Source: Rhodospirillales bacterium | GTDB taxonomy: Bacteria > Pseudomonadota > Alphaproteobacteria > Rhodospirillales > Defluviicoccaceae | Assembly: GCA_050329575.1 (NCBI GenBank) | Contig: JBHJOP010000039.1 | Location: forward strand, 15,812 to 79,811 | Length of the DNA stretch: 64,000 bases | Direction: 5' to 3' | Part shown: piece by piece, positions 1 through 64,000 of the stretch | Numbering within the stretch: the stretch's first letter is position 1 | Layout of the letters: every line of letters begins with the position of its first letter | Position numbers and translations under genes: made by a program | Notes under the pieces: generated by a model | Database searches by the model: none | Told to the model about the DNA's origin: nothing | What the model saw: only the letters and a program-made list of their open reading frames with translations

Positions 1-246
1 ATAGTCGACGACCTGCTCGCGGTCCGCGGCCGCCACGCGAAACGCCAGCCCGCGGCACGAGCCGCCGCGGTCGAGGCCGAGCACGAGACCGGGATTCTCC
101 GGCGTTCCCCGATAGTGGTGGGAATAGACGCAGAACGCCCGGTGGTAGCCGCGGAGCAGCGCCGGACACGCATCGAGGTGGGGAAACCCAGGCTGCCACA
201 TCAAGGAGCCGTAGCCGAACACCCAGAAGTCCAGGCTTCCCCGCAT
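1..246 (-). CDS. chaC: ChaC-family gamma-glutamylcyclotransferase, N-terminal part (gene continues past the window start)
   Basis: The reverse complement opens with ATG (244-246) and reads MRGSLDFWVFGYGSLMWQPGFPHLDACPALLRGYHRAFCVYSHHYRGTPENPGLVLGLDRGGSCRG. YGSLMW and PGLVLGLD are ChaC/GGCT hallmarks. It is absent from the ORF track because it has no stop inside the window. Confidence 0.7.
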   Translation of the reverse strand, partial: MRGSLDFWVFGYGSLMWQPGFPHLDACPALLRGYHRAFCVYSHHYRGTPENPGLVLGLDRGGSCRGLAFRVAAADREQVVDY

Positions 247-299
247 CGCGCCACTGTGCCGCAACCGGATCGGAAGTCAACCAGTGGTCGGCGGAAACC

Positions 300-1539
300 C
301 ACGGTCATTCGGTTCTCCGCTGGGTGAGGATGTTGAGGAGTTGGGTTCGGTTTTCGGCGAAGTGTTCGAAGCCTTCGACCGGCCGGAGGCCGAGCCGGCG
401 CAGGATGGTGAGCGCGGTGTGGCGGAGCGCCGCGAGCAGTTGCGGTGCGTGGCCCGAAGCGGTGCGGCAGGCATCTTCGCGGCAGGTGACGTCGCGTACC
501 CAGTGCAGGCGGTTCTCGATCCGCCAATGGTCGCGGCACAGCGTCAGCAGCCGGGCGGCGGTGGCTCGTTCGCGCGGCAGGCTGGTGATCGCGTAGACCA
601 CCTCGCGGCTTTCCTTGCCGCGGACGATGCGGCGGCGTTCGATCCGGCAGACCTGCCGCACACCCGGCCACTGGCGCAGATGCGCGGCAAGGCTGGCGGT
701 GCTTTCCAGGCGACGGGTCTCGATCCGGCCGTGGGCTTTCTCGACGGTTTCGGCCCGCTCCAGGTCAGGCGCCGGCAGCCACACCGCCGAGGGGGGAATC
801 CGGCCCGAAGGCCAGGGCGATATCGCTCTTCAGCGCCGGCTGGTTGGACTTGACCGTGAAAAAACAGTCGCCGCCGCCGTCGATGATCGCCCGGCAAATC
901 GCCTTCTGCGCGAAGATCGCGTCGCCGGTAATCACCGCACCCTTGATCGGCAGCGTTTTCAACAGGTCCAGCGTCGCGGTGATCTCGTTCGCGTCGGGGG
1001 CGATCTGCAACTGGCCGATCACCCCCTTGAGCCGCTCACTGAACGCCGCCAGCAGATGCACGCCTTGCCGCCCACCGCGGGCGCCGTCCCGCAGCCGCTT
1101 GCCGTCGAGCGCAATATCCGCCCACCGCCGCATCGCCCATCACCCAGGCGCCGAGCAGACGTTTCAGCGACACCACGTCCAGGTCGCGGAACAACTCGCA
1201 CCACACCGATGGTGCCGGAACCCGGCCGCGGCCGATGCCCACCGCCGCCAGCGCCTCCGCACTCAACCGGCGACCCCAGCGGACAATCCCAAGCTGGTCC
1301 GTCCGCCCGACCAGCAGCGCCGCCAGCGCGATCAGCAACAACCCTGCCAGCGGATACCGCCGGCCCGCCGCACGCCGATGATCCGGCACCGCCGCAAAAA
1401 CCTCCCAAACACTGGCAAACGATTCCCTCTCCACCATCACTAACAACTCCGGTCCCGCCAAACCACAACAGCTTGAACGTATGGCCCGCCACACAACCCC
1501 CTCTCGACGTTCCAAACAGCAGAACCGAATCGCCCTGGC
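300..1539 (-). mobile_element. Decayed ISAs1-family insertion sequence (approximate ends)
   Basis: It encloses the fragmented transposase. Imperfect terminal inverted repeat core: ATTCGGTTCT at 307-316 versus AGAACCGAAT at 1521-1530. The 8-mer CGGAAACC occurs in direct orientation just outside, at 292-299 and 1540-1547. Confidence 0.55.
305..1437 (-). pseudogene. ISAs1-family (H-repeat type) DDE transposase split over three reading frames
   Basis: Three ORF-track pieces, 1036-1515, 765-1133 and 305-784 (all minus strand, three frames), read consecutively as one transposase. N-terminus: MVERESFASVWEVFAAVPDHRR. Middle: IALDGKRLRD...ANEITATLDLL...ITGDAIFAQKAI...FTVKSNQP. C-terminus: LCRDHWRIENRLHWVRDVTCRED. 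At least two frameshifts are needed to join them. Confidence 0.75.
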
Positions 1540-1633
1540 CGGAAACCGCCGGCCTTGCCGGCCGCCTGCGGGTCAGCTAGCCTGACCGGACCGATTCGGC
1601 CATCGTTGGCGTCGAGCTGTAGCAACCGTCGAG

Positions 1634-2797
1634 GTGTCGCCGCCGATCATGCGCAACGCCATCATCGGCATCGTCGTCGGCGCGGTCGTCGGCATGGTCG
1701 TCGGCGTCACCGTCGTCGCGCCGCGGCTCGACAACCCTCCGGGTGGGGTTGGCGCCGCCACGCCGGACGCGGTGAGCGGCGCACCCACGCCCGCCCCGTC
1801 CCTGCAGCTCCCACCGCGGCCGTCGGCCCAGCCGGCGGTCCGGCTGCGGATGGGAAGCGCTTACACCGGCACGACGCCGCTGCTCGGTACCCTCGCGAAG
1901 CGGGTCGAGAGCGAGGTCTGGAAGGTGTCCGCCGGCACCGTCGAGATTCGCTTCCACGAGCCGGACAGCCTGGTGCCGGTCGCGGCGATGTTCGACGCCG
2001 TCGCATCCGGCACGCTCGATGCCGCGTTCGCCTCGCCGCGGTTGTGGGAAGAGCAGATCCCGGCGTTATCGCTTTACGGCGGCATTCCGTTCGGCCCCGC
2101 CGCCGCTGAGTACTTGGCTTGGTTCGATTTCGGCGGCGGCGCGCGGCTGTTCGAGGAGATCCATCACCGGCATGGCGTTCACGCCATCCTCTGTGGTGTG
2201 GCCACCGCCAAGGCCGCCGGCTGGTTCCGGGAGCGCATCGGGGCGGCCAGCGACCTCCAGGGCCTTCGCATGCGGATCGACGGGCTTTCAGCCAAGGTCA
2301 TGGCGCGGCTCGGTGTCGAGCCCGTGCCGCTCGACGGCGGTGCCGTCTTCGCCGCCCTGGAAGCCGGCGAGATCGACGCTGTCGCCCACTGGATGCCGGC
2401 CGTCGACCTGAGACTCGGCTTCCAGGACCACCTCAAGCACTACTATCTGCTGGGCTGGCGCCAGCCGGCGACGCTGCTGACGCTGATCGTCAACCGGAGT
2501 AGCTGGGAGGGGCTGACGGCGCCCCAGCGAACGCAGATCGAGGCGGTGTGCGGCGACAACGTACGCTTCGGCCTCGCCGCCGGTGGGTCGCTGCAGTTCG
2601 CCGCCCTCAAGGAGCTTTATGCCGGTGGTATCCAATTTCACCGCTGGTCGACGGAGATCCACGAAGCGCTGGAGCGGGCTTGGCGGGAGGTGGTCGAGGA
2701 GGAGGCGGGAACCGATACCGAGTTCCAACGGGTTTGGCAGTCGCTGAAATCCTTCCGCGCGGAGTACGCGATCTGGCAGGAGCTGAGCCGGCCCTGA
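1634..2797 (+). CDS. DctP-type TRAP transporter solute-binding protein with an N-terminal membrane anchor
   Basis: 387 aa. It has an N-terminal TM helix (AIIGIVVGAVVGMVVGVTVVAP) and a Pro/Ala linker, followed by a DctP/COG4663-like body (LRMGSAY...EIRFHEP...GGIPFGP...WFRE...LRMRI). The start could be GTG 1634 or ATG 1649. Confidence 0.7.
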   Translation: MSPPIMRNAIIGIVVGAVVGMVVGVTVVAPRLDNPPGGVGAATPDAVSGAPTPAPSLQLPPRPSAQPAVRLRMGSAYTGTTPLLGTLAKRVESEVWKVSAGTVEIRFHEPDSLVPVAAMFDAVASGTLDAAFASPRLWEEQIPALSLYGGIPFGPAAAEYLAWFDFGGGARLFEEIHHRHGVHAILCGVATAKAAGWFRERIGAASDLQGLRMRIDGLSAKVMARLGVEPVPLDGGAVFAALEAGEIDAVAHWMPAVDLRLGFQDHLKHYYLLGWRQPATLLTLIVNRSSWEGLTAPQRTQIEAVCGDNVRFGLAAGGSLQFAALKELYAGGIQFHRWSTEIHEALERAWREVVEEEAGTDTEFQRVWQSLKSFRAEYAIWQELSRP

Positions 2798-2976
2798 GCT
2801 CCTCCCCCCACGGTCGGTCGGCAACCCCGCGAGCTGGGAGACGGTCGCGGCCGACAACGGTGTTCGCCGCCAACGGCGGCGGAGTCGGCGGGAACGGTTG
2901 CAACCGCCGCGCCGCTGACGGATAATGCTTCGATGCACCGCAACATCGTTCTCGAAGAAGGCGGGAGAATGCCCCA

Positions 2977-3366
2977 ATGACCAACAAAGCCCTGATCGTT
3001 TGCGCCGCTGCACTTGCCGTCGGCCTTTCCGGCGGGTCGGCGATTGCCGCCGACGCCGCAGCCGGAGCGGAGGTGTTCAAGAAGAAGTGCACCGCCTGTC
3101 ACAAGGCCGAAGAGGGTAAGCACGGGACCGGACCGTCACTGTTCGGAGTCTTCGGCAAGAAGGCCGGTGGCACGGATTTCAAGCGCTACGTCGGTCTCAA
3201 GGGTGCCGATTTCGAATGGGACGAAGCGTTGCTGATTGAGTACCTCGCCGACCCCAAGGCGTTCGTTGAAACGCACACCGCGAACAAGCGGAGCTCGATG
3301 ACCTTTAAGCTCGCCGACGAGCAGGAGCGCATCGCCGTCGTCGAGTATATGAAGACCCTCAAGTAG
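2977..3366 (+). CDS. Class I c-type cytochrome (cytochrome c2/c550-like)
   Basis: 129 aa with a signal peptide, the heme motif CTACHK, GPSLFGVFGKKAG, and the Met ligand region KRSSMTFK. Confidence 0.85.
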   Translation: MTNKALIVCAAALAVGLSGGSAIAADAAAGAEVFKKKCTACHKAEEGKHGTGPSLFGVFGKKAGGTDFKRYVGLKGADFEWDEALLIEYLADPKAFVETHTANKRSSMTFKLADEQERIAVVEYMKTLK

Positions 3367-3421
3367 CCGCTTGCTGGCCCGCGCCGCCCGGAGGCGGACG
3401 GTTCGGGCTCTCGCGAAACAA

Positions 3422-3451
3422 CCGCCGCGGTCTCTGGCGCGACCGCGGCGG
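3422..3451. terminator. GC hairpin between the convergent cytochrome c and uspA genes
   Basis: CCGCCGCGGTC (3422-3432) pairs with GACCGCGGCGG (3441-3451), giving an 11-bp stem and an 8-nt loop. There is no clear U-tract. Confidence 0.35.
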
Positions 3452-3459
3452 CGGACTCG

Positions 3460-3888
3460 TCATTCTCGCACCACAAGCACCGAGCAGGCCGCGTGACGAA
3501 CGACGCGGGCGGCGTTGGGGCCGAGCAGATAGTCTCTGAGCTCCGGCCGGTGCGCCGCGATGACGATCAGATCGGCACCGATGGTGTTCGCCGCGGCAAT
3601 GATCTCCTGGTAGATCGTTCCCTGGCTGACGATCCGCTGGACGCAGATGTCGTCCGGCACGTATTCGGCGACGAACGCCCGCAGCGCCTCCAGGACCGCG
3701 TCCTCCACCTGCTTCTCGTAGTCGTCGGGAAAGAACTGTCCGACCAGCGGCATGCCGACGTTCGGCGCCACCGCGATCAGGTGCAGGGTCGCAGCGAACG
3801 CCCGACAGTACTCGATTGACGTCGGCAGCGCCTTTCGCCACGAACTCTCCTCGTTGAGATCGACGGCGAGCAGAATCTGGCGATACAT
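3460..3888 (-). CDS. Universal stress protein (UspA family)
   Basis: Taken from the internal ATG at 3888: MYRQILLAVDL...ADLIVIAAHRP...LGPNAARVVRHAACSVLVVRE. The start lies 6 nt after the stop of the TRAP permease, so the two are co-operonic. Confidence 0.8.
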   Translation of the reverse strand: MYRQILLAVDLNEESSWRKALPTSIEYCRAFAATLHLIAVAPNVGMPLVGQFFPDDYEKQVEDAVLEALRAFVAEYVPDDICVQRIVSQGTIYQEIIAAANTIGADLIVIAAHRPELRDYLLGPNAARVVRHAACSVLVVRE

Positions 3889-3893
3889 CGGAA

Positions 3894-6308
3894 TCACTCC
3901 CCGGGCGCCCGAACGGCGGCGACCTGTCCGCGCCGGCGCGTCCATTGCATGACCAGCACCAGCGCGAGCAGTGCAAGCGCGAACGGCCACACCCATTCCT
4001 TGGCCGGCTGGCCCAGCTGTTTGACGTCGATCGCGGTTACGAAGTCGCCGAAGTCGAGGCCGCTCTGCTCGGCGAGGCCGTTGAACACCATGTTGGCAAC
4101 GAGGTAGCGGCCGTCGGGCTCCCGCTCGAGGGTCACGCCCAAGGCCTCGGCGATCGGGCGATCGGTTTCCGGCGCCTCGATCACGAACAGCTTGTAGCGG
4201 TCACCATAGCGGGTCTCGCGGGTCACATGCAGGCGGACGGCGCGGCCCGCCTCGACCGCGACCGTACCGCTGATGACCTGTTCGGCTTCGATGGTGGCGA
4301 ACGGCGGAAAGACCCGGTCCATGAAAGCGCCGGGGCGGAACAGCGCCAGCGTCACCACCAGCAGCAGGATCGCCTCGTGGAGGCGGACCTTGACCAGCAG
4401 CCAGCCCTGAGTGGCCGAGGCGAAGCAGAGCATGGCGACCAGCGCGGTCGCGAACACGGCGATCCCGTGCCACCAGTTCTCGACGCCGATCAGCAACAGG
4501 GTCGGGTTGAAAATGAACACGAACGGCAACACGCCGGTGCGGATGTCGTACAGGAACGCCTGCACTCCGGTCCGCAGCGGATCGGCGCGCGAGATCGCCG
4601 AAGCAGCGAAGGCGGCGAGGCAGACCGGAGGGGTCGAATCGGCCATAATTCCGAAGTAGAATACGAACAGGTGCACGGCGATCAGCGGCAACACCAGTCC
4701 GGAGGCGTTGCCGAGCTCGACCAGGACTCCGGCCAGTAACGACGCCACCACCAGATAGTTCGCGGTGGTCGGCAACCCCATGCCGAGCACCAGGCAGAGA
4801 ACGGCCGTCATCGTCAGCAGCACGTACACGTTGCCACCGGAGATCGCCTCGACGACGCCGACAAGGGCGTTGTTGAGACCGGTCGAGGACACCGCGCCGA
4901 CTATGATGCCGGCGCAGCCGACGGCGATGGCGATGCCGATCATGTTGCGTGCCCCAGCCACCATCCCGGCGTAGACGTTGGCGAGGCCGTAGGCGAAGGC
5001 GTCGATCGCCTGGACCTGCCCGCTGCGGATCGCGACGATCACCGGCTCGACGACCATCACCACCATCAGCGTTACGATCGACCAGAACACCGCGCTGCCC
5101 GCGGTCCAGTTCTCGACCATCAGCAGGTACGCCAGAGTAGCGATCGGGATCAGGTAGTGGACGCCGCCGAGGAACGTCCGCCCGAGGCGCGGAATGTCGA
5201 TCGGCTCCAGACCCTTGAGCCCCAGTTTCATCGCCTCGAGATGCGCGATGTAGAGCAGTGCGAGGTAGCTGATGATCGCGGGGATGAAGGCGGCCTTGAC
5301 CACCTCGACGTACGGAATGCCGATCAATTCGGCCATGATGAAGGCGGCGGCGCCCATGATCGGCGGCATGATCTGGCCGTTGGTCGACGCCGCCACCTCG
5401 ATCGCCCCGGCCTTCACCGCCGGGATGCCGATCCGCTTCATCACCGGAATCGTGAAGGTGCCGGTGGTGACCACGTTGGCGATCGACGAGCCGGAGATCA
5501 GCCCGGTCATTCCCGAGGCCAGGACTGCCGCCTTCGCCGGTCCGCCACGGTACTTGCCGACCATCGCGAAAGCGAGATCGAGGAAGTACTTGCCCGCGCC
5601 CGCCTTGTCGAGCAGCGCGCCGAACATCACGAACAGGAACACGAACCCCACTGAAACGGAAATCGGGATGCCGAAGATCGCCTCGCCGCTCAGCCACTGG
5701 TAGCCGATCAGCCTCGGCAGCGAGACCCCCTTGTGGGCGATGATGTCGGGCATCGACTGCCCGAACAGCGAGTAGGCGAGGAACGCCGAGGCGACGATCA
5801 CCAGCGGCAGGCCGATCGAGCGCCGGGTGCCTTCCAGAAGCAGCACGATGCCGACGCCGCCCAGGATCGCCTCGAACGGGAACCGGAACCCGAACAGATC
5901 GACGACCAGCAACACGCCGTGGCGACGCACCATGCCGCCGTAACCGAGGAACAGATACAGCGCAGCACCGCAGGCGAGACATGCAAGGACGAGATCGTAC
6001 CAGGGGATGCGGTGCGAGGCGAACCGCGGGGCTGCCGGAAAGGTGAGAATGCAGAGCAGCAGCGCGAAAGCGAGGTGAATACCGCGCGCCGGGACGTCGG
6101 TGATGATACCGAAGTTGAAGATGAACGGCAGCGGCGAGGCGATCCACAGCTGGAATACCGACCACGCGAAGGCGATCAGGCCGAGAACGACGGCGAGGCG
6201 GGGGCCATGCTTGTGGCCGGTGAACTCGATGTCTTCGAGCTGCCGGACGAGCGAGCCTTCTCCCGGTCGCGATGACGGTTGCGGCCCCTCAGCCATTGCG
6301 CACGCCAA
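3894..6308 (-). CDS. TAXI-type TRAP transporter fused permease (4TM/12TM, DctQM fusion)
   Basis: 804 aa and highly hydrophobic. It has the typical fused-permease length, motifs GGPAKAAVLASGMTGLISGSSIANVVTTG and STNGQIMPPIMGAAAF, and lies immediately downstream of a TAXI receptor gene. Confidence 0.9.
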   Translation of the reverse strand: MACAMAEGPQPSSRPGEGSLVRQLEDIEFTGHKHGPRLAVVLGLIAFAWSVFQLWIASPLPFIFNFGIITDVPARGIHLAFALLLCILTFPAAPRFASHRIPWYDLVLACLACGAALYLFLGYGGMVRRHGVLLVVDLFGFRFPFEAILGGVGIVLLLEGTRRSIGLPLVIVASAFLAYSLFGQSMPDIIAHKGVSLPRLIGYQWLSGEAIFGIPISVSVGFVFLFVMFGALLDKAGAGKYFLDLAFAMVGKYRGGPAKAAVLASGMTGLISGSSIANVVTTGTFTIPVMKRIGIPAVKAGAIEVAASTNGQIMPPIMGAAAFIMAELIGIPYVEVVKAAFIPAIISYLALLYIAHLEAMKLGLKGLEPIDIPRLGRTFLGGVHYLIPIATLAYLLMVENWTAGSAVFWSIVTLMVVMVVEPVIVAIRSGQVQAIDAFAYGLANVYAGMVAGARNMIGIAIAVGCAGIIVGAVSSTGLNNALVGVVEAISGGNVYVLLTMTAVLCLVLGMGLPTTANYLVVASLLAGVLVELGNASGLVLPLIAVHLFVFYFGIMADSTPPVCLAAFAASAISRADPLRTGVQAFLYDIRTGVLPFVFIFNPTLLLIGVENWWHGIAVFATALVAMLCFASATQGWLLVKVRLHEAILLLVVTLALFRPGAFMDRVFPPFATIEAEQVISGTVAVEAGRAVRLHVTRETRYGDRYKLFVIEAPETDRPIAEALGVTLEREPDGRYLVANMVFNGLAEQSGLDFGDFVTAIDVKQLGQPAKEWVWPFALALLALVLVMQWTRRRGQVAAVRAPGE

Positions 6309-6389
6309 TCGGAGGGGCGCTGGATCCGCGGCAACCGGCGCGGACGACCGGCGCCGCGAAGGGCGCCGGCATCGCAGGCATCGGGCCGA

Positions 6390-7388
6390 CTACATCCAAC
6401 CCTTCTCCTTGTAGTAGCGGACCGCTCCGGGATGGAGCGGCGCCGTCAGACCGTCCTTGATCATTTTCTGCGGATCGAGGGTGGCGAACGCCGGATGGAG
6501 GGTCCGGAAGTCCTCGATGTTCTCCATCACCGCCCGCACCACCTCGTAGACGGTCTGCTCGTCGACGTCGGCGCCGGTAACGAAGGTCGCCATCACGCCA
6601 AAGGTGGTGACGTCCTCGGTGGTGGTTTTGTAGGTTCCGGCCGGAATGGTGGCGAAGGCGTAGTACGGAAACTCGGCGACCAGCTTCTCCTCCACCGGAC
6701 CGTTGAGATTGATGATCCGGGCGCCACAGCCGTCGGTCGCCACCGCGACGCCGGCATTCGGCACCCCGACGGTGTAACCGAAGGCGTCGATCTTGCCGTC
6801 GCAGAGGGCGTTCGATTGTTCGGTCGAGGTCAGTTCGGTGGCGATCCTGAAATCCTCCACCGCGGTGCCGTGAGCGGCCATCAACACCTCCATGGTGCCA
6901 CGCTGGCCGGAGCCGGGGTTGCCGATGTTGACCCGCTTGCCTTTGAGATCGGCCCAGCCGTCGATGCCGGAGTCTTTGCCGACGATGATGTGGAACGGTT
7001 CGGGGTGGATGGAGAACACCGAACGCAGCTTCTCGAACGGCTTCACCCGATCGGGCGCGGTGCCCTTGAAGGAATGGTATTGCCAGTCCGACTGGGCGAC
7101 GCCGAAGTCGAGTTCGCCCTCGGCGATCTGGCCGATGTTGTAGGTCGAACCGCCGGTCGACGGCGCCGAGCAGCGGATGCCGTGGCGCCGGCCCGATTCA
7201 CGCCCCTCGGCCGCCTCCTTGTGGATCAAGCGACAGATGGCATTGCCGGCGGCGAAGTAGACGCCGGTCGGCCCACCGGTGCCGATGGCGATGAACCGCC
7301 TCTGTCCCTGGGCGGCCGCCTCGAACGCGATCATCCCGACAGCCGCCGCCACGGCCAGCGCCAGCCCCGTCACGGTGAACTTTCGCAT
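6390..7388 (-). CDS. TAXI-family TRAP solute receptor
   Basis: From ATG 7388: MRKFTVTGLALAVAAA (signal peptide), IGTGGPTGVYFAAGNAI, and the C-terminal LHPGAVRYYKEKGWM typical of TAXI receptors. Confidence 0.9.
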   Translation of the reverse strand: MRKFTVTGLALAVAAAVGMIAFEAAAQGQRRFIAIGTGGPTGVYFAAGNAICRLIHKEAAEGRESGRRHGIRCSAPSTGGSTYNIGQIAEGELDFGVAQSDWQYHSFKGTAPDRVKPFEKLRSVFSIHPEPFHIIVGKDSGIDGWADLKGKRVNIGNPGSGQRGTMEVLMAAHGTAVEDFRIATELTSTEQSNALCDGKIDAFGYTVGVPNAGVAVATDGCGARIINLNGPVEEKLVAEFPYYAFATIPAGTYKTTTEDVTTFGVMATFVTGADVDEQTVYEVVRAVMENIEDFRTLHPAFATLDPQKMIKDGLTAPLHPGAVRYYKEKGWM

Positions 7389-7662
7389 GTCCTTCGATCC
7401 TCCCTCTAGTGTTGACATCACGGCAATCCGGCCGCCCCCGGCTAGCGAGCGAATCCGCCCGTCCTCGGATCCGCGACACGGCTCGCCGCCCCCGCACCAG
7501 CTCTTGCCTGTTCGTCCCCATGACGAGTTTACCGTCAGCATCGATCGGGACAACCCTCGATTTGCCCGCCGTGCCTGCCTCGGCTCGGGAGCGGTCGGAA
7601 GGCAACTTCCGGCGTGGTCCGCCGCCGGACCGCTCTCGCCGGCCGGCTGGCGGATCGTGACC

Positions 7663-9090
7663 TCACTGGACCGCAGCGGTGAGGGCAGCGTCGATCGCGG
7701 CGGCGAGCCGCTCGACGATCTCGGCCACGTCGCTCTCGGCGACAATGAACGGCGGCGCCAGCAGGACGTGGTCACCGCGCAACCCGTCGGCAGTGCCGCC
7801 CGCGGGATAGCAGATCAGGCCGCGGGCCATGCCCTCGGCCTTGATGCGGGCGTGCAGGGCGAGCGCGGGATCGAACGGCTCCTTCGTGTCCCGGTCGGCG
7901 ACCAACTCGATGCCTCGGAACAGCCCCCGACCCCGAATGTCGCCGACATGGGGGTGCTGGCCGAGACGGGCGACCAGCATACGGTTCAGCGCCTCGCCCT
8001 GGACGCGGACGTTGCGGAGCAGGTCGCGATCGCGTATCGCGCGTTGCACCGCCAGCGCCCCGGCACAAGCGGTGGCATGGCCGATGTAGGTGTGGCCGTG
8101 CTCGAACCTGCCGCTGCCCCGCTGGAACGGCTCGTACACGCGGTCGCGAACCAGGACGGCGCCGATCGGCTGATAGCCGGCCCCCAGCCCCTTGGCGAGA
8201 CACATCAGGTCGGGAACGACGCCGTCCTGTTCACAGGCGTGTAGGGTTCCGGTGCGGCCCATGCCGCTCATCACTTCGTCGAGAACGAGCAGCACGCCGT
8301 AGCGGTCGCAGATCTCGCGGATGCGCTGGAAGTAGCCCGGCACCGGGGGCACGGCACCGAGGGTCGCGCCGACCACGGTCTCGGCGACGAAGGCCGAGAC
8401 GATCTCTGGACCGAGCCGCAGGATCGCCGTCTCCAGCTCGTCGGCGACGCGGCGCCCGTACGCGTCCTCGGTCTCGCCCCGCTGCCGATGACGGTAGGCG
8501 TAGCAGGGCGCGATGTGGGTGGTTTCGATCAGCAGAGGGCCGAACAGCGTGCGGCGGCCGATGTTGCCGCCGACCGCCAGCGCGCCCAGCGTGTTGCCGT
8601 GATAGCTCTGGCGGCGGGCAATGAAGCGGTGGCGGCGCGGCTCGCCGATTTCGACGAAGTACTGGCGCGCCATTTTCAGCGCCGCCTCCATCGCCTCCGA
8701 GCCCCCGGAGGTGAAGTAGACATGAGCAAGGCCGGGCGGAGCCCCCTCGACCAACAGGTCGGCCAGCTGTTCCGCCGGCTCGGAGGTGAAGAAGGCGGTG
8801 TGGGCGAAGGCCAGTTTCTGCACCTGGGCGACAATCGCCGCCCGCACGTCGGGATCGCTATGGCCGAGGGCGGACACCGCGGCGCCGCCGGAGGCGTCGA
8901 GATAGCGTCGGCCATCGGCATCGACGATGTAGAGGCCGTCGCCCGCAGCCGCCGTCGGCAGCGGAGCATGCAGCTGGCGATGAAAGACGTGGTTCAGACC
9001 GTCCTCCCGACCCTGTCGCGGTGAGGGCCGCAAGTCATCCCGCAACGGTGACGGCGCTTGCCCGCAAGTCCACTCCGGCATCGTAGGCAT
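7663..9090 (-). CDS. Class III (omega) aminotransferase
   Basis: YLDASGGAAVSALGH, FTSGGSEAMEAALK, LVLDEVMSGMGRTG. The start is uncertain: ATG at 9090 or 9081, or a non-ATG start nearer LNHVFHR around 9000. Confidence 0.85.
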   Translation of the reverse strand: MPTMPEWTCGQAPSPLRDDLRPSPRQGREDGLNHVFHRQLHAPLPTAAAGDGLYIVDADGRRYLDASGGAAVSALGHSDPDVRAAIVAQVQKLAFAHTAFFTSEPAEQLADLLVEGAPPGLAHVYFTSGGSEAMEAALKMARQYFVEIGEPRRHRFIARRQSYHGNTLGALAVGGNIGRRTLFGPLLIETTHIAPCYAYRHRQRGETEDAYGRRVADELETAILRLGPEIVSAFVAETVVGATLGAVPPVPGYFQRIREICDRYGVLLVLDEVMSGMGRTGTLHACEQDGVVPDLMCLAKGLGAGYQPIGAVLVRDRVYEPFQRGSGRFEHGHTYIGHATACAGALAVQRAIRDRDLLRNVRVQGEALNRMLVARLGQHPHVGDIRGRGLFRGIELVADRDTKEPFDPALALHARIKAEGMARGLICYPAGGTADGLRGDHVLLAPPFIVAESDVAEIVERLAAAIDAALTAAVQ

Positions 9091-9214
9091 CTCCACGGAA
9101 CGTCGCAATCGAGGATCCGCGGATACGACCTGCGAGGTCGGCATTGTCGGCCTTGGGGACGGTGGCTAGGATGCGGCCTCCGCCGTCGTCACCCTCGGGT
9201 CCGGGAACCGCGCC

Positions 9215-9736
9215 ATGCACATCGATATCAAGAACTACATCCGCTCGATTCCCGATTTTCCCAAGCCGGGCATCCTGTTCTACGACATCTCCACCCTGCT
9301 CGCCCATGCCGATGCCTGGTCGGTGGCCATGGGACGGCTGGCCAAGGCGGTGAGCCGGCATCAGCCGGACATGCTGGCCGGCATCGAGTCGCGAGGATTT
9401 CTCGTCGCCGCCCCCCTCGCCCTGAAACTCGGGCTCGGCTTCGTGATGGTGCGCAAGCGAGGCAAGCTGCCGGGCCCGACCATTCCCCACGAATATGCCC
9501 TCGAGTACGGCACCGACATCATCGAGATCCAAGAAGACGCCGTGCAGCCGGGTCAGCGGGTGGTCATCCTCGACGATCTGTTGGCAACCGGTGGCACCCT
9601 GTCGGCGACGGCGGCGCTGCTGCGCAGGGTCGGCGCCGAGGTGGTCGGCGCCGCCTGCATCATCGAACTGTCCTTTCTCGACGGCCGGTCGCGGTTGGAC
9701 ATGCCGGTCACGACCCTGGTTTCCTACGAGCGCTAG
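9215..9736 (+). CDS. apt: Adenine phosphoribosyltransferase
   Basis: 173 aa. [38 protein letters not shown] (PRPP loop). Confidence 0.95.
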
Positions 9737-10841
9737 CGTCGTCTGCTCGGGAGAGGGCGTGGCGGGCGACCTTCCTCATCACGCTCGGCAGCGCCTGGGC
9801 GTCGAGACGATCGGTCGGCCACCAGACGCCCGCGACGGCGCCGTCGTCGTCGCTGTGCCCCACCCACACGCACAGTTCGAGGTCGAAGTGGGTGAAGGGG
9901 TGGCGCACCGCTTCCGCCAACGGTCGCCAATCCGCCGGCAGCGGTGCCGCCGCCGCCGCCTCGGCCTCCATCCACGGCCGCTCCCGCCATTCCGTCGTCG
10001 GCACCTCCATCAAGCCGCCGAGCAGACCTCGGGCCGGGCGCTGGCGAAGCAGCACGCTGCCGTCTCCCCGTTCGACCCAGAAAGCGACCCCGCGACGGGT
10101 GGGTTTCGGCCGCTTGCGGGCCGCTTTCGGAAAGGCCTCGGGCCGGCCGGCAGCGAGGCCGGCGCACCCGCTCATCCAGGGGCACGCATCGCAGCGGGGG
10201 GTCCGCGGTGTGCAGACGGTGGCGCCGAGATCCATCATCGCCTGCGCGAAGTCGCCCGGACGGTGGTCCGCGACCAGTGCCGCGGCGAGGCTCTCGATCC
10301 GTGGCCGCGCTTGCCGCGGCGGCGCCGCGACGGCATGCAGGCGGCTCAGTACCCGCAGCACGTTGCCGTCCACCGGCACCGCCGGTTGGTCGAAAGCGAT
10401 CGCGGCGATCGCCGCGGCCGTGTAGGCGCCGATCCCCGGCAATCGGCGCAGGTCCTCCACACGCTCGGGGAATCGTCCATGCAGGGTGTCAGCCACCGTT
10501 CGCGCACAGGCGTGCAGGTTGCGGGCCCGTGCGTAGTAGCCGAGCCCCTGCCAAGCGTGCAGCACCTCGTCGAGCTCGGCCGCCGCCAGATCGCCGACGG
10601 TCGGCCAGCGCGCGATGAAGGTCGCGAAATAGGGGATGACGGCGACGACCGTCGTCTGCTGCAGCATGATCTCGCTGACCCACACCCGGTACGGTTCGAC
10701 CGCCACCGTCGGTGGCGCCCGCCACGGCAGCTCCCGCCGATGGCGGTCATACCAGGCGAGCAGGCGGCGGCGGAGTTGGGTCGCGGAAGCGGGCACGGCG
10801 GGCACTCCCCGATTGCCGACGGTGGCGAAGGACCATAGCAT
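9708..10841 (-). CDS. mutY: A/G-specific adenine DNA glycosylase
   Basis: LPWR...[43 protein letters not shown], and the Cys cluster C..C..C. It overlaps the apt 3' end by 29 nt (convergent). Confidence 0.9.
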
Positions 10842-10876
10842 GGGTCCGACAACGACGGCGACGGGCGGAGCGGCCG

Positions 10877-11356
10877 ATGGTGAAACGACAAGGCATGCGG
10901 GCGCTGGCGGAAACGGTCGCCGCGATCACCGCTCCGGTGTTCCGCAAACGCGGCTTCGCCGACGGGGCGATCGTCGCCGATTGGCCGGCGATCGTCGGCG
11001 AAGCGCTGGCCACCCACAGCGCCCCAGAGAGGGTCAGCTACCCACGCGGCCGCTCCGGCGAGGGCACGTTGCGGCTGCGCATCGCCCGCGGCGGCCTCGC
11101 CACCGAGTTGCAGCATCTGGAACCGGTTCTAGTCGAACGGATCAACGGCTATTTCGGCTATCGGGCGATTGCCCACCTGCAATTCGTTCACGGGCCGCTG
11201 CCACCGCGCCCGCCGGCCCGTCGGATGCCGGAGCGGCGGCTCACTACCGACCAGGAGAGCGAACTCGCCGCCGCGCTCGCCGCCGTCGACGAACCGAAGT
11301 TGCGCGAGGCTCTGGAGCGGCTGGGACGCGTCATCCTCGGCCGCACCGCCGGTTGA
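10877..11356 (+). CDS. DUF721 (DciA-like) protein
   Basis: From ATG 10877: MVKRQGMRALAETVAAITAPVFRKRGFADGAIVADWPAIVG...LRLRIARGGLATELQHLEPVLVERINGYFGY. It is divergent from mutY, as is common in alphaproteobacteria. Confidence 0.7.
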   Translation: MVKRQGMRALAETVAAITAPVFRKRGFADGAIVADWPAIVGEALATHSAPERVSYPRGRSGEGTLRLRIARGGLATELQHLEPVLVERINGYFGYRAIAHLQFVHGPLPPRPPARRMPERRLTTDQESELAAALAAVDEPKLREALERLGRVILGRTAG

Positions 11357-11379
11357 TGGTGCACGACGCCGTCGGCGCC

Positions 11380-12330
11380 TTAGCGGCCGGAGCCAGTCGG
11401 GTTCGACGATCGACCGGCGGTGAGCCGCGGCCACAGGAGTTCACCCAGGACCGAGCTGCAGACGACGATGATCGCGACCACCTGGATCGCGGTGATCGGC
11501 TGGGTCAGGAACATCAAGGCCAGCAACGCCGTGATCACCGGCTTCAGGAAGAACAAGTAGGACCCGCGGGTGATGTCGGGCACCGCCGCCAGCCCGCCCA
11601 GCCACAGGAGCTGGGTGATCGTGGTATTCCAAACCCCGAGGGTCAACAACGACCAGCGCTCGCCCGCCGGCCGGTCGAACAGGGTGAACGGGTCGACCCA
11701 GACGTTCCAGGCGAGACCGACGATGATCCACAACCCTGCTGCGCCGATGGTCATGCTGATGGTGGTGATGCGGATCGCCCCGTACTGGTTGATCAGCGGC
11801 CGCACCATTACCGTATAGACGGCGACCAGGGCGGCGCAGGCAACTGCCAGACCGATGCCGACGAGCGCATCCTCGCGCCCCGCCAACCTGCCGAGATAGC
11901 CGTCTGTCACCAGCAGCGCGATGCCGGCCAGCGCACAGGCGCCGCTGATCAACTTCGGCACCGTGAAGGCGACCCGGTTGATGATCAAATTGGCGAGGCC
12001 GACGAAGATGGGGATCGTGGTGACCAGAGTGCCGACCTGGACGATGGTGGCAAAGTCGAGCGACCAGTGGAACGCGAGATAGGCGAGGCTGACCCCGACC
12101 AGCGACAGCCATACGAGGCGAACGCCGTTCTCCCTCAGCGGCGTGATCAGATCACGGGTGCTCCGCATGGCGAGGGCGGCGATCAGCAGACCGGCACTGC
12201 CGATCAGGTAGCGCCAGACCGATGTCTCGGGCCCGGCGACCCCGGAGAGCACCGCGAAGAACTCGCTCGACGCATGACCGCAGACCCCGGCGAGAACGAC
12301 GACGTAGGCGAGACTGGAGCGACCGGCCAC
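11380..12330 (-). CDS. DMT-superfamily (EamA-like) transporter
   Basis: 316 aa with about 10 predicted TM helices and the two-EamA-repeat architecture. Confidence 0.75.
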   Translation of the reverse strand: MAGRSSLAYVVVLAGVCGHASSEFFAVLSGVAGPETSVWRYLIGSAGLLIAALAMRSTRDLITPLRENGVRLVWLSLVGVSLAYLAFHWSLDFATIVQVGTLVTTIPIFVGLANLIINRVAFTVPKLISGACALAGIALLVTDGYLGRLAGREDALVGIGLAVACAALVAVYTVMVRPLINQYGAIRITTISMTIGAAGLWIIVGLAWNVWVDPFTLFDRPAGERWSLLTLGVWNTTITQLLWLGGLAAVPDITRGSYLFFLKPVITALLALMFLTQPITAIQVVAIIVVCSSVLGELLWPRLTAGRSSNPTGSGR

Positions 12331-12335
12331 CGCCG

Positions 12336-13160
12336 TCAGTCCAGCGCGGCGAACGCGATCAGGCCGGCCGCCAGAGCCGTCGGCCGCTCGGCCGGGATCA
12401 GATGGCCGGCGTCGGCCATCTCCAAGGTCTTCGCCCGCGGCAGCCGGGCGGTCAGCGCCATCACCTCGTCGCGATCGTAGAACAGTCGATCCTGAAGGCC
12501 GGTCACCACCAGCGTCGGCACCGAGATCTGCTCGTACGGCACCTCCCAGTCGGTGCTGCGGGCGTGTGCGAGCAGGGAGAAATGGCCGTCCGCGGGATCG
12601 ATTGGCACGTAGGGCTCATCGCCGAGGAAATCACCGCGGATCTTGGCCAGCCGTTCGGGGCCGACCAGCAGCGGCATGTACAGGTCGAGGACGAGGCGCA
12701 GCCCACCGACCCGCGCCGCCCGGGCCATCGCCGTGTTGATCCAATCGAGCCGCGGACCGGAACGGCGCAGGGTGTTGATCAGGACCAGCGCTTCCGCCGG
12801 CGCACCGGCGAGCAAGGCCCGCATCGCGAACAGCCCGCCGATCGACAGCCCGACCAGAACGGGGCGGGGCGGCGCGACGGCGGCGATCAGGCGGCCGAGG
12901 TCGGCGACGATAAGCGCCTCGTCGAGAGGGGTGCCGGGGGTGAACGGGCTTCCCGCCTGGCCGCGAAAATTCCAGGCGAGCGTGCCGTAGCCGGCGGTGC
13001 GCAACGTCGGACCGATGTCGGTCTGCCAAGTCGCGGTGCTGCCGGTCAGGGCGTTGACGAACACGAAGGTTTGCTGCCGCACGCTCGGCGGGTCGTATTC
13101 ATAGTAGAGGCCGTCCACATCTCCGAGGGCGAGCACTCTGCCATCACCGATCCCCGCCAC
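12336..13160 (-). CDS. Alpha/beta-fold hydrolase
   Basis: 274 aa. Nucleophile elbow GLSIGG, C-terminal ADAGHLIPAERP (His of the triad). Confidence 0.8.
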   Translation of the reverse strand: MAGIGDGRVLALGDVDGLYYEYDPPSVRQQTFVFVNALTGSTATWQTDIGPTLRTAGYGTLAWNFRGQAGSPFTPGTPLDEALIVADLGRLIAAVAPPRPVLVGLSIGGLFAMRALLAGAPAEALVLINTLRRSGPRLDWINTAMARAARVGGLRLVLDLYMPLLVGPERLAKIRGDFLGDEPYVPIDPADGHFSLLAHARSTDWEVPYEQISVPTLVVTGLQDRLFYDRDEVMALTARLPRAKTLEMADAGHLIPAERPTALAAGLIAFAALD

Positions 13161-13390
13161 AGCCCCCTCCCCTTGCCGTCGATCCGTGCCGAACCTTGCC
13201 GTTCCCGCGCGTGCCCGTCAACGTTCGCGCGTTCGCCTCGCCCGCGACCCGCTGGTCGCACAACCGCCGCCATCGGACGGCGGCGACCGAGGCCGTTGCG
13301 GCGTCGCGACCGGCGTTTGCCGCATTTCCCGAGGCGCGCACAGGGGTGCGCGGCGCCGCCTCGCGGGGAGGCGGGCAGCGGCACCCGCTT

Positions 13391-13702
13391 TTACCGGACC
13401 TGGCGGCGGCGTTCGGCGCCCAGCGCCTCGAGCAGGTGATTGATCGCGAGCGTCGCCTGCTGTTCGCTCGTCGCATCTTTGCGGTCGCGCTCGCGCATGA
13501 TCCATGCGGAGAGGATTGAGCGCAATCTGGCCTTGCCGTCGCTGCTGCGGGCGAGCGTGTTGAGCTCCGCGAGTGCCGGGGTGGCGGTGGTGCGATCCTT
13601 GTTGATGATGGCATCGACAGCGGCGTCGATGTCCTGTTCGCCGACCTTGCCCCCCAGAATCTCGCACAGCTCGTTGCGCAGGTCTTCGTAGCCTTCGATC
13701 AT
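13391..13702 (-). CDS. Hypothetical small protein
   Basis: ATG 13702 is preceded by GGGAGAGGGAC. The 103-aa charged, helical-looking product is not one I recognise. Confidence 0.4.
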   Translation of the reverse strand: MIEGYEDLRNELCEILGGKVGEQDIDAAVDAIINKDRTTATPALAELNTLARSSDGKARLRSILSAWIMRERDRKDATSEQQATLAINHLLEALGAERRRQVR

Positions 13703-14014
13703 GTCCCTCTCCCTACCCCGCAATAAAGGAAAGCCATCCTAAAGAAGCCACAACGGCTCTGGGGGCGATCTTAGCGGACCAGGTGAATGCGGTGCAACAG
13801 AAACCGCGGATGCGAGAGCACCTCGGGGGCCGACCGCTGCCACCACCGCCGCCAGCTGCAAATCAGGACGGTCCAGGAAAAAAGCCGGGCTGGCATGCAC
13901 GGTCTATGTTCCCAGTGACAATTTGGTGACGGCCGGCCATAATGTTGCGTTGCAGCATTTTCGCATGCGAGCGCGAAACTCGGCTGCGGCAACGGGTTGG
14001 CGAAGGCCGGGACG

Positions 14015-14554
14015 ATGGCGAAACTTTCGGAATTGGGCAAGGTGATGCACGAGGAGCACTTCCGCACCCTGGTTCTGATTTGCGGCATCGAGAACCGCAT
14101 CGGCGGGGATGCTGCGAACCGCCCGATCGATCCCACCGACTCGGAGGACCGGGTGCTGCTGGAGGACCTGGTGGAGGGGCTTCAGGAGATCATCGGCCAC
14201 AACGCTTTCGAGGAGTCCGTTCTGTTTCCCTTGCTCGACAGCGATGGTGCCGGGGACTTGGCGCTGTTGCTCACCCAGGAGCATTTCGTGATGGGGCCGC
14301 AGGCCAAGCGGTTGCGCGCGCTCGCCTCCGAGATCCTCGCCTGCGGAGCTTCCGAGGAGCGCTGGGCGACCTTCCGCGCCGTGGCGGCGGAGTTTGCCAG
14401 TCAGTTGATGGGGCACCTGCAGAAGGAGGAGATGACGATCGTCCAGCGGCTTTCGACCCTCCTCGACCGCGAGGTCGATCACGCCCTGGCGCTCCGCCGG
14501 ACCGCGGAACGTGACCGCAGCAAACCCGCCAAGAGAGCCGGCGAGGCCGCGTAG
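14015..14554 (+). CDS. Hemerythrin (HHE cation-binding) domain protein
   Basis: MHEEHF, GHNAFEE, TQEHF and GHLQKEE, spaced like the His/Glu ligands of hemerythrin-like four-helix bundles. TTG 13997 is an alternative start. Confidence 0.65.
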   Translation: MAKLSELGKVMHEEHFRTLVLICGIENRIGGDAANRPIDPTDSEDRVLLEDLVEGLQEIIGHNAFEESVLFPLLDSDGAGDLALLLTQEHFVMGPQAKRLRALASEILACGASEERWATFRAVAAEFASQLMGHLQKEEMTIVQRLSTLLDREVDHALALRRTAERDRSKPAKRAGEAA

Positions 14555-14974
14555 CACCGCCCGCCGCGAACAGCCGGCGAAATCCCAGTCGTCACCCTCC
14601 TCTGGAGATACGGACCTGCATCGTCGTCGAATGGTATGGTCACCGCCGACGGGTTCGGCTACCAAACCTCCTGTCTGATGGAGCGCGACTCCACCGACTT
14701 CTGGAGGATCGACGCCTGCCTCCTGATCCCGGACAAGGCTCGAACCGCCTGACGTCCGGTCCCGGCGGCCTCCCGCCACCGCGGCGGCGCGCCGGCGGGT
14801 GCGCCGAACTGAGATCCACGGCCACACGATCAGACGCAGCACGTCTTGAACGGAACGGCGCCCGCTGCTATCAAACCAGGACAGGCACGGCCGCTCTCGG
14901 TGCGGTGGGGCCATCCTTTCGGCACGGGGACGCCTTTGACCGGTCTCGGAACCGCCTCCTTGCGAACGGCAGAC

Positions 14975-16297
14975 ATGCTTCGCCTCGCGGTTGCCGTTCT
15001 CGCTCTGATCGGCCTCGCGATCGCCCCACGACCGGCCGGCGCCGAACCGGTGCAGGCGCGCAAGGCCTACGATTTCGTCGACTCCCTCGGCGTGGTCGCC
15101 CATGTCAGCCGGCGCCAGGGTGTGCTCGACGACGCCGGCTGGGCGAAGATCAGCGACGCCATCGCCGAGATCGGCCTCCGCTACGTCCGCACCACCGTCA
15201 CCAACGCGGTCGGAATCGCCAGGGTCCGAGCCATGCACGCCAAGCACGGCACCCGGTTCAACCTCAGGATCGACAGCCGCGCGCTCGACGCCGGCTCCGA
15301 CCAACCGTTGAGGCCGGCCGCCATCGACACGCTGGTCGCCCTGGCCAAGGAGGTCGGCCCGGAAGCGATCCTCTCCTTCGAGGGCCCTAACGAGTACAAC
15401 GCGCAGGGTCAGAAGCACGGCAACAACGCCTGGCCCGACGAATTGCGGACGTTCGCCCGGCTGATGTTCGAACGGATCAAGGCCGACCCCGAGATCGCCG
15501 ACAAGCCGGTGATCGCGCCGTCGATCTGGCGTCGCCGGGTGCAGGATTTCCAGGCGGTCGGCGACATCGGCGCGTTCGTCGACCGCGCCTGCCTCCACAA
15601 CTACAACGCCAGCCGGCCGCCCAGCCACGAACTTGACGAGCGGATCGCCAACGCCAGGATTCTCGCCCCCGGCGCCCCGGTGTGGGTGACCGAATACGGC
15701 TACAACAGCGCCGTCGGTCGCCGCGGCGTTCACTTTCCGATCACCGAGTACTCCCAGGCCAAGTATCTGCCGCGTTACGCCGCCGAGTTCTTCCTCCGCC
15801 CCGAGGTCGAGCGGGTGTTCAACTTCCAGATCATCGACGAATGGCCGAGCGCCGAGATGCCGGACAAGGCGTGGGGGCTGCTGCGCAACGACTTCTCCCG
15901 GCGGCCGTCCTTCCACGCGATGAAGAACGCCATTGCCCTGCTCGACGACGGGGACGGCGACTTTACGCCTGGACGCCTCGACTACCGCCTCTCGGGCGAC
16001 ATGCGCGACGTCCGGAGTTTTCTCGTCCAGAAGAAGAACGGGGTCTTCTACCTCGTCCTCTGGCAGGAGGTTGAAAGCTACGATCGTTTCGCTCAGAAGG
16101 ACCTGCATCCCTCCCCACGACCCGTGACAGTGACGTTCGCGGCGCCGCCGGCGGGCGTCCGCACCTACCTGCCGACCGGGCTCGATCGCAGCGATCCGGA
16201 GACTGCGCGCAGCCCGGTCGCCTCATTCGCGGCGCCGACTTCGATCGAACTGCTCGTCCCCGACCACTTGCTGATCGTTGAGATCACCCCCCCGTAG
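14975..16297 (+). CDS. Secreted clan GH-A (TIM-barrel) glycoside hydrolase, family not assigned
   Basis: From ATG 14975 there is a signal peptide, MLRLAVAVLALIGLAIAPRPAGA. FEGPNEYN is the candidate acid/base Asn-Glu and WVTEYGY the candidate nucleophile Glu, followed by a C-terminal beta-rich tail. Confidence 0.6.
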   Translation: MLRLAVAVLALIGLAIAPRPAGAEPVQARKAYDFVDSLGVVAHVSRRQGVLDDAGWAKISDAIAEIGLRYVRTTVTNAVGIARVRAMHAKHGTRFNLRIDSRALDAGSDQPLRPAAIDTLVALAKEVGPEAILSFEGPNEYNAQGQKHGNNAWPDELRTFARLMFERIKADPEIADKPVIAPSIWRRRVQDFQAVGDIGAFVDRACLHNYNASRPPSHELDERIANARILAPGAPVWVTEYGYNSAVGRRGVHFPITEYSQAKYLPRYAAEFFLRPEVERVFNFQIIDEWPSAEMPDKAWGLLRNDFSRRPSFHAMKNAIALLDDGDGDFTPGRLDYRLSGDMRDVRSFLVQKKNGVFYLVLWQEVESYDRFAQKDLHPSPRPVTVTFAAPPAGVRTYLPTGLDRSDPETARSPVASFAAPTSIELLVPDHLLIVEITPP

Positions 16298-16440
16298 GCG
16301 GTAGCCACGGCGCGCAGCGCGGCCGTCGTCACATTTCTCTGGCGTGGCGACGATCGGAAAATTATGGTCTTGCACCCACGAGTGCTGCGCGCCGCCCTGA
16401 GCGCCGCGCCGACAGAATAACGGGGCTGGGAGAGGGCTCC

Positions 16441-16956
16441 TTGATCCGCGCGATCAGCCTTGCCGGGGTGCTTGCCGTCCTCTGGCTCCTGCTTTCCGGT
16501 TACGTCCACGAGCCGCTCCTGCTGGGTTTGGGAGCTGTGTCGGTGGCGGGCGTCGCGTTTATCGCCCGCCGCATGGACGTCATCGACCACGAGGGTCATC
16601 CGATCCAGCTTAGCTCGCGGGCCTTGCTCTACTGGCCGTGGCTGCTCAAGGAAATCGTGCTCGCCAACATCGACGTCGCGAAGGTGCTGATCCGGTGGCG
16701 CATGCCGCTCGACATCGCGGTGTTCAACGTTAAGGCTTCGCAGCGGAGCGAGCTCGGGCGGGTCGTCTACGCCAATTCGATCACTCTGACCCCGGGAACG
16801 GTGACCCTCGCCCTCGATGACGACATTCTGACCGTCTATGCGCTGACCACCGGCGCTGCCGAAGGGGTCAATTCGGGCGAGATGGACCGGCGGGTCAGTG
16901 CGCTCGAGGGCAATTCGAGATGTTCGCCGCCGCAGCCCTCGCCGTCCTGTTGGTGA
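16441..16956 (+). CDS. mrpE: Mrp/Mnh antiporter subunit E
   Basis: TTG start after GGGAGAGGG. LWLLLSG...YWPWLLKEIVLANIDVAKVL...ANSITLTPGTV. Confidence 0.8.
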   Translation: MIRAISLAGVLAVLWLLLSGYVHEPLLLGLGAVSVAGVAFIARRMDVIDHEGHPIQLSSRALLYWPWLLKEIVLANIDVAKVLIRWRMPLDIAVFNVKASQRSELGRVVYANSITLTPGTVTLALDDDILTVYALTTGAAEGVNSGEMDRRVSALEGNSRCSPPQPSPSCW

Positions 16957-17207
16957 TGGCCCTGGTTCTGGCGCGCGCGATCATGGGACCGACGGTCTAT
17001 GATCGGATCCTGGCGGTCAACGCCTTCGGCACCATGACCGTGGTGCTGATCGCGGTGTTCGGATTTCTGGTCGGCCGTCCGGAGTTCCTCGACATCGCCC
17101 TCGTCTATGCGCTGATCAACTTCATCGGCACCATCGCGGTGACGAAGTACGTCAAGTTCGCCCATCTCGGCGCCCCGGTCGACGAGGGTGACTGGGAAGA
17201 AGTGTAG
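16920..17207 (+). CDS. mrpF: Mrp/Mnh antiporter subunit F
   Basis: 95 aa. RAIMGPTVYDRILAVNAFGT...LDIALVYALINFIGTIA. Confidence 0.85.
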   Translation: MFAAAALAVLLVMALVLARAIMGPTVYDRILAVNAFGTMTVVLIAVFGFLVGRPEFLDIALVYALINFIGTIAVTKYVKFAHLGAPVDEGDWEEV

Positions 17208-17545
17208 TGGCGTTGCTGCTCGACGTTCTGAGCTGGGCCTGCATCGCCGGAGGTGCGGCGTTCGCCATCATCGGCGCGGTCGGCATCCTGCGGCTACCGG
17301 ACGTGTTCGCCCGAATGCACGGTGCCGGCGTCGTCGAGACCCTGGGTGCCGGGTTGATCCTCGTCGGCCTGATGCTGCAGGCCGGCCTGTCGCTGATCAC
17401 CATCAAGCTGGTGCTGATCGTCGCGTTTTTGCTGTTTACCAACCCGACCACGACCCACGCGCTGGCACGGGCGGCGCTGAACGGCGGCGTCAACCCGCTG
17501 ATCGAACCCAAGGAGAAGAGCGGAGGCGGACGATCGGAAGTCTGA
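17207..17545 (+). CDS. mrpG: Mrp/Mnh antiporter subunit G
   Basis: The GTG start shares 1 nt with the mrpF TAG stop. GAVGILRLPDVFARMHGAG...NPTTTHALARAA. Confidence 0.85.
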   Translation: MALLLDVLSWACIAGGAAFAIIGAVGILRLPDVFARMHGAGVVETLGAGLILVGLMLQAGLSLITIKLVLIVAFLLFTNPTTTHALARAALNGGVNPLIEPKEKSGGGRSEV

Positions 17546-17664
17546 TCGATATCGCGCTGCTGCTGTTCATGGCAGTCACCGGCCTGGCGATGGTGTGGCT
17601 GCGCAACCTGTTCGCCGTGGTCATGATGTCGGGGATCTTCAGCCTGTCGGCGGCGACGCTGTAA
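17542..17664 (+). CDS. N-terminal half of a DUF4040 (MbhD / MrpA-C-terminal-like) domain, ended by TAA
   Basis: (L)IDIALLLFMAVTGLAMVWLRNLFAVVMMSGIFSLSAATL, then TAA at 17662-17664. A possible CTG start at 17542 overlaps the mrpG stop (CTGA); the first ATG is at 17569. Confidence 0.45.
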   Translation: MIDIALLLFMAVTGLAMVWLRNLFAVVMMSGIFSLSAATL

Positions 17665-18096
17665 GTGGTTCTCGACGCCGTCGACGTCGCCTTCACCGAG
17701 GCGGCGGTCGGCGCCGGCATCCCCACCGTGCTCGGGCTGGCCACTCTCGCGGTGGTCGGGACCGAGCTGGAGAAGCGGCAGACGCGCAGCTTCGTCGGAC
17801 CGGTGCTGATCGTGTTGATCACCGGCGCGGCGTTGATCTACGGCACCCTCGACATGCCCCACTACGGCGATCCGTCCGCCCCCATCCATCACCACGTCGC
17901 CCCCCGCTACATCCAGGACTCGGGTCGGGAGGTGGGCGTTCCCGACATCGTGACATCCGTGCTCGCCAGCTATCGCGGCTACGACACTCTCGGCGAGGCG
18001 TTCGTCATCTTCACGGCCGCCGCCGGCGTGCTGGTGCTGCTCGGTCGAGGCCGCCGGCGCGGCCGCCAGGGTCCCGACCAGGAAGGTCTCGAATGA
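17665..18096 (+). CDS. C-terminal half of DUF4040 fused to an MnhB-N-terminal-like segment (MbhE-like)
   Basis: It is in the same frame as 17542-17664 and begins with the GTG immediately after the TAA. VLDAVDVAFTEAAVGAGIPTVL continues the DUF4040 consensus, and SYRGYDTLGEAFVIFTAA is the MnhB-type motif. Confidence 0.7.
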   Translation: MVLDAVDVAFTEAAVGAGIPTVLGLATLAVVGTELEKRQTRSFVGPVLIVLITGAALIYGTLDMPHYGDPSAPIHHHVAPRYIQDSGREVGVPDIVTSVLASYRGYDTLGEAFVIFTAAAGVLVLLGRGRRRGRQGPDQEGLE

Positions 18097-18530
18097 AACG
18101 CAAGGCAGCGCTGCGCGTCACTGCCAAGGTGCTGATCCCGCCGATCTTGCTGTTCGCCCTCTATGTCCAGTTCCACGGCGACTTCGGACCCGGCGGCGGC
18201 TTCCAGGCCGGCGTGATTTTCGCTTCGGCGTTCATCCTGTATGCACTGCTGTTCGGCGTCGCCAATGCCCGTCGGGTCGCACCGGCCGGGGTGGTGCGGG
18301 CGACCCTCGCCCTCGGCGTCCTGCTTTACGCTGGCGTCGGATTCGCCAGTCTCGTGTTAGGCGGGCCCTACCTCGACTATTCGATCCTCGCCCACGATCC
18401 CGTCCACGGCCAGCATCTCGGCATCATGCTGATCGAATTCGGGGTCGGCACGACGGTTGCTTCGGCGATGATTACCATCTTCTTCATCTTCGCGGGCCAA
18501 GACCCGCGGATCGGACGCGAAGAGCGCTGA
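18093..18530 (+). CDS. mrpB: Mrp/Mnh antiporter subunit B
   Basis: The ATG overlaps the upstream stop (ATGA). LYVQFHGDFGPGGGFQAGVIFASAFILY. Confidence 0.85.
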   Translation: MKRKAALRVTAKVLIPPILLFALYVQFHGDFGPGGGFQAGVIFASAFILYALLFGVANARRVAPAGVVRATLALGVLLYAGVGFASLVLGGPYLDYSILAHDPVHGQHLGIMLIEFGVGTTVASAMITIFFIFAGQDPRIGREER

Positions 18531-18533
18531 GCG

Positions 18534-18890
18534 ATGGGCGGGCCCGGGCTCTACAACTATTGGATCGTCGTCGTTTTGATGATGATCGGCTTTTTCGTCG
18601 TCATCGCCCAGGGCAATCTTGTCAAGAAGATCTTCGGTCTCAACGTCTTCCAGGTCGCGGTCTTCGTCTTCTACATTTCGATGGCGAAGGTGGAGGGTGG
18701 CACCGCACCGATCCTGGACGACCGAATCGAGATCTATTCCAACCCCCTGCCCCACGTGCTCATCCTCACCGCCATCGTCGTCGGCGTCGCCACCATGGCG
18801 CTCGGGCTGGCATTGGTGGTGCGCATCCGCGACGCCTACGGCACCATCGAGGAGGACGAGATCGAGCAGCTAGAGGGCGATACCCCTTGA
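18534..18890 (+). CDS. mrpC: Mrp/Mnh antiporter subunit C (NuoK-like)
   Basis: 118 aa. NLVKKIFGLNVFQVAVFVFYI...PLPHVLILTAIVVGVA. Confidence 0.9.
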   Translation: MGGPGLYNYWIVVVLMMIGFFVVIAQGNLVKKIFGLNVFQVAVFVFYISMAKVEGGTAPILDDRIEIYSNPLPHVLILTAIVVGVATMALGLALVVRIRDAYGTIEEDEIEQLEGDTP

Positions 18891-20368
18891 TCTCGCCGCA
18901 TCTGCCGGTGCTGCAGGTGGTGGTGCCGCTGATCGCGGCCCCGGCGTGCGTGCTGGTGCGTCACGGCACCATCGCCTGGGCGCTGGCCCTCGTCATCACC
19001 TGGTCGACCTTCGCTATCGCCCTCGTGCTACTGGTCGATGTCACCGGGAGCGGCCCGATCTCGTATGCGATCGGCGGCTGGCCGCCGCCGTGGGGTATCG
19101 AATACCGGGTCGACGCCCTCGGTGCCTTCGTGGTGGTGATCGTCAGCGCGGTCGGCGCCGCCGTGATGCCGTTCGCCCGCGCCAGCGTCGCCCGCGAGGT
19201 GGCCGCCGACCGCGTCTACCTGTTCTACACCATGTATCTGCTCTGCCTCGCGGGACTGCTCGGCATCACCGTCACCGGCGATGCGTTCAACCTGTTCGTG
19301 TTCCTCGAGATCTCGTCGCTGTCGTCCTACGTGCTGATCAGTCTCGGCCGCGACCGCCGCGCGGTGACCGCCGCGTTTCGTTACCTGATCCTCGGCACCA
19401 TTGGCGCCACCTTCTACATCATCGGCGTCGGCATGATGTACATGGTGACCGGTACCCTCAACATCGCCGACCTCGCGGAACGGCTGCCGGCGATGGCGGA
19501 CTCGCGCACCGTGCAGATGGCGCTGGCCTTCCTCACCGTCGGCATCAGCCTCAAGCTGGCGCTGTTTCCGCTGCACCTTTGGCTGCCCAACGCTTACACC
19601 TTCGCGCCGTCGGCGGTGACGGTGTTCCTCGCGGCGACGGCGACCAAGGTCGCGGTCTACGTTTTGATGCGGATCGTCTACACGGTGTTCGGCGGGACGG
19701 TCATCTTCGCCGAGATGCCGATCGACGAGATGCTGATGGGGCTCGGCATGTTGGCGATGATCGGCGCTTCGCTGGTCGCCGCTTTCCAGGACAACGTCAA
19801 GCGTCTGCTCGCCTATTCCAGCCTGTCGCAGATCGGCTACATCGTCCTTGGCCTCAGTCTCGCCAATGTTTCCGGACTCGCCGGCGGGATCGTCCACCTG
19901 TTCAACCACGCCATGATGAAGGGCACCCTGTTCGTGGCGATGGGCTGCGTGTTCTACCGGGTGGGATCGGTGCACATCGATGCCCTCGCCGGGGTCGGCC
20001 GGCGGATGCCGTTCACCATGGCGGGAGCCCTGGTCGGCGGGCTGAGCCTGATCGGGGCTCCGCTGACAGTCGGCTTCGTCTCCAAGTGGTACCTGATCAG
20101 GGGCGCCCTCGAGCGCGGCCTGTGGCCGGTGGCCATGGTCGTTCTGGTCAGCGGCCTCCTCGCCCTGATCTACTTCTGGCGGATCGTCGAGGCCGCCTAT
20201 TTTCGCCCGGCTCCCGCGAGCGCCGCCGAGATCCATGAAGCGCCGCTCGGGATGCTGATCTCGCTCGGCGTTCTGGCGGCGGCGTGCATCGGATTCGGCT
20301 TCGATGCGACCCCGACCATGACCATCGCCCTGCAGGCGGCGGCCAGCCTGCTCGGAGCGCAACCGTGA
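18887..20368 (+). CDS. mrpD: Mrp antiporter-like subunit D (NuoL/M/N family), copy 1
   Basis: The TTG start overlaps the mrpC stop (TTGA). 493 aa. FNLFVFLEISSLSSYVL, WLPNAYTFAPSAVTVFL, YSSLSQIGYIV. Confidence 0.85.
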   Translation: MISPHLPVLQVVVPLIAAPACVLVRHGTIAWALALVITWSTFAIALVLLVDVTGSGPISYAIGGWPPPWGIEYRVDALGAFVVVIVSAVGAAVMPFARASVAREVAADRVYLFYTMYLLCLAGLLGITVTGDAFNLFVFLEISSLSSYVLISLGRDRRAVTAAFRYLILGTIGATFYIIGVGMMYMVTGTLNIADLAERLPAMADSRTVQMALAFLTVGISLKLALFPLHLWLPNAYTFAPSAVTVFLAATATKVAVYVLMRIVYTVFGGTVIFAEMPIDEMLMGLGMLAMIGASLVAAFQDNVKRLLAYSSLSQIGYIVLGLSLANVSGLAGGIVHLFNHAMMKGTLFVAMGCVFYRVGSVHIDALAGVGRRMPFTMAGALVGGLSLIGAPLTVGFVSKWYLIRGALERGLWPVAMVVLVSGLLALIYFWRIVEAAYFRPAPASAAEIHEAPLGMLISLGVLAAACIGFGFDATPTMTIALQAAASLLGAQP

Positions 20369-21834
20369 CGCCGCAGCTGGCGATGCCGCTGGCGGTGGCC
20401 TTGCCGCTGGTCGGCGTCGGCCTGATCGTGCTCGCCCGCCACCGGCCCAATCTGCGCGAAGCGATGACGCTCATCACCGCGGTCGCCTTGTTCGCCGTCG
20501 TGCTGTCGATCCTGCCGGCGGTGGCCCGCGGCGAACGACCGCAGGTGGTGCTGTTCGAGATGTTTCCCGGCATCGCCCTCGCCTTCTCGGCGGAGCCGCT
20601 GGGCGCCGCCTTCGCCGCCATCGCCAGCTTCCTGTGGATCGTCACCTCGGTCTACTCGATCGGCTACATGCGCGGCCACCACGAACCGAACCAGACCCGC
20701 TTCTACGTCTTCTTCGCCGTCGCGCTGGCCACCACCATGGGGGTCGCCTTCTCCGCGAACCTGCTAACCCTGTTCACTTTTTACGAAGCACTGACGGTCT
20801 GCACGTTTCCGCTCGTGACCCATGCCGGCACCGACGCGGCACGGCGCGCCGGGCGGGTCTATCTCGGCATCCTGCTCGGGACCTCGATCGGTTTTCAGTT
20901 GTTCGCCATCGTCGCCACCGCGGTGATCGCCGGAACCCTCGACTTCACGGACGGCGGCATCCTCGCAGGCCGTGCCTCCGACGGCATGATTGCGTTTCTG
21001 CTCGCCCTTTACGTCTTTGGGATCGGCAAGGCGGCGCTGATGCCGTTCCACCGCTGGTTGCCGGCGGCGATGGTGGCACCGACCCCGGTCAGCGCCCTCC
21101 TGCACGCGGTCGCGGTGGTCAAGGCCGGCGTGTTCACGGTGCTCAAGGTCACCGTTTACGTGTTCGGCATCGACTTGCTGGCGACGACCGGCGCCGGCCT
21201 CTGGCTCGCCTACGTCGCCGCGGCCACCATCCTGATCGGCTCACTGGTGGCGATGACCAAGGACAACCTCAAGGCGCGGCTTGCCTATTCGACGGTGAGC
21301 CAGCTCTCCTACGTCGTCCTCGGTGCGATGCTGGCGACCGCTGCCGGTGTCACCGGTGGCGCCATGCACATCGCCATGCATGCGTTTGGCAAGATCACCC
21401 TGTTCTTTTGTGCCGGCGCCATCCTGGTCGCCAGCCACGAGACGGAAATCAGCCGGATGCGCGGTCTCGGTCGCCGGATGCCGTTCACCTTCGCCGCCTT
21501 CTTCGTCGCCGCCCTCAGCATCATCGGCCTGCCGCCGCTGGGCGGCGCCTGGAGCAAGTTCGCGTTGATCGTCGCCGCCGTCGATACGGGACAACTGGTG
21601 CTGGTCGCAGTGCTGATGCTCTCGTCGCTGCTCAACATCGCCTATCTAGTCCCGGTGGCGATCCGCGGCTTCCTGCCGGCGCCGGCGACGCCGGCCGGCA
21701 CCGCCGCGACCGGCCTCGCCGAGGCGCCGCTGCTCTGCGTGGTGCCGTTGTGGCTGACCGCGATCGGCTGTGTCGTGCTGTTTTTCTATGCCGACCACCT
21801 CTACGATTTCCTGAGACCGCTGGGGGGAGGATAA
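20365..21834 (+). CDS. mrpD: Mrp antiporter-like subunit D/A (NuoL/M/N family), copy 2
   Basis: The GTG start overlaps the upstream stop (GTGA). 489 aa. LLTLFTFYEALTVCTFPLV, PFHRWLPAAMVAPTPVSALLHAVAVVKAG, YSTVSQLSYVV. Confidence 0.85.
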   Translation: MTPQLAMPLAVALPLVGVGLIVLARHRPNLREAMTLITAVALFAVVLSILPAVARGERPQVVLFEMFPGIALAFSAEPLGAAFAAIASFLWIVTSVYSIGYMRGHHEPNQTRFYVFFAVALATTMGVAFSANLLTLFTFYEALTVCTFPLVTHAGTDAARRAGRVYLGILLGTSIGFQLFAIVATAVIAGTLDFTDGGILAGRASDGMIAFLLALYVFGIGKAALMPFHRWLPAAMVAPTPVSALLHAVAVVKAGVFTVLKVTVYVFGIDLLATTGAGLWLAYVAAATILIGSLVAMTKDNLKARLAYSTVSQLSYVVLGAMLATAAGVTGGAMHIAMHAFGKITLFFCAGAILVASHETEISRMRGLGRRMPFTFAAFFVAALSIIGLPPLGGAWSKFALIVAAVDTGQLVLVAVLMLSSLLNIAYLVPVAIRGFLPAPATPAGTAATGLAEAPLLCVVPLWLTAIGCVVLFFYADHLYDFLRPLGGG

Positions 21835-21840
21835 TCGTTG

Positions 21841-22104
21841 ATGTCCGACGGAGAGCGCCCCGGCGGCCGGAGCACCGAGAAACCGACCATGGCGGGCAAG
21901 CTCGTCTGGGGACTGGGTCTGCTGTGCGCGCTGCTGTTCGGCGCCGACGCCTTCTACGCCAGGCACGGCCAGTTCGCGATCGAGGACGGGTTCGGCTTCT
22001 TCGCGATCTTCGGCTTCGTTGCCTGCGCGGCGGCAGTGCTGGCCGCCCGAGGGGTGCGTCGGCATTTGCAGCGCCGGGAAGACTTCTACGACCGCGATGA
22101 TTAG
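21841..22104 (+). CDS. Small membrane protein embedded in the mrp cluster
   Basis: ATG 21841 follows GGGGGGAGG. 87 aa with two hydrophobic segments (LVWGLGLLCALLFGADAF, GFFAIFGFVACAAAVLAA). Its stop overlaps the next start. Confidence 0.5.
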   Translation: MSDGERPGGRSTEKPTMAGKLVWGLGLLCALLFGADAFYARHGQFAIEDGFGFFAIFGFVACAAAVLAARGVRRHLQRREDFYDRDD

Positions 22105-23785
22105 CGTCAACCCCGGCCTGATCCTCGTCCTCGGTGCCCTTGTGGTGCCGTTGCTGCGCGGCAACGCCCGCGGCGTCGCAATGCTGGCGCTCTCGCTCGC
22201 TGGCCTCGCCTACTCCCTTTTGCTCCCGTCCGGCGGATCCGACCCCGCCTCGTTCCTCGACTTCGATCTGGTGCTGCTCCGCGTCGATCCGCTGGCCAGG
22301 GCGTTCGGCGGCGTTTTCTTCGTTGCCGCCGCGCTGGCGGCGCTGTTCGGGTTTCAGGATCGCGACCCGATCGCGCAAACCGCCGCTCTCGTCTATGCCG
22401 GAGGGGCGATCGGCGCCGTGTTCGCCGGCGATCTGATCACCCTGTTCGTGTTCTGGGAGCTGACCGCGATCTCTTCGGTTTTCCTGGTCTGGGCGGGAGG
22501 GACCGAGCGCGCCTACCGCGCCGGCCTGCGCTATCTGATCGTCCAGGTCGGCTCCGGGGTGATCCTGCTCGCCGGGCTGATCATACACGCTGCGGAGACC
22601 GGCTCGGTCGCCTTCGATCACCTCGGCCTCGCCGGCCCCGGGCCGGTGCTGATCCTGGTCGCCATCGGAATCAAGTGCGCCTTCCCACTGCTCCACGCCT
22701 GGCTCGCCGACGCCTATCCGGAGGCGAGCCCCGCCGGGACCGTGTGGCTGAGCGCGTTCACCACCAAGCTCGCGGTCTACGCCCTCGCGCGGGGCTATGC
22801 CGGCACCGAGATCCTGATCTGGATCGGCGCGGTGATGACGGTGTTCCCGATCGTCTACGCGGTGCTCGCGGACGACCTCCGCCGGGTGCTAGCCCACAGC
22901 CTCAACATCCAGCTCGGCTTCATGGTGGCGGCGATCGGCGTCGGCGGCGCGATGGCAATCAACGGCGCGGTCGCGCATGCCCTTGGCCACATCCTCTACA
23001 AGGCTCTGCTGTTCATGACGATCGGCGCGGTGCTGACGCAGTCCGGCACCGCCAAGGCCTCGGACCTCGGCGGGCTGTGGCGCAGCATGCCGTGGACCGC
23101 TGCCTGTTGCGTCGTCGGGGCGGCCTCGATCTCGGCTGTGCCGCTGTTCAGCGGCTACGCCAGCAAGTCCCTGATCCTTGCCGTGGTCGCCGGCGGCGGC
23201 CACTTCGTTCCGTGGCTGCTGCTGTTGACGGCGTCGGCCGGGGTCATCGCCTACGCCGGGGTCAAGGTGCCCTACGCCGCCTTCTTCGCTCCCGACCGCG
23301 GCCTCCGCTGTTCGGAGGCGCCGTGGAACATGCGGCTGGCGATGGCGATCGCCGCGGTGGCCTGCATTGCCATGGGAGCGCTGCCTCAGATGTTCTACAG
23401 CTTGCTGCCCTACCCAGTCTCCTACGATCCCTACACCGTCGACCACGTCGTTGGCCAGTTGCAGCTCCTGCTGTTCGCCGCCCTCGCCTTGGTCGTGCTG
23501 CAGAGGGCCGGCCTCTATCCGTGGACGGCGGGTCGCGAGTTGGTCGACGTCGATATCCTCTACCGCAGGGGCCTGCCGGCCCTCGCCCGCTGGTTCGTCC
23601 GCAGCTTCGGCCCGATCGACCGGGCGGTGCGGCGAATCACCGTGGATGCGTTCCGGCGTCTGGTGACGCAGATCTACCGCCACCAAGGTCCCGCCGGCGC
23701 CCTGACCCGCACCGCCAACGCCGGCAACATGGTGTTCTGGGTGATAGTGATGCTCGCCGGCTATCTGGTGATCTACTTCGTCTAG
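22097..23785 (+). CDS. mrpD: Mrp antiporter-like subunit D (NuoL/M/N family), copy 3
   Basis: ATG 22097 overlaps the small ORF's end. 562 aa. DLITLFVFWELTAISSVFLV, FPLLHAWLADAYPEASPAGTVWLSAFTTKLAVY. Confidence 0.85.
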   Translation: MISVNPGLILVLGALVVPLLRGNARGVAMLALSLAGLAYSLLLPSGGSDPASFLDFDLVLLRVDPLARAFGGVFFVAAALAALFGFQDRDPIAQTAALVYAGGAIGAVFAGDLITLFVFWELTAISSVFLVWAGGTERAYRAGLRYLIVQVGSGVILLAGLIIHAAETGSVAFDHLGLAGPGPVLILVAIGIKCAFPLLHAWLADAYPEASPAGTVWLSAFTTKLAVYALARGYAGTEILIWIGAVMTVFPIVYAVLADDLRRVLAHSLNIQLGFMVAAIGVGGAMAINGAVAHALGHILYKALLFMTIGAVLTQSGTAKASDLGGLWRSMPWTAACCVVGAASISAVPLFSGYASKSLILAVVAGGGHFVPWLLLLTASAGVIAYAGVKVPYAAFFAPDRGLRCSEAPWNMRLAMAIAAVACIAMGALPQMFYSLLPYPVSYDPYTVDHVVGQLQLLLFAALALVVLQRAGLYPWTAGRELVDVDILYRRGLPALARWFVRSFGPIDRAVRRITVDAFRRLVTQIYRHQGPAGALTRTANAGNMVFWVIVMLAGYLVIYFV

Positions 23786-23857
23786 CGCCACCGGCAGCGG
23801 GGACGGGACGGTGTGGCGGTGGCGAGAACCATCGCCGGGCGGGCCGGTGCCGCCTTC

Positions 23858-24634
23858 TCAACCGCTGCGGGCGGACGGTTTCGGCGCCTCCATCGTCGCT
23901 TCGGGACTCCAACGGGGGTCGGGGGCCTCGGCGAAGACCCGGCGCAGGCCCTCGCTCCAGTGGCGGCTGAGGGCGCTGAAGTAGGGGTCGTCGTCGCGGA
24001 TGCGCTGGTGGCAGGCGATCCGGTACGTGTCGGCCTTGTAGATCACCAGATCGATCGGTGGTCCGACCGAGATGTTGGCGCGAATCGTCGAATCGAACGA
24101 CACCAGCGCGCACTTGGCGGTCTGCACCAGCCCGACGTCGGCAGCCAGCACCCGTTCCAGGATCGGCTTGCCGTACTTGGTCTCGCCCATCTGGAAATAG
24201 GGCGTCCCCTCGCTCGCCTCGATGAAGTTGCCGGCCGGATAGACCAGGAACAGCCGCGGCCGCTCGCCCTTGATCTGGCCGCCGACGATCAGCGAGGCGT
24301 TGAACTCGGTCCCGTGGGCCTGGAAGTAGGTGCCGTCGCGGTCGAACACCGCGCGCAGGAATCCGCCGACGATCTTGGTGGCATCGAACAGGGTATCGAT
24401 CTGGAATAGGCTGCGTCCGGGGTCGTCGGTGCCGAGGCCGCGCTCGACCATGCTGATCACCTCCTGGGTGACCGCGAGGTTGCCGGCGGTCAACAGCACG
24501 ATCACCCGGTCGCCCGACTTCTCGAAGATGAACACCTTGCGGAACGTCGAGACGCTGTCGACCCCCGCGTTGGTGCGGGAGTCGGCAGCGAAGACCAAGC
24601 CCTCGTCGACCCTGATGCCGAGGCAGTAGGACAT
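23858..24634 (-). CDS. Anbu (ancestral beta-subunit) proteasome-homologue peptidase
   Basis: 258 aa. MSYCLGIRVDEGLVFAADSRTNAGVD..FRKVF... is the Ntn-hydrolase beta-subunit pattern. It is the last gene of the ATP-grasp/alpha-E/transglutaminase operon. Confidence 0.85.
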   Translation of the reverse strand: MSYCLGIRVDEGLVFAADSRTNAGVDSVSTFRKVFIFEKSGDRVIVLLTAGNLAVTQEVISMVERGLGTDDPGRSLFQIDTLFDATKIVGGFLRAVFDRDGTYFQAHGTEFNASLIVGGQIKGERPRLFLVYPAGNFIEASEGTPYFQMGETKYGKPILERVLAADVGLVQTAKCALVSFDSTIRANISVGPPIDLVIYKADTYRIACHQRIRDDDPYFSALSRHWSEGLRRVFAEAPDPRWSPEATMEAPKPSARSG

Positions 24635-24678
24635 GGCCCCATTCTAGCCGATTGCGCCGCTCCTGGCGCGGTCGTTGT

Positions 24679-25488
24679 TCATTGGCCCTCACAGACCTGG
24701 ACCCTGACCGACATCTCCTCGATCCCGCCGCCCTTGCGCAGTCCGCGGATCGGACACGCACCGGCATAGTCGAAGGCGACCGCGAGCCGAACGTAGGCGT
24801 CGGTGGCGCAAAGGCCGTTCGTTGGATCGAACGACACCCAGCCGAGATCTTCGATGTAGGCTTCCGCCCAGGCATGGCTGGCGAGACCGGCGCCGCGGCC
24901 GCCGTCGTGGTCGAACAGATAGCCGCTGACGTAGCGGGCCGGCACCCCCAACAACCGGCAGCAGGCGATGAACAGGTGGGCATGGTCCTGGCACACTCCG
25001 AAGCCGTGCTCGAGAGCTTCGGCCGCGGTGCTCTCGACGTCGGTGTAGCCGGGATCGTAGACGATCCGCTGGTGGATCCCCCACATCAGCGCATGCAGGG
25101 CGGCGATCGTCCCCTCGTCGTCCATTCTCTCCACATACGGCTTGGCGAAGTCGGCGACACCGCCCTCGATGCGGGTGTAGCGCGTGTCGCGCAGGAACAT
25201 CGGCGGTGGCAACCCGTCGTCTGCCGGCAGCATGCCGCAGGTGTCGTAGGTCTCGACCTCGCCACGGACCAGCACCGGCACCTCGTCGTGGGGACCGTCC
25301 TGGACCGACACGTGGGCTGTGTTACCGAAGCCGTCGGACCACGGCCGCAGCTTTCCGGGGGTGAGGATCTGCCACGACAGCAGAGCCTGGGATTGATCGG
25401 CCCGCGGCGTCAAGCGCAGGTACTGGATGCTGTGCTGGGCCGGTCGCCCGAACCGGTAGTGAGTTTCGTGCTCGATGGTCAGCTTCAT
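24679..25488 (-). CDS. Transglutaminase-like cysteine protease domain protein (COG1305 type)
   Basis: From ATG 25488 (ATGA overlap with the alpha-E stop): MKLTIEHETHYRF.., GFGVCQDHAHLFIACCRLLGVPARYVSGY, HAWAEAY...WVSFDPTN (Cys-His-Asp triad context). Confidence 0.85.
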   Translation of the reverse strand: MKLTIEHETHYRFGRPAQHSIQYLRLTPRADQSQALLSWQILTPGKLRPWSDGFGNTAHVSVQDGPHDEVPVLVRGEVETYDTCGMLPADDGLPPPMFLRDTRYTRIEGGVADFAKPYVERMDDEGTIAALHALMWGIHQRIVYDPGYTDVESTAAEALEHGFGVCQDHAHLFIACCRLLGVPARYVSGYLFDHDGGRGAGLASHAWAEAYIEDLGWVSFDPTNGLCATDAYVRLAVAFDYAGACPIRGLRKGGGIEEMSVRVQVCEGQ

Positions 25489-26420
25489 GGCACCAACATG
25501 AACTCCTTTCCGATCATGGCGTGCAGCTCGTTGTTGCGGCTGATGAACCCGCCGAGGTAGCGGGGCAGCCCGGAGCGCAGGATGCCGTCGATGCGGTTGC
25601 GCTGCATCTGGTCGCGCGCCTGGGCGGCGAGCAGGGTGCAGGGGGCGTTGCCGCGCAGCTGGCGAAGGATCTCGGTCATCTCGTTGATGCATGCGAGCAG
25701 AGAGCGCGGCATGTCGGCGCGCAGCACCAGCAGTTCCGCCACCCGCTTCGGTTCGATGATCCCCGAATAGACCTCGCGGTAGGCCTTGAAGGCGCTGAAC
25801 GCGCGCAGCAGCGCGCCCCAGCGGTAATAGTCCTCGGCCCCCAGCGGCTTGCCGCTCTTCGGGGTCAGCATCTCCCACTTGATCGCGAGCACTCGGGCGG
25901 AGTTGTCGGCCCGCTCGACGAAGGTGCCGAGGCGGGAGAAGGTGAAAGCATTGCCGCGCCGCATGGTGCCGTAGATGGCGCCGCGAAACAAATGCGAGCG
26001 CTCCTTGACCCAGTCGAAGAACTCGCCGAAGCCCTGGTCGAGCATCCTCGCATACGAGACCCGCTCAAGCTCCAGGTAGGTCTGGTTGATGCCCTCCCAG
26101 ACCTCGGTGGTGAGCGCGGTGCGCGTCGCCCGGGCGTTCTCTCGGGCATTGTGGATGGCCGAGCGGATGCTGTTGGGGTTGTCCGCATCGAGCGCCATGT
26201 AGGCCATCATCGTTGCCGGCGTCACCTCCGCATAGCGGGCGAGGAACTGCGCGCGGTCGCCGCCGAGTCGCAGCGGCGCCTCCCACTCCGACCCGCCCTC
26301 CCCGCCCGCGGCGGGCAGCAGCGACATGTAGTAGGAGCTGGCCAGCAGCCGCGCCATGTTTTCGGCGCGTTCGACGTAGCGGGCCATCCAATAGACGTTG
26401 TTGGCGGTGCGCCCGAGCAT
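25485..26420 (-). CDS. Alpha-E domain protein (COG2307)
   Basis: 311 aa. MLGRTANNVYWMARYVERAEN..., YYRWGALLRAFSAFKAYRE. It lies between the ATP-grasp and transglutaminase genes. Confidence 0.85.
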   Translation of the reverse strand: MLGRTANNVYWMARYVERAENMARLLASSYYMSLLPAAGGEGGSEWEAPLRLGGDRAQFLARYAEVTPATMMAYMALDADNPNSIRSAIHNARENARATRTALTTEVWEGINQTYLELERVSYARMLDQGFGEFFDWVKERSHLFRGAIYGTMRRGNAFTFSRLGTFVERADNSARVLAIKWEMLTPKSGKPLGAEDYYRWGALLRAFSAFKAYREVYSGIIEPKRVAELLVLRADMPRSLLACINEMTEILRQLRGNAPCTLLAAQARDQMQRNRIDGILRSGLPRYLGGFISRNNELHAMIGKEFMLVP

Positions 26421-26423
26421 CGC

Positions 26424-27842
26424 TCAGCCCTCCAGCACCCAGGTGTCCTTGGTGCCGCCGCCCTGTGACGAGTTGACCACCAGCGACCCCTCGCGCAGCG
26501 CGACCCGGGTCAGCCCGCCCGGCACCACGGTCGTTGTCTCGCCGCTCAGCACGTAAGGCCTGAGATCGACGTGCCGAGGGACGATCTCACCGTTGATCAG
26601 CGTCGGGCAGGTCGACAGGCTGAGGGTCGGCTGGGCGATGAACCCGTCGGGATTGGCGAGAATTCTGTTCCGGAACTCAAACCTCGCTTCGGCCGTGCTG
26701 GTCGGTCCCACCAGCATCCCGTAGCCACCGGAGCCGGCGACTTCCTTGACCACCAACTCGTCGAGGTGTTCGAGCACGTAGGCGCGATCGTCCGCCTCAC
26801 TGAGCCTGTAGGTGGGCACGTTGCTGAGGATTGGTTTCTCGCCGAGATAGAAACGGATCATCTCCGGCACGTAAGTATAGACGGCCTTGTCGTCGGCGAT
26901 GCCGGTGCCAATGGCGTTGGCGAGGGTGACGCGGCCGTTGCGGATCACCGACAGCAGGCCCGGCACGCCCAGGGTCGATCCCGGATCGAAAGCGAGCGGA
27001 TCGATGTAGTCGTCGTCGATCCGTCGGTAGAGCACGTCGACCCGTGCCGGACCGTCGGTGGTGCGCATGAACAGGGTGTCGTCGTCGACGAACAGATCGG
27101 AGCCCTCGACCAGTTCGACGCCCATCTGCTGGGCGAGGAAGGCGTGCTCGAAGTAAGCGCTGTTGAAGTGGCCCGGCGTCAGCACCACCACCGTCGGATC
27201 GGCGATTCCCGGCGGCGCCGAAGCGCGCAGGGTGCGCAGCAGCGCCTCGGGGTAATGGTTGACCGGCGCCACCGAGTGCAGCGCGAACAGCTCCGGGAAC
27301 AGCCGCATCATCGTCTCCCGGTTTTCCAGCATGTAGGAGACTCCCGACGGCACCCGCGCGTTGTCCTCGAGCACGTAGAACTCGGTGGCCGACACCCGCA
27401 CCACGTCGATGCCGGCAACGTGCACGTAGACGCCGCGCGGCACGTCCAGTCCCAGCACCTCGGGGCGGAACGCTGGGTTGTTGAGGATCAATGGCGAGGG
27501 AATCCGACCCGCCTTGAGGATATGCTGCTCGTGGTAGACATCCTCAAGAAAGGCGTTGAGCGCCCGCACCCGCTGGCAGACGCCGGTGGAGACCACGTTC
27601 CATTCCTCGGTATCGAGGATCCGCGGGATGACATCGAACGGGATCAGCCGTTCCGCGCCCTCGTCGCTGCCGTACACCGAAAAGGTGATTCCAAGGCGCT
27701 GGAAGATCAGGTCCGCCTGCTGGTGTTTCTCGATCAAGCGCTTCGGAAGTACGCCGTCCAGCCACGCGCCATACGCCCGATAGGCGTTGCGCAGGCCGTT
27801 CTCGCCTCCGTTCATCTCGTCGAACGCCGCGTCGAGCGTCAT
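26424..27842 (-). CDS. Circularly permuted type-2 ATP-grasp protein (COG2308)
   Basis: From ATG 27842; 472 aa. ITFSVYG...ERLIPFDVIPRIL, GIDVVRVSATEFYVLEDNARVPSGVSYMLENR, GGYGMLVGP. Confidence 0.85.
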   Translation of the reverse strand: MTLDAAFDEMNGGENGLRNAYRAYGAWLDGVLPKRLIEKHQQADLIFQRLGITFSVYGSDEGAERLIPFDVIPRILDTEEWNVVSTGVCQRVRALNAFLEDVYHEQHILKAGRIPSPLILNNPAFRPEVLGLDVPRGVYVHVAGIDVVRVSATEFYVLEDNARVPSGVSYMLENRETMMRLFPELFALHSVAPVNHYPEALLRTLRASAPPGIADPTVVVLTPGHFNSAYFEHAFLAQQMGVELVEGSDLFVDDDTLFMRTTDGPARVDVLYRRIDDDYIDPLAFDPGSTLGVPGLLSVIRNGRVTLANAIGTGIADDKAVYTYVPEMIRFYLGEKPILSNVPTYRLSEADDRAYVLEHLDELVVKEVAGSGGYGMLVGPTSTAEARFEFRNRILANPDGFIAQPTLSLSTCPTLINGEIVPRHVDLRPYVLSGETTTVVPGGLTRVALREGSLVVNSSQGGGTKDTWVLEG

Positions 27843-28118
27843 GCCCGCCCGCTCCTGTGAGTGCCACTGAACTCTGGTCCGCCGCCCGGTCGTGAGCAAG
27901 CCACGTGCCAGACCATCCCCAGTGAAGGCCCCTGATCCCTAACCCCTTTTCAAGCATATGGTTGCGGATCGTCCTTAATGCTCGATCGCACGATCACACG
28001 ACGGCCGCGCGCGCTCGGTCTGCACCGAAAAGCATCAAGGAGCGGCTGTTGCCCAAACGATGGGCGAAGCAGCACGATGGCCGCAGATCTCCAAACCGGG
28101 GGGCGCGAAGGCGAACGC

Positions 28119-28150
28119 GTCCGCCCCCGCCTGTTCAGGCGGGGGCGGAC
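28119..28150. other. Perfect 13-bp GC-rich inverted repeat (hairpin) in a 580-bp non-coding gap
   Basis: GTCCGCCCCCGCC (28119-28131), loop TGTTCA, GGCGGGGGCGGAC (28138-28150). There is no U-tract on either strand. Confidence 0.6.
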
Positions 28151-28479
28151 CGTCAGCCACCCCGTGCCGATCGGTCCGCGACGATGCGTCCGGCCGGCGC
28201 TGGTGGGGAGGAGAAAATCGGCCGACGGTGGCAGTCTAGCAGCTTCCGGCCGCCGATCCCACCGACCGGAACCCGCAGATCTTCGCCCCCCTCTCGATAT
28301 CAGGTTGTGGTGCCGCCGGATTGGCGCAACGGGCGTGCGCACGCCCGCTGACTGGCATCGGGGTTCCGTTGCCCGCCGACGGTCGGCGCCATAAACTGAG
28401 ATCGGTACGGGTGGCGCGCGACAGCGCGAGCGGCCAAGCCCACAACCAAGGCCACGACAACGCCAAGGGAGAAACATCC

Positions 28480-29514
28480 ATGTTCGACACGTTGACGAGA
28501 CGGTTGCTGATGACGGTGACGGCGGCGACAATGATCGCCGTGGCGGCCGGCGGCCCCGCGGCGGCGACCGAGGAGCGGTCCTACCTGCTCGCCACCGCCA
28601 CCACCGGCGGCACCTACTATCCCGTCGGCGTCGCGCTGGCGACGCTGACCAAGGTCAAGCTGCAGCCCAAGGAGAAGGTCTCGCTGTCGGCGATCACCTC
28701 CGCCGGCTCGGGCGAGAACATCAAGCTGCTGCGGGAGAACCAGGTCCAGTTCGCCATCCTGCAGGGCCTGTACGGGGCCTGGGCACGCACCGGCGGCGGC
28801 CAGCTGGCGGCCGACGGCCCGCAGAAGAATCTGCGCTCGATCACCATGCTGTGGCAGAACGTCGAGCACTTCGTCGTCCGTTCCGAGCACGCCAAGACGG
28901 GGACCGCCGCCGACCTGGCCAACCTCAAGGGCCGGAAGTTCTCGATCGGCGAGCGCAATTCGGGGACCGAGGGGTCGGGACGCGTCATCCTCGCCGGCCT
29001 CGGTATCGACCCCGACAACACCTTCGACCTGGTGTTCATGGGTTACAACCCGAGCGCCGACGCCCTCCAGAACGGCACCATCGACGGCATCAACACCCCT
29101 GCCGGCGTGCCGGTCGCCGCCGTCACCCGTCTCGCCGCCGCCCTCGGCGACAGGATCCGCGTCCTCGACTTTACCGCCGAGCAGACCGCTGCCGCCAACA
29201 AGGCGGTCGGCGTCGATCTGTGGACCCGTTTCGTCATTCCCGCCGGCACCTATCCCGGCCAGGCGAAGGACATCGAGACCGTCGGCCAACCCAACTTCCT
29301 CGCCGTCCGCGATGACGTCGACGAGGACGCCGTCTACATGATTACCAAGGCGATCTTCGAGAACCTCGGCTTCATCCAGGCGATCCACAAGGCCACCAAC
29401 GAGATGACCCTGGAGCGGGCGATGGACGGGCTGCCGCTGCCGCTGCATCCCGGCGCCGCCCGGTACTACCGGGAACGCGGGCTCGCCATCCCCGCCGCCC
29501 TGATCGCCGAGTAG
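28480..29514 (+). CDS. TAXI-family TRAP solute receptor (second system)
   Basis: ATG 28480 follows AAGGGAGAAAC. The signal peptide is followed by ATATTGGTYYPVGVALA and the C-terminal LHPGAARYYRERGL. Confidence 0.9.
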   Translation: MFDTLTRRLLMTVTAATMIAVAAGGPAAATEERSYLLATATTGGTYYPVGVALATLTKVKLQPKEKVSLSAITSAGSGENIKLLRENQVQFAILQGLYGAWARTGGGQLAADGPQKNLRSITMLWQNVEHFVVRSEHAKTGTAADLANLKGRKFSIGERNSGTEGSGRVILAGLGIDPDNTFDLVFMGYNPSADALQNGTIDGINTPAGVPVAAVTRLAAALGDRIRVLDFTAEQTAAANKAVGVDLWTRFVIPAGTYPGQAKDIETVGQPNFLAVRDDVDEDAVYMITKAIFENLGFIQAIHKATNEMTLERAMDGLPLPLHPGAARYYRERGLAIPAALIAE

Positions 29515-29584
29515 ACCCCGGGAACCGGCGCCGGACGGCCGCCGCTCGGACCGCCGTCCGAACCGCGGCCGTCCCCCGCCCGCA

Positions 29585-31726
29585 ATGAGCGAACCGCCGA
29601 ACGACAGCGGAGGGGGTTTCGACCGGGAGCGCGGCGAAACCGAGGCGACGGTGAGGTCGGCCGCGTCGCCGGCGGGGCGCGTCGTATTCTGGGCCGGGGT
29701 GGTGATCTCGCTCGCCCACATCTATTTCAACACCCTCGGCACCCTGTCGGAGCTGTGGACCTCGGCGATCCACTTCGGCACCTTCGGCTTCCTCTGCGCG
29801 CTGGTGTTTCCGATCGCCCGCGGGGGGCGTTCGGCGATGCGGCGGACCTGGCTCGCCGTCGACATCGTGATCGGCGCACTGGCGCTGGTCAGCGCCGTCT
29901 ACCTGATCGGAGCCGAGCGGGCGTTGTTCGACCGCGGCGTCCGGTTCGCGGCCGGCGACTGGGCCGTTTCGATCCTCGCCATTCTGCTCGCCGTCGAGTT
30001 CACCCGCCGCACCACCGGCTGGATCATTCCGATCCTGATCGTTCTCTCGCTCTCCTACGTCGCTTGGTGGGGCCGCTATGTCATTGGCGTGTTTCAGTTT
30101 CCCGGTCTGACGGTGGAGACGGTGCTGTTCCGCAGCTACTTCGGCGGCGACGGCATGTTCGGGACGATCGCCCGGATTTCATCCACCTACGTGTTCATGT
30201 TCATCCTGTTCGGGGCCTTTCTGGTGCGCTCCGGAGCGGGCGAGTTCATCATCGATCTGGCGCGCTGCGCCGCCGGCCGCCTGGTCGGCGGACCCGGGCT
30301 GGTGGCGGTGCTCGGCTCGGGACTGATGGGTTCGATCTCCGGCTCGGCGGTGGCCAACACGGTGTCGACGGGGGTGATCACCATCCCGCTGATGAATCGC
30401 TCCGGCTTCACCCCCCGCTTCGCCGCCGGCGTCGAGGCGGCGGCGTCGACCGGCGGCCAGCTGATGCCACCGGTGATGGGCGCGGGCGCGTTCATCATGG
30501 CGAGCTACACCCAGATCCCCTACCTCGAGATTGTCGCGGTGTCGGCGCTGCCGGCGATCCTGTACTTCCTGTCGGTGGCGTTCTGGGTGCGGATCGAGGC
30601 CAAACGCCTGGGCATCGTGGCCATCGCCGAGGACGACCGTCCCGCCGTCCTTACCGTGCTGCGCCGGGGCGGGCATTCGCTGATCCCGATCGCCGTACTC
30701 GTCGGTTTGCTGGTCTGGGGCTTCACGCCGACCTACGCCGCCGGGATCAGCATTCTGGCGGTGATCGGCGCCTCGTGGCTGTCGCCGACGCCGATGGGGC
30801 CGCGGGCGATCGTCGAGGCGCTGGCGCTGGGGGCACGCAACATGACCGCCACCGCGGTGCTGCTGGTCGCGGTTGGGTTGATCGTCAACGTCATCACCAC
30901 CACCGGCGTCGGCAACACCTTCTCACTGATGGTCAACGAGTGGGCGGGCGGCAGCCTGATCGTCACCATTGTCCTCGTCGCGCTGGCCTCGCTGGTGCTC
31001 GGCATGGGGCTGCCGGTGACGGCCGCCTACATCGTTCTCGCCACCCTGTCGGCACCGGCGCTCTACGATCTGATCGTCCAGGGGCAGCTGGTCGCGGCGA
31101 TCGCGGAGGGGACCGTCCCGGACGCGGCGCGGGCGGTGCTGATGCTCGTCGGTGCCGATCCGACGCTGCTCGGCACCGCGATGCCCCACGAGCAGGCGGC
31201 ATCGCTGGTTGCCCAGATCCCCGACGCGATGAGAGGGGTGGTGCTGGAACAGACCCTGAGCGCGGCGGTGCTGACCGCGGCACTCCTGTCCGCCCACATG
31301 ATCATCTTCTGGCTGTCCCAGGACTCCAACGTCACCCCGCCGGTGTGCCTGACCGCCTTCGCCGCCGCCGCGATCGCCGGCACACCGCCGATGGCGACCG
31401 GTTTGACCGCCTGGAAGATCGCCAAGGGCCTTTATGTCGTGCCCCTGTTGTTCGCGTACACCCCGTTCCTCGCGGGCGATCCGGCGGGTGCACTCACCAT
31501 CTTCGCCTTTGCCACCGTCGGCCTCTACGCCCTCACCGCGGCGATCTCCGGGTACGCCGAATCGCCCCTTGGCTGGCCGCTGCGGGCGCCGCTGGCGGCA
31601 GCCGGCGTGGTGCTGTTGTGGCCGCTGGCGGTGGAATGGAAGCTGGCGGGTTTGGTCGCCGTCGCGGCGATCGTCGTCCTCGGCAGCCGCTGGTCGCGGC
31701 GCACGGCGGTGCGCCCCGACCGCTAG
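29585..31726 (+). CDS. TAXI-type TRAP transporter fused permease (second system)
   Basis: 713 aa, polytopic. GGPGLVAVLGSGLMGSISGSAVANTVSTG, STGGQLMPPVMGAGAF. Confidence 0.9.
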   Translation: MSEPPNDSGGGFDRERGETEATVRSAASPAGRVVFWAGVVISLAHIYFNTLGTLSELWTSAIHFGTFGFLCALVFPIARGGRSAMRRTWLAVDIVIGALALVSAVYLIGAERALFDRGVRFAAGDWAVSILAILLAVEFTRRTTGWIIPILIVLSLSYVAWWGRYVIGVFQFPGLTVETVLFRSYFGGDGMFGTIARISSTYVFMFILFGAFLVRSGAGEFIIDLARCAAGRLVGGPGLVAVLGSGLMGSISGSAVANTVSTGVITIPLMNRSGFTPRFAAGVEAAASTGGQLMPPVMGAGAFIMASYTQIPYLEIVAVSALPAILYFLSVAFWVRIEAKRLGIVAIAEDDRPAVLTVLRRGGHSLIPIAVLVGLLVWGFTPTYAAGISILAVIGASWLSPTPMGPRAIVEALALGARNMTATAVLLVAVGLIVNVITTTGVGNTFSLMVNEWAGGSLIVTIVLVALASLVLGMGLPVTAAYIVLATLSAPALYDLIVQGQLVAAIAEGTVPDAARAVLMLVGADPTLLGTAMPHEQAASLVAQIPDAMRGVVLEQTLSAAVLTAALLSAHMIIFWLSQDSNVTPPVCLTAFAAAAIAGTPPMATGLTAWKIAKGLYVVPLLFAYTPFLAGDPAGALTIFAFATVGLYALTAAISGYAESPLGWPLRAPLAAAGVVLLWPLAVEWKLAGLVAVAAIVVLGSRWSRRTAVRPDR

Positions 31727-32262
31727 CCGAGCGAGGTCGGCTTCGTCCCCGGCGTCCACGCCGCGATCGCCACTGCCCGACCGGTGTGGGTGCGCAGGAC
31801 CTTCGGACGGGCCGGCGGGAGCGCAGTTCCGGCGTCGCGCGCGGTCGACGACAGCCGCATCAGGTCGCCGTCGATCTCGGCGCCGTCGCCGCGTCGGCGG
31901 GCAAGCCGGTAGGCGGCCGTGTCACAGGTGATCCGCGTCAGGTGCTCGGTCGAGCAATGACCGTAGCGGCCCCAGACGTCGTCGAGCACCGCCGCCGCCT
32001 CACTGGGAATCCGCGCCTCGATGTCGATGTCGGGGCGCCCCGCGGCGAGCGCCAAGTGAACGTTGGGTTCGATCGGTCCCGCCTCCTCGGCGACGAACAC
32101 CGCCGGCATCAGGCGGCGGCCGCCATGACGCGCGGCAAACGCGCACTGGGCCAGATACATCAGCCGCTGCAGCTTCTGCGGTTGCAGATAGGCGTTCTTC
32201 GACCGCGCCCGGGCGGCGAACCAGAACGCGGCGACGAAAGCGGATCTCAGGGCGGCGGGCAT
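31723..32262 (-). CDS. Panacea/DUF4065 (SocA/GepA-type antitoxin) domain protein
   Basis: 179 aa. LQPQKLQRLMYLAQCAFAARHGGRRLMPAVFVAEEAGPIEPNVHLAL matches the KLQKLLYyAq...lf...feAw.yGPv.p.vy core of DUF4065. Further on: VLDDVWGRYGHCSTEHLTRIT. Confidence 0.6.
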   Translation of the reverse strand: MPAALRSAFVAAFWFAARARSKNAYLQPQKLQRLMYLAQCAFAARHGGRRLMPAVFVAEEAGPIEPNVHLALAAGRPDIDIEARIPSEAAAVLDDVWGRYGHCSTEHLTRITCDTAAYRLARRRGDGAEIDGDLMRLSSTARDAGTALPPARPKVLRTHTGRAVAIAAWTPGTKPTSLG

Positions 32263-32344
32263 TGGACTCCCCTCGGCGATGCCAGTGGCGCCGGTCGCGA
32301 TTCGCGGGCACTCTAGGCTCCTCGCCCCAATAAAGGGTTAAGCG

Positions 32345-34798
32345 ATGTCCGCTGCCCCCGCGCACCGACGGAATGCCGTGGCCCTCGTGCTGGCGACCGT
32401 GCTGGTCGGGCTGTCGGCGGCAGCGGCGATCGCGATCCACCAGCGCACCGCCGTCGTCCACTGGCTGCTGGCTCGAGCCTTGGCTTCCGGCGATCTCGCA
32501 TCGACCCGTTTCACCGTCGAGGCGGTCGGGCTCGACCGGCTGGTGCTGGGCGGCGTTCGCCCCGACCTCGCCGGGTGGGAGCATCACGACGGCCGCATCG
32601 TCGTCCGTTATGCCCCGCGACAGCTTCTCGCCCGGCACGTGGAGGCGATCGAGATCGATGGCTTCGGGTTCGTCGTCACCCTGCCGCGGGCGAACGGTGA
32701 CCCCGCGATCGCGCTCCCGGCAGTGCCGTCGACACACCCGGGCGGCGGCGGTCCCGGCTGGACGGTCGGCAGCGTCGAGATCCGCGACATGCGGATCGCC
32801 ATTGACGGACCATGGACCGCTGCAGCAGTGATCGACGGCCACGCCGGCAGTCGCAGCGACGGCGCCTACGAGGGCGCCCTCACCCTCGCCGGATCGCTGA
32901 CGCCCCCCGATCTGTCGGCGAGCGCCTTCGCGGGGTCGCTCGCCTTCACGGTTTCGCCGCAGGGACCGACGACGCTGAGCGCGACGCTCACCGCCGAGCC
33001 CCTCAATCTGCCGCTGTTCGCCGCTCGCGAGGGCCGCTTCACGGCGATGCTGCGCGATGGGACGATCGCCCTCGTTGGCCGGCTCCTGACCGAAGACGGT
33101 TCCATCGATGTCGAGGCCGAGGGTCGGGTGCCGCGGGAATTCTCCCTCGCCGCGCTCGCCGGAACGCTCCGCATCACCGCCGAACGGCCGCCGCTGCCGC
33201 TGCTTCGGGCGCGCAGCGCGCGACTGGAGGCGGATCTCGCCGAAGGGGCCGCGACCGCGACGCTCGAGATCCTCGCCCGCGAGGGCCGGGTGTCGATCGC
33301 TGCCGCGGGGCCGCTGCCGGCGACGGCGGCAGTGACGGCGCTGCGCGGCCAGGCCACCGTCGATCTCGATCTTGCCGACGTCGCGCTGCCGGGCATCGCG
33401 GCGCCGCTCGCCGTCAAGGGTCGCACCGCAGTCACCGCCGGCGACGTGACCGTGTCGCTCCACCTGCTCACGCCCCTGGTGGTGACGCTGTCCGGTTCGC
33501 AAGGACCGGTCGCGGCGACGATCGCCCCCGACGACCGGCCGCTGCTGGCCGGCCGGCCGGCGCGGATCACCGAACGCGCCGAGCTCAGGGTTCGCGAGGC
33601 CCGCATCGCCACGGCCGCCCGCCCCTTCGCCATCGCCGACGTCGACGCCACCCTCGCCCTCGACCCGGCACCGCAGATCGAGATTCGTCGCGCCGTGGTC
33701 CGGGACCTCGGACCGCCGCCGGCTCTGGCGCCGGTGACGGTGGCCGGGCGGGTCTCGCTCGACGATCGCGACCTGCGGTTCGCGGGCCGGTTGAGCGCCG
33801 CCCGCAACCGTCTGGTCGTCGATGTCGACGGCTCCCACCGGACCGGCACCGATCGCGGCGGCGCCCGGGTGCGCCTTCATCCGCTCACCTTCCGGCCGGA
33901 CGGCTTGCAGCCCGGCGACCTGGTCGCCGGCCTCGGCGACCGCATCGCCGCGGTCGACGGACGGCTGCACGCCGAGGGTCGGCTCGACTGGGGCCGTCGC
34001 GCCCCGGCCTCCGCCTTTACCATTCGCCTCGACGACGTGTCGTTCGGTATCGACGCCCTCCGTCTCGATGGGGTCGGGGGCCGCATCGTCATCGATCGCC
34101 TCTGGCCGCTGCGCACCCCGCCGGGACAGTCGCTGACCGTGCGGCGAATCGGCGTCGGCGCTCCGATGACCGACGCCGTCGTGACCTTCCGCATCGACGA
34201 GCAGAGCCGCATCGTCCTCGACGAGGCCCGGATCGACGTGCTCGGCGGACGATCCTCGGTCGTCCCGACGGTCCTCGATCCGGCCGCCGACGCCCATCGT
34301 CTGGACGTGCGGCTGATCGGGATCGATCTCGCGGCGCTGCTCGCCGTTGCCGACATCGACGGCGCCGCCGCGTCCGGCCGGCTGACCGGCGACGTGCCGC
34401 TCGTCGTTACCGCGGCTGGCTTTTCGGTGAGCGGCGCGGTGCTGACCACCGAGGCGCCTGGCCTCCTCCGCTACGTTCCGGCGACCCCGCCCGTCGCATT
34501 GCAAGCCGGCGGCGAAGGGGTTAGCCTGATGCTCGCCGCGCTCCGCAACTTCCATTACGACGAGATTGCGATGCGCGCCGACGGCCGCAGCGGCGAGGAG
34601 TGGAGGGTCAGACTGGCGATCAACGGTAACAACCCGGACTTCATGGATGGTCATCCTTTTGTCTTCAACCTCGACCTCAGCGGCAGGTTGGACGAGGTCA
34701 TCCGCGCGGGGCTGCTCGGCTACCGGCTGCCGACGCGCATCGGTGAGGGTCTGTCGAGGGGGGATCGGAGGCCGGCCGATAGGGAGTCCCGACCGTGA
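32345..34798 (+). CDS. ydbH: YdbH-family AsmA-like intermembrane lipid-transfer protein
   Basis: 817 aa with an N-terminal TM anchor and a long repetitive beta-rich body. C-terminus: LRNFHYDEIAMRADGRSGEEWRVRLAINGNNPDFMDGHPFVFNLDLSG. It is followed by ynbE and ydbL homologues. Confidence 0.8.
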   Translation: MSAAPAHRRNAVALVLATVLVGLSAAAAIAIHQRTAVVHWLLARALASGDLASTRFTVEAVGLDRLVLGGVRPDLAGWEHHDGRIVVRYAPRQLLARHVEAIEIDGFGFVVTLPRANGDPAIALPAVPSTHPGGGGPGWTVGSVEIRDMRIAIDGPWTAAAVIDGHAGSRSDGAYEGALTLAGSLTPPDLSASAFAGSLAFTVSPQGPTTLSATLTAEPLNLPLFAAREGRFTAMLRDGTIALVGRLLTEDGSIDVEAEGRVPREFSLAALAGTLRITAERPPLPLLRARSARLEADLAEGAATATLEILAREGRVSIAAAGPLPATAAVTALRGQATVDLDLADVALPGIAAPLAVKGRTAVTAGDVTVSLHLLTPLVVTLSGSQGPVAATIAPDDRPLLAGRPARITERAELRVREARIATAARPFAIADVDATLALDPAPQIEIRRAVVRDLGPPPALAPVTVAGRVSLDDRDLRFAGRLSAARNRLVVDVDGSHRTGTDRGGARVRLHPLTFRPDGLQPGDLVAGLGDRIAAVDGRLHAEGRLDWGRRAPASAFTIRLDDVSFGIDALRLDGVGGRIVIDRLWPLRTPPGQSLTVRRIGVGAPMTDAVVTFRIDEQSRIVLDEARIDVLGGRSSVVPTVLDPAADAHRLDVRLIGIDLAALLAVADIDGAAASGRLTGDVPLVVTAAGFSVSGAVLTTEAPGLLRYVPATPPVALQAGGEGVSLMLAALRNFHYDEIAMRADGRSGEEWRVRLAINGNNPDFMDGHPFVFNLDLSGRLDEVIRAGLLGYRLPTRIGEGLSRGDRRPADRESRP

Positions 34799-34989
34799 GC
34801 GCGCGAAGTCTGCCGTCGGCGATCATCCTCGCCACTGCCGCGACCCTCGGGTGCCAGCCGACGGTCAAGCTGCAGGCCCCTCGGGAACCGATCACCATCA
34901 ACCTCAACGTCAGGATCGAACACGAGATCCGGGTCAAGGTCGACAAGGAACTGGAGACTCTGTTCGAGAAGGATCCGGAGCTGTTCTGA
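34795..34989 (+). CDS. ynbE: YnbE-family lipoprotein
   Basis: The GTG start overlaps the ydbH stop (GTGA). Lipobox ATLGC, then EPITINLNVRIEHEIRVKVDKELE, as in E. coli YnbE. Confidence 0.85.
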   Translation: MSARSLPSAIILATAATLGCQPTVKLQAPREPITINLNVRIEHEIRVKVDKELETLFEKDPELF

Positions 34990-34991
34990 CG

Positions 34992-35366
34992 ATGACCGAC
35001 CGACGTTTCGCGATCGTCGCTCTGGCGCGCGCCGCGGCCGCCGCGTTGACCTTCGCCCTGCTCGCCGTGCTGCCGCCCGCCGCCGGCCCCGCGCACGCGC
35101 TCACCCTCGACGAGGCTCGGCAGGCCGGCTGGGTCGGCGAGCGTCCGGACGGCTATCTCGGCCTCGTCGATCCGGCGGCCCCGGCCGCCGCTCGGAAGCT
35201 GGTCGACGACGTCAACGTCAAGCGCCGCGCCCACTATGCCGACATCGCGCAACGCACCGGCGCCGACGTTCGCGACGTCGGCATCCTGGCCGGCGAGAAG
35301 CTGATCTCCGGCGCCAACCCCGGAACCTTCGTCATGGACGCCGCCGGCCGCTGGCGGCGCAGGTGA
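34992..35366 (+). CDS. ydbL: YdbL-family (DUF1318) periplasmic protein
   Basis: The signal peptide is followed by ALTLDEARQAGWVGERPDGYLGLV...VDDVNVKRRAHYADIAQRTG...AGEKL. Confidence 0.85.
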   Translation: MTDRRFAIVALARAAAAALTFALLAVLPPAAGPAHALTLDEARQAGWVGERPDGYLGLVDPAAPAAARKLVDDVNVKRRAHYADIAQRTGADVRDVGILAGEKLISGANPGTFVMDAAGRWRRR

Positions 35367-35391
35367 CGCCGGCGCCGGCCGGTCAACGGCC

Positions 35392-36525
35392 TCAGATGTA
35401 GTACTCCTGCATCGGCGGGAAACCGTTGAAGCCCTGCGCGGCGTAGACCGACGTGTAGGCGCCGGCGCTCAGCAGGGTGACTCGGTCGCCGCTCCGCAAG
35501 GCCAGCGGCAGGGTGTAGGGCGTCTTCTCGTAGAGGATGTCGGCTCCGTCGCAGGTCGGCCCGGCGATCACCACCGGCCCCTCCGGCTGGCCGTCGTAGG
35601 GCGTGCACAGCGGGTATCTGATCGCCTCCTCCATGGTCTCGGCGAGGCCGCCGAACTTGCCGACGTCGAAGTACACCCAGCGCTCCCGGTCCTCGTAGCG
35701 CTTGCGCGAGACCAGCAGCACCTCGGTGCGAATCACCCCCGCCTCGGCGGCGATGCAGCGACCCGGTTCGATGATCATCCGCGGCAGGTCGTTGCCGAAG
35801 TGTCTGGTCATCGCCCGCATGATGGCACCGGCGAAACGATCGATCGGCGGCAGGTGGTCGCCACGGTAGCGTGCCGGGAAGCCGCCGCCGAGATTGATCA
35901 TCCGCAGCTCGAGGCCGGCGTGGCGGAGATCGGAGAACACCTTCGCGGTGCGGCCGATGGCGACCTCCCAGCGCTCAGGTTCGGTCTGCTGCGAGCCGAC
36001 ATGGAACGAGATCCCCTCTGGGTCGAGGCCGAGGTCGGCGGCGCGCAGCATCAGATCGCGGGCCATGTCGAGCTCACACCCGAACTTGCGCGACAGCGGC
36101 CATTGGGAACCGTCGCTGGACACCAGGATGCGACAGTACACCTTGGCTCCCGGTGCCTCCGCCGCAAGTTTCTGCAGCTCCTCCAGGCTGTCGAAGGCGA
36201 ACAGGCGAACGCCGCGTTGGTAGGCGCGGGCGATGTCGCTGCGCCGTTTGACGGTGTTGCCGAACGAGATTCGCGTCGGCGCGGCGCCGGCGTCCAGGCA
36301 CTGGTCGACCTCGTTGGCGCTGGCGGCATCGAAGCTCGAGCCGAGATCGACGAGAGTGCGCAGCAGCGGTGGCGCCGGGTTGGCCTTGACCGCGTAGTAG
36401 ACGTCGGCCACGGGCATCGCGGCGCGCAGGGCTTGGTAGTTGGCGGCGACTTCGTCGAGATCGACGACCAGGAACGGCGTCTCGCGGCCGCCGTCACCGA
36501 GGAAACGGACAATTTTGGGAGTCAT
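35392..36525 (-). CDS. Group IV (alanine-racemase-fold) PLP-dependent ornithine/lysine decarboxylase
   Basis: 377 aa. YYAVKANP (PLP Lys), FHVGSQ, NLGGGFP, EPGR, GPTCDGAD. Confidence 0.9.
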   Translation of the reverse strand: MTPKIVRFLGDGGRETPFLVVDLDEVAANYQALRAAMPVADVYYAVKANPAPPLLRTLVDLGSSFDAASANEVDQCLDAGAAPTRISFGNTVKRRSDIARAYQRGVRLFAFDSLEELQKLAAEAPGAKVYCRILVSSDGSQWPLSRKFGCELDMARDLMLRAADLGLDPEGISFHVGSQQTEPERWEVAIGRTAKVFSDLRHAGLELRMINLGGGFPARYRGDHLPPIDRFAGAIMRAMTRHFGNDLPRMIIEPGRCIAAEAGVIRTEVLLVSRKRYEDRERWVYFDVGKFGGLAETMEEAIRYPLCTPYDGQPEGPVVIAGPTCDGADILYEKTPYTLPLALRSGDRVTLLSAGAYTSVYAAQGFNGFPPMQEYYI

Positions 36526-36546
36526 GGCCCCCTCCTCCAGGTTCGC

Positions 36547-36558
36547 TGTTCATGAACA
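36547..36558. promoter_or_regulatory. Perfect 12-bp palindrome TGTTCATGAACA upstream of the decarboxylase start
   Basis: Read directly from the sequence. It lies 22 nt upstream of ATG 36525 and just 5' of the GGAGGAGGGGG Shine-Dalgarno (minus-strand sense). Confidence 0.3.
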
Positions 36559-36616
36559 CACGGATACGCGTGCCGGCCCGCTCGGGCGGCGCGTCGCAAC
36601 GGTGGCTTGCGGCGAA

Positions 36617-36712
36617 TTACGCCGCCAACAGACTGGAGTGGGGATTCTTCCTGCCGAGCAGAAGGATGTACGACTTGCGATAACCGCAGGTCCAATCCAT
36701 GACCGTGATCAT
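36617..36712 (-). CDS. Candidate 31-codon leader ORF upstream of the decarboxylase
   Basis: The minus strand reads GGAGGAAGTTACA-ATG ATC ACG GTC ATG GAT TGG ACC TGC GGT TAT CGC AAG TCG TAC ATC CTT CTG CTC GGC AGG AAG AAT CCC CAC TCC AGT CTG TTG GCG GCG TAA (MITVMDWTCGYRKSYILLLGRKNPHSSLLAA). The stop sits in the loop of a GCGGCG/CGCCGC hairpin. Confidence 0.3.
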   Translation of the reverse strand: MITVMDWTCGYRKSYILLLGRKNPHSSLLAA

Positions 36713-36893
36713 TGTAACTTCCTCCAACAGCACCGGTTCCTCGGCCCGACCGGTCGGCTAAAAGAGGACTGTTCCGACGCGACCTTCGCGTACAAGCATG
36801 CGAAGGAGCAACGGAAGCGAGGGATCGCGGTTATATGCGAAACGGCCGGACGATTCAAAGAATAATTTCAGCGGCCGGACGGATCGCCCGCCG

Positions 36894-37901
36894 TCAGATC
36901 AGTCCGGCCAGCGGCGAGGACGGATCGGCGTAGCGCTTCTTCGGCATCCGGCCGGCGAGGTAGGCGAGACGCCCGGCTTCGACCGCCAGCTTCATCGCTC
37001 GCGCCATCCGGACCGGGTCCCTCGCCTCGGCGATCGCGGTGTTCATCAGCACGCCGTCGCAGCCCAGTTCCATGGCGATCGCCGCGTCGGACGCCGTCCC
37101 GACCCCGGCATCGACCAGGACCGGCACCGACGCCTGTTCGACGATCAACCGGATGTTCACCGGGTTCTGGATGCCGAGGCCGGAGCCGATCGGCGCCGCC
37201 AGCGGCATGATCGCGACGCAGCCCATGTCCTCCAGACGCTTGGCGAGGATCGGATCGTCGGAGCAGTAGACCATCACCTTGAAGTCGTCCTCGATCAGCG
37301 AGTGGGCGGCGGCAAGCGTCTCGGTCATGTTGGGATAGAGGGTCTTCGGGTCACCCAGCACCTCGAGTTTGACGAGGTCCCAGCCGCCGGCCTCGCGGGC
37401 GAGCCGCAAGGTGCGCACCGCGTCGCTCGCGCTGTAGCAGCCGGCGGTGTTGGGGAGATAGGTGTAAGTCCTGGGGTCGACGTAGTCGACCAGCATCGGC
37501 TGGTTGGGATCGGAGACGTTGACCCGACGTACGGCGACGGTGACGATCTCCGCGCCGGAGGCCGCGATTGCCCGCGCCGTCTCAGCGAAATCCCGGTACT
37601 TGCCGGTGCCGACCAACAGCCGCGACCGGTAACGGCGGCCGGCGACGATCAGCGGGTCGTCGTCGGTGCGCGCGTCCTCGACCTCTCGGCCGGTGTCGGG
37701 TGAACCGCCGCCGATGAAGTGGACGATCTCGATGCGATCGCCGTCGGCCACCGTCACCGCGTCGTAGCCTGATCGCGGCACGATCTCCAGGTTGCGCTCG
37801 ACCGCCACCTTCTTCGGATCGAGCCCGATGTCGGCCAGCAGTTGCCGCACCGTGATCGACACGCCGATGAGTTTCGGCTCGCCGTTGAGGGTGATCTGCA
37901 T
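36894..37901 (-). CDS. thiG: ThiS-ThiG fusion (sulfur-carrier domain fused in frame to thiazole synthase)
   Basis: From ATG 37901: MQITLNGEP...[12 protein letters not shown] (ThiS ending in Gly-Gly). It continues without a stop through [17 protein letters not shown] into [19 protein letters not shown]...PNTAGC...VLGD...[12 protein letters not shown] (ThiG). Confidence 0.85.
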
Positions 37902-38052
37902 CCGAATTCCAACTCGCCTGCGGTCGCCGGGCCGACTCGGGAGAGGATCGCCGCCCCGCTGCCGTCGTCGCCTAACATAGTCCAAAGTGGTGGTTACACA
38001 AGACTGCGGCCGTGCTATAAGCATCCCGCTTCGGACCGCCATACCCTCCCGG

Positions 38053-38526
38053 ATGACCCGCACCGTCCTCCTTCTCAACGGCCCCAACCTCAACCTGCTC
38101 GGTACCCGCCAGCCGGAGCTCTACGGCCGCGACACCCTCGCCGCGATCGAAGCCGAGTGCGTCCGCCGTGGCGAGGCGCTGGGACTCGTCGTCGAATGCC
38201 GCCAGAGCAATGCGGAGGGCGAGCTGGTCGGCTGGATCCAGGGCGCACGCGGCCGCTGTGCCGCCGTCGTCATCAACGCCGGTGCCTACACGCACACGTC
38301 GGTGGCGATCTTGGACGCGCTGCTCGCCCTCGAGGTCCCGATCTACGAGGTGCATCTCTCGAACATTTTCCGCCGCGAGCCGTTCCGCCACCATTCCTAC
38401 GTCTCGCGGGCGGCACACGGAATCGTTTGCGGCTTCGGCGGTTTCGGCTATCAGATGGCGATCGAAGCGGCGGCGCGCGCCATTGACGCCGCGGACGGGG
38501 AGCCGGGCAACCGGGATCGGACATGA
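38053..38526 (+). CDS. aroQ: Type II 3-dehydroquinate dehydratase
   Basis: [46 protein letters not shown]. Confidence 0.95.
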
Positions 38527-38969
38527 CCACCTCGGGCAAGAAGCCATCCGTCGACATCGACCTCGTCCGCGGCCTCGCGGCGGTGCTGCAGGAAACCGGC
38601 CTCACCGAGATCGAGTACGGCAGCGGCGATCTCAGGGTGCGGGTCGCGAAGACGGGGATCCCGGTGGCGGCGCCGCTGGCGGTCGCGGTCGGCTCGACGG
38701 TCGTTCCCGGCGAGGCCGAAGTGGTCGCCGACCATCCCGGCGTCGTCACTTCGCCGATGGTCGGCGTCGCCTACACCGCCACGGAACCGGAAGCGCCGCC
38801 ATTCGTCAAGGTCGGCGACAGCGTCGCGGCCGGCGACACCATTCTGCTGATCGAGGCGATGAAAGTGTTCAACCCCATCAAGGCGCCGCGCGCCGGCCGC
38901 GTGCGGCAGGTGTTCGTCGCCAACGGCACGCCGGTGGAATTCGGCGAGCCGCTGATGATTATCGAATAG
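38523..38969 (+). CDS. accB: Biotin carboxyl carrier protein of acetyl-CoA carboxylase
   Basis: 148 aa. ITSPMVG motif variant [10 protein letters not shown], and the biotinylation motif EAMKVFN. Confidence 0.9.
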
Positions 38970-38982
38970 CGGCCGGCCGGCG

Positions 38983-40341
38983 GTGGCGCACCCGCCCGTC
39001 TTCCATAAGGTGCTGATCGCCAACCGCGGCGAAATCGCGTTGCGCATCCTGCGCGCTTGCCGCGAGATGGGCATCCGGTCGGTGGCGGTCCACTCGACCG
39101 CCGACGCCGACGCGATGCACGTTCGCCTCGCCGATGAGTCGATCTGCATCGGTCCGCCCCCGGCCGCCGCCAGCTACCTCAACGCCGCGGCGATCATCAG
39201 TGCCGCGACGATCAGCAACGCCGATGCCATCCATCCGGGTTACGGCTTTCTCTCCGAGAACGCCGACTTCGCCGCGATGGTCGAGGAGCACGGCATCGCC
39301 TTCATCGGGCCGGCGCCGGACCACATCCGGCTGATGGGCGACAAGGTGGCCGCCAAGCGGGTCTGCCACGAGGCTGGGATCCCGGTGGTTCCCGGATCGG
39401 ACGGTCCCGTCGCCGACGAACCGGCGGCACGCGCCGTCGCCGAGCGGATCGGCTATCCGGTTCTCGTCAAGGCCGCCGCCGGCGGCGGCGGCCGCGGCAT
39501 GAAGGTCGTCGCCGCGCCATCGGCGCTGTCCGCGGCGCTGTCGACGGCGCGCGCCGAGGCACTCTCCGCCTTCGGCAACGGCGAGCTCTATATCGAGAAG
39601 TACCTCTCCCACCCGCGCCACATCGAGATCCAGATCCTCGCCGACCTGCACGGCAACGTCGTTCATCTCGGCGAGCGCGACTGCTCCTTGCAGCGGCGTC
39701 ACCAGAAGGTGATCGAGGAGGCGCCGTCGCCGGCTCTGACCGCCGCCGAGCGGGAGCGGATCGGCGCCGTCGCCGCCGACGCCGTCCGCAACTTCGGCTA
39801 CCGCAGCGCCGGCACCTTCGAGTTCCTTTATCAGGACGGCGCGTTCTATTTCATCGAGATGAACACCCGCCTGCAGGTCGAGCACCCGGTGACCGAGATG
39901 GTCTGCGGTCTCGACTTGGTGCGCGAGATGCTGCGCATCGCCGCCGGCCAGCCGCTCGGCTACGGCCAGCGGGACATCGCCATCAAGGGTCACGCCATCG
40001 AATGCCGGATCAACGCCGAGCATCCCGAGACGTTTGTACCGTCGCCGGGCCGGATCGGCGACTATCACGCCCCCGGTGGCCTCGGCGTGCGAGTCGATTC
40101 GGCGCTCTACGCCGGCTATCGTGTGCCGCCCTACTACGACAGCATGATCGCCAAGCTGATCGTTCACGGCGCCAACCGCGACGACTGCCGGATGCGGCTG
40201 GTGCGGGCGCTGAGGGAGTACGTGATCGACGGCATCCAGACGACGATCCCGTTGCACCAGCGGCTGCTGGAGGCGCCCCGCTTCATCGCCGGCGACTACG
40301 ACGTCCATTGGCTGGAGGCGTTCGTGCGAGGCGAGCGGTAG
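38983..40341 (+). CDS. accC: Biotin carboxylase
   Basis: [33 protein letters not shown], the ATP-grasp region, [14 protein letters not shown]. Non-ATG (GTG) start. Confidence 0.95.
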
Positions 40342-40345
40342 ACCG

Positions 40346-41020
40346 TTGGCGGGCGATCGCCGCCTGACCCCGGAGATGGTGGTGCGGGCCTATGCGGCGG
40401 GGATCTTTCCGATGGCCGGCCACCGATTCGATCCGACCGTCCACTGGGTGGCGCCGCGGCAGCGCGGCGTGCTGCCGCTGGACGCCTTCCACGTGCCGCG
40501 CCGACTCAAGCGGACGGTGCGACAGCAGCAATTCGAAGTGCGCGGCGACGGTGATTTCGACGCCGTCATCCGCGCCTGCGCGGCGCCGGGCGGGGACCGC
40601 GCCGACACCTGGATCAACGCCGAGATCGCCCGCGTGTTCTGCCAACTGCACCGTCTGGGCCTCGCCCACAGCGTCGAGGCCTGGCGGGACGGGCGGATGG
40701 TGGGCGGGCTCTACGGCCTCGCCCTCGGCGGCGCCTTCTTCGGCGAGAGCATGTTCGCGCGCGAGACCGATGCCAGCAAGGTGGCGCTGGTGCACCTGGT
40801 GGCGGCACTGCGGCGCGGCGGCTTCGCGCTGCTCGACGTCCAGTTCATGACCGATCATCTGCTGCGGTTCGGCGCGGTCGAGATTCCTGCCGCGGCCTAT
40901 CTCGATCGGCTGGAGGCGGCGCTGTCTCTGCCGGCGACGTTTCCGGCCGATTTCCGATCGGCCGCCGCCGCCGCCGCCGTCGCGGACGTCCTCACGCAGT
41001 CGAGGACCCAGACGTCGTAG
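40346..41020 (+). CDS. aat: Leucyl/phenylalanyl-tRNA--protein transferase
   Basis: LTPEMVVRAYAAGIFPM, TWINAEI, GGLYGLALGGAFFGESMF, DASKVAL. TTG start at 40346. Confidence 0.9.
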   Translation: MAGDRRLTPEMVVRAYAAGIFPMAGHRFDPTVHWVAPRQRGVLPLDAFHVPRRLKRTVRQQQFEVRGDGDFDAVIRACAAPGGDRADTWINAEIARVFCQLHRLGLAHSVEAWRDGRMVGGLYGLALGGAFFGESMFARETDASKVALVHLVAALRRGGFALLDVQFMTDHLLRFGAVEIPAAAYLDRLEAALSLPATFPADFRSAAAAAAVADVLTQSRTQTS

Positions 41021-41421
41021 ACCGGGTGGTCCATCGCCGACAGTGCCGGGCTGGAGGCGAACATCCAGCCGCGAAACAGGTCGGTCGACTGTTGCTGCGG
41101 GCGGGTCTCCCGGATGTCGAGGAAGGCCGCCGCCTCCGGCGGCTCCTCCGGTGGCCGCTTGTCGCAGGTGCGGACGACGATCTCCAGGGTGCCGAAGTGC
41201 ACCGCCTCGCCGATCGGCGCTTCAATCGTGGAGATCCTCGCCGTCACCTTGTCGAGGCCGCGCAGCACCGCGATCGGATAGGGATCGGCGGCCGCCGGAC
41301 CAGCGATCGCAGCGGCGATCATCCACGCGGGGGCGAGCCAACGGCACCACATGGCGCCGGTCATAGCACGTCCGCCGGGACCGCGGCCACCCCTCGCGAT
41401 GTCGACACCGGTCGTCGTCAT
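40897..41421 (-). CDS. DUF2155 domain protein (periplasmic)
   Basis: ATG 41421 overlaps the methyltransferase stop (ATGA). LRGLDKVTARISTIEAPIGEAVHFGTLEIVVRTCDKRPPEEPPE..AFLDI...GWMFASSPALSAMDHPVYDVWVLDC. The last ~32 codons are low-complexity and run antisense to the aat 3' end. Confidence 0.75.
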   Translation of the reverse strand: MTTTGVDIARGGRGPGGRAMTGAMWCRWLAPAWMIAAAIAGPAAADPYPIAVLRGLDKVTARISTIEAPIGEAVHFGTLEIVVRTCDKRPPEEPPEAAAFLDIRETRPQQQSTDLFRGWMFASSPALSAMDHPVYDVWVLDCVRTSATAAAAAADRKSAGNVAGRDSAASSRSR

Positions 41422-42167
41422 CGCTTCACCGCGGCGAACCGCAGCCGCACATAGTCGACGGTCCAGCGGCCGGCGTCGTCGCGCAGAAACGGCGCCAGCG
41501 TCTCCTCGACCTCGGCGACCACCGCCGGCCGCTCGGTCGGTGGAAGCGCATCGAGGAAACGTCCGGCGAAGGTCTGCAGCCAGTCCGCCAGCGTCCCGGG
41601 GATCAATGTCGGCCGCGGCCGGAGCGTCAGCATGGCGATCCGGAGTCCCTCCCCTTCCAGGATCGCGCGGAACGCGCTCGGCGACGGAAACACCCAAGGA
41701 TCGTGAGCCGCCGGGTCGATGTCGCGCCGCCTCAGGGCCGTCGTCAGCGCCCATCTCACCGCGGCGACATTGCCGTGGCCACCGGTCTCGCCGACGAACC
41801 GACCACCGTCGACCAGCGCTCGCCGCACACCGGCCACGACCGGCCGCAGATCGCCCATCCAGTGCAGCGCGGCATTGGTGAACACCGCGTCGAACGCCGC
41901 CGCGAACGGCAGCCGGGCGGCGTCGAGCACCCGCACCTCCAGCCCGCGTGCACGCGCCGCGGCGGCCATCTCGGAGCTCGCATCGACGCCGACGACGCGG
42001 GCGCCGGCCGCGGCGATCGCTTCGGTCAAGGTGCCGTCGCCGCAGCCGAGATCGAGGATCCGCTCGCCCGGCGCCGGGGCCAGCAACGCGACCACCGGCA
42101 GGCCGAGATCGGAGACGAAGCGGGCGTCGCGGGCGTAGCGGCCGGTGTCCCAGCGCTGTCCGGACAC
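41418..42167 (-). CDS. Class I SAM-dependent methyltransferase (Tam-like)
   Basis: 249 aa. ILDLGCGDGTLT (motif I), VVGVDAS, FDAVFTNAALHW. Confidence 0.85.
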   Translation of the reverse strand: MSGQRWDTGRYARDARFVSDLGLPVVALLAPAPGERILDLGCGDGTLTEAIAAAGARVVGVDASSEMAAAARARGLEVRVLDAARLPFAAAFDAVFTNAALHWMGDLRPVVAGVRRALVDGGRFVGETGGHGNVAAVRWALTTALRRRDIDPAAHDPWVFPSPSAFRAILEGEGLRIAMLTLRPRPTLIPGTLADWLQTFAGRFLDALPPTERPAVVAEVEETLAPFLRDDAGRWTVDYVRLRFAAVKR

Positions 42168-42179
42168 ACCCGCCCCCCG

Positions 42180-42641
42180 CTACTCCGCTGCTCCCGGCCG
42201 GCCGGTCGCGAGGAAGATGATGTCGCCGACCTGGTCCTCGAGGGAGCGGTAGCCCGAGGTCATGGTGATGGTGCCGCCGGGCGCGATCGGCGTCTGGGAG
42301 CGCCCCGGCTCCAGCCGGACGTACTTGCCGCCGAGCGGTCCCTCGCTGGCGATGGCGGCGAGGGTGTCGTCGGGCAGCCGGATCGCGTTGTCGATCCGCA
42401 TCGTCACCACCGCGTCGTAGGTGACGGGATCGAGGCGGCGGTCGACGACCGTTCCGACCTTGACGCCGTTGACCCGCACGTCGCTGCCGGCCCCGAGGCC
42501 GCCGATCTTGAGGAACGCGGCGCTGACCTGGTAGCCGGGGCGGCGGCCCATCTCGGTGGCCGAGTAGGCGAAGTAGACGAACAGGCCGGCGACCGCCAGC
42601 ACCACCGCGCCGAGCACGGTCTCGATGAGGTTGCGACGCAT
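42180..42641 (-). CDS. mlaD: MlaD/MCE-domain protein (distal copy)
   Basis: N-terminal TM helix, then GLGAGSDVRVNGVKVGTV...PDDTLAAIASEGPLGGKYVRLEPG. Confidence 0.85.
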   Translation of the reverse strand: MRRNLIETVLGAVVLAVAGLFVYFAYSATEMGRRPGYQVSAAFLKIGGLGAGSDVRVNGVKVGTVVDRRLDPVTYDAVVTMRIDNAIRLPDDTLAAIASEGPLGGKYVRLEPGRSQTPIAPGGTITMTSGYRSLEDQVGDIIFLATGRPGAAE

Positions 42642-43123
42642 CAGGGCTCCTTAGGTTCGTCCTGCCGCCGGGCCGCCCGGCCCTCGCGGATGATCAGCTC
42701 CAGGAGATCGCCGACCACCACCGAATCCTGTGTGAAATCGATCAGGCCGCCGTCCGGCAGCGCCGTCTCGTCGCCGCCGGGGTCGAGGACGACGAACTTC
42801 GAGCCGAACAGCCCGTCGGTGTGGATGGCCGCCGCGGTGTCGAGGGGCAACGCGATGCGACGGTCGATGCGCATCGCCAGCCGCACCCTGAAGTCGTTAT
42901 CGAGCTCCATCCCCTCGATGCGGCCGACCTCGATTCCGCCCACCGTCACCGGATTGCCGATCGCGAGACCGTCGACGCGGTTGAAGGTGCCGACGATCCG
43001 GTAACCGGCCAGCCCCGCCCGCGCCTCCTTGTCGACGCCGCCGTAGACCGCGACCAGAATCGCCGCCAGCACCGCCAGCGTCACCCCGCCGACGATCATC
43101 TCCCAGGTCTCGCGGGATTTCAC
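42641..43123 (-). CDS. mlaD: MlaD/MCE-domain protein (proximal copy)
   Basis: N-terminal TM helix, then GLAIGNPVTVGGIEVGRI...PLDTAAAIHTDGLFGSKFVVLDPG. Its stop shares 1 nt with the next ATG (TGATG). Confidence 0.85.
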   Translation of the reverse strand: MKSRETWEMIVGGVTLAVLAAILVAVYGGVDKEARAGLAGYRIVGTFNRVDGLAIGNPVTVGGIEVGRIEGMELDNDFRVRLAMRIDRRIALPLDTAAAIHTDGLFGSKFVVLDPGGDETALPDGGLIDFTQDSVVVGDLLELIIREGRAARRQDEPKEP

Positions 43124-43190
43124 CGCGATCGTTCTCCTTCGCCTCGGTGGCGCCCTTCGGTTCGGCGCCGTCGACGCCGGCCTGGCGCCG

Positions 43191-43547
43191 TCAATCCGGC
43201 GTCCACGGCTCGTAGTCGCCGGTCGCCCGGGCGCGCTGGCCGCCCTCGAGATCGTGCCCCTTCGGCCGGTAGGCGTACGGCGTTCCGGTCAGGTTGACCA
43301 TCCGCGGTTTCTGCCATGGCCGCCGTTGCAGGGCAGTGTCGATCAGCGGCTCGTCGACCATGTGATGCAGCCAGGCGTGCCACTCCGGCGGCGCCTTGGT
43401 GGCCTCCGGCCGGCCCTTGTAGAGGACCCATCGCCGCTCGCGTCCATAGCGGTTGAGCCGGCGGTTGCGGTAGTAGCGGTTGCCGAATTCGTCCTGGCCC
43501 ACCCGTTCGCCGAACAGCCACGTAAACAGTAGGGTGCCGATGTCCAT
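43191..43547 (-). CDS. NDUFA12-family protein (NADH:ubiquinone oxidoreductase subunit A12 homologue)
   Basis: 118 aa. GERVGQDEFGNRYYR...RRWVLY...PPEWHAWLHH. Confidence 0.85.
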   Translation of the reverse strand: MDIGTLLFTWLFGERVGQDEFGNRYYRNRRLNRYGRERRWVLYKGRPEATKAPPEWHAWLHHMVDEPLIDTALQRRPWQKPRMVNLTGTPYAYRPKGHDLEGGQRARATGDYEPWTPD

Positions 43548-43766
43548 CGCCTGTCGATCCGTCGTACCGGGGTCCCGTGCCGAGCGCCCGCACTATGGCA
43601 TCGGCGGCGGCCGCCGTCCAGCCCGTGGCGGGAGACGCGATGCGCCGTGACCGGCACCCGGCATGGGGCTCCCCGGCGCCCTCAGCGCACGACCGCGCGA
43701 TAACCATACAACGGATGGTAATCGCCCGGCCCATCCGCACGAAATGTTGTTGCAGCAACGGGCTCC

Positions 43767-43780
43767 CCACGATATAGTGG
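43767..43780. promoter_or_regulatory. Near-palindrome CCACGATATAGTGG upstream of nrdJ (candidate operator, NrdR-box-like)
   Basis: 6 of 7 mirrored pairs are complementary. A related CCCTATGTTGTG element lies about 31 bp downstream (43799-43810). The spacing between the CAC and GTG arms is 6 nt here, shorter than I recall for the published 16-bp NrdR box. Confidence 0.3.
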
Positions 43781-43807
43781 CTGCGAGTGGCAAGGGTGCC
43801 CTATGTT

Positions 43808-43820
43808 GTGCCATTGGCAC
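43808..43820. promoter_or_regulatory. Perfect 6-1-6 palindrome GTGCCA-T-TGGCAC in the nrdJ leader
   Basis: Read directly from the sequence. Function unknown: operator or RNA hairpin. Confidence 0.3.
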
Positions 43821-43945
43821 GCCGGCATGAGGCATCCAGCCGCCGCAAGGGGGCCCGGGAGGCAACCATCGGCGAGGTCATCGCCGTCTCGTTCACGGCC
43901 CTTGGCAGAAAAGCGAACGTAACGACGAGGCGAGGCCGACCCGCG

Positions 43946-46900
43946 ATGCGCATTGCACGGTTGTTCACCCAACCCGACCAGTCACCCTACGACGCCATCG
44001 AGTTCCGCACCCTGTCGAGCGAGATCCGCAATCCGGACGGATCGGTGGTCTTCCGCCAGGACGCCATCGAGGTCCCCGCACACTGGACCCAGGTCGCCAG
44101 CGACGTGCTGGCCCAGAAGTACTTCCGGCGGGCCGGCGTGCCGGCGCGGCTGAAGCCGGTCCGCGAGCGCGGCGTGCCGTCGTGGCTGTGGCGCCGCACC
44201 GCCGATGTCAAGGCGCTCGGCCGCCTGCCCGCCGATCGCCGCTACGGCGGCGAGACCAGCGCCCGGCAGGTGTTCGACCGGCTCGCCGGGACCTGGACCT
44301 ACTGGGGCTGGAAGGGCGGCTACTTCGACACCGAGGAGGATGCGCGGTCGTTCTTCGACGAGCACCGCCACATGCTCGCCCGCCAGATGTGCGCCCCCAA
44401 CTCGCCGCAGTGGTTCAACACCGGCCTTCACTGGGCCTATGGCGTCGACGGCCCGGCCCAGGGCCACTACTACGTCGACCATCGCACCGGCACGGTGCGA
44501 CCCTCGAACTCCGCCTATGCGCATCCACAGCCCCACGCCTGCTTCATCCAGGGAATCGAGGACGACCTCGTCAACGAGGGCGGCATCATGGACCTGTGGG
44601 TCCGCGAAGCCCGCCTGTTCAAGTACGGATCGGGTACCGGCAGCAACTTCTCGCGGCTGCGCGGCGAGAACGAGCCGCTGTCGGGCGGCGGCCGCTCCTC
44701 CGGCCTGATGAGCTTCCTCAAGATCGGCGACCGCGCCGCCGGGGCGATCAAGTCGGGCGGCACCACCCGCCGCGCCGCCAAGATGGTGGTGGTCGACATC
44801 GACCATCCCGACATCGAGGAGTTCGTGACCTGGAAGGTCAACGAGGAGCAGAAGGTGGCGGCGATGGTCACCGGCTCCCGCCTCGCCGCCCGCCATCTCG
44901 ACGCGGGGATGGCGGCGTGCCATGACGCCCCCGCCGGTCGCGCCGAAGAGCGGTTCGATCCCCGCTGCAACCCCGCCCTGCGGCAGGCGCTCGTCGCTGC
45001 GCGGGCGGCGATGATCCCCGAGAACCTGATCCAGCGGACGATCGAGTTCGCCCGCCAGGGCCACACCAAAGTGGCCTTTCCGGTCTACGACACCGACTGG
45101 GATTCGGAGGCCTACCGGACCGTCTCCGGTCAGAACGCCAACAACAGCGTGCGGGTGACCAATACGTTCCTGGAACAGGTTCGGCGAGGCGGCGATTGGG
45201 ACCTGATCCGTCGCACCGACGGCCGGCTCGCCAAGCGCATTCCGGCCCGCGAGCTGTGGGACCAAATCACCTATGCGGCGTGGAGTTGCGCCGATCCCGG
45301 CGTGCAGTACGACACCACCATCAACGAATGGCACACCTGCCCGGCAAGCGGGCGCATCAACGCGTCCAATCCGTGCTCCGAGTACATGTTCCTCGACGAC
45401 ACCGCGTGCAATCTCGCCTCTCTCAATCTGATGGCGTTTCAGGACGCCGACGGCCGGCTCGCGGTGCCTGCGTTCGAGCACGCGGTGCGGCTGTGGACGG
45501 TGGTGCTTGAGATCTCGGTGATGATGGCCCAGTTCCCGTCGCGGCGGATCGCGGAGCTGTCCTACCGGTTCCGCACCCTCGGGCTCGGCTTCGCCAACAT
45601 CGGCGGCTATCTGATGGCCGCCGGCATGTCCTACGACTCGGACCCGGCGCGCGGCCTCTGCGGCGCGATCAGCGCGCTGATGACCGCTGTCGCCTACGAG
45701 ACCTCGGCCGAGATCGCCGGCGAACTGGGAGCATTCCCGGGCTTCGCCGAGAACCGCGAGGCCATGCTGCGCGTGATCCGCAACCACCGCCGCGCCGCCC
45801 ACGGCGACAGCCGCGGCTACGAGGGGCTGTCGGTGGTTCCCGTCGTGCTCGACGCCGCCGCCGTTCCGGACCGGCCGCTGGTGAGCGCGGCCCGCGCCGC
45901 CTGGGACCGGGCCCTCGCCCTCGGCGAGGCCCATGGCTACCGCAATGCCCAAGCGACGGTGATCGCCCCGACCGGCACCATCGGCCTGGTGATGGATTGC
46001 GACACCACCGGCATCGAGCCTGACTTCGCGCTCGTCAAGTTCAAGAAGCTGGCCGGCGGCGGCTACTTCAAGATCATCAACCGCACGGTGCCGCCGGCGC
46101 TCGCGCGCCTCGGCTACCCCGAACACGAGATCGAGGCGATCGTCCGCTATGCGGTCGGCCACGGCACCCTGTGCGATGCCCCGGCCGTCGATCACCCAGC
46201 GCTCCGCGCCCGCGGCTTCACCGACAGCGAGATCGAGGCGGTCGAGCGGAACCTCAGCGAGGCGTTCGACATCCGCTTCGCCTTCAACAAGTGGACCCTC
46301 GGCGAGGCGTTCTGCACCGAGACGCTCGGCATCGTCGGCGACCGGCTCGACGATCCGGCGTTCTGCCTGCTCACGGCGCTCGGGTTCTCGGCCGCCGAGA
46401 TCGACGCCGCCAATATCCACGTCTGCGGTGCGATGACCCTGGAAGGGGCGCCGCACCTGCGGCCGGAGCATCTGCCGGTGTTCGATTGCGCCACGCCCTG
46501 CGGCCGACTCGGCACCCGCCATCTGTCGATCGAAAGTCACATTCGGATGATGGCGGCGGCGCAGCCGTTCATCAGCGGTGCCATCTCGAAGACCATCAAC
46601 ATGCCCCGGGCGGCGACCATCGAGGACTGCCATCGGGCCTACATGCTGGCCTGGACCCTGGGGCTGAAGGCGACCGCGCTCTACCGTGACGGCTCGAAGC
46701 TGTCGCAGCCGCTCGCCGGCGCGCTGCTCGACGACGGCGATGGCGCCGACTTCGCCGACGCCATCGCCGAGCGGCCGGCGGCGGTGCGGGCGGAAATGGT
46801 CGCCGAACGGATCGTCGAACGGGTGGTCACACGCCTCGATCGCAACAGCCTGCCCAGCCGACGCAAGGGTTACACCCAGAAGGCCAAGGTCGGTGGCCAC

Positions 46901-47614
46901 AAGGTCTACCTGCGCACCGGCGAGTACGAGGACGGCCGTCTCGGCGAGATCTTCATCGACATGCACAAGGAGGGCGCCGCCTTCCGCAGCCTGATGAACA
47001 ACTTCGCCATCGCGATCTCGATCGCATTGCAGTATGGCGTGCCGCTGGAGGAGTTCGTCGAGGCGTTCACCTTCACCCGGTTCGAGCCGGCGGGCGTCGT
47101 CGAGGGCAACGACACCATCAAGATGGCGACCTCCATCCTCGACTACATCTTCCGCGAGCTCGGGGTTTCCTATCTCGGCCGCTACGACCTCGCCCATGTC
47201 GATCCCCGCGAGTCCGATCCGGGCTGTCTCGGCCGCGGCGACGACGAAGGCAAGCCGGCCCGCGACGACGACGATCCGATGCCTGTGGTCCAGCGGCTCG
47301 CCAGCAAGGGCTACGTCCGCAGCCGTTTCCGGGTCTACAGCGGCGCCAAGGATGCCCGCGCGGTGACCTCGCGGACCGCCGCCGGCACCGCCCTGCTCGC
47401 CCAGGCGACGGTCGCCGAGGCGGCCTTCACCGAGGCGGCGTTCACCGAGGCCGCCTTCGCCGTGACCGCCGACGCGGTGCTCGAACGGGCGCTGGAGGCG
47501 CGCCTGAAGGGCTACGAGGGCGATCCGTGCGGCGAGTGCGGCAACTTCACCCTCGTCCGCAACGGCACCTGCCTCAAGTGCATGACCTGCGGCGCCACCA
47601 CCGGGTGCTCGTGA
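43946..47614 (+). CDS. nrdJ: Class II (adenosylcobalamin-dependent) ribonucleotide reductase
   Basis: From ATG 43946; 1222 aa. [36 protein letters not shown], and a C-terminal Cys-rich tail [22 protein letters not shown]. Confidence 0.95.
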
Positions 47615-47657
47615 CGATGGCGGCTTTCGTTTCTCCCTCCTCCCTGGGAGCCTCGCG

Positions 47658-47689
47658 GCGTCCCCGCGGCCGATCGGCGGCGGGGACGC
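47658..47689 (+). terminator. Candidate intrinsic terminator of nrdJ
   Basis: GCGTCCCCGC-G-GCCGATCGGC-G-GCGGGGACGC (10-bp outer stem plus an inner palindrome), followed by TCGCCTTTGTC. Confidence 0.45.
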
Positions 47690-47738
47690 TCGCCTTTGTC
47701 ACGGTGCGGCGCTATCCGGGGCCTCCGGTGAGCGCGCG

Positions 47739-48758
47739 ATGACCGCCGAGTGGCGCCATGTCTCGGCCCGCTTCCGGACCTTCCTCGCCGAATTGCAGCC
47801 GGCCGCCGGTGAGCGCTACGCGGCGTGGGCGGCCGCCCGCGATGTCGGTGCTCTGTTGCGACGACGCTTTCTGCGGCCGGAGCTCGACGGCGACGACGGC
47901 GCCGGCGACGTGCGGGTGATCGGCGGCTTCGGCAACGGAACGGCGGTGCGGCCGGCGGCCAGCGTCGATCTCCTGTTCGTGGTCCCGGCACGCTTCGCGG
48001 TCGAGGCCGGTGTGGTCGCGTCGCCGGGCGGTGGGGCCGACATCGCGCCCCTGTTCCGCGACATGGTCGAACTGCTCGGTGCCCGCTATGCCGGCGTCGA
48101 GATGTCGCCGCACGGTTGGCTGTCGGTGGTCGCCGATCCGCGGTCGTCCCGCGCCGGCGCCGGCAGCCGGATGGCGGTGCGGGTGGTTCCCTGTTTTGCC
48201 GGTCCCGGCGCGGGCTACCGGGCTGCCGCCGGCGGCGCCCGTGCCGGCCGCGGGCCGTGGGGCCGGATCCATCCGCAGGCCGAACTCGACCGGCTCGACC
48301 GCGCCGATGCCGCCTCCAACGGCAAGGCGCGCGACCTGATCCGGATGCTGAAGGCGTGGCGGCGCGCCTCCGGCGCCGCGCTCTCGACCTTCGCCCTCGA
48401 GCTGCTCGCCTGCGAGTTCGTCACCCTGTGGATCTACCAGCGGCAGAGCGCCCTGTTTTATGACTGGATGGTCCGGGACTTCTTTTTCTGGTTGACCGCA
48501 CAGGGCGGGCGGACGCTCAGGATCCCAGGCACCGGCGAGACCCTGGCGCTCGGCGACGTCTGGTGCGCCGACGCTGAGATCGCCTACGCCGCCGCCGCCG
48601 AGGCCTCCGATCTCGAACGCGACAACCGCGACGAGCAGGCGCTGGCCGGCTGGCGGCGGATCTTCGGTCTCGCCTTCACCGGTGTGCCGATGCCGCCACC
48701 GCCGCCGGTGGTCGGGGCGCGCGTCATCGCGTGGCAGGCACGGATGGCGTCGGAATAA
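47739..48758 (+). CDS. SMODS/CD-NTase-like (Pol-beta fold) nucleotidyltransferase homologue, active-site positions apparently substituted
   Basis: 339 aa. VIGGFGNGTAVRPAASVDLLFVVP aligns by eye to the GS...[DE]xD strand. AVRVVPCF aligns to the hDhhPaf strand. GKARDLIRMLKAWRR and STFALELL match the helical core of minimal NTases. Confidence 0.6.
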   Translation: MTAEWRHVSARFRTFLAELQPAAGERYAAWAAARDVGALLRRRFLRPELDGDDGAGDVRVIGGFGNGTAVRPAASVDLLFVVPARFAVEAGVVASPGGGADIAPLFRDMVELLGARYAGVEMSPHGWLSVVADPRSSRAGAGSRMAVRVVPCFAGPGAGYRAAAGGARAGRGPWGRIHPQAELDRLDRADAASNGKARDLIRMLKAWRRASGAALSTFALELLACEFVTLWIYQRQSALFYDWMVRDFFFWLTAQGGRTLRIPGTGETLALGDVWCADAEIAYAAAAEASDLERDNRDEQALAGWRRIFGLAFTGVPMPPPPPVVGARVIAWQARMASE

Positions 48759-48767
48759 GCGCCCCGG

Positions 48768-48806
48768 CACCACCTCGATCAAGGCCGAGGCGTCAACCAC
48801 GATCAT
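48768..48806 (-). pseudogene. vapC: VapC (PIN-domain toxin) remnant, about the first 13 codons only
   Basis: ATG 48806 overlaps the antitoxin stop (ATGA) and reads MIVVDASALIEVV, the canonical VapC N-terminus with the first PIN Asp. After that the frame enters the antisense of the NTase 3' end (stop at 48756-48758). Confidence 0.6.
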
Positions 48807-49006
48807 CGCCGGTCGCGTTCGTCGCGCACCATGTCCGCCACCGGTCGGTCCGGCATCACCGTCGCACGCGACCGGACGCGGGCGAAGATCTCGTCGGCCG
48901 TCGGTCGTTCGGCGACCCGCCGAATCTCGGCGAGCAGATACTCCGTCGGCGACGAGCCCGCGAGTGCCGCCCGTGCCTTCGGTTTGCGGTGAAGATCGTC
49001 CGGCAC
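48803..49006 (-). pseudogene. vapB: VapB/FitA-like ribbon-helix-helix antitoxin, apparently N-terminally damaged
   Basis: (V)PDDLHRKPKARAALAGSSPTEYLLAEIRRVAERPTADEIFARV. The in-frame upstream codons read ATG TGA AAG ACG ATC CAG ATC CGG CAC, so the expected beta-strand KTIQIRH is cut off from its ATG by a TGA at 49028-49030. Confidence 0.55.
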
Positions 49007-49113
49007 GTGCCGGATCTGGATCGTCTTTCACATGTGCCGAGCATGATGGCGCGTGTCCCACACGGAAAGCATCGGGAACTCCGCAGACCGCCGCGCCCGG
49101 CTTCGATCTGCGG

Positions 49114-50124
49114 TCAGAGGGCGACGCAGACCTTGCCGAAGTGGTGTCCGCCCTCCAGATGCGCGAACGCCTCCGGCACCGCGCCGAACGGATAGACGCG
49201 ATCGACCACCGGGCGCAGCCGGTGGCGCGCGATCGCCCGCGCCATCGCCTCGAAGCCGTCGCGCGATCCCACTGTCACCCCCTGCAGGCGCACGTTGCGC
49301 ATCACCGCCAGCGGCAGCGGGACGCTCGCTTTGGCCCCGCCGAGGACGCCGATCAGGCTGATCCGGCCGCCGGTTCTGACCGCCCGCAGCGACCGCTCCA
49401 GGGTGTCGGCGCCACCCAGCTCGACGACGTGGTCGCAGCCTTCGCCGCCGGTCAGCGCTTTCACCGTCCGATCCCATTCGGGAGTGGTGCGATAGTTGAC
49501 GACCTCGTCGGCGCCGAGCTGGCGGACGCGCGCCAGCTTGTCGTCGCGCGACGAAATCACGATCACCCGTGCGCCGGCGATCTTCGCGAACTGCAGCGCG
49601 AACAGGGCGACACCGCCGGTCCCCTGCACCAGCACGGTGGCGCCGGGCCCGACCCCGCCCTCGGTGATCACCGCGCTCCACGCGGTCAGCGCCGCGCAGG
49701 GCAGGCATGCCGCCTCCTCGTCGCCGAGGTGGTCGGGCACTCGCGCCACCCCCTCCGCGCCGACCGCCATCAGCTGGGCCAGCACGCCGTCCAGCGGTCC
49801 GCCGAGGCTGTCGCGGAACTTGTCCGCCGACGCCTCGCCGCCGATCCAGCCCTGGAAGAACAGCGGCGCCACCCGGTCGCCAACGGCGACCCGGCGCACG
49901 CCATCGCCGACCGCCACCACCTCGCCAACCCCGTCGGAGACCGGAATCAGCGGCAGCCCGATGCGCGGCCCGTAGCCGCCGCGAATCATCAGGGTGTCGC
50001 GGTAGTTGAGCGACGCCGCCCGCATCCGGAGCAGCACCTGGCCCGGCCCCGGCTCCGGGTCCGGCCGTTCGCCCCGGCGCAGGTGATCCGGCCCGAACGC
50101 GTCCTTGAGCTCCCATACCTCCAT
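49114..50124 (-). CDS. Zinc-type/MDR NAD(P)-dependent oxidoreductase (quinone-oxidoreductase-like)
   Basis: 336 aa. LNYRD, PLIPVSDGVGEVVAVG, VLVQGTGGVALFALQFAK. Confidence 0.85.
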   Translation of the reverse strand: MEVWELKDAFGPDHLRRGERPDPEPGPGQVLLRMRAASLNYRDTLMIRGGYGPRIGLPLIPVSDGVGEVVAVGDGVRRVAVGDRVAPLFFQGWIGGEASADKFRDSLGGPLDGVLAQLMAVGAEGVARVPDHLGDEEAACLPCAALTAWSAVITEGGVGPGATVLVQGTGGVALFALQFAKIAGARVIVISSRDDKLARVRQLGADEVVNYRTTPEWDRTVKALTGGEGCDHVVELGGADTLERSLRAVRTGGRISLIGVLGGAKASVPLPLAVMRNVRLQGVTVGSRDGFEAMARAIARHRLRPVVDRVYPFGAVPEAFAHLEGGHHFGKVCVAL

Positions 50125-50136
50125 CGTCGTTCCTTC

Positions 50137-51066
50137 TCATGCCCCGCGTTCCGCCACGGTCGCGGCGAGCATGCGCGCCAGATCGTCCGAGTCAAGGATC
50201 CCCGCCGATGTCCGAAGCGCGTTGGCGGCGCCGGCGGCGACCGCCAGCCGCAGTGCCTCTCCCGGTCCCCGGCCCTCCGCCAGCCCCACCACCAGGCCGG
50301 CGAGAAAACTATCGCCACTACCGACCGCGCTGACCGCCCGGATGCGCGGTGGTCGCGCCCGCCAGGTGCCGGCGGCTTCGACCAGCACCGCGCCCTCGTC
50401 CCCGCAGGTGATCGACACCGCGGCTGCGCCGCGGCGCCGGATCTCCGCCGCCGCCGCGGCGGCATCGATGGCCGTCGCCGGCTCCCGTCCCAACAGCGCC
50501 GCCGCCTCGAGGGCGTTGATCTTGACCATCGCCCCAGCCGCGATCGCTTCGGCGAGGGCGGGACCGGCGGTATCGACCCACACGGGTCGGCCCCCGCCGC
50601 CGACGGCGGCGACGAGGGCGGCGAGGCCGCCTGCCGGACACCCCGGCGGCAGGCTGCCCGCGATGCAGGCGGCATCACAGGCCGCAACGGCTTCCGCCGC
50701 GTCGGCGATCAGCCGCCGCCAGTCGGCAGCGGTGATCGCCGGCCCCGGTTCGTTGATCACCGTCGCCTCGCCGCGGGCGCCGACGACGATGACGCAGGTG
50801 CGGGTCTCGCCGTCGAACCGGGTCCAGGCGGCCTCCAGTCCCTCCTCGTCCGCGAGCGTCGCCGCCAGCCGGCCGCCGTGGCCGGCGATCAACCCGGCGC
50901 ACACCGCCCGATGTCCGAGACAGCGCACCGCGCGCGCCGCGTTCACCCCCTTGCCGCCGCAGGCCGCGGACGCCGACGCCGCCCGCCACACCGCGCCGGC
51001 GGCGAAGCCCGGCACCGCGAGCGTACGGTCGACGGCGACGTTGGGGGTGACGCACAGGATCTTCAT
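50137..51066 (-). CDS. PfkB-family sugar/1-phosphofructokinase-like kinase
   Basis: From ATG 51066: MKILCVTPNVAVDRT, GGKGVNAARA, and the C-terminal SAVGSGDSFLAG (the DTxGAGD-equivalent anion hole). Confidence 0.8.
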   Translation of the reverse strand: MKILCVTPNVAVDRTLAVPGFAAGAVWRAASASAACGGKGVNAARAVRCLGHRAVCAGLIAGHGGRLAATLADEEGLEAAWTRFDGETRTCVIVVGARGEATVINEPGPAITAADWRRLIADAAEAVAACDAACIAGSLPPGCPAGGLAALVAAVGGGGRPVWVDTAGPALAEAIAAGAMVKINALEAAALLGREPATAIDAAAAAAEIRRRGAAAVSITCGDEGAVLVEAAGTWRARPPRIRAVSAVGSGDSFLAGLVVGLAEGRGPGEALRLAVAAGAANALRTSAGILDSDDLARMLAATVAERGA

Positions 51067-51142
51067 CGCACCGACAATAGCCGAGGGACGCCCGCCCCGC
51101 GCAAGGCCACGGGTTGCGTGCCAGCGCCGGCGCTGGAATAGT

Positions 51143-51988
51143 GTGCATGCCACGATCGGAGGAGTCCCCCTGACCGCCACCCATCCGGTGCTCTGCGGCT
51201 CGATCGCCGGCCGCCCCGGCACGTTCGGGGTCGCCATGCACACCGCCGCCTACCGGGCGCTCGGCCTGAACTACACGTATGTCGCGTTCGGCACCGAGGA
51301 CACCGCCGGCGCAGTGGCGGGGATGCGCGCGCTCGGCATTCGCGGCCTCGGCGTCACCATGCCCCACAAGATCCGCATCGCCGACCATCTCGATGCCGTC
51401 GAGTCGACCGCGCGCGCCATCGGCGCCGTCAACACCGTCGTCAACGACGACGGCCGACTGACCGGGCACAACGTCGACTGGATCGGCGCCGTGCGTGCGC
51501 TGCGCGAGGTCACCGAGCTCGCCGGTCGCCGGGCGGCGGTGATCGGCGCCGGCGGCGGCGCGCGGTCGATCGTCTACGGGCTCGTCCGCGAGGGCTGCCG
51601 GGTCACCGTCTACAACCGCACGGCGGCCCGCGGCCGCGCCCTGGCCGCGGCGCTGGGGGCCGGCTGGGGCGGCGCACCCTCCGACATCGCCGCCGCCGCC
51701 GGCTACGACATCCTCGCCCACGCCACCCCGGTCGGGTTCCACGACCCGGACGCGATGCTGGTGCCGGCGGCGGCGCTCCGCCCCAGGCAAGTGGTGTTCG
51801 ACGCGGTGCCGCTGCCGCTGGAGACGCGGCTGCTGCGCGAAGCGGCGGCGACGGGGTGCCGGACCGTCGCGGGGGTGCGGATGCAGCTCCACCAGGCCGC
51901 CTGCCAGTTCACCCTCTATACCGGCCTCGAACCCGATCTCGCGGTGATGGAGGCGGCGCTTCTGGCGGCGATCGCACGGGCCGGCTAA
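51143..51988 (+). CDS. aroE: Shikimate dehydrogenase family protein
   Basis: GLGVTMPHK, IGAVNTVV, GHNVDWIG (NVD where canonical AroE has NTD), VIGAGGGARS. The start is uncertain: GTG 51143 or CTG 51170 after GGAGGA. Confidence 0.75.
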   Translation: MHATIGGVPLTATHPVLCGSIAGRPGTFGVAMHTAAYRALGLNYTYVAFGTEDTAGAVAGMRALGIRGLGVTMPHKIRIADHLDAVESTARAIGAVNTVVNDDGRLTGHNVDWIGAVRALREVTELAGRRAAVIGAGGGARSIVYGLVREGCRVTVYNRTAARGRALAAALGAGWGGAPSDIAAAAGYDILAHATPVGFHDPDAMLVPAAALRPRQVVFDAVPLPLETRLLREAAATGCRTVAGVRMQLHQAACQFTLYTGLEPDLAVMEAALLAAIARAG

Positions 51989-52024
51989 GCTGGCCCGCCC
52001 ACCCACCGCACGGAGGACCTCGCG

Positions 52025-52492
52025 ATGACCGGCCGCATCGAAGCCCGCCTCGCCGAACTCGGCCTCACCCTCCCGCCGCCGGCGGCTCCCGCCGGCGCCT
52101 ACGTGCCCTGGGTGGTCGTCGGCGCGCTGGTGTTCGTTTCCGGCCAGCTGCCGTTCCAGGACGGCACTCTCCGCTACGTCGGCCGCCTCGGCGACGGCTT
52201 GAGCGTCGAGGATGGCCATGCCGCCGCCCGCCTCTGCGGTCTCAACCTCCTCGCCCAGGTGAGCGCCGCCTGCGGCGGTGATCTCGACCGGGTGCGCCGG
52301 GTGGTCCGCCTCGGCGGCTTCGTCAATTCGGTCGCCGACTTCACCGACCAGCCGAAGGTGCTGAACGGCGCTTCCGAACTGATGGTCGCGGTGTTCGGCG
52401 ATGCCGGCCGCCACGCCCGCGCCGCCGTCGGCTGCCCGACCCTGCCGCTCGGCGTCGCGGTCGAGGTCGACGGGATCTTCGAGATCGCCTGA
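52025..52492 (+). CDS. RidA/YjgF-family protein
   Basis: 155 aa. LVFVSGQLP, VRLGGFVNS, PARAAVG...LPLGVAVEVDGIFEI. Confidence 0.85.
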   Translation: MTGRIEARLAELGLTLPPPAAPAGAYVPWVVVGALVFVSGQLPFQDGTLRYVGRLGDGLSVEDGHAAARLCGLNLLAQVSAACGGDLDRVRRVVRLGGFVNSVADFTDQPKVLNGASELMVAVFGDAGRHARAAVGCPTLPLGVAVEVDGIFEIA

Positions 52493-52556
52493 GCGCAACC
52501 GGCCGAGCGCCGCTTGTCGCCGCCGTGCGGCCGAAGAGAGCCTCGGTCGCGACGGC

Positions 52557-54510
<1,954 letters not shown>

Positions 54511-54594
54511 CCCGCCCGCGCGGCCGCCGCCCGGCCCGTCCAAGCATCCGTCCGCTTCTCAACACTCCGCTCAGGGACCGAAGGAACTCCGCCC

Positions 54595-56016
54595 ATGGCA
54601 CTCAACTGCAAGACGCCTGCCGACGTCATCTCCGTGCTGAAGGAGAGCGACATCAAGTATGTCGATCTGCGCTTTACCGACCCGCGCGGCAAATGGCAGC
54701 ACCTGACGATGACCTCTCCGTTCGTCGACGAGGACGCCTTCGCCGACGGCATCATGTTCGACGGCTCGTCGATCGCCGGCTGGAAGGCGATCAACGAATC
54801 CGACATGGCGCTGATCCCCGATCCGGTGAGCGCGGTGATGGATCCGTTCGCCGCCCAACCGATGCTGATCCTGTTCTGCGACGTGGTGGAGCCGTCGACC
54901 GGCCAGCCCTACCTGCGCGACCCGCGCTCGATCGCCAAGAAGGCGGAGGCCTATCTCGCCTCGACCGGGATCGGCGACACTGCCTATTTCGGTCCCGAGG
55001 CGGAGTTCTTCGTGTTCGACGACGTGCGTTTCGACGTGCGCATGAACAACTGCTTCTACGAGTTCAGCTCCGACGAAGGGCCCTACGTCACCGGCCGGAT
55101 CCTGCCAGAGGGCAACGCCGGCCACCGGCCGCCGATCAAGGGCGGCTACTTCCCGGTGCCGCCGGTCGATTCCGCCATGGACCTGCGCGCCGAGATGGTC
55201 TCGGTGATGCGCGAGATGGGCCTCAATATGGACAAGCACCATCACGAGGTGGCACCGAGCCAGCACGAGCTCGGTCTCACCTACGATACCCTGGTGCGCT
55301 CCGCCGACAACATCCAGATCTACAAGTATTGCGTCCAGATGGTCGCCCAGACCTATGGAAAGTCGGCGACTTTCATGCCGAAGCCGGTGGCCGGCGACAA
55401 CGGCTCGGGGATGCATACCCATCAGTCGATCTGGAAGGACGGCAAGCCGACCTTCGCGGGCTCCAGCTATGCCGACCTGTCGGAGACCGCGCTCTACTAC
55501 ATCGGCGGCATCATGAAGCACGCCAAGGCCCTCAACGCCTTCACCAATCCGTCGACCAACAGCTACAAGCGGCTGATCCCCGGCTTCGAGGCGCCGGTCC
55601 TGCTCGCCTACTCGGCCCGCAACCGCTCGGCGTCGTGCCGCATTCCGTTCGCCACCAACCCCAAGGCCAAGCGGGTCGAGGTGCGCTTCCCCGATCCGAC
55701 CTGCAACCCGTATCTCGGCTTCGCGGCGATGCTGATGGCCGGGCTCGACGGCATTCACAACAAGATCCACCCGGGCGACGCCATCGACAAGAACCTCTAC
55801 GACCTGCCGCCCGAAGAGCTCCAGAACGTGCCGACGGTGTGCGGATCTCTGCGCGAGGCGCTCGACTGCCTCGACGCCGGTCGCGACTTCCTGAAGAGGG
55901 GTGAGGTGTTCACCGACGACGTGATCGACGGCTACATCCAGCTCAAGTGGGAGGAAGTCTACAACTTCGAGCACACCCCCCACCCGGTCGAGTTCCAGAT
56001 GTACTACTCCTCGTGA
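54595..56016 (+). CDS. glnA: Glutamine synthetase type I
   Basis: 473 aa. [30 protein letters not shown], and the adenylylation-site region NLYDLPPEE. Confidence 0.97.
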
Positions 56017-56022
56017 CCTCGA

Positions 56023-56054
56023 CGCACGGGCTCCGCGAGCTCGCGGGGCCCGTG
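56023..56054. terminator. Long GC hairpin between the convergent glnA and cysH genes
   Basis: GCACGGGCTCCGCGAG-CTCGCGGGGCCCGTGC forms an almost perfect 32-nt palindrome with one G-T pair. There is no clear U-tract. Confidence 0.5.
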
Positions 56055-56103
56055 CCCGTCCGTCCGCCGTCGGCGCCGGCGACCGGCCGGCGGCGGTCGT
56101 GGA

Positions 56104-56880
56104 TCAGTCGATGCCCATCATCCGCCAGCCCTTGACCGGCAGATGGATGCCACATTCGGTCTTGTTGTGGCCCCGCCAGCGGCCGGCACGCGGGTCCTCG
56201 CCGGGGGCGACCCGGTCGGTGCACGGCATGCAGCCGATCGACAGGAAGCCGTCCGCCTGCAGCGGATGGCGCGGCAGCTGGTGGCGATCGAAATAGGCGT
56301 CGATGTCGGCCTGTTGCCAGCGTGCCAGCGGGTTGATCTTGATCCGGCCGTCGTCGCTGGCCTCGATCGTCGGCAGGTTGCCGCGGTCGCCGCCGTGGAA
56401 CCCCTTGCGGCCGCTGATCCAGGCCGCGAAGCCATCGAGCGCCCGGTTCAGCGGCTCGACCTTGCGCAGGTAGCAGCACATGTTGGGGTTGCCGTACCAC
56501 AGCACCCCGTCCGGATCGATCTCGTCGATGCGCTTCGGATCGGGCCTGACGGTGCGGACGTCGCTGAGCTCGAGGGCGGTGGTCAGGGCATCGCGGTAGC
56601 GCAGCGTCTCGCCGAACAGCTTCCCGGTGTCGAGGAAGATCACCGGCGTCGCCCGGTCGATCGCCGCCACCATGTGCAGAAGCACCGCCGCCTCCGCACC
56701 GAACGACGAGACGAGGGCGACCCGGCCGGCGAAAGCGTCGCGGATCATCGCCGCCAGCAGGGTCGGCGGATCGGCGTCGCGGTAGCGGGCATCGAGCGCC
56801 GCCGCCCGCGCCGCCGCCGCCGCAGTTTCGTCCACGAGCGGCTGCGGCGCCGTCGCGGCGGCGGTCGCGGTGGCGGTCAT
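56104..56880 (-). CDS. cysH: Phosphoadenosine/adenosine phosphosulfate reductase
   Basis: From ATG 56880 (ATGA overlap): SSFGAEAAVLLHM, CCYLRKVEPL, C-terminal ECGIH. Confidence 0.9.
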   Translation of the reverse strand: MTATATAAATAPQPLVDETAAAAARAAALDARYRDADPPTLLAAMIRDAFAGRVALVSSFGAEAAVLLHMVAAIDRATPVIFLDTGKLFGETLRYRDALTTALELSDVRTVRPDPKRIDEIDPDGVLWYGNPNMCCYLRKVEPLNRALDGFAAWISGRKGFHGGDRGNLPTIEASDDGRIKINPLARWQQADIDAYFDRHQLPRHPLQADGFLSIGCMPCTDRVAPGEDPRAGRWRGHNKTECGIHLPVKGWRMMGID

Positions 56881-57380
56881 TCCGCCGCACTCCGGAAACG
56901 GCGCAGCCGGGTCGCCGGGATGCGATCGTCGGCGGCCGTCTGGTAGCAGACCGAGATCTCGTCGATCGCCCGCCGCCAGCCGGCGGCGTCGATGTCGTCC
57001 GCGATCTCGAAGGCGTCGAAGCCGCAGCGGTGCATGAACATCAGCTGGTCGCGGAGAACGTTGCCGACGGCGCGCAGTTCGCCCGCGAACCGGTAGCGTT
57101 GCCGCAGCAGCCGGGCGGTGGAATACCCCCGGCCGTCGCGGAAGGTCGGGAACGCCAGCGCCACGAGATCGAAGTGCGCGAGGTCGGCGGCGATCTCCGT
57201 CGCCGGCTGGTGCGACGCGAGACGCACCCCGAGGCGGCCGTCGCGGGCCAGAAGCGCCTCGCGCTCCGCCCGCCAGCGTTCGACAGAGACGATCACCGGA
57301 CCGGAGGCGGGCAGCGGGCCGTCGTCGGCGACCGCCACCCACGGATCGTCGACCGGCGAGCCGTTCTTAATCAGCGGCAT
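56877..57380 (-). CDS. DUF934 protein (sulfite-reductase-associated)
   Basis: From ATG 57380: MPLIKNG...FPTFRDGRGYSTARLLRQRYRFAGELRAVGNVLRDQLMFMHRCGFDAF. Confidence 0.8.
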   Translation of the reverse strand: MPLIKNGSPVDDPWVAVADDGPLPASGPVIVSVERWRAEREALLARDGRLGVRLASHQPATEIAADLAHFDLVALAFPTFRDGRGYSTARLLRQRYRFAGELRAVGNVLRDQLMFMHRCGFDAFEIADDIDAAGWRRAIDEISVCYQTAADDRIPATRLRRFRSAAE

Positions 57381-59022
57381 AGAGCTTCTCCTTGAACGGC
57401 TGCATGCCGAGGCGGCGGACCGCATCCACGAACCGCTCGCCGTCCCGGCGAACCTCCAGATAGGTGTTGACGATGGTCTCGACGGCGTCGACCACCTCCT
57501 CGGACGAGAACGCCGGTCCGACCAGGGTGCCGAGGGCGGCATTCTCGGTGGCGTCGCCGCCGAGGGTGATCTGATAGAACTCCTCGCCCTTCTTGTCGAC
57601 GCCGAGGATGCCGATGTGGCCGACGTGGTGGTGGCCGCAGGCGTTGATGCAGCCCGAGATCTTGATCTTCAGCTCGCCGATGGCATGCATCCTGCGGAGG
57701 TCGTCGAAGCGCTCGGTGATGCGCTGGGCGACCGGAATCGACCGGGCGTTGGCGAGGCTGCAGTAGTCGAGGCCCGGGCAGGCGATGATGTCGGAGACGA
57801 GGCCGATGTTGGGGGTGGCGAGGCCGAGCGGCACCAGCGCCTGCCACAACTGGTGGAGATCCGCCTGTTTGACGTGGGGCAGGATCAGGTTCTGCTCGTG
57901 GCTGACCCGGACCTCGCCGAAGCTGTACCAGTCGGCGAGATCGGCGACCGCGTCCATCTGCTCGGCGGTGGCATCGCCGGGAGGGCCGCCGACCGGCTTC
58001 AGCGAAAGGTTGACGATCGCATAGCCGGGCCGGCGATGCGGGACCACGTTGGTTCGAACCCAGTTGCCGAACGCCGGGTCGCGGCGCTTCTGGTCCTCGA
58101 ACGCGGCCACCGGCGCCGCCAACGTCTCGAAGGGCGGAGGCGCGAAGTAGGCGGCGATGCGCTCGAACTCGCCCGGCGGCAGATCGACGGGGCTCTTGTC
58201 GATCTGCGACCATTCCTCCTCGACCAGCTCCGCGAAGCGCTCGGCGCCGATCTCGTGGACCAGGATCTTGATCCGCGCCTTGAACATGTTGTCGCGGCGC
58301 CCGAACAGGTTGTAGACCCGCAGGATCGCCTCCAGGTAGGAGAGCAGATGGCGCTTCGGCAGGAACGGTCGAATGGTCTTGCCGATCATCGGCGTTCGGC
58401 CGAGGCCGCCGCCGACCATCACCTCGAACCCGATCTCGCCGGCCTCGTCGCGGAGCATCCGGAGCCCGATGTCGTGGACGCGCACCGCGGCACGATCCTC
58501 GGGAGCGCCGGTCACCGCGATCTTGAACTTGCGCGGCAGGAACGAGAACTCGGGGTGCAGGGTCGACCACTGGCGGATCACCTCGCAGGTGATCCGCGGG
58601 TCCTCGATCTCGTCGGCGGCGGCGCCGGCGTAATGGTCGGCGGTGACGTTGCGAATGCAGTTGCCGCTGGTCTGGATGCCGTGCATCTCGACCTCGGCCA
58701 GCGCGGCGAGGATGTCCGGAACGTCCGACAGCGCCGGCCAGTTGAACTGGATGTTCTGTCGGGTGGTGAAGTGGCCGTATCCCCGGTCGTAGCGCCGCGC
58801 GATGTGGGCGAGCCGGCGCATCTGCCGCGAGGACAGCGTGCCGTAGGGGATGGCGACCCGCAGCATGTAGGCGTGCAGTTGCAGGTAGAGGCCGTTCATC
58901 AGCCTCAGCGGACGGAACTGGTCTTCGTTCAGCTCGCCGCTGAGACGGCGGGCCACCTGGTCGCGGAACTGGGCGACCCGCTCCGCGACCAGGGTGTGGT
59001 CGAATTCGTCGTAGCGGTACAT
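57367..59022 (-). CDS. cysI: Sulfite reductase hemoprotein (siroheme/4Fe-4S, CysI-type)
   Basis: From ATG 59022; 551 aa. TTRQNIQFNW, GNCIRN, and the siroheme-FeS Cys cluster ACPGLDYC...SGCINACGHHH. Confidence 0.9.
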   Translation of the reverse strand: MYRYDEFDHTLVAERVAQFRDQVARRLSGELNEDQFRPLRLMNGLYLQLHAYMLRVAIPYGTLSSRQMRRLAHIARRYDRGYGHFTTRQNIQFNWPALSDVPDILAALAEVEMHGIQTSGNCIRNVTADHYAGAAADEIEDPRITCEVIRQWSTLHPEFSFLPRKFKIAVTGAPEDRAAVRVHDIGLRMLRDEAGEIGFEVMVGGGLGRTPMIGKTIRPFLPKRHLLSYLEAILRVYNLFGRRDNMFKARIKILVHEIGAERFAELVEEEWSQIDKSPVDLPPGEFERIAAYFAPPPFETLAAPVAAFEDQKRRDPAFGNWVRTNVVPHRRPGYAIVNLSLKPVGGPPGDATAEQMDAVADLADWYSFGEVRVSHEQNLILPHVKQADLHQLWQALVPLGLATPNIGLVSDIIACPGLDYCSLANARSIPVAQRITERFDDLRRMHAIGELKIKISGCINACGHHHVGHIGILGVDKKGEEFYQITLGGDATENAALGTLVGPAFSSEEVVDAVETIVNTYLEVRRDGERFVDAVRRLGMQPFKEKLYAAD

Positions 59023-59029
59023 CGTCCGG

Positions 59030-59329
59030 CTATCCTCTCCTCGCCTGCTTAGCGAACTGGGGGTGAACGGGCGGCCCATAGGCGCGGATCCGCTCCCGAA
59101 AGCGAGTCGGCCGCACATCGTCGCCATCGACGACGACGTCGATCAGATAGGGGGCGACGACCTTTCGTTCGGCGATCGCCCGCTCCGCCTCGGCCAGCAT
59201 CGCCTCGCCCTCCTCCTTGCCCTCGGCGAGGCGACTGGCGCCGATCCGTTCGGACCAGCCGCCGTCGCCGGCCAGGTAGATCACCGCGCCGTCCTCGAGC
59301 CGGTTGGCGGTCACCACGTGCACCGTCAT
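59030..59329 (-). CDS. DUF2849 protein
   Basis: 99 aa. VVTANRLEDGAVIYL...PYLIDV...RERIRAYGP. It lies between cysG and cysI, as is typical for alphaproteobacteria. Confidence 0.75.
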   Translation of the reverse strand: MTVHVVTANRLEDGAVIYLAGDGGWSERIGASRLAEGKEEGEAMLAEAERAIAERKVVAPYLIDVVVDGDDVRPTRFRERIRAYGPPVHPQFAKQARRG

Positions 59330-59359
59330 CGTCGTCGTTCCTTCTCCACAACCCCGTCG

Positions 59360-60766
59360 TCAACCGACCGCTGCCCGGCGGAGGTCGGAGGCCACCCAGG
59401 CGTCGGCCTGGCGCACCACCTCGCCGACCACGATCAGCGCCGGTCCGCCCGGTGTGCGCGCCGCCAGGACCGCGAGTTCGTCGAGGGCACCGGTCGCCAC
59501 ATGCTGATCGGGGCGGGTGCCGTTGGTGATCACCGCAGCGGGCGTCGCCGGGTCCATGCCGGCGCCGATCAACCGCGCGGCGATCCGGCCGGCGATCGAG
59601 GCGCCCATGTAGACGACGAGGGTCTGACGGGTCCGCGCCAGCGCCGCCCAATCGACGTCCGGTTCGCCGTCCCGGCCGTGGCCGGTGATCAACACCGCCG
59701 CCTGGGCATCGCCACGATGGGTCAGCGGGATGCCGGCCGCCGCCGTACAGCCGCTCGCGGCGGTAACACCCGCCACCACCTCCGCCCGCACGCCGTGGCG
59801 GGCCAGGAATTCCCGCTCCTCGCCGCCGCGCCCGAACACGAACGGATCGCCGCCTTTCAGGCGCACCACGCAGCGGCCGGACCGCGCCTCGCGGAGCAGC
59901 AGCTCGTTGATCTCGCCCTGACTGCGGCTGTGCGCCCCTTTGCGCTTGCCGACGTCGATGCGCTCCGCATCGCGGCGGGCGTAGTCGAGGATCTCCGGGG
60001 CCACCAGCCGGTCGTGGACGATGACATCGGCTTCCTGCAGCAAGCGGAACGCTCGCAACGTCAACAGGTCGGGATCGCCCGGCCCGGCGCCGACGATATG
60101 GACCGTTCCCGGTGGCGACCGATCGCCGTCCGGGCGATTGACGGTCGCCAGCATCCGTTCCCGCGCCCATCGCTCGTCGCCGGCCAGCACCGCGGCGGCG
60201 ATCGGACCGGCGAAGAACCGCTCCCAGAACCGCCGGCGGGCGGCCGGGTCCGGATGAACGCCTGCGACCGCGCGCCGAAACCGGTCGGCGAAGCGGGCGA
60301 GACGACCGAGGTTGGCGGGCAGCAGCGCCTCGATCCTCGCCCGCAGGGCCCGTGCCAGCACCGGTGCGGTTCCCGCCGTCGACACCGCGACGGTCACCGG
60401 ATCGCGATCGATGATCGCCGGCATGACGAACGTCGACAGCGCCGGGGCGTCGACGACGTTGACCGGCACGCCGGCGGCGATCGCGGCCTCGGACACCGAC
60501 GCGTCGATGTCGGCGCGGCCGGTGGCGGCGATCACCACCGCCCTGCCGGCGACGTCGCCGGCGGTGAACGACCTGGCGATCAGCCGAACCTCGCCGGCCT
60601 CGACCATCGCGCGGAGGGTCTCGCCACAGCCGGGCGCGACGACGTCGACCCGAGCCGCGGCGCCGCGCAGCAATCGCGCCTTGCGGGCCGACGCCTCGCC
60701 ACCGCCGACGACGAGGGTCGCCCGTTCCCTGAGGTCGAGGAAGATCGGTAGGTTCCGCATGCTCAA
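59360..60766 (-). CDS. cysG: Siroheme synthase (precorrin-2 dehydrogenase/ferrochelatase plus uroporphyrinogen-III C-methyltransferase)
   Basis: 468 aa. The N-terminus LPIFLDLRERATLVVGGGEASARK is the Rossmann fold of the dehydrogenase part. The C-terminal half has VHIVGAGPGDPDLLT and RLKGGDPFVFGRGGEE. Confidence 0.9.
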   Translation of the reverse strand: MSMRNLPIFLDLRERATLVVGGGEASARKARLLRGAAARVDVVAPGCGETLRAMVEAGEVRLIARSFTAGDVAGRAVVIAATGRADIDASVSEAAIAAGVPVNVVDAPALSTFVMPAIIDRDPVTVAVSTAGTAPVLARALRARIEALLPANLGRLARFADRFRRAVAGVHPDPAARRRFWERFFAGPIAAAVLAGDERWARERMLATVNRPDGDRSPPGTVHIVGAGPGDPDLLTLRAFRLLQEADVIVHDRLVAPEILDYARRDAERIDVGKRKGAHSRSQGEINELLLREARSGRCVVRLKGGDPFVFGRGGEEREFLARHGVRAEVVAGVTAASGCTAAAGIPLTHRGDAQAAVLITGHGRDGEPDVDWAALARTRQTLVVYMGASIAGRIAARLIGAGMDPATPAAVITNGTRPDQHVATGALDELAVLAARTPGGPALIVVGEVVRQADAWVASDLRRAAVG

Positions 60767-60830
60767 CCCGTGCGTCCCGTCGTTGACGACCGACCGCGCC
60801 CAAGGCCGGTTGGGCCTCGCAAGGCGCGGA

Positions 60831-60925
60831 TGATATCACATACACATATTGTGTTTCTGTCGTTAATTAGCATAGCTCTGTGTGGAATGGAATCATACTA
60901 CAAATTATAGTCGCTAAATTTTTTT
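60831..60925. promoter_or_regulatory. AT-rich divergent control region between cysG and the yhhQ-like gene
   Basis: A hand count gives 29 G/C in 95 nt. It contains the palindrome ACACA-TAT-TGTGT (60842-60854), a perfect minus-strand TATAAT (60904-60909) pointing at cysG, and a T7 run (60919-60925). Confidence 0.5.
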
Positions 60926-60962
60926 CCCGTGCCGGCCGTGGAAGCGCGGGAGGGGACGGTGT

Positions 60963-61595
60963 ATGACGGATCTTCGTCGGTCGGCCCGACCCGGGCCGAC
61001 GACCGGACCTCGCGACGGGAGCCACGATCGCCCGATGGACCGTTCCCCTGCGCTCGACCTCGCCGTCTTCGCGATCGCCATGGTGGTCATCGTCACCGCC
61101 TCCAACGTCCTGGTCCAGCATCCGATCAACGCCTGGCTGACCTGGGCCGCCTTCACCTATCCGGTGTCGTTCCTGATCACCGACCTCTGCAACCGACGGC
61201 TCGGCCCGGCCGATGCGCGCCGCGTCGTCTGTGCCGGCTTCGTCGTCGCCGTCGCGCTGTCGGCGCTGCTCGCGACACCGAGGATCGCCGTCGCCTCCGG
61301 CCTCGCCTTCCTCGTCGCCCAGCTCCTCGACGTCGCGCTCTTCCACCGGCTGCGGCGGCGGACCTGGTGGATCCCGCCCCTGGTCTCCTCGCTGCTCGGC
61401 TCCGCGGTCGACACCGCGCTGTTCTTCGCCATCGCCTTCGCCGGCAGCGGGCTGCCGTGGGTGACGTGGGCGATCGGTGATTTCGCGGTCAAGGTGACGA
61501 TGGCGCTGCTGCTGCTCGTCCCCTTCCGTTCCCTGCTGCGCCTCACCGCCCCGCCGCCGCTGGGCGCATCGATCGGTGACGGGCGGTGTCGCTGA
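60963..61595 (+). CDS. yhhQ: VUT-family queuosine-precursor transporter (YhhQ/DUF165-like)
   Basis: FTYPVSFLITDLCNRRLGP, VAQLLDVALFHRLRR, SSLLGSAVDTALFFAIAF. ATG 61035 is an alternative start. Confidence 0.75.
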   Translation: MTDLRRSARPGPTTGPRDGSHDRPMDRSPALDLAVFAIAMVVIVTASNVLVQHPINAWLTWAAFTYPVSFLITDLCNRRLGPADARRVVCAGFVVAVALSALLATPRIAVASGLAFLVAQLLDVALFHRLRRRTWWIPPLVSSLLGSAVDTALFFAIAFAGSGLPWVTWAIGDFAVKVTMALLLLVPFRSLLRLTAPPPLGASIGDGRCR

Positions 61596-61659
61596 AGCGC
61601 GGACGGGGCGGCGACATCCCGAGGCGCGCCGACGACCCCGTTGGTGTAGATCCGTCGCC

Positions 61660-61821
61660 ATGAACAGGCGGTTAACCGTTCTCGCCGCCCTCCTGCTCGC
61701 GCTCGCGGTCGGTCTCGCGGCGCCGGTCCGAACGGCGGCGATCCAGCTGCTGGTCCGCGTCCGCGACGCCTTCGTCGTCGTGTTCGTCGACGCCGCCAAC
61801 TTCGTCGCCGGCTGCTTCTGA
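61660..61821 (+). CDS. Possible small exported/membrane peptide
   Basis: 53 codons: MNRRLTVLAALLLALAVGLAAP... The only support is the signal-like N-terminus and the gap upstream of parE. Confidence 0.2.
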   Translation: MNRRLTVLAALLLALAVGLAAPVRTAAIQLLVRVRDAFVVVFVDAANFVAGCF

Positions 61822-61920
61822 ACCGCGCGGCAGCCACGCCGGGGACCACAAGATATTGGTAGGCTGCGGCGGCGGGCTACCGTATAATGCCGACGAACGA
61901 AGGGGAAACATCTCCGGGGC

Positions 61921-63921
61921 ATGCGCATGCAGGATCTCTTTCAGCGGCCGACCGCCGCCCGCGAGGACTACACCGCCAAGGACATCGAGGTTCTCGAGGG
62001 CCTGGAGCCGGTGCGGCGCCGGCCGGCGATGTACATCGGCGGCACCGACGAGCGGGCGCTGCACCACCTGGTGGCGGAGCTGCTCGACAACGCCATGGAC
62101 GAGGCGGTCGCCGGCCACGCCTCCCGCATCGAGCTCGACCTCGCCGCCGACGGCACGGTGACGGTGCGCGACAACGGCCGCGGCATTCCCGTCGACCCCC
62201 ATCCGAAGTTCAGGACCAAGTCCGCCCTCGAGGTGATCCTGACCACGCTGCATTCGGGCGGCAAGTTCGGCGGCAAGGTCTACCACACCGCGGGCGGGCT
62301 GCACGGGGTCGGGCTGTCGGTGGTCAACGCGCTCTCCGACCGGCTGACCGTCGAGGTCGCCCGCGACCGCTGCCTGTGGACCCAGGACTACGCCCGCGGC
62401 AAGCCGCAGGGGCCGCTGATCAACCGGGGAGCCGTGCACAACCGCCGCGGCACCTCGGTCGGCTTCCACGCCGATGCGGCGATCTTCGGCTCCGACGCCC
62501 GCCCGCGGCCGGCGGCGCTGTACCGGATGGCGCGCTCCAAGGCCTACCTGTTCCGCGGCGTCGAGATCCGCTGGGGGTGCGATCCGGCGCTGATCGCCGC
62601 CGGCGATCCGACCCCGGCCGCCGACGTGCTGCGCTTCCCGGGCGGGCTGCACGACTTCCTGGTCTCGGCGCTCGGCGACCGGCCGCTGGTGACGCCGGCG
62701 CCGTTCTCCGGCCAGGCGGCGCTCGACGGCGGCACCGGCAAGGTCGAATGGGCGGTGGCGTGGCCGGCCGACGGCGAGGACGGCTTCCTCAACGCCTACT
62801 GCAACACGGTGCCGACGCCGCTCGGCGGCACCCACGAGGCCGGCTTCCGGACGGCGCTGACGCGCGGCCTCAAGGCCTACGCCGAGCTGGTCGGCAACCG
62901 CGCCGCCGCCCGGATCGCCGCCGAGGACGTGCTCGGCGGCGCCGCGGCGATGCTGTCGGTGTTCATCCCCGAGCCGCAGTTCCAGGGCCAGACCAAGGAG
63001 CGGCTGACGACGCCCGCGGCGGCGCGGCTGGTCGAGACCGGGGTGCGCGACCATTTCGACCACTGGCTGTCGGGGGCGCCGGAGACGGCGAAGGCGCTCA
63101 TCGACGAGATCGTCGCCCGCGCCGAGCAGCGGCTGCGCCGCCGCCAGGAGAAGGAGACGCGGCGCAAGACCGCGACCCGCCGGCTGCGGCTGCCCGGCAA
63201 GCTCGCCGACTGCGCCCGCACCACCGCCGCCGGCACCGAGCTGTTCCTGGTCGAGGGCGATTCCGCCGGCGGCTCGGCCAAGCAGGCCCGCGACCGAGAG
63301 ACCCAGGCGGTGCTGCCGCTGAAGGGCAAGATCCTCAACGTCGCCAGCGCGTCGGCCGACAAGCAGCGCGCCAACCAGGAGCTGCGCGACCTCGTCGAGG
63401 CGCTCGGCTGCGGCATCGGCGGCGGCCTCGAGCTCTCGGCGCTGCGCTACGAGAAGGTGGTCATCATGACCGACGCCGACGTCGACGGCGCCCACATCGC
63501 CGCGCTGTTGATGACCTTCTTCTTCACCGAGATGCCGCGGCTGATCGAGGCCGGCCACCTGTTCCTGGCGGTGCCGCCGCTCTACCGGCTGACCTGCGGC
63601 GCGACCACGCTCTATGCCCGCGACGACGCCGACCGCGACCGGCTGCTGCGGACGCTGCCGGCCGGCCGCGCCAAGCTCGAGGTCAGCCGCTTCAAGGGCC
63701 TGGGCGAGATGCCGCCGGCGCAGCTCAAGGCGACGACCATGAGCCCGGCGACGCGGTCGCTGCTGCGCGTCGTGCTGCCCGGCCGGGGACCGGGGCCGGG
63801 GCCCGACGGCGGCGGCGGCGACACCGCCCGCCTGGTCGAGACGCTGATGGGCCGCCGCCCGGAGCTCCGCTTCGCCTACATCCAGGAGCACGCCCGCTTC
63901 GTCGCGGCGATCGACGTCTAG
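61921..63921 (+). CDS. parE: DNA topoisomerase IV subunit B
   Basis: 666 aa. IEVLEGLEPVRRRPAMYIGGT, HHLVAELLDNAMDE, GRGIPV, LVEGDSAGGSAKQARDR, IMTDADVDGAHI. The length and lack of the GyrB insertion favour ParE. Confidence 0.9.
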   Translation: MRMQDLFQRPTAAREDYTAKDIEVLEGLEPVRRRPAMYIGGTDERALHHLVAELLDNAMDEAVAGHASRIELDLAADGTVTVRDNGRGIPVDPHPKFRTKSALEVILTTLHSGGKFGGKVYHTAGGLHGVGLSVVNALSDRLTVEVARDRCLWTQDYARGKPQGPLINRGAVHNRRGTSVGFHADAAIFGSDARPRPAALYRMARSKAYLFRGVEIRWGCDPALIAAGDPTPAADVLRFPGGLHDFLVSALGDRPLVTPAPFSGQAALDGGTGKVEWAVAWPADGEDGFLNAYCNTVPTPLGGTHEAGFRTALTRGLKAYAELVGNRAAARIAAEDVLGGAAAMLSVFIPEPQFQGQTKERLTTPAAARLVETGVRDHFDHWLSGAPETAKALIDEIVARAEQRLRRRQEKETRRKTATRRLRLPGKLADCARTTAAGTELFLVEGDSAGGSAKQARDRETQAVLPLKGKILNVASASADKQRANQELRDLVEALGCGIGGGLELSALRYEKVVIMTDADVDGAHIAALLMTFFFTEMPRLIEAGHLFLAVPPLYRLTCGATTLYARDDADRDRLLRTLPAGRAKLEVSRFKGLGEMPPAQLKATTMSPATRSLLRVVLPGRGPGPGPDGGGGDTARLVETLMGRRPELRFAYIQEHARFVAAIDV

Positions 63922-64000
63922 GCCCGAAAGGCCGCGGCGGGCCCAGGGCGGACCCGGGCGGACCCGGGCGCGCGGCCGATCCCCCACCCGGCGGCGGGGT

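Follow-up and report, generated by a model that had tools for sequence, protein, structure and literature searches.

Four-gene operons that include the gene of the proteasome homologue Anbu were described by Valas and Bourne (2008). In Pseudomonas putida, the operon PP_2685-2688 is induced by NtrC and nitrogen limitation (PMC7801951, PMC8050072), with the response of the Anbu gene PP_2685 in one data set being weaker than that of PP_2686-2688 (PMC7801951). Expression in P. aeruginosa was reported to be unchanged under many conditions (PMC5666114). [quoted passage not shown] Purified Anbu proteins displayed no peptidase activity with standard substrates, and neither co-expression nor pull-downs detected an Anbu complex (PMC5666114, PMC6376114). 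Thr1 of P. aeruginosa Anbu (Pa-Anbu) is labelled by epoxomicin (PMC5666114), and the release of Pi from ATP is the sole activity demonstrated for the ATP-grasp orthologue of Y. bercovieri (PMC6376114). The literature searchable to 2026 agrees with the statement in an earlier note on the DNA studied here that no substrate or physiological role of Anbu has been established (PMC8665760).

The locus lies in a 64-kb stretch of DNA (the window) from a metagenome-derived Rhodospirillales genome and comprises four minus-strand open reading frames at positions 23858-27842, the limits of which were verified on the sequence. The first gene of the operon encodes a circularly permuted ATP-grasp protein of the COG2308 type (472 residues, 26424-27842). 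It is followed by the genes of an alpha-E domain protein (311 residues, 25485-26420), a transglutaminase-like cysteine peptidase (269 residues, 24679-25488) and Anbu, a proteasome beta-like Ntn hydrolase (258 residues, 23858-24634). The alpha-E gene starts 3 nt past the ATP-grasp stop codon, and its own stop codon forms a 4-nt ATGA overlap with the start of the peptidase gene. The earlier note had the overlap and the 44-nt gap in front of the Anbu gene right, but the first gap (26421-26423) is 3 nt and not 4 nt long. Its assignment of the four genes to their families is backed by Pfam profiles and PDB matches, and the architecture is indeed that of Valas and Bourne and of Iyer et al. (PMC3235984, PMC5666114). 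Of 61 informative GTDB loci, 29 have the identical gene order, and 40 have the ATP-grasp and alpha-E genes immediately upstream of the Anbu gene. About a quarter of the related Anbu genes are solo genes, which indicates that Anbu does not strictly need its three partners in cis. The window carries a standard Anbu operon, in which the genes are tightly packed and the catalytic motifs of all four proteins appear intact. This copy brings the biochemical function of the Anbu system no closer to testing.

The ATP-grasp protein matches the Pfam profiles CP_ATPgrasp_2 (PF14403, positions 1-374 of 374, E 3.7e-164) and CP_ATPgrasp_1 (PF04174, E 2e-153) over their full length. Residues 6-471 align with PDB 3n6x (E 1.5e-214), and orthologues with 62-77% identity occupy the same position in related operons. 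Its start codon, ATG 27842, is backed by the Shine-Dalgarno sequence AGGAG, read directly on the minus strand at 27852-27856, and also fits the full-length alignment with relatives and with 3n6x. The core GGAGCG is kept in two related loci, L084 and L089. The alpha-E protein covers positions 1-293 of the 294 positions of PF04168 (E 1.8e-86), and its ER motifs YVERAEN and FVERADN (E17, R18; E169, R170) do not vary across 41 homologues. Its AF2 model is all-helical (pLDDT 91, pTM 0.90), and a comparison of the model with PDB structures found no neighbour. The third protein contains both Bact_transglu_N (PF08379) and Transglut_core (PF01841), and its motifs GVCQD, SHAWAE and SFDPT align to their counterparts in PDB 3isr (E 7e-13). 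The Cys, His and Asp residues of these motifs presumably form the catalytic triad of the transglutaminase core.

The Anbu protein, which is 100% identical to an NCBI entry named 'peptidase' from a Rhodospirillales MAG, was compared with the PDB by phmmer. It matched 5loy (2.5e-95), 5nyw (4.7e-77), 5nyj (8.2e-76), 5lox (2.3e-70) and also 5nyf, in alignments that begin at residue 1 or 2 and end near residue 240. Anbu homo-oligomers are open split rings or helices of the lock-washer type, and the aligned C-terminal region includes the site of the H5 helix, which stabilises the split ring (PMC8665760). As the earlier note had stated, the Asp of FAADSR and the Lys of FRKVF are retained: in all solved Anbu proteins, the residues opposite D17 and K32 are the catalytic Asp and Lys. 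The S1 pocket, formed by T20, F30, T48, L52 and T55, is of the Anbu-1 type and unlike the basic pocket of Anbu-2. The corresponding residues of Pa-Anbu are T20, F30, T48, L52 and S55 (PMC5666114), and YbAnbu has T at position 55, as in the window (PMC6376114).

[quoted passage not shown] There is no propeptide, and the nucleophile position directly follows Met; it is encoded by the Ser codon TCC at 24629-24631 of the minus strand. Removal of Met would expose Ser1, which would then take the role that Thr1 otherwise has as the N-terminal nucleophile. The earlier note had singled out this Ser as a replacement of the usual Thr. All five solved Anbu structures do have Thr, but Ser recurs among the relatives, which goes part of the way towards the note's own ground for dropping the observation, namely that Ser is common at this position in the family. 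Ser occupies position 1 in 29 of the 119 nearest 90%-identity clusters (24%), in approximately 8 of approximately 100 diverse 50%-identity representatives and in 1 of 80 GTDB species loci; across the family as a whole it accounts for several per cent. Since Ser is natural in so many near relatives, the catalytic feature of Anbu is better put as Thr or Ser/Asp17/Lys32(33).

The source of the sequence is a MAG, and a single base change turns ACC into TCC, such that the Ser codon could in principle have arisen by an assembly or sequencing error. Ser is nevertheless common to the closest relatives P0002, P0003 and P0040, three independent clusters obtained from other samples, and to 25 further clusters, and the named genomes with a Ser-type gene include Paramagnetospirillum marisnigri and Terasakiella sp. 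A23. An error is therefore not the cause of the Ser codon; the independent Ser-encoding clusters effectively refute it and leave it a negligible probability.

It might also be argued that Ser1 marks an Anbu with a shifted function, one that hydrolyses weakly, serves as a scaffold or favours connectase-like transpeptidation or ligation, and that Ser-type operons work differently. True proteasomes are reported to use Thr strictly, and the T1S exchange lowers their activity by 40-45% (PMC4792962). Thr is present in every solved and assayed Anbu, and connectase is described as a protein of the same fold that acts as a ligase (PMC7980362). Arguing against such a shift is the distribution of the two forms, which are interleaved across the Anbu tree: a rough tree implies no fewer than 10 independent changes between Thr and Ser, and Ser clades contain up to 9 clusters. 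None of the alignment columns contains a second-site change that tracks Ser or Thr, the largest frequency difference being 0.5. With Ser1, the window protein keeps D17, K32, the Anbu-1 S1 pocket and every family-invariant residue. Ser-type genes retain the identical four-gene operon and a sigma-54-like promoter. A functional shift is thus very unlikely. Judged by its distribution among the homologues, Ser1 is a recurrent natural variant that many other copies share and that does not point to a change of function, and it is probably a tolerated, somewhat slower natural alternative to Thr1.

The earlier note had also placed the operon opposite a 580-bp non-coding region that could hold its control elements. 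The length is only approximate because it hinges on the start of the divergent TAXI-TRAP gene: there are 637 nt to ATG 28480, a start that gives the signal-peptide-like N-terminus MFDTLTRRLL..., and 478 nt if the gene begins at TTG 28321, the first TTG that could serve as its start. Support for control elements was obtained in the form of a predicted sigma-54 (-24/-12) promoter on the minus strand at 27895-27910, TGGCACGTGGCTTGCT (TGGCAC-N5-TTGCT), the 3' end of which precedes the ATP-grasp start codon by 52 nt. It is the sole exact match to TGGCAC-N5-TTGCW in the 64-kb window (128 kb counting both strands), where 0.02 matches are expected, and alignments with the upstream regions of the closest relatives show it as the principal block of conservation. 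Of 39 related operons, 30 are preceded by a sigma-54-like site that matches in at least 9 of 11 positions (background approximately 0.05 per 300 nt), as opposed to only 3 of 26 solo Anbu genes. The promoter and, as regards co-transcription, only the spacing of the genes suggest that the operon forms one sigma-54 transcription unit.

Further upstream, at 28021-28037 of the minus strand, lies a candidate site for an enhancer-binding protein, TGATGCTTTTCGGTGCA (TGAT-N9-TGCA), the centre of which lies approximately 144 nt ahead of the predicted transcription start. Its agreement with the NtrC consensus, in 9 of 12 positions, is not significant by itself, and it is footprinted by conservation in L084 (TGATCATTTAGTATGCA) and L089 (TGATCAGTTAGTGTGCA). 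Stronger NtrC-like sites precede 15 of 40 related operons, where approximately 1.6 are expected, an enrichment of about 10-fold. The region also contains a conserved GC-rich hairpin or palindrome at 28119-28150 on the minus strand, a perfect intergenic inverted repeat of 15+15 nt that is unique in the window. L084 and L089 retain its stem, in which one change is compensatory, the U.G wobbles in the relatives pair only on the operon-sense strand, and the loop differs between the window, L084 and L089. A link to nitrogen is also suggested by the Ser-type operon of P. marisnigri, which lies within the nif cluster, and by glnB-glnA of the window, which has a sigma-54-like site; among the open reading frames annotated in the window, none was found to encode an activator. 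The promoter in the window and the sites in 30 of the 39 operons fit with the induction of PP_2685-2688 by NtrC and nitrogen limitation. As in P. putida, an enhancer-binding protein, most likely NtrC, would switch on the operon when nitrogen is limiting.

We propose, with a probability of roughly 0.6, that this sigma-54/NtrC-type operon encodes an amide ligation and hydrolysis module for nitrogen starvation in which Ser1 replaces Thr1 as the nucleophile. According to this model, the ATP-grasp protein together with the alpha-E protein would use ATP to form an acyl-phosphate, through which a peptide or protein substrate would receive an amide or isopeptide bond. Either these bonds or the substrate so marked would be cleaved by the cysteine peptidase and the Ntn hydrolase Anbu, and the four proteins would serve to recycle amino-acid nitrogen during starvation. 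It is possible, if on the doubtful side, that the module instead handles small molecules, with the ATP-grasp protein making a small amide or peptide, e.g. a gamma-glutamyl or polyamine conjugate or a nitrogen-storage or scavenging compound, which the two hydrolases release or recycle. The closest solved homologue, 3n6x, was deposited as 'putative glutathionylspermidine synthase', the name of a small-molecule amide ligase. Anbu leaves standard proteasome peptide substrates uncleaved, and its S1 pocket is narrow, with S2 and S3 occluded in YbAnbu (PMC6376114); an unfoldase or AAA+ partner was not found among the genes here. Control by nitrogen limitation suits metabolite scavenging as well as proteolysis (PMC7801951). 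A divergent TAXI-TRAP solute transporter gene borders the operon in the window, as it does in the two closest relatives, but such an adjacency occurs in none of 80 GTDB loci. Arguing for peptides or proteins as substrates, Anbu is nearest to proteasome beta subunits, it builds large multimers, epoxomicin and MG132, which it binds, are peptide inhibitors (PMC5666114), and transglutaminase-like cores typically act on proteins or peptides.

Within the proposed ligation and hydrolysis module, the repeated and unpenalised exchange of Thr for Ser, which contrasts with the strict use of Thr reported for true proteasomes, might mean that the Anbu reaction is independent of the geometry, anchored by the Thr methyl group, that allows efficient peptide-bond hydrolysis. 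Anbu would then be a slow specific amidase, a de-tagging enzyme or a transpeptidase that works with the ATP-grasp protein under nitrogen starvation. We consider this unlikely; if true, natural Ser/Thr pairs and the sigma-54 and nif context would provide a handle on the Anbu substrate.

Among bacterial proteases of the proteasome family, a precedent for an N-terminal Ser nucleophile has been reported for the HslV homologue CodW of Bacillus subtilis (Kang et al. 2001, as cited in PMC7468587). CodW differs from Anbu in that it belongs to the HslV subfamily, depends on an AAA+ partner and has the Ser within an extension of the N-terminus; doubts about its status have also been raised (PMC7468587). 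The same exchange as in the window was made in the yeast 20S proteasome, where Ser1 of beta5-T1S undergoes processing and reacts with inhibitors, and the mutant hydrolyses substrate with 55-60% of the activity left (PMC4792962). The yeast mutant is engineered and bears a fitness cost, whereas the exchange in Anbu is natural and recurrent. Position 3, which in beta5 is Thr or Ile and anchors the methyl group of Thr1, is an invariant Cys in Anbu. The solved Anbu proteins (5lox, 5nyw, 5nyj/5nyf and the designed consensus 5loy) match the window protein over nearly the full length, with E values of 1e-70 to 1e-95. They likewise lack a propeptide and share Asp17, Lys32 and the C-terminal region, and the pocket T20/F30/T48/L52 of the window protein is of the Anbu-1 type (PMC5666114). 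All of them have Thr1, and the C-terminal tail of the window protein, which has Ser1, is approximately 15 residues longer. The operon PP_2688-PP_2685 of P. putida KT2440 belongs to a gammaproteobacterium, whereas the window operon is known from the sequence of an alphaproteobacterial MAG and its NtrC-like site is weak. Both encode the same four families, a circularly permuted ATP-grasp, a hypothetical or alpha-E protein, a transglutaminase domain protein and a proteasome beta-like protein (PMC3235984), and the induction by nitrogen limitation, assigned to NtrB/NtrC in P. putida (PMC7801951, PMC8050072), is paralleled in the window by a predicted consensus sigma-54 promoter.

Exactly where the earlier note had placed them, four head-to-tail ORFs lie on the minus strand. 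The first (26424-27842) encodes a circularly permuted ATP-grasp protein of 472 residues that matches PF14403 and PF04174 (E 4e-164 and 2e-153) and PDB 3n6x (E 1.5e-214), an uncharacterised structural-genomics entry titled "putative glutathionylspermidine synthase". Its start at 27842 is supported by an AGGAG at 27852-27856. It is followed by the gene of an alpha-E protein (25485-26420; 311 residues; PF04168, E 2e-86), that of a transglutaminase-like Cys peptidase (24679-25488; 269 residues; Bact_transglu_N and Transglut_core domains) and that of Anbu (23858-24634; 258 residues), which matches the solved Anbu chains with E values of 2.5e-95 to 2.3e-70. The peptidase, aligned to PDB 3isr, contains Cys (in GVCQD), His (in SHAWAE) and Asp (in SFDPT), which are presumably the catalytic triad typical of a transglutaminase core. 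The ATGA overlap and the 44-nt spacer reported previously were found again, but the first gap measures 3 nt rather than 4 nt. The genes of all four families follow a predicted, conserved sigma-54 promoter and are spaced as in a single transcription unit, and their catalytic motifs are intact. Public databases hold entries 100% identical to the Anbu and alpha-E proteins of the window, with the source given as "MAG: Rhodospirillales bacterium".

The four-gene architecture was described by Valas and Bourne (PMC3235984), as the earlier note had stated, and again by Fuchs et al. (PMC5666114). Scanning of GTDB genomes with an Anbu alignment, followed by tblastn with the four window proteins, yielded 80 loci, 61 of which had enough flanking DNA to be judged. 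The order of the window (ATP-grasp, alpha-E, transglutaminase-like, Anbu) was found in 29 of the 61; in another 11 ATP-grasp, alpha-E and Anbu are together and the transglutaminase-like gene is located downstream or is not adjacent. The remaining loci, about 21 and mostly from Comamonadaceae, contain Anbu without a partner in operon arrangement; most have no partner within 4.5-7 kb, and a few have a distant module or one on the opposite strand. The architecture is therefore frequent but not obligatory. The solo Anbu genes of Comamonadaceae occur in Variovorax, Acidovorax, Ramlibacter, Rhodoferax and Limnohabitans (loci L046, L052, L054-L056, L058, L060, L061, L068, L070, L071, L078 and L080 among them), with none of the three partner genes within 7 kb and without a preceding sigma-54 site. 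At two loci Anbu adjoins a divergent paralogous ATP-grasp/alpha-E/transglutaminase-like module on the opposite strand. In one of them (L007) the module proteins are only 25-33% identical to those of the window; in the other (L053) the ATP-grasp is 58% and the other two proteins are 27-34% identical. Anbu is therefore paired with three-gene modules of more than one lineage.

The window Anbu begins with MSYCLGI, in which Ser, encoded by TCC, occupies the position of the N-terminal nucleophile. Thr1 of Pseudomonas aeruginosa Anbu is a reactive N-terminal nucleophile, as revealed by an epoxomicin adduct (PMC5666114), and Thr is present in all five distinct solved Anbu sequences, so that the earlier note was right about Thr at this position for the characterised proteins. 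Ser is nonetheless a frequent natural variant and no peculiarity of the window copy. Among the nearest 90%-identity clusters Ser is found in 29 and Thr in 90; at 50% identity, about 8 of about 100 representatives, namely those with an intact N-terminus among the best 150, carry Ser. The GTDB species loci, a sample consisting mostly of beta- and gamma-proteobacteria, contain one Ser (Terasakiella) and 79 Thr. In a neighbour-joining tree of 175 full-length Anbu sequences, calculated with the N-terminal columns left out, parsimony places Thr at the root and requires at least ten changes between Thr and Ser. The window protein falls in a Ser clade of four members, and another Ser clade comprises nine clusters. 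Ser is a minority state in the family as a whole and amounts to about one quarter in the Rhodospirillales neighbourhood of the window.

The arrangement of the operon is unchanged around Ser-type Anbu genes. This retained arrangement, the recurrence of Ser in relatives and the repeated switches on the tree identify the Ser of the window Anbu as real and not unique to this copy, and a sequencing error in the codon is effectively excluded. A functional shift of the Ser-type protein appears very improbable. Besides Asp17 and Lys32, the window Anbu retains the remaining family-invariant residues and the S1 pocket T20/F30/T48/L52/T55 of the Anbu-1 type, as defined in PMC5666114 and PMC6376114, and no column of the 175-sequence alignment displays a second-site change tied to Ser1 beyond that expected from shared ancestry. 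Tolerance of Ser at the nucleophile agrees with the behaviour of the yeast beta5-T1S proteasome, which is processed, reacts with inhibitors and retains 55-60% of its activity, the loss being ascribed to the absent methyl anchor (PMC4792962). As proteasomes are reported to use Thr strictly (PMC4792962), the natural polymorphism of the Anbu nucleophile position, with many independent switches, is a small curiosity; no mention of it was found in the accessible Anbu literature.

The upstream non-coding region extends over 637 nt from the ATP-grasp ATG (27842) to the probable ATG (28480) of a divergent TAXI-TRAP receptor gene. The earlier guess that it harbours control elements was borne out by a predicted sigma-54 promoter, TGGCACGTGGCTTGCT, at 27895-27910 on the strand of the operon (minus), with a perfect -24/-12 consensus. 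No other exact match occurs in the window (0.02 expected), and the site forms the main conserved block when the upstream region is aligned with that of the nearest relatives. In a scan of the 380 nt upstream of the ATP-grasp start in 39 related operons, sigma-54-like sites scoring at least 9 out of 11 were found in 30 operons and sites scoring at least 10 in 22, located 19-112 nt upstream; the background per 300 nt is 0.047 and 0.007 sites, respectively. Solo Anbu genes are rarely preceded by such sites (3 of 26 at a score of at least 9), in contrast to the family-wide occurrence on the operon. As judged from these sites, conservation of the predicted sigma-54 promoter at the first gene of the operon extends over alpha-, beta- and gamma-proteobacteria. 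Between 23500 and 28600 no sigma-70 promoter-like site was detected, and terminator-like sites occurred at chance level.

The conserved promoter strengthens the link to nitrogen limitation known from Pseudomonas putida, in which PP_2685-2688 are strongly induced upon nitrogen limitation, an effect assigned to NtrB/NtrC (PMC7801951, PMC8050072) and reported also in a note added in proof (PMC3235984). NtrC-like sites (TGCACC-N5-GGTGCA) with at least 10 of 12 consensus positions precede 15 of 40 operons, compared with about 1.6 expected. The candidate activator site of the window, TGATGCTTTTCGGTGCA at 28021-28037, matches this consensus at just 9 of 12 positions; it is kept in the two closest relatives, and its centre is approximately 144 nt upstream of the predicted transcription start, a typical distance for an activator. 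A sigma-54 activator domain was not found among 20 ORFs of the window that were annotated. [quoted passage not shown] Elsewhere in the window, a pair of plus-strand genes, glnB (54172-54510) and glnA (54595-56016), has a sigma-54-like site (TGGCACGGACCGTGCT, 54058-54073) about 98 nt ahead of glnB. It would appear from this that nitrogen-regulated genes of the organism are transcribed from sigma-54 promoters. In Paramagnetospirillum marisnigri (LWQT01000109.1; locus L082, 1-12750) a whole Ser-type operon lies within the nif cluster, flanked by nifD/nifK on one side and nifE/nifN/nifX on the other. It is preceded by a terminator-like hairpin and equipped with its own sigma-54-like site; nif linkage was seen in no other fetched locus.

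Further upstream, at 28119-28150, the operon-sense (minus) strand contains a perfect GC-rich inverted repeat of 15+15 nt, preceded by a conserved GGGGTGGCTGAC. L084 and L089, the two closest relatives with synteny, retain the stem. Among the three sequences it differs by one compensatory change and by G.U wobbles, for which pairing is possible only on the operon-sense strand, and each sequence has a different loop. Nothing in Rfam matches the hairpin, no conserved ORF is associated with it, and of five matches in a metagenome pattern scan only that in L089 is a true homologue, the rest being due to chance. When 23000-29000 was searched against Rfam in E-value mode, the single match was at chance level, and the 44-nt transglutaminase-Anbu spacer and the 5' leader fold no more stably than shuffled sequences. 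A hidden small gene in the 637-nt region was considered and rejected: the 193-aa ORF at 27950-28531 has a non-coding-like translation rich in Arg and Pro, is absent from the ORFs with coding-type GC3, and in tblastx against the syntenic relative no frame-consistent conservation was found. The 216-aa call by JGI in L084 is probably spurious too. Closer to the divergent gene, a 24-bp near-palindrome at 28327-28350 (CAACGGGCGTGC/GCACGCCCGCTG) precedes the ATG of the TAXI receptor by about 130-150 nt and might serve as an operator of the transporter gene.

The neighbouring genes are specific to the closest relatives. TAXI-TRAP and Mrp genes adjoin the operon in none of the 80 GTDB loci. The window contains two TAXI-type TRAP transporters (28480-31726, plus; 3894-7775, minus), each composed of an NMT1_3 receptor and a fused DctM permease. 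The transporter divergent from the operon adjoins it in L084 and L089 as well. A multi-subunit Mrp/Mnh-type cation/proton antiporter cluster (17192-23785, plus) is oriented towards the 3' end of Anbu. In the Ser-type relative L081 (6062-11932) this cluster is located behind Anbu and on its strand, which indicates that the operon is inverted relative to a conserved neighbour. An ORF at 36894-38093 (minus) matches ThiS with residues 68-130 and ThiG with residues 150-394, and seems to be either a thiS-thiG fusion or two genes merged by an over-extended start.

Anbu operons, described in 2008, are widespread in bacteria and are organised around a relative of the proteasome. No function of Anbu was known as of 2021 (PMC8665760), and nothing on it was found in the later literature. 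The Yersinia bercovieri ATP-grasp turns over ATP, but no Anbu protein cleaved standard substrates, and interactions between the operon proteins were not detected (PMC5666114, PMC6376114). For alpha-E, an AF2 model based on 41 homologues (pLDDT 91, pTM 0.90) predicts with confidence an all-helical fold without a solved structural relative: the best Foldseek match in the PDB had an E value of 0.12 and a TM score of about 0.2, and a sequence search of the PDB found nothing. The model therefore offers no functional or mechanistic lead. It is proposed that the operon is switched on when nitrogen is limiting, by an enhancer-binding protein that is probably NtrC. The ATP-grasp, with alpha-E, would then act on a peptide or protein and form an amide or isopeptide bond. 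The Cys peptidase and Anbu would hydrolyse either bonds of this kind or the marked substrate, and this hydrolysis may add to nitrogen recycling. The main alternative, a pathway that ligates and hydrolyses small molecules, is considered possible though rather unlikely. The Thr/Ser polymorphism, the predicted sigma-54 promoter and the alpha-E fold are modest general points that do not settle what the Anbu system does, and the window copy brings this question no closer to testing. It is an ordinary copy, with no component or architecture beyond those already known, and it agrees with the Anbu-1 operon in every defining feature that can be tested by sequence except the literal "Thr1", which should be widened to Thr or Ser.
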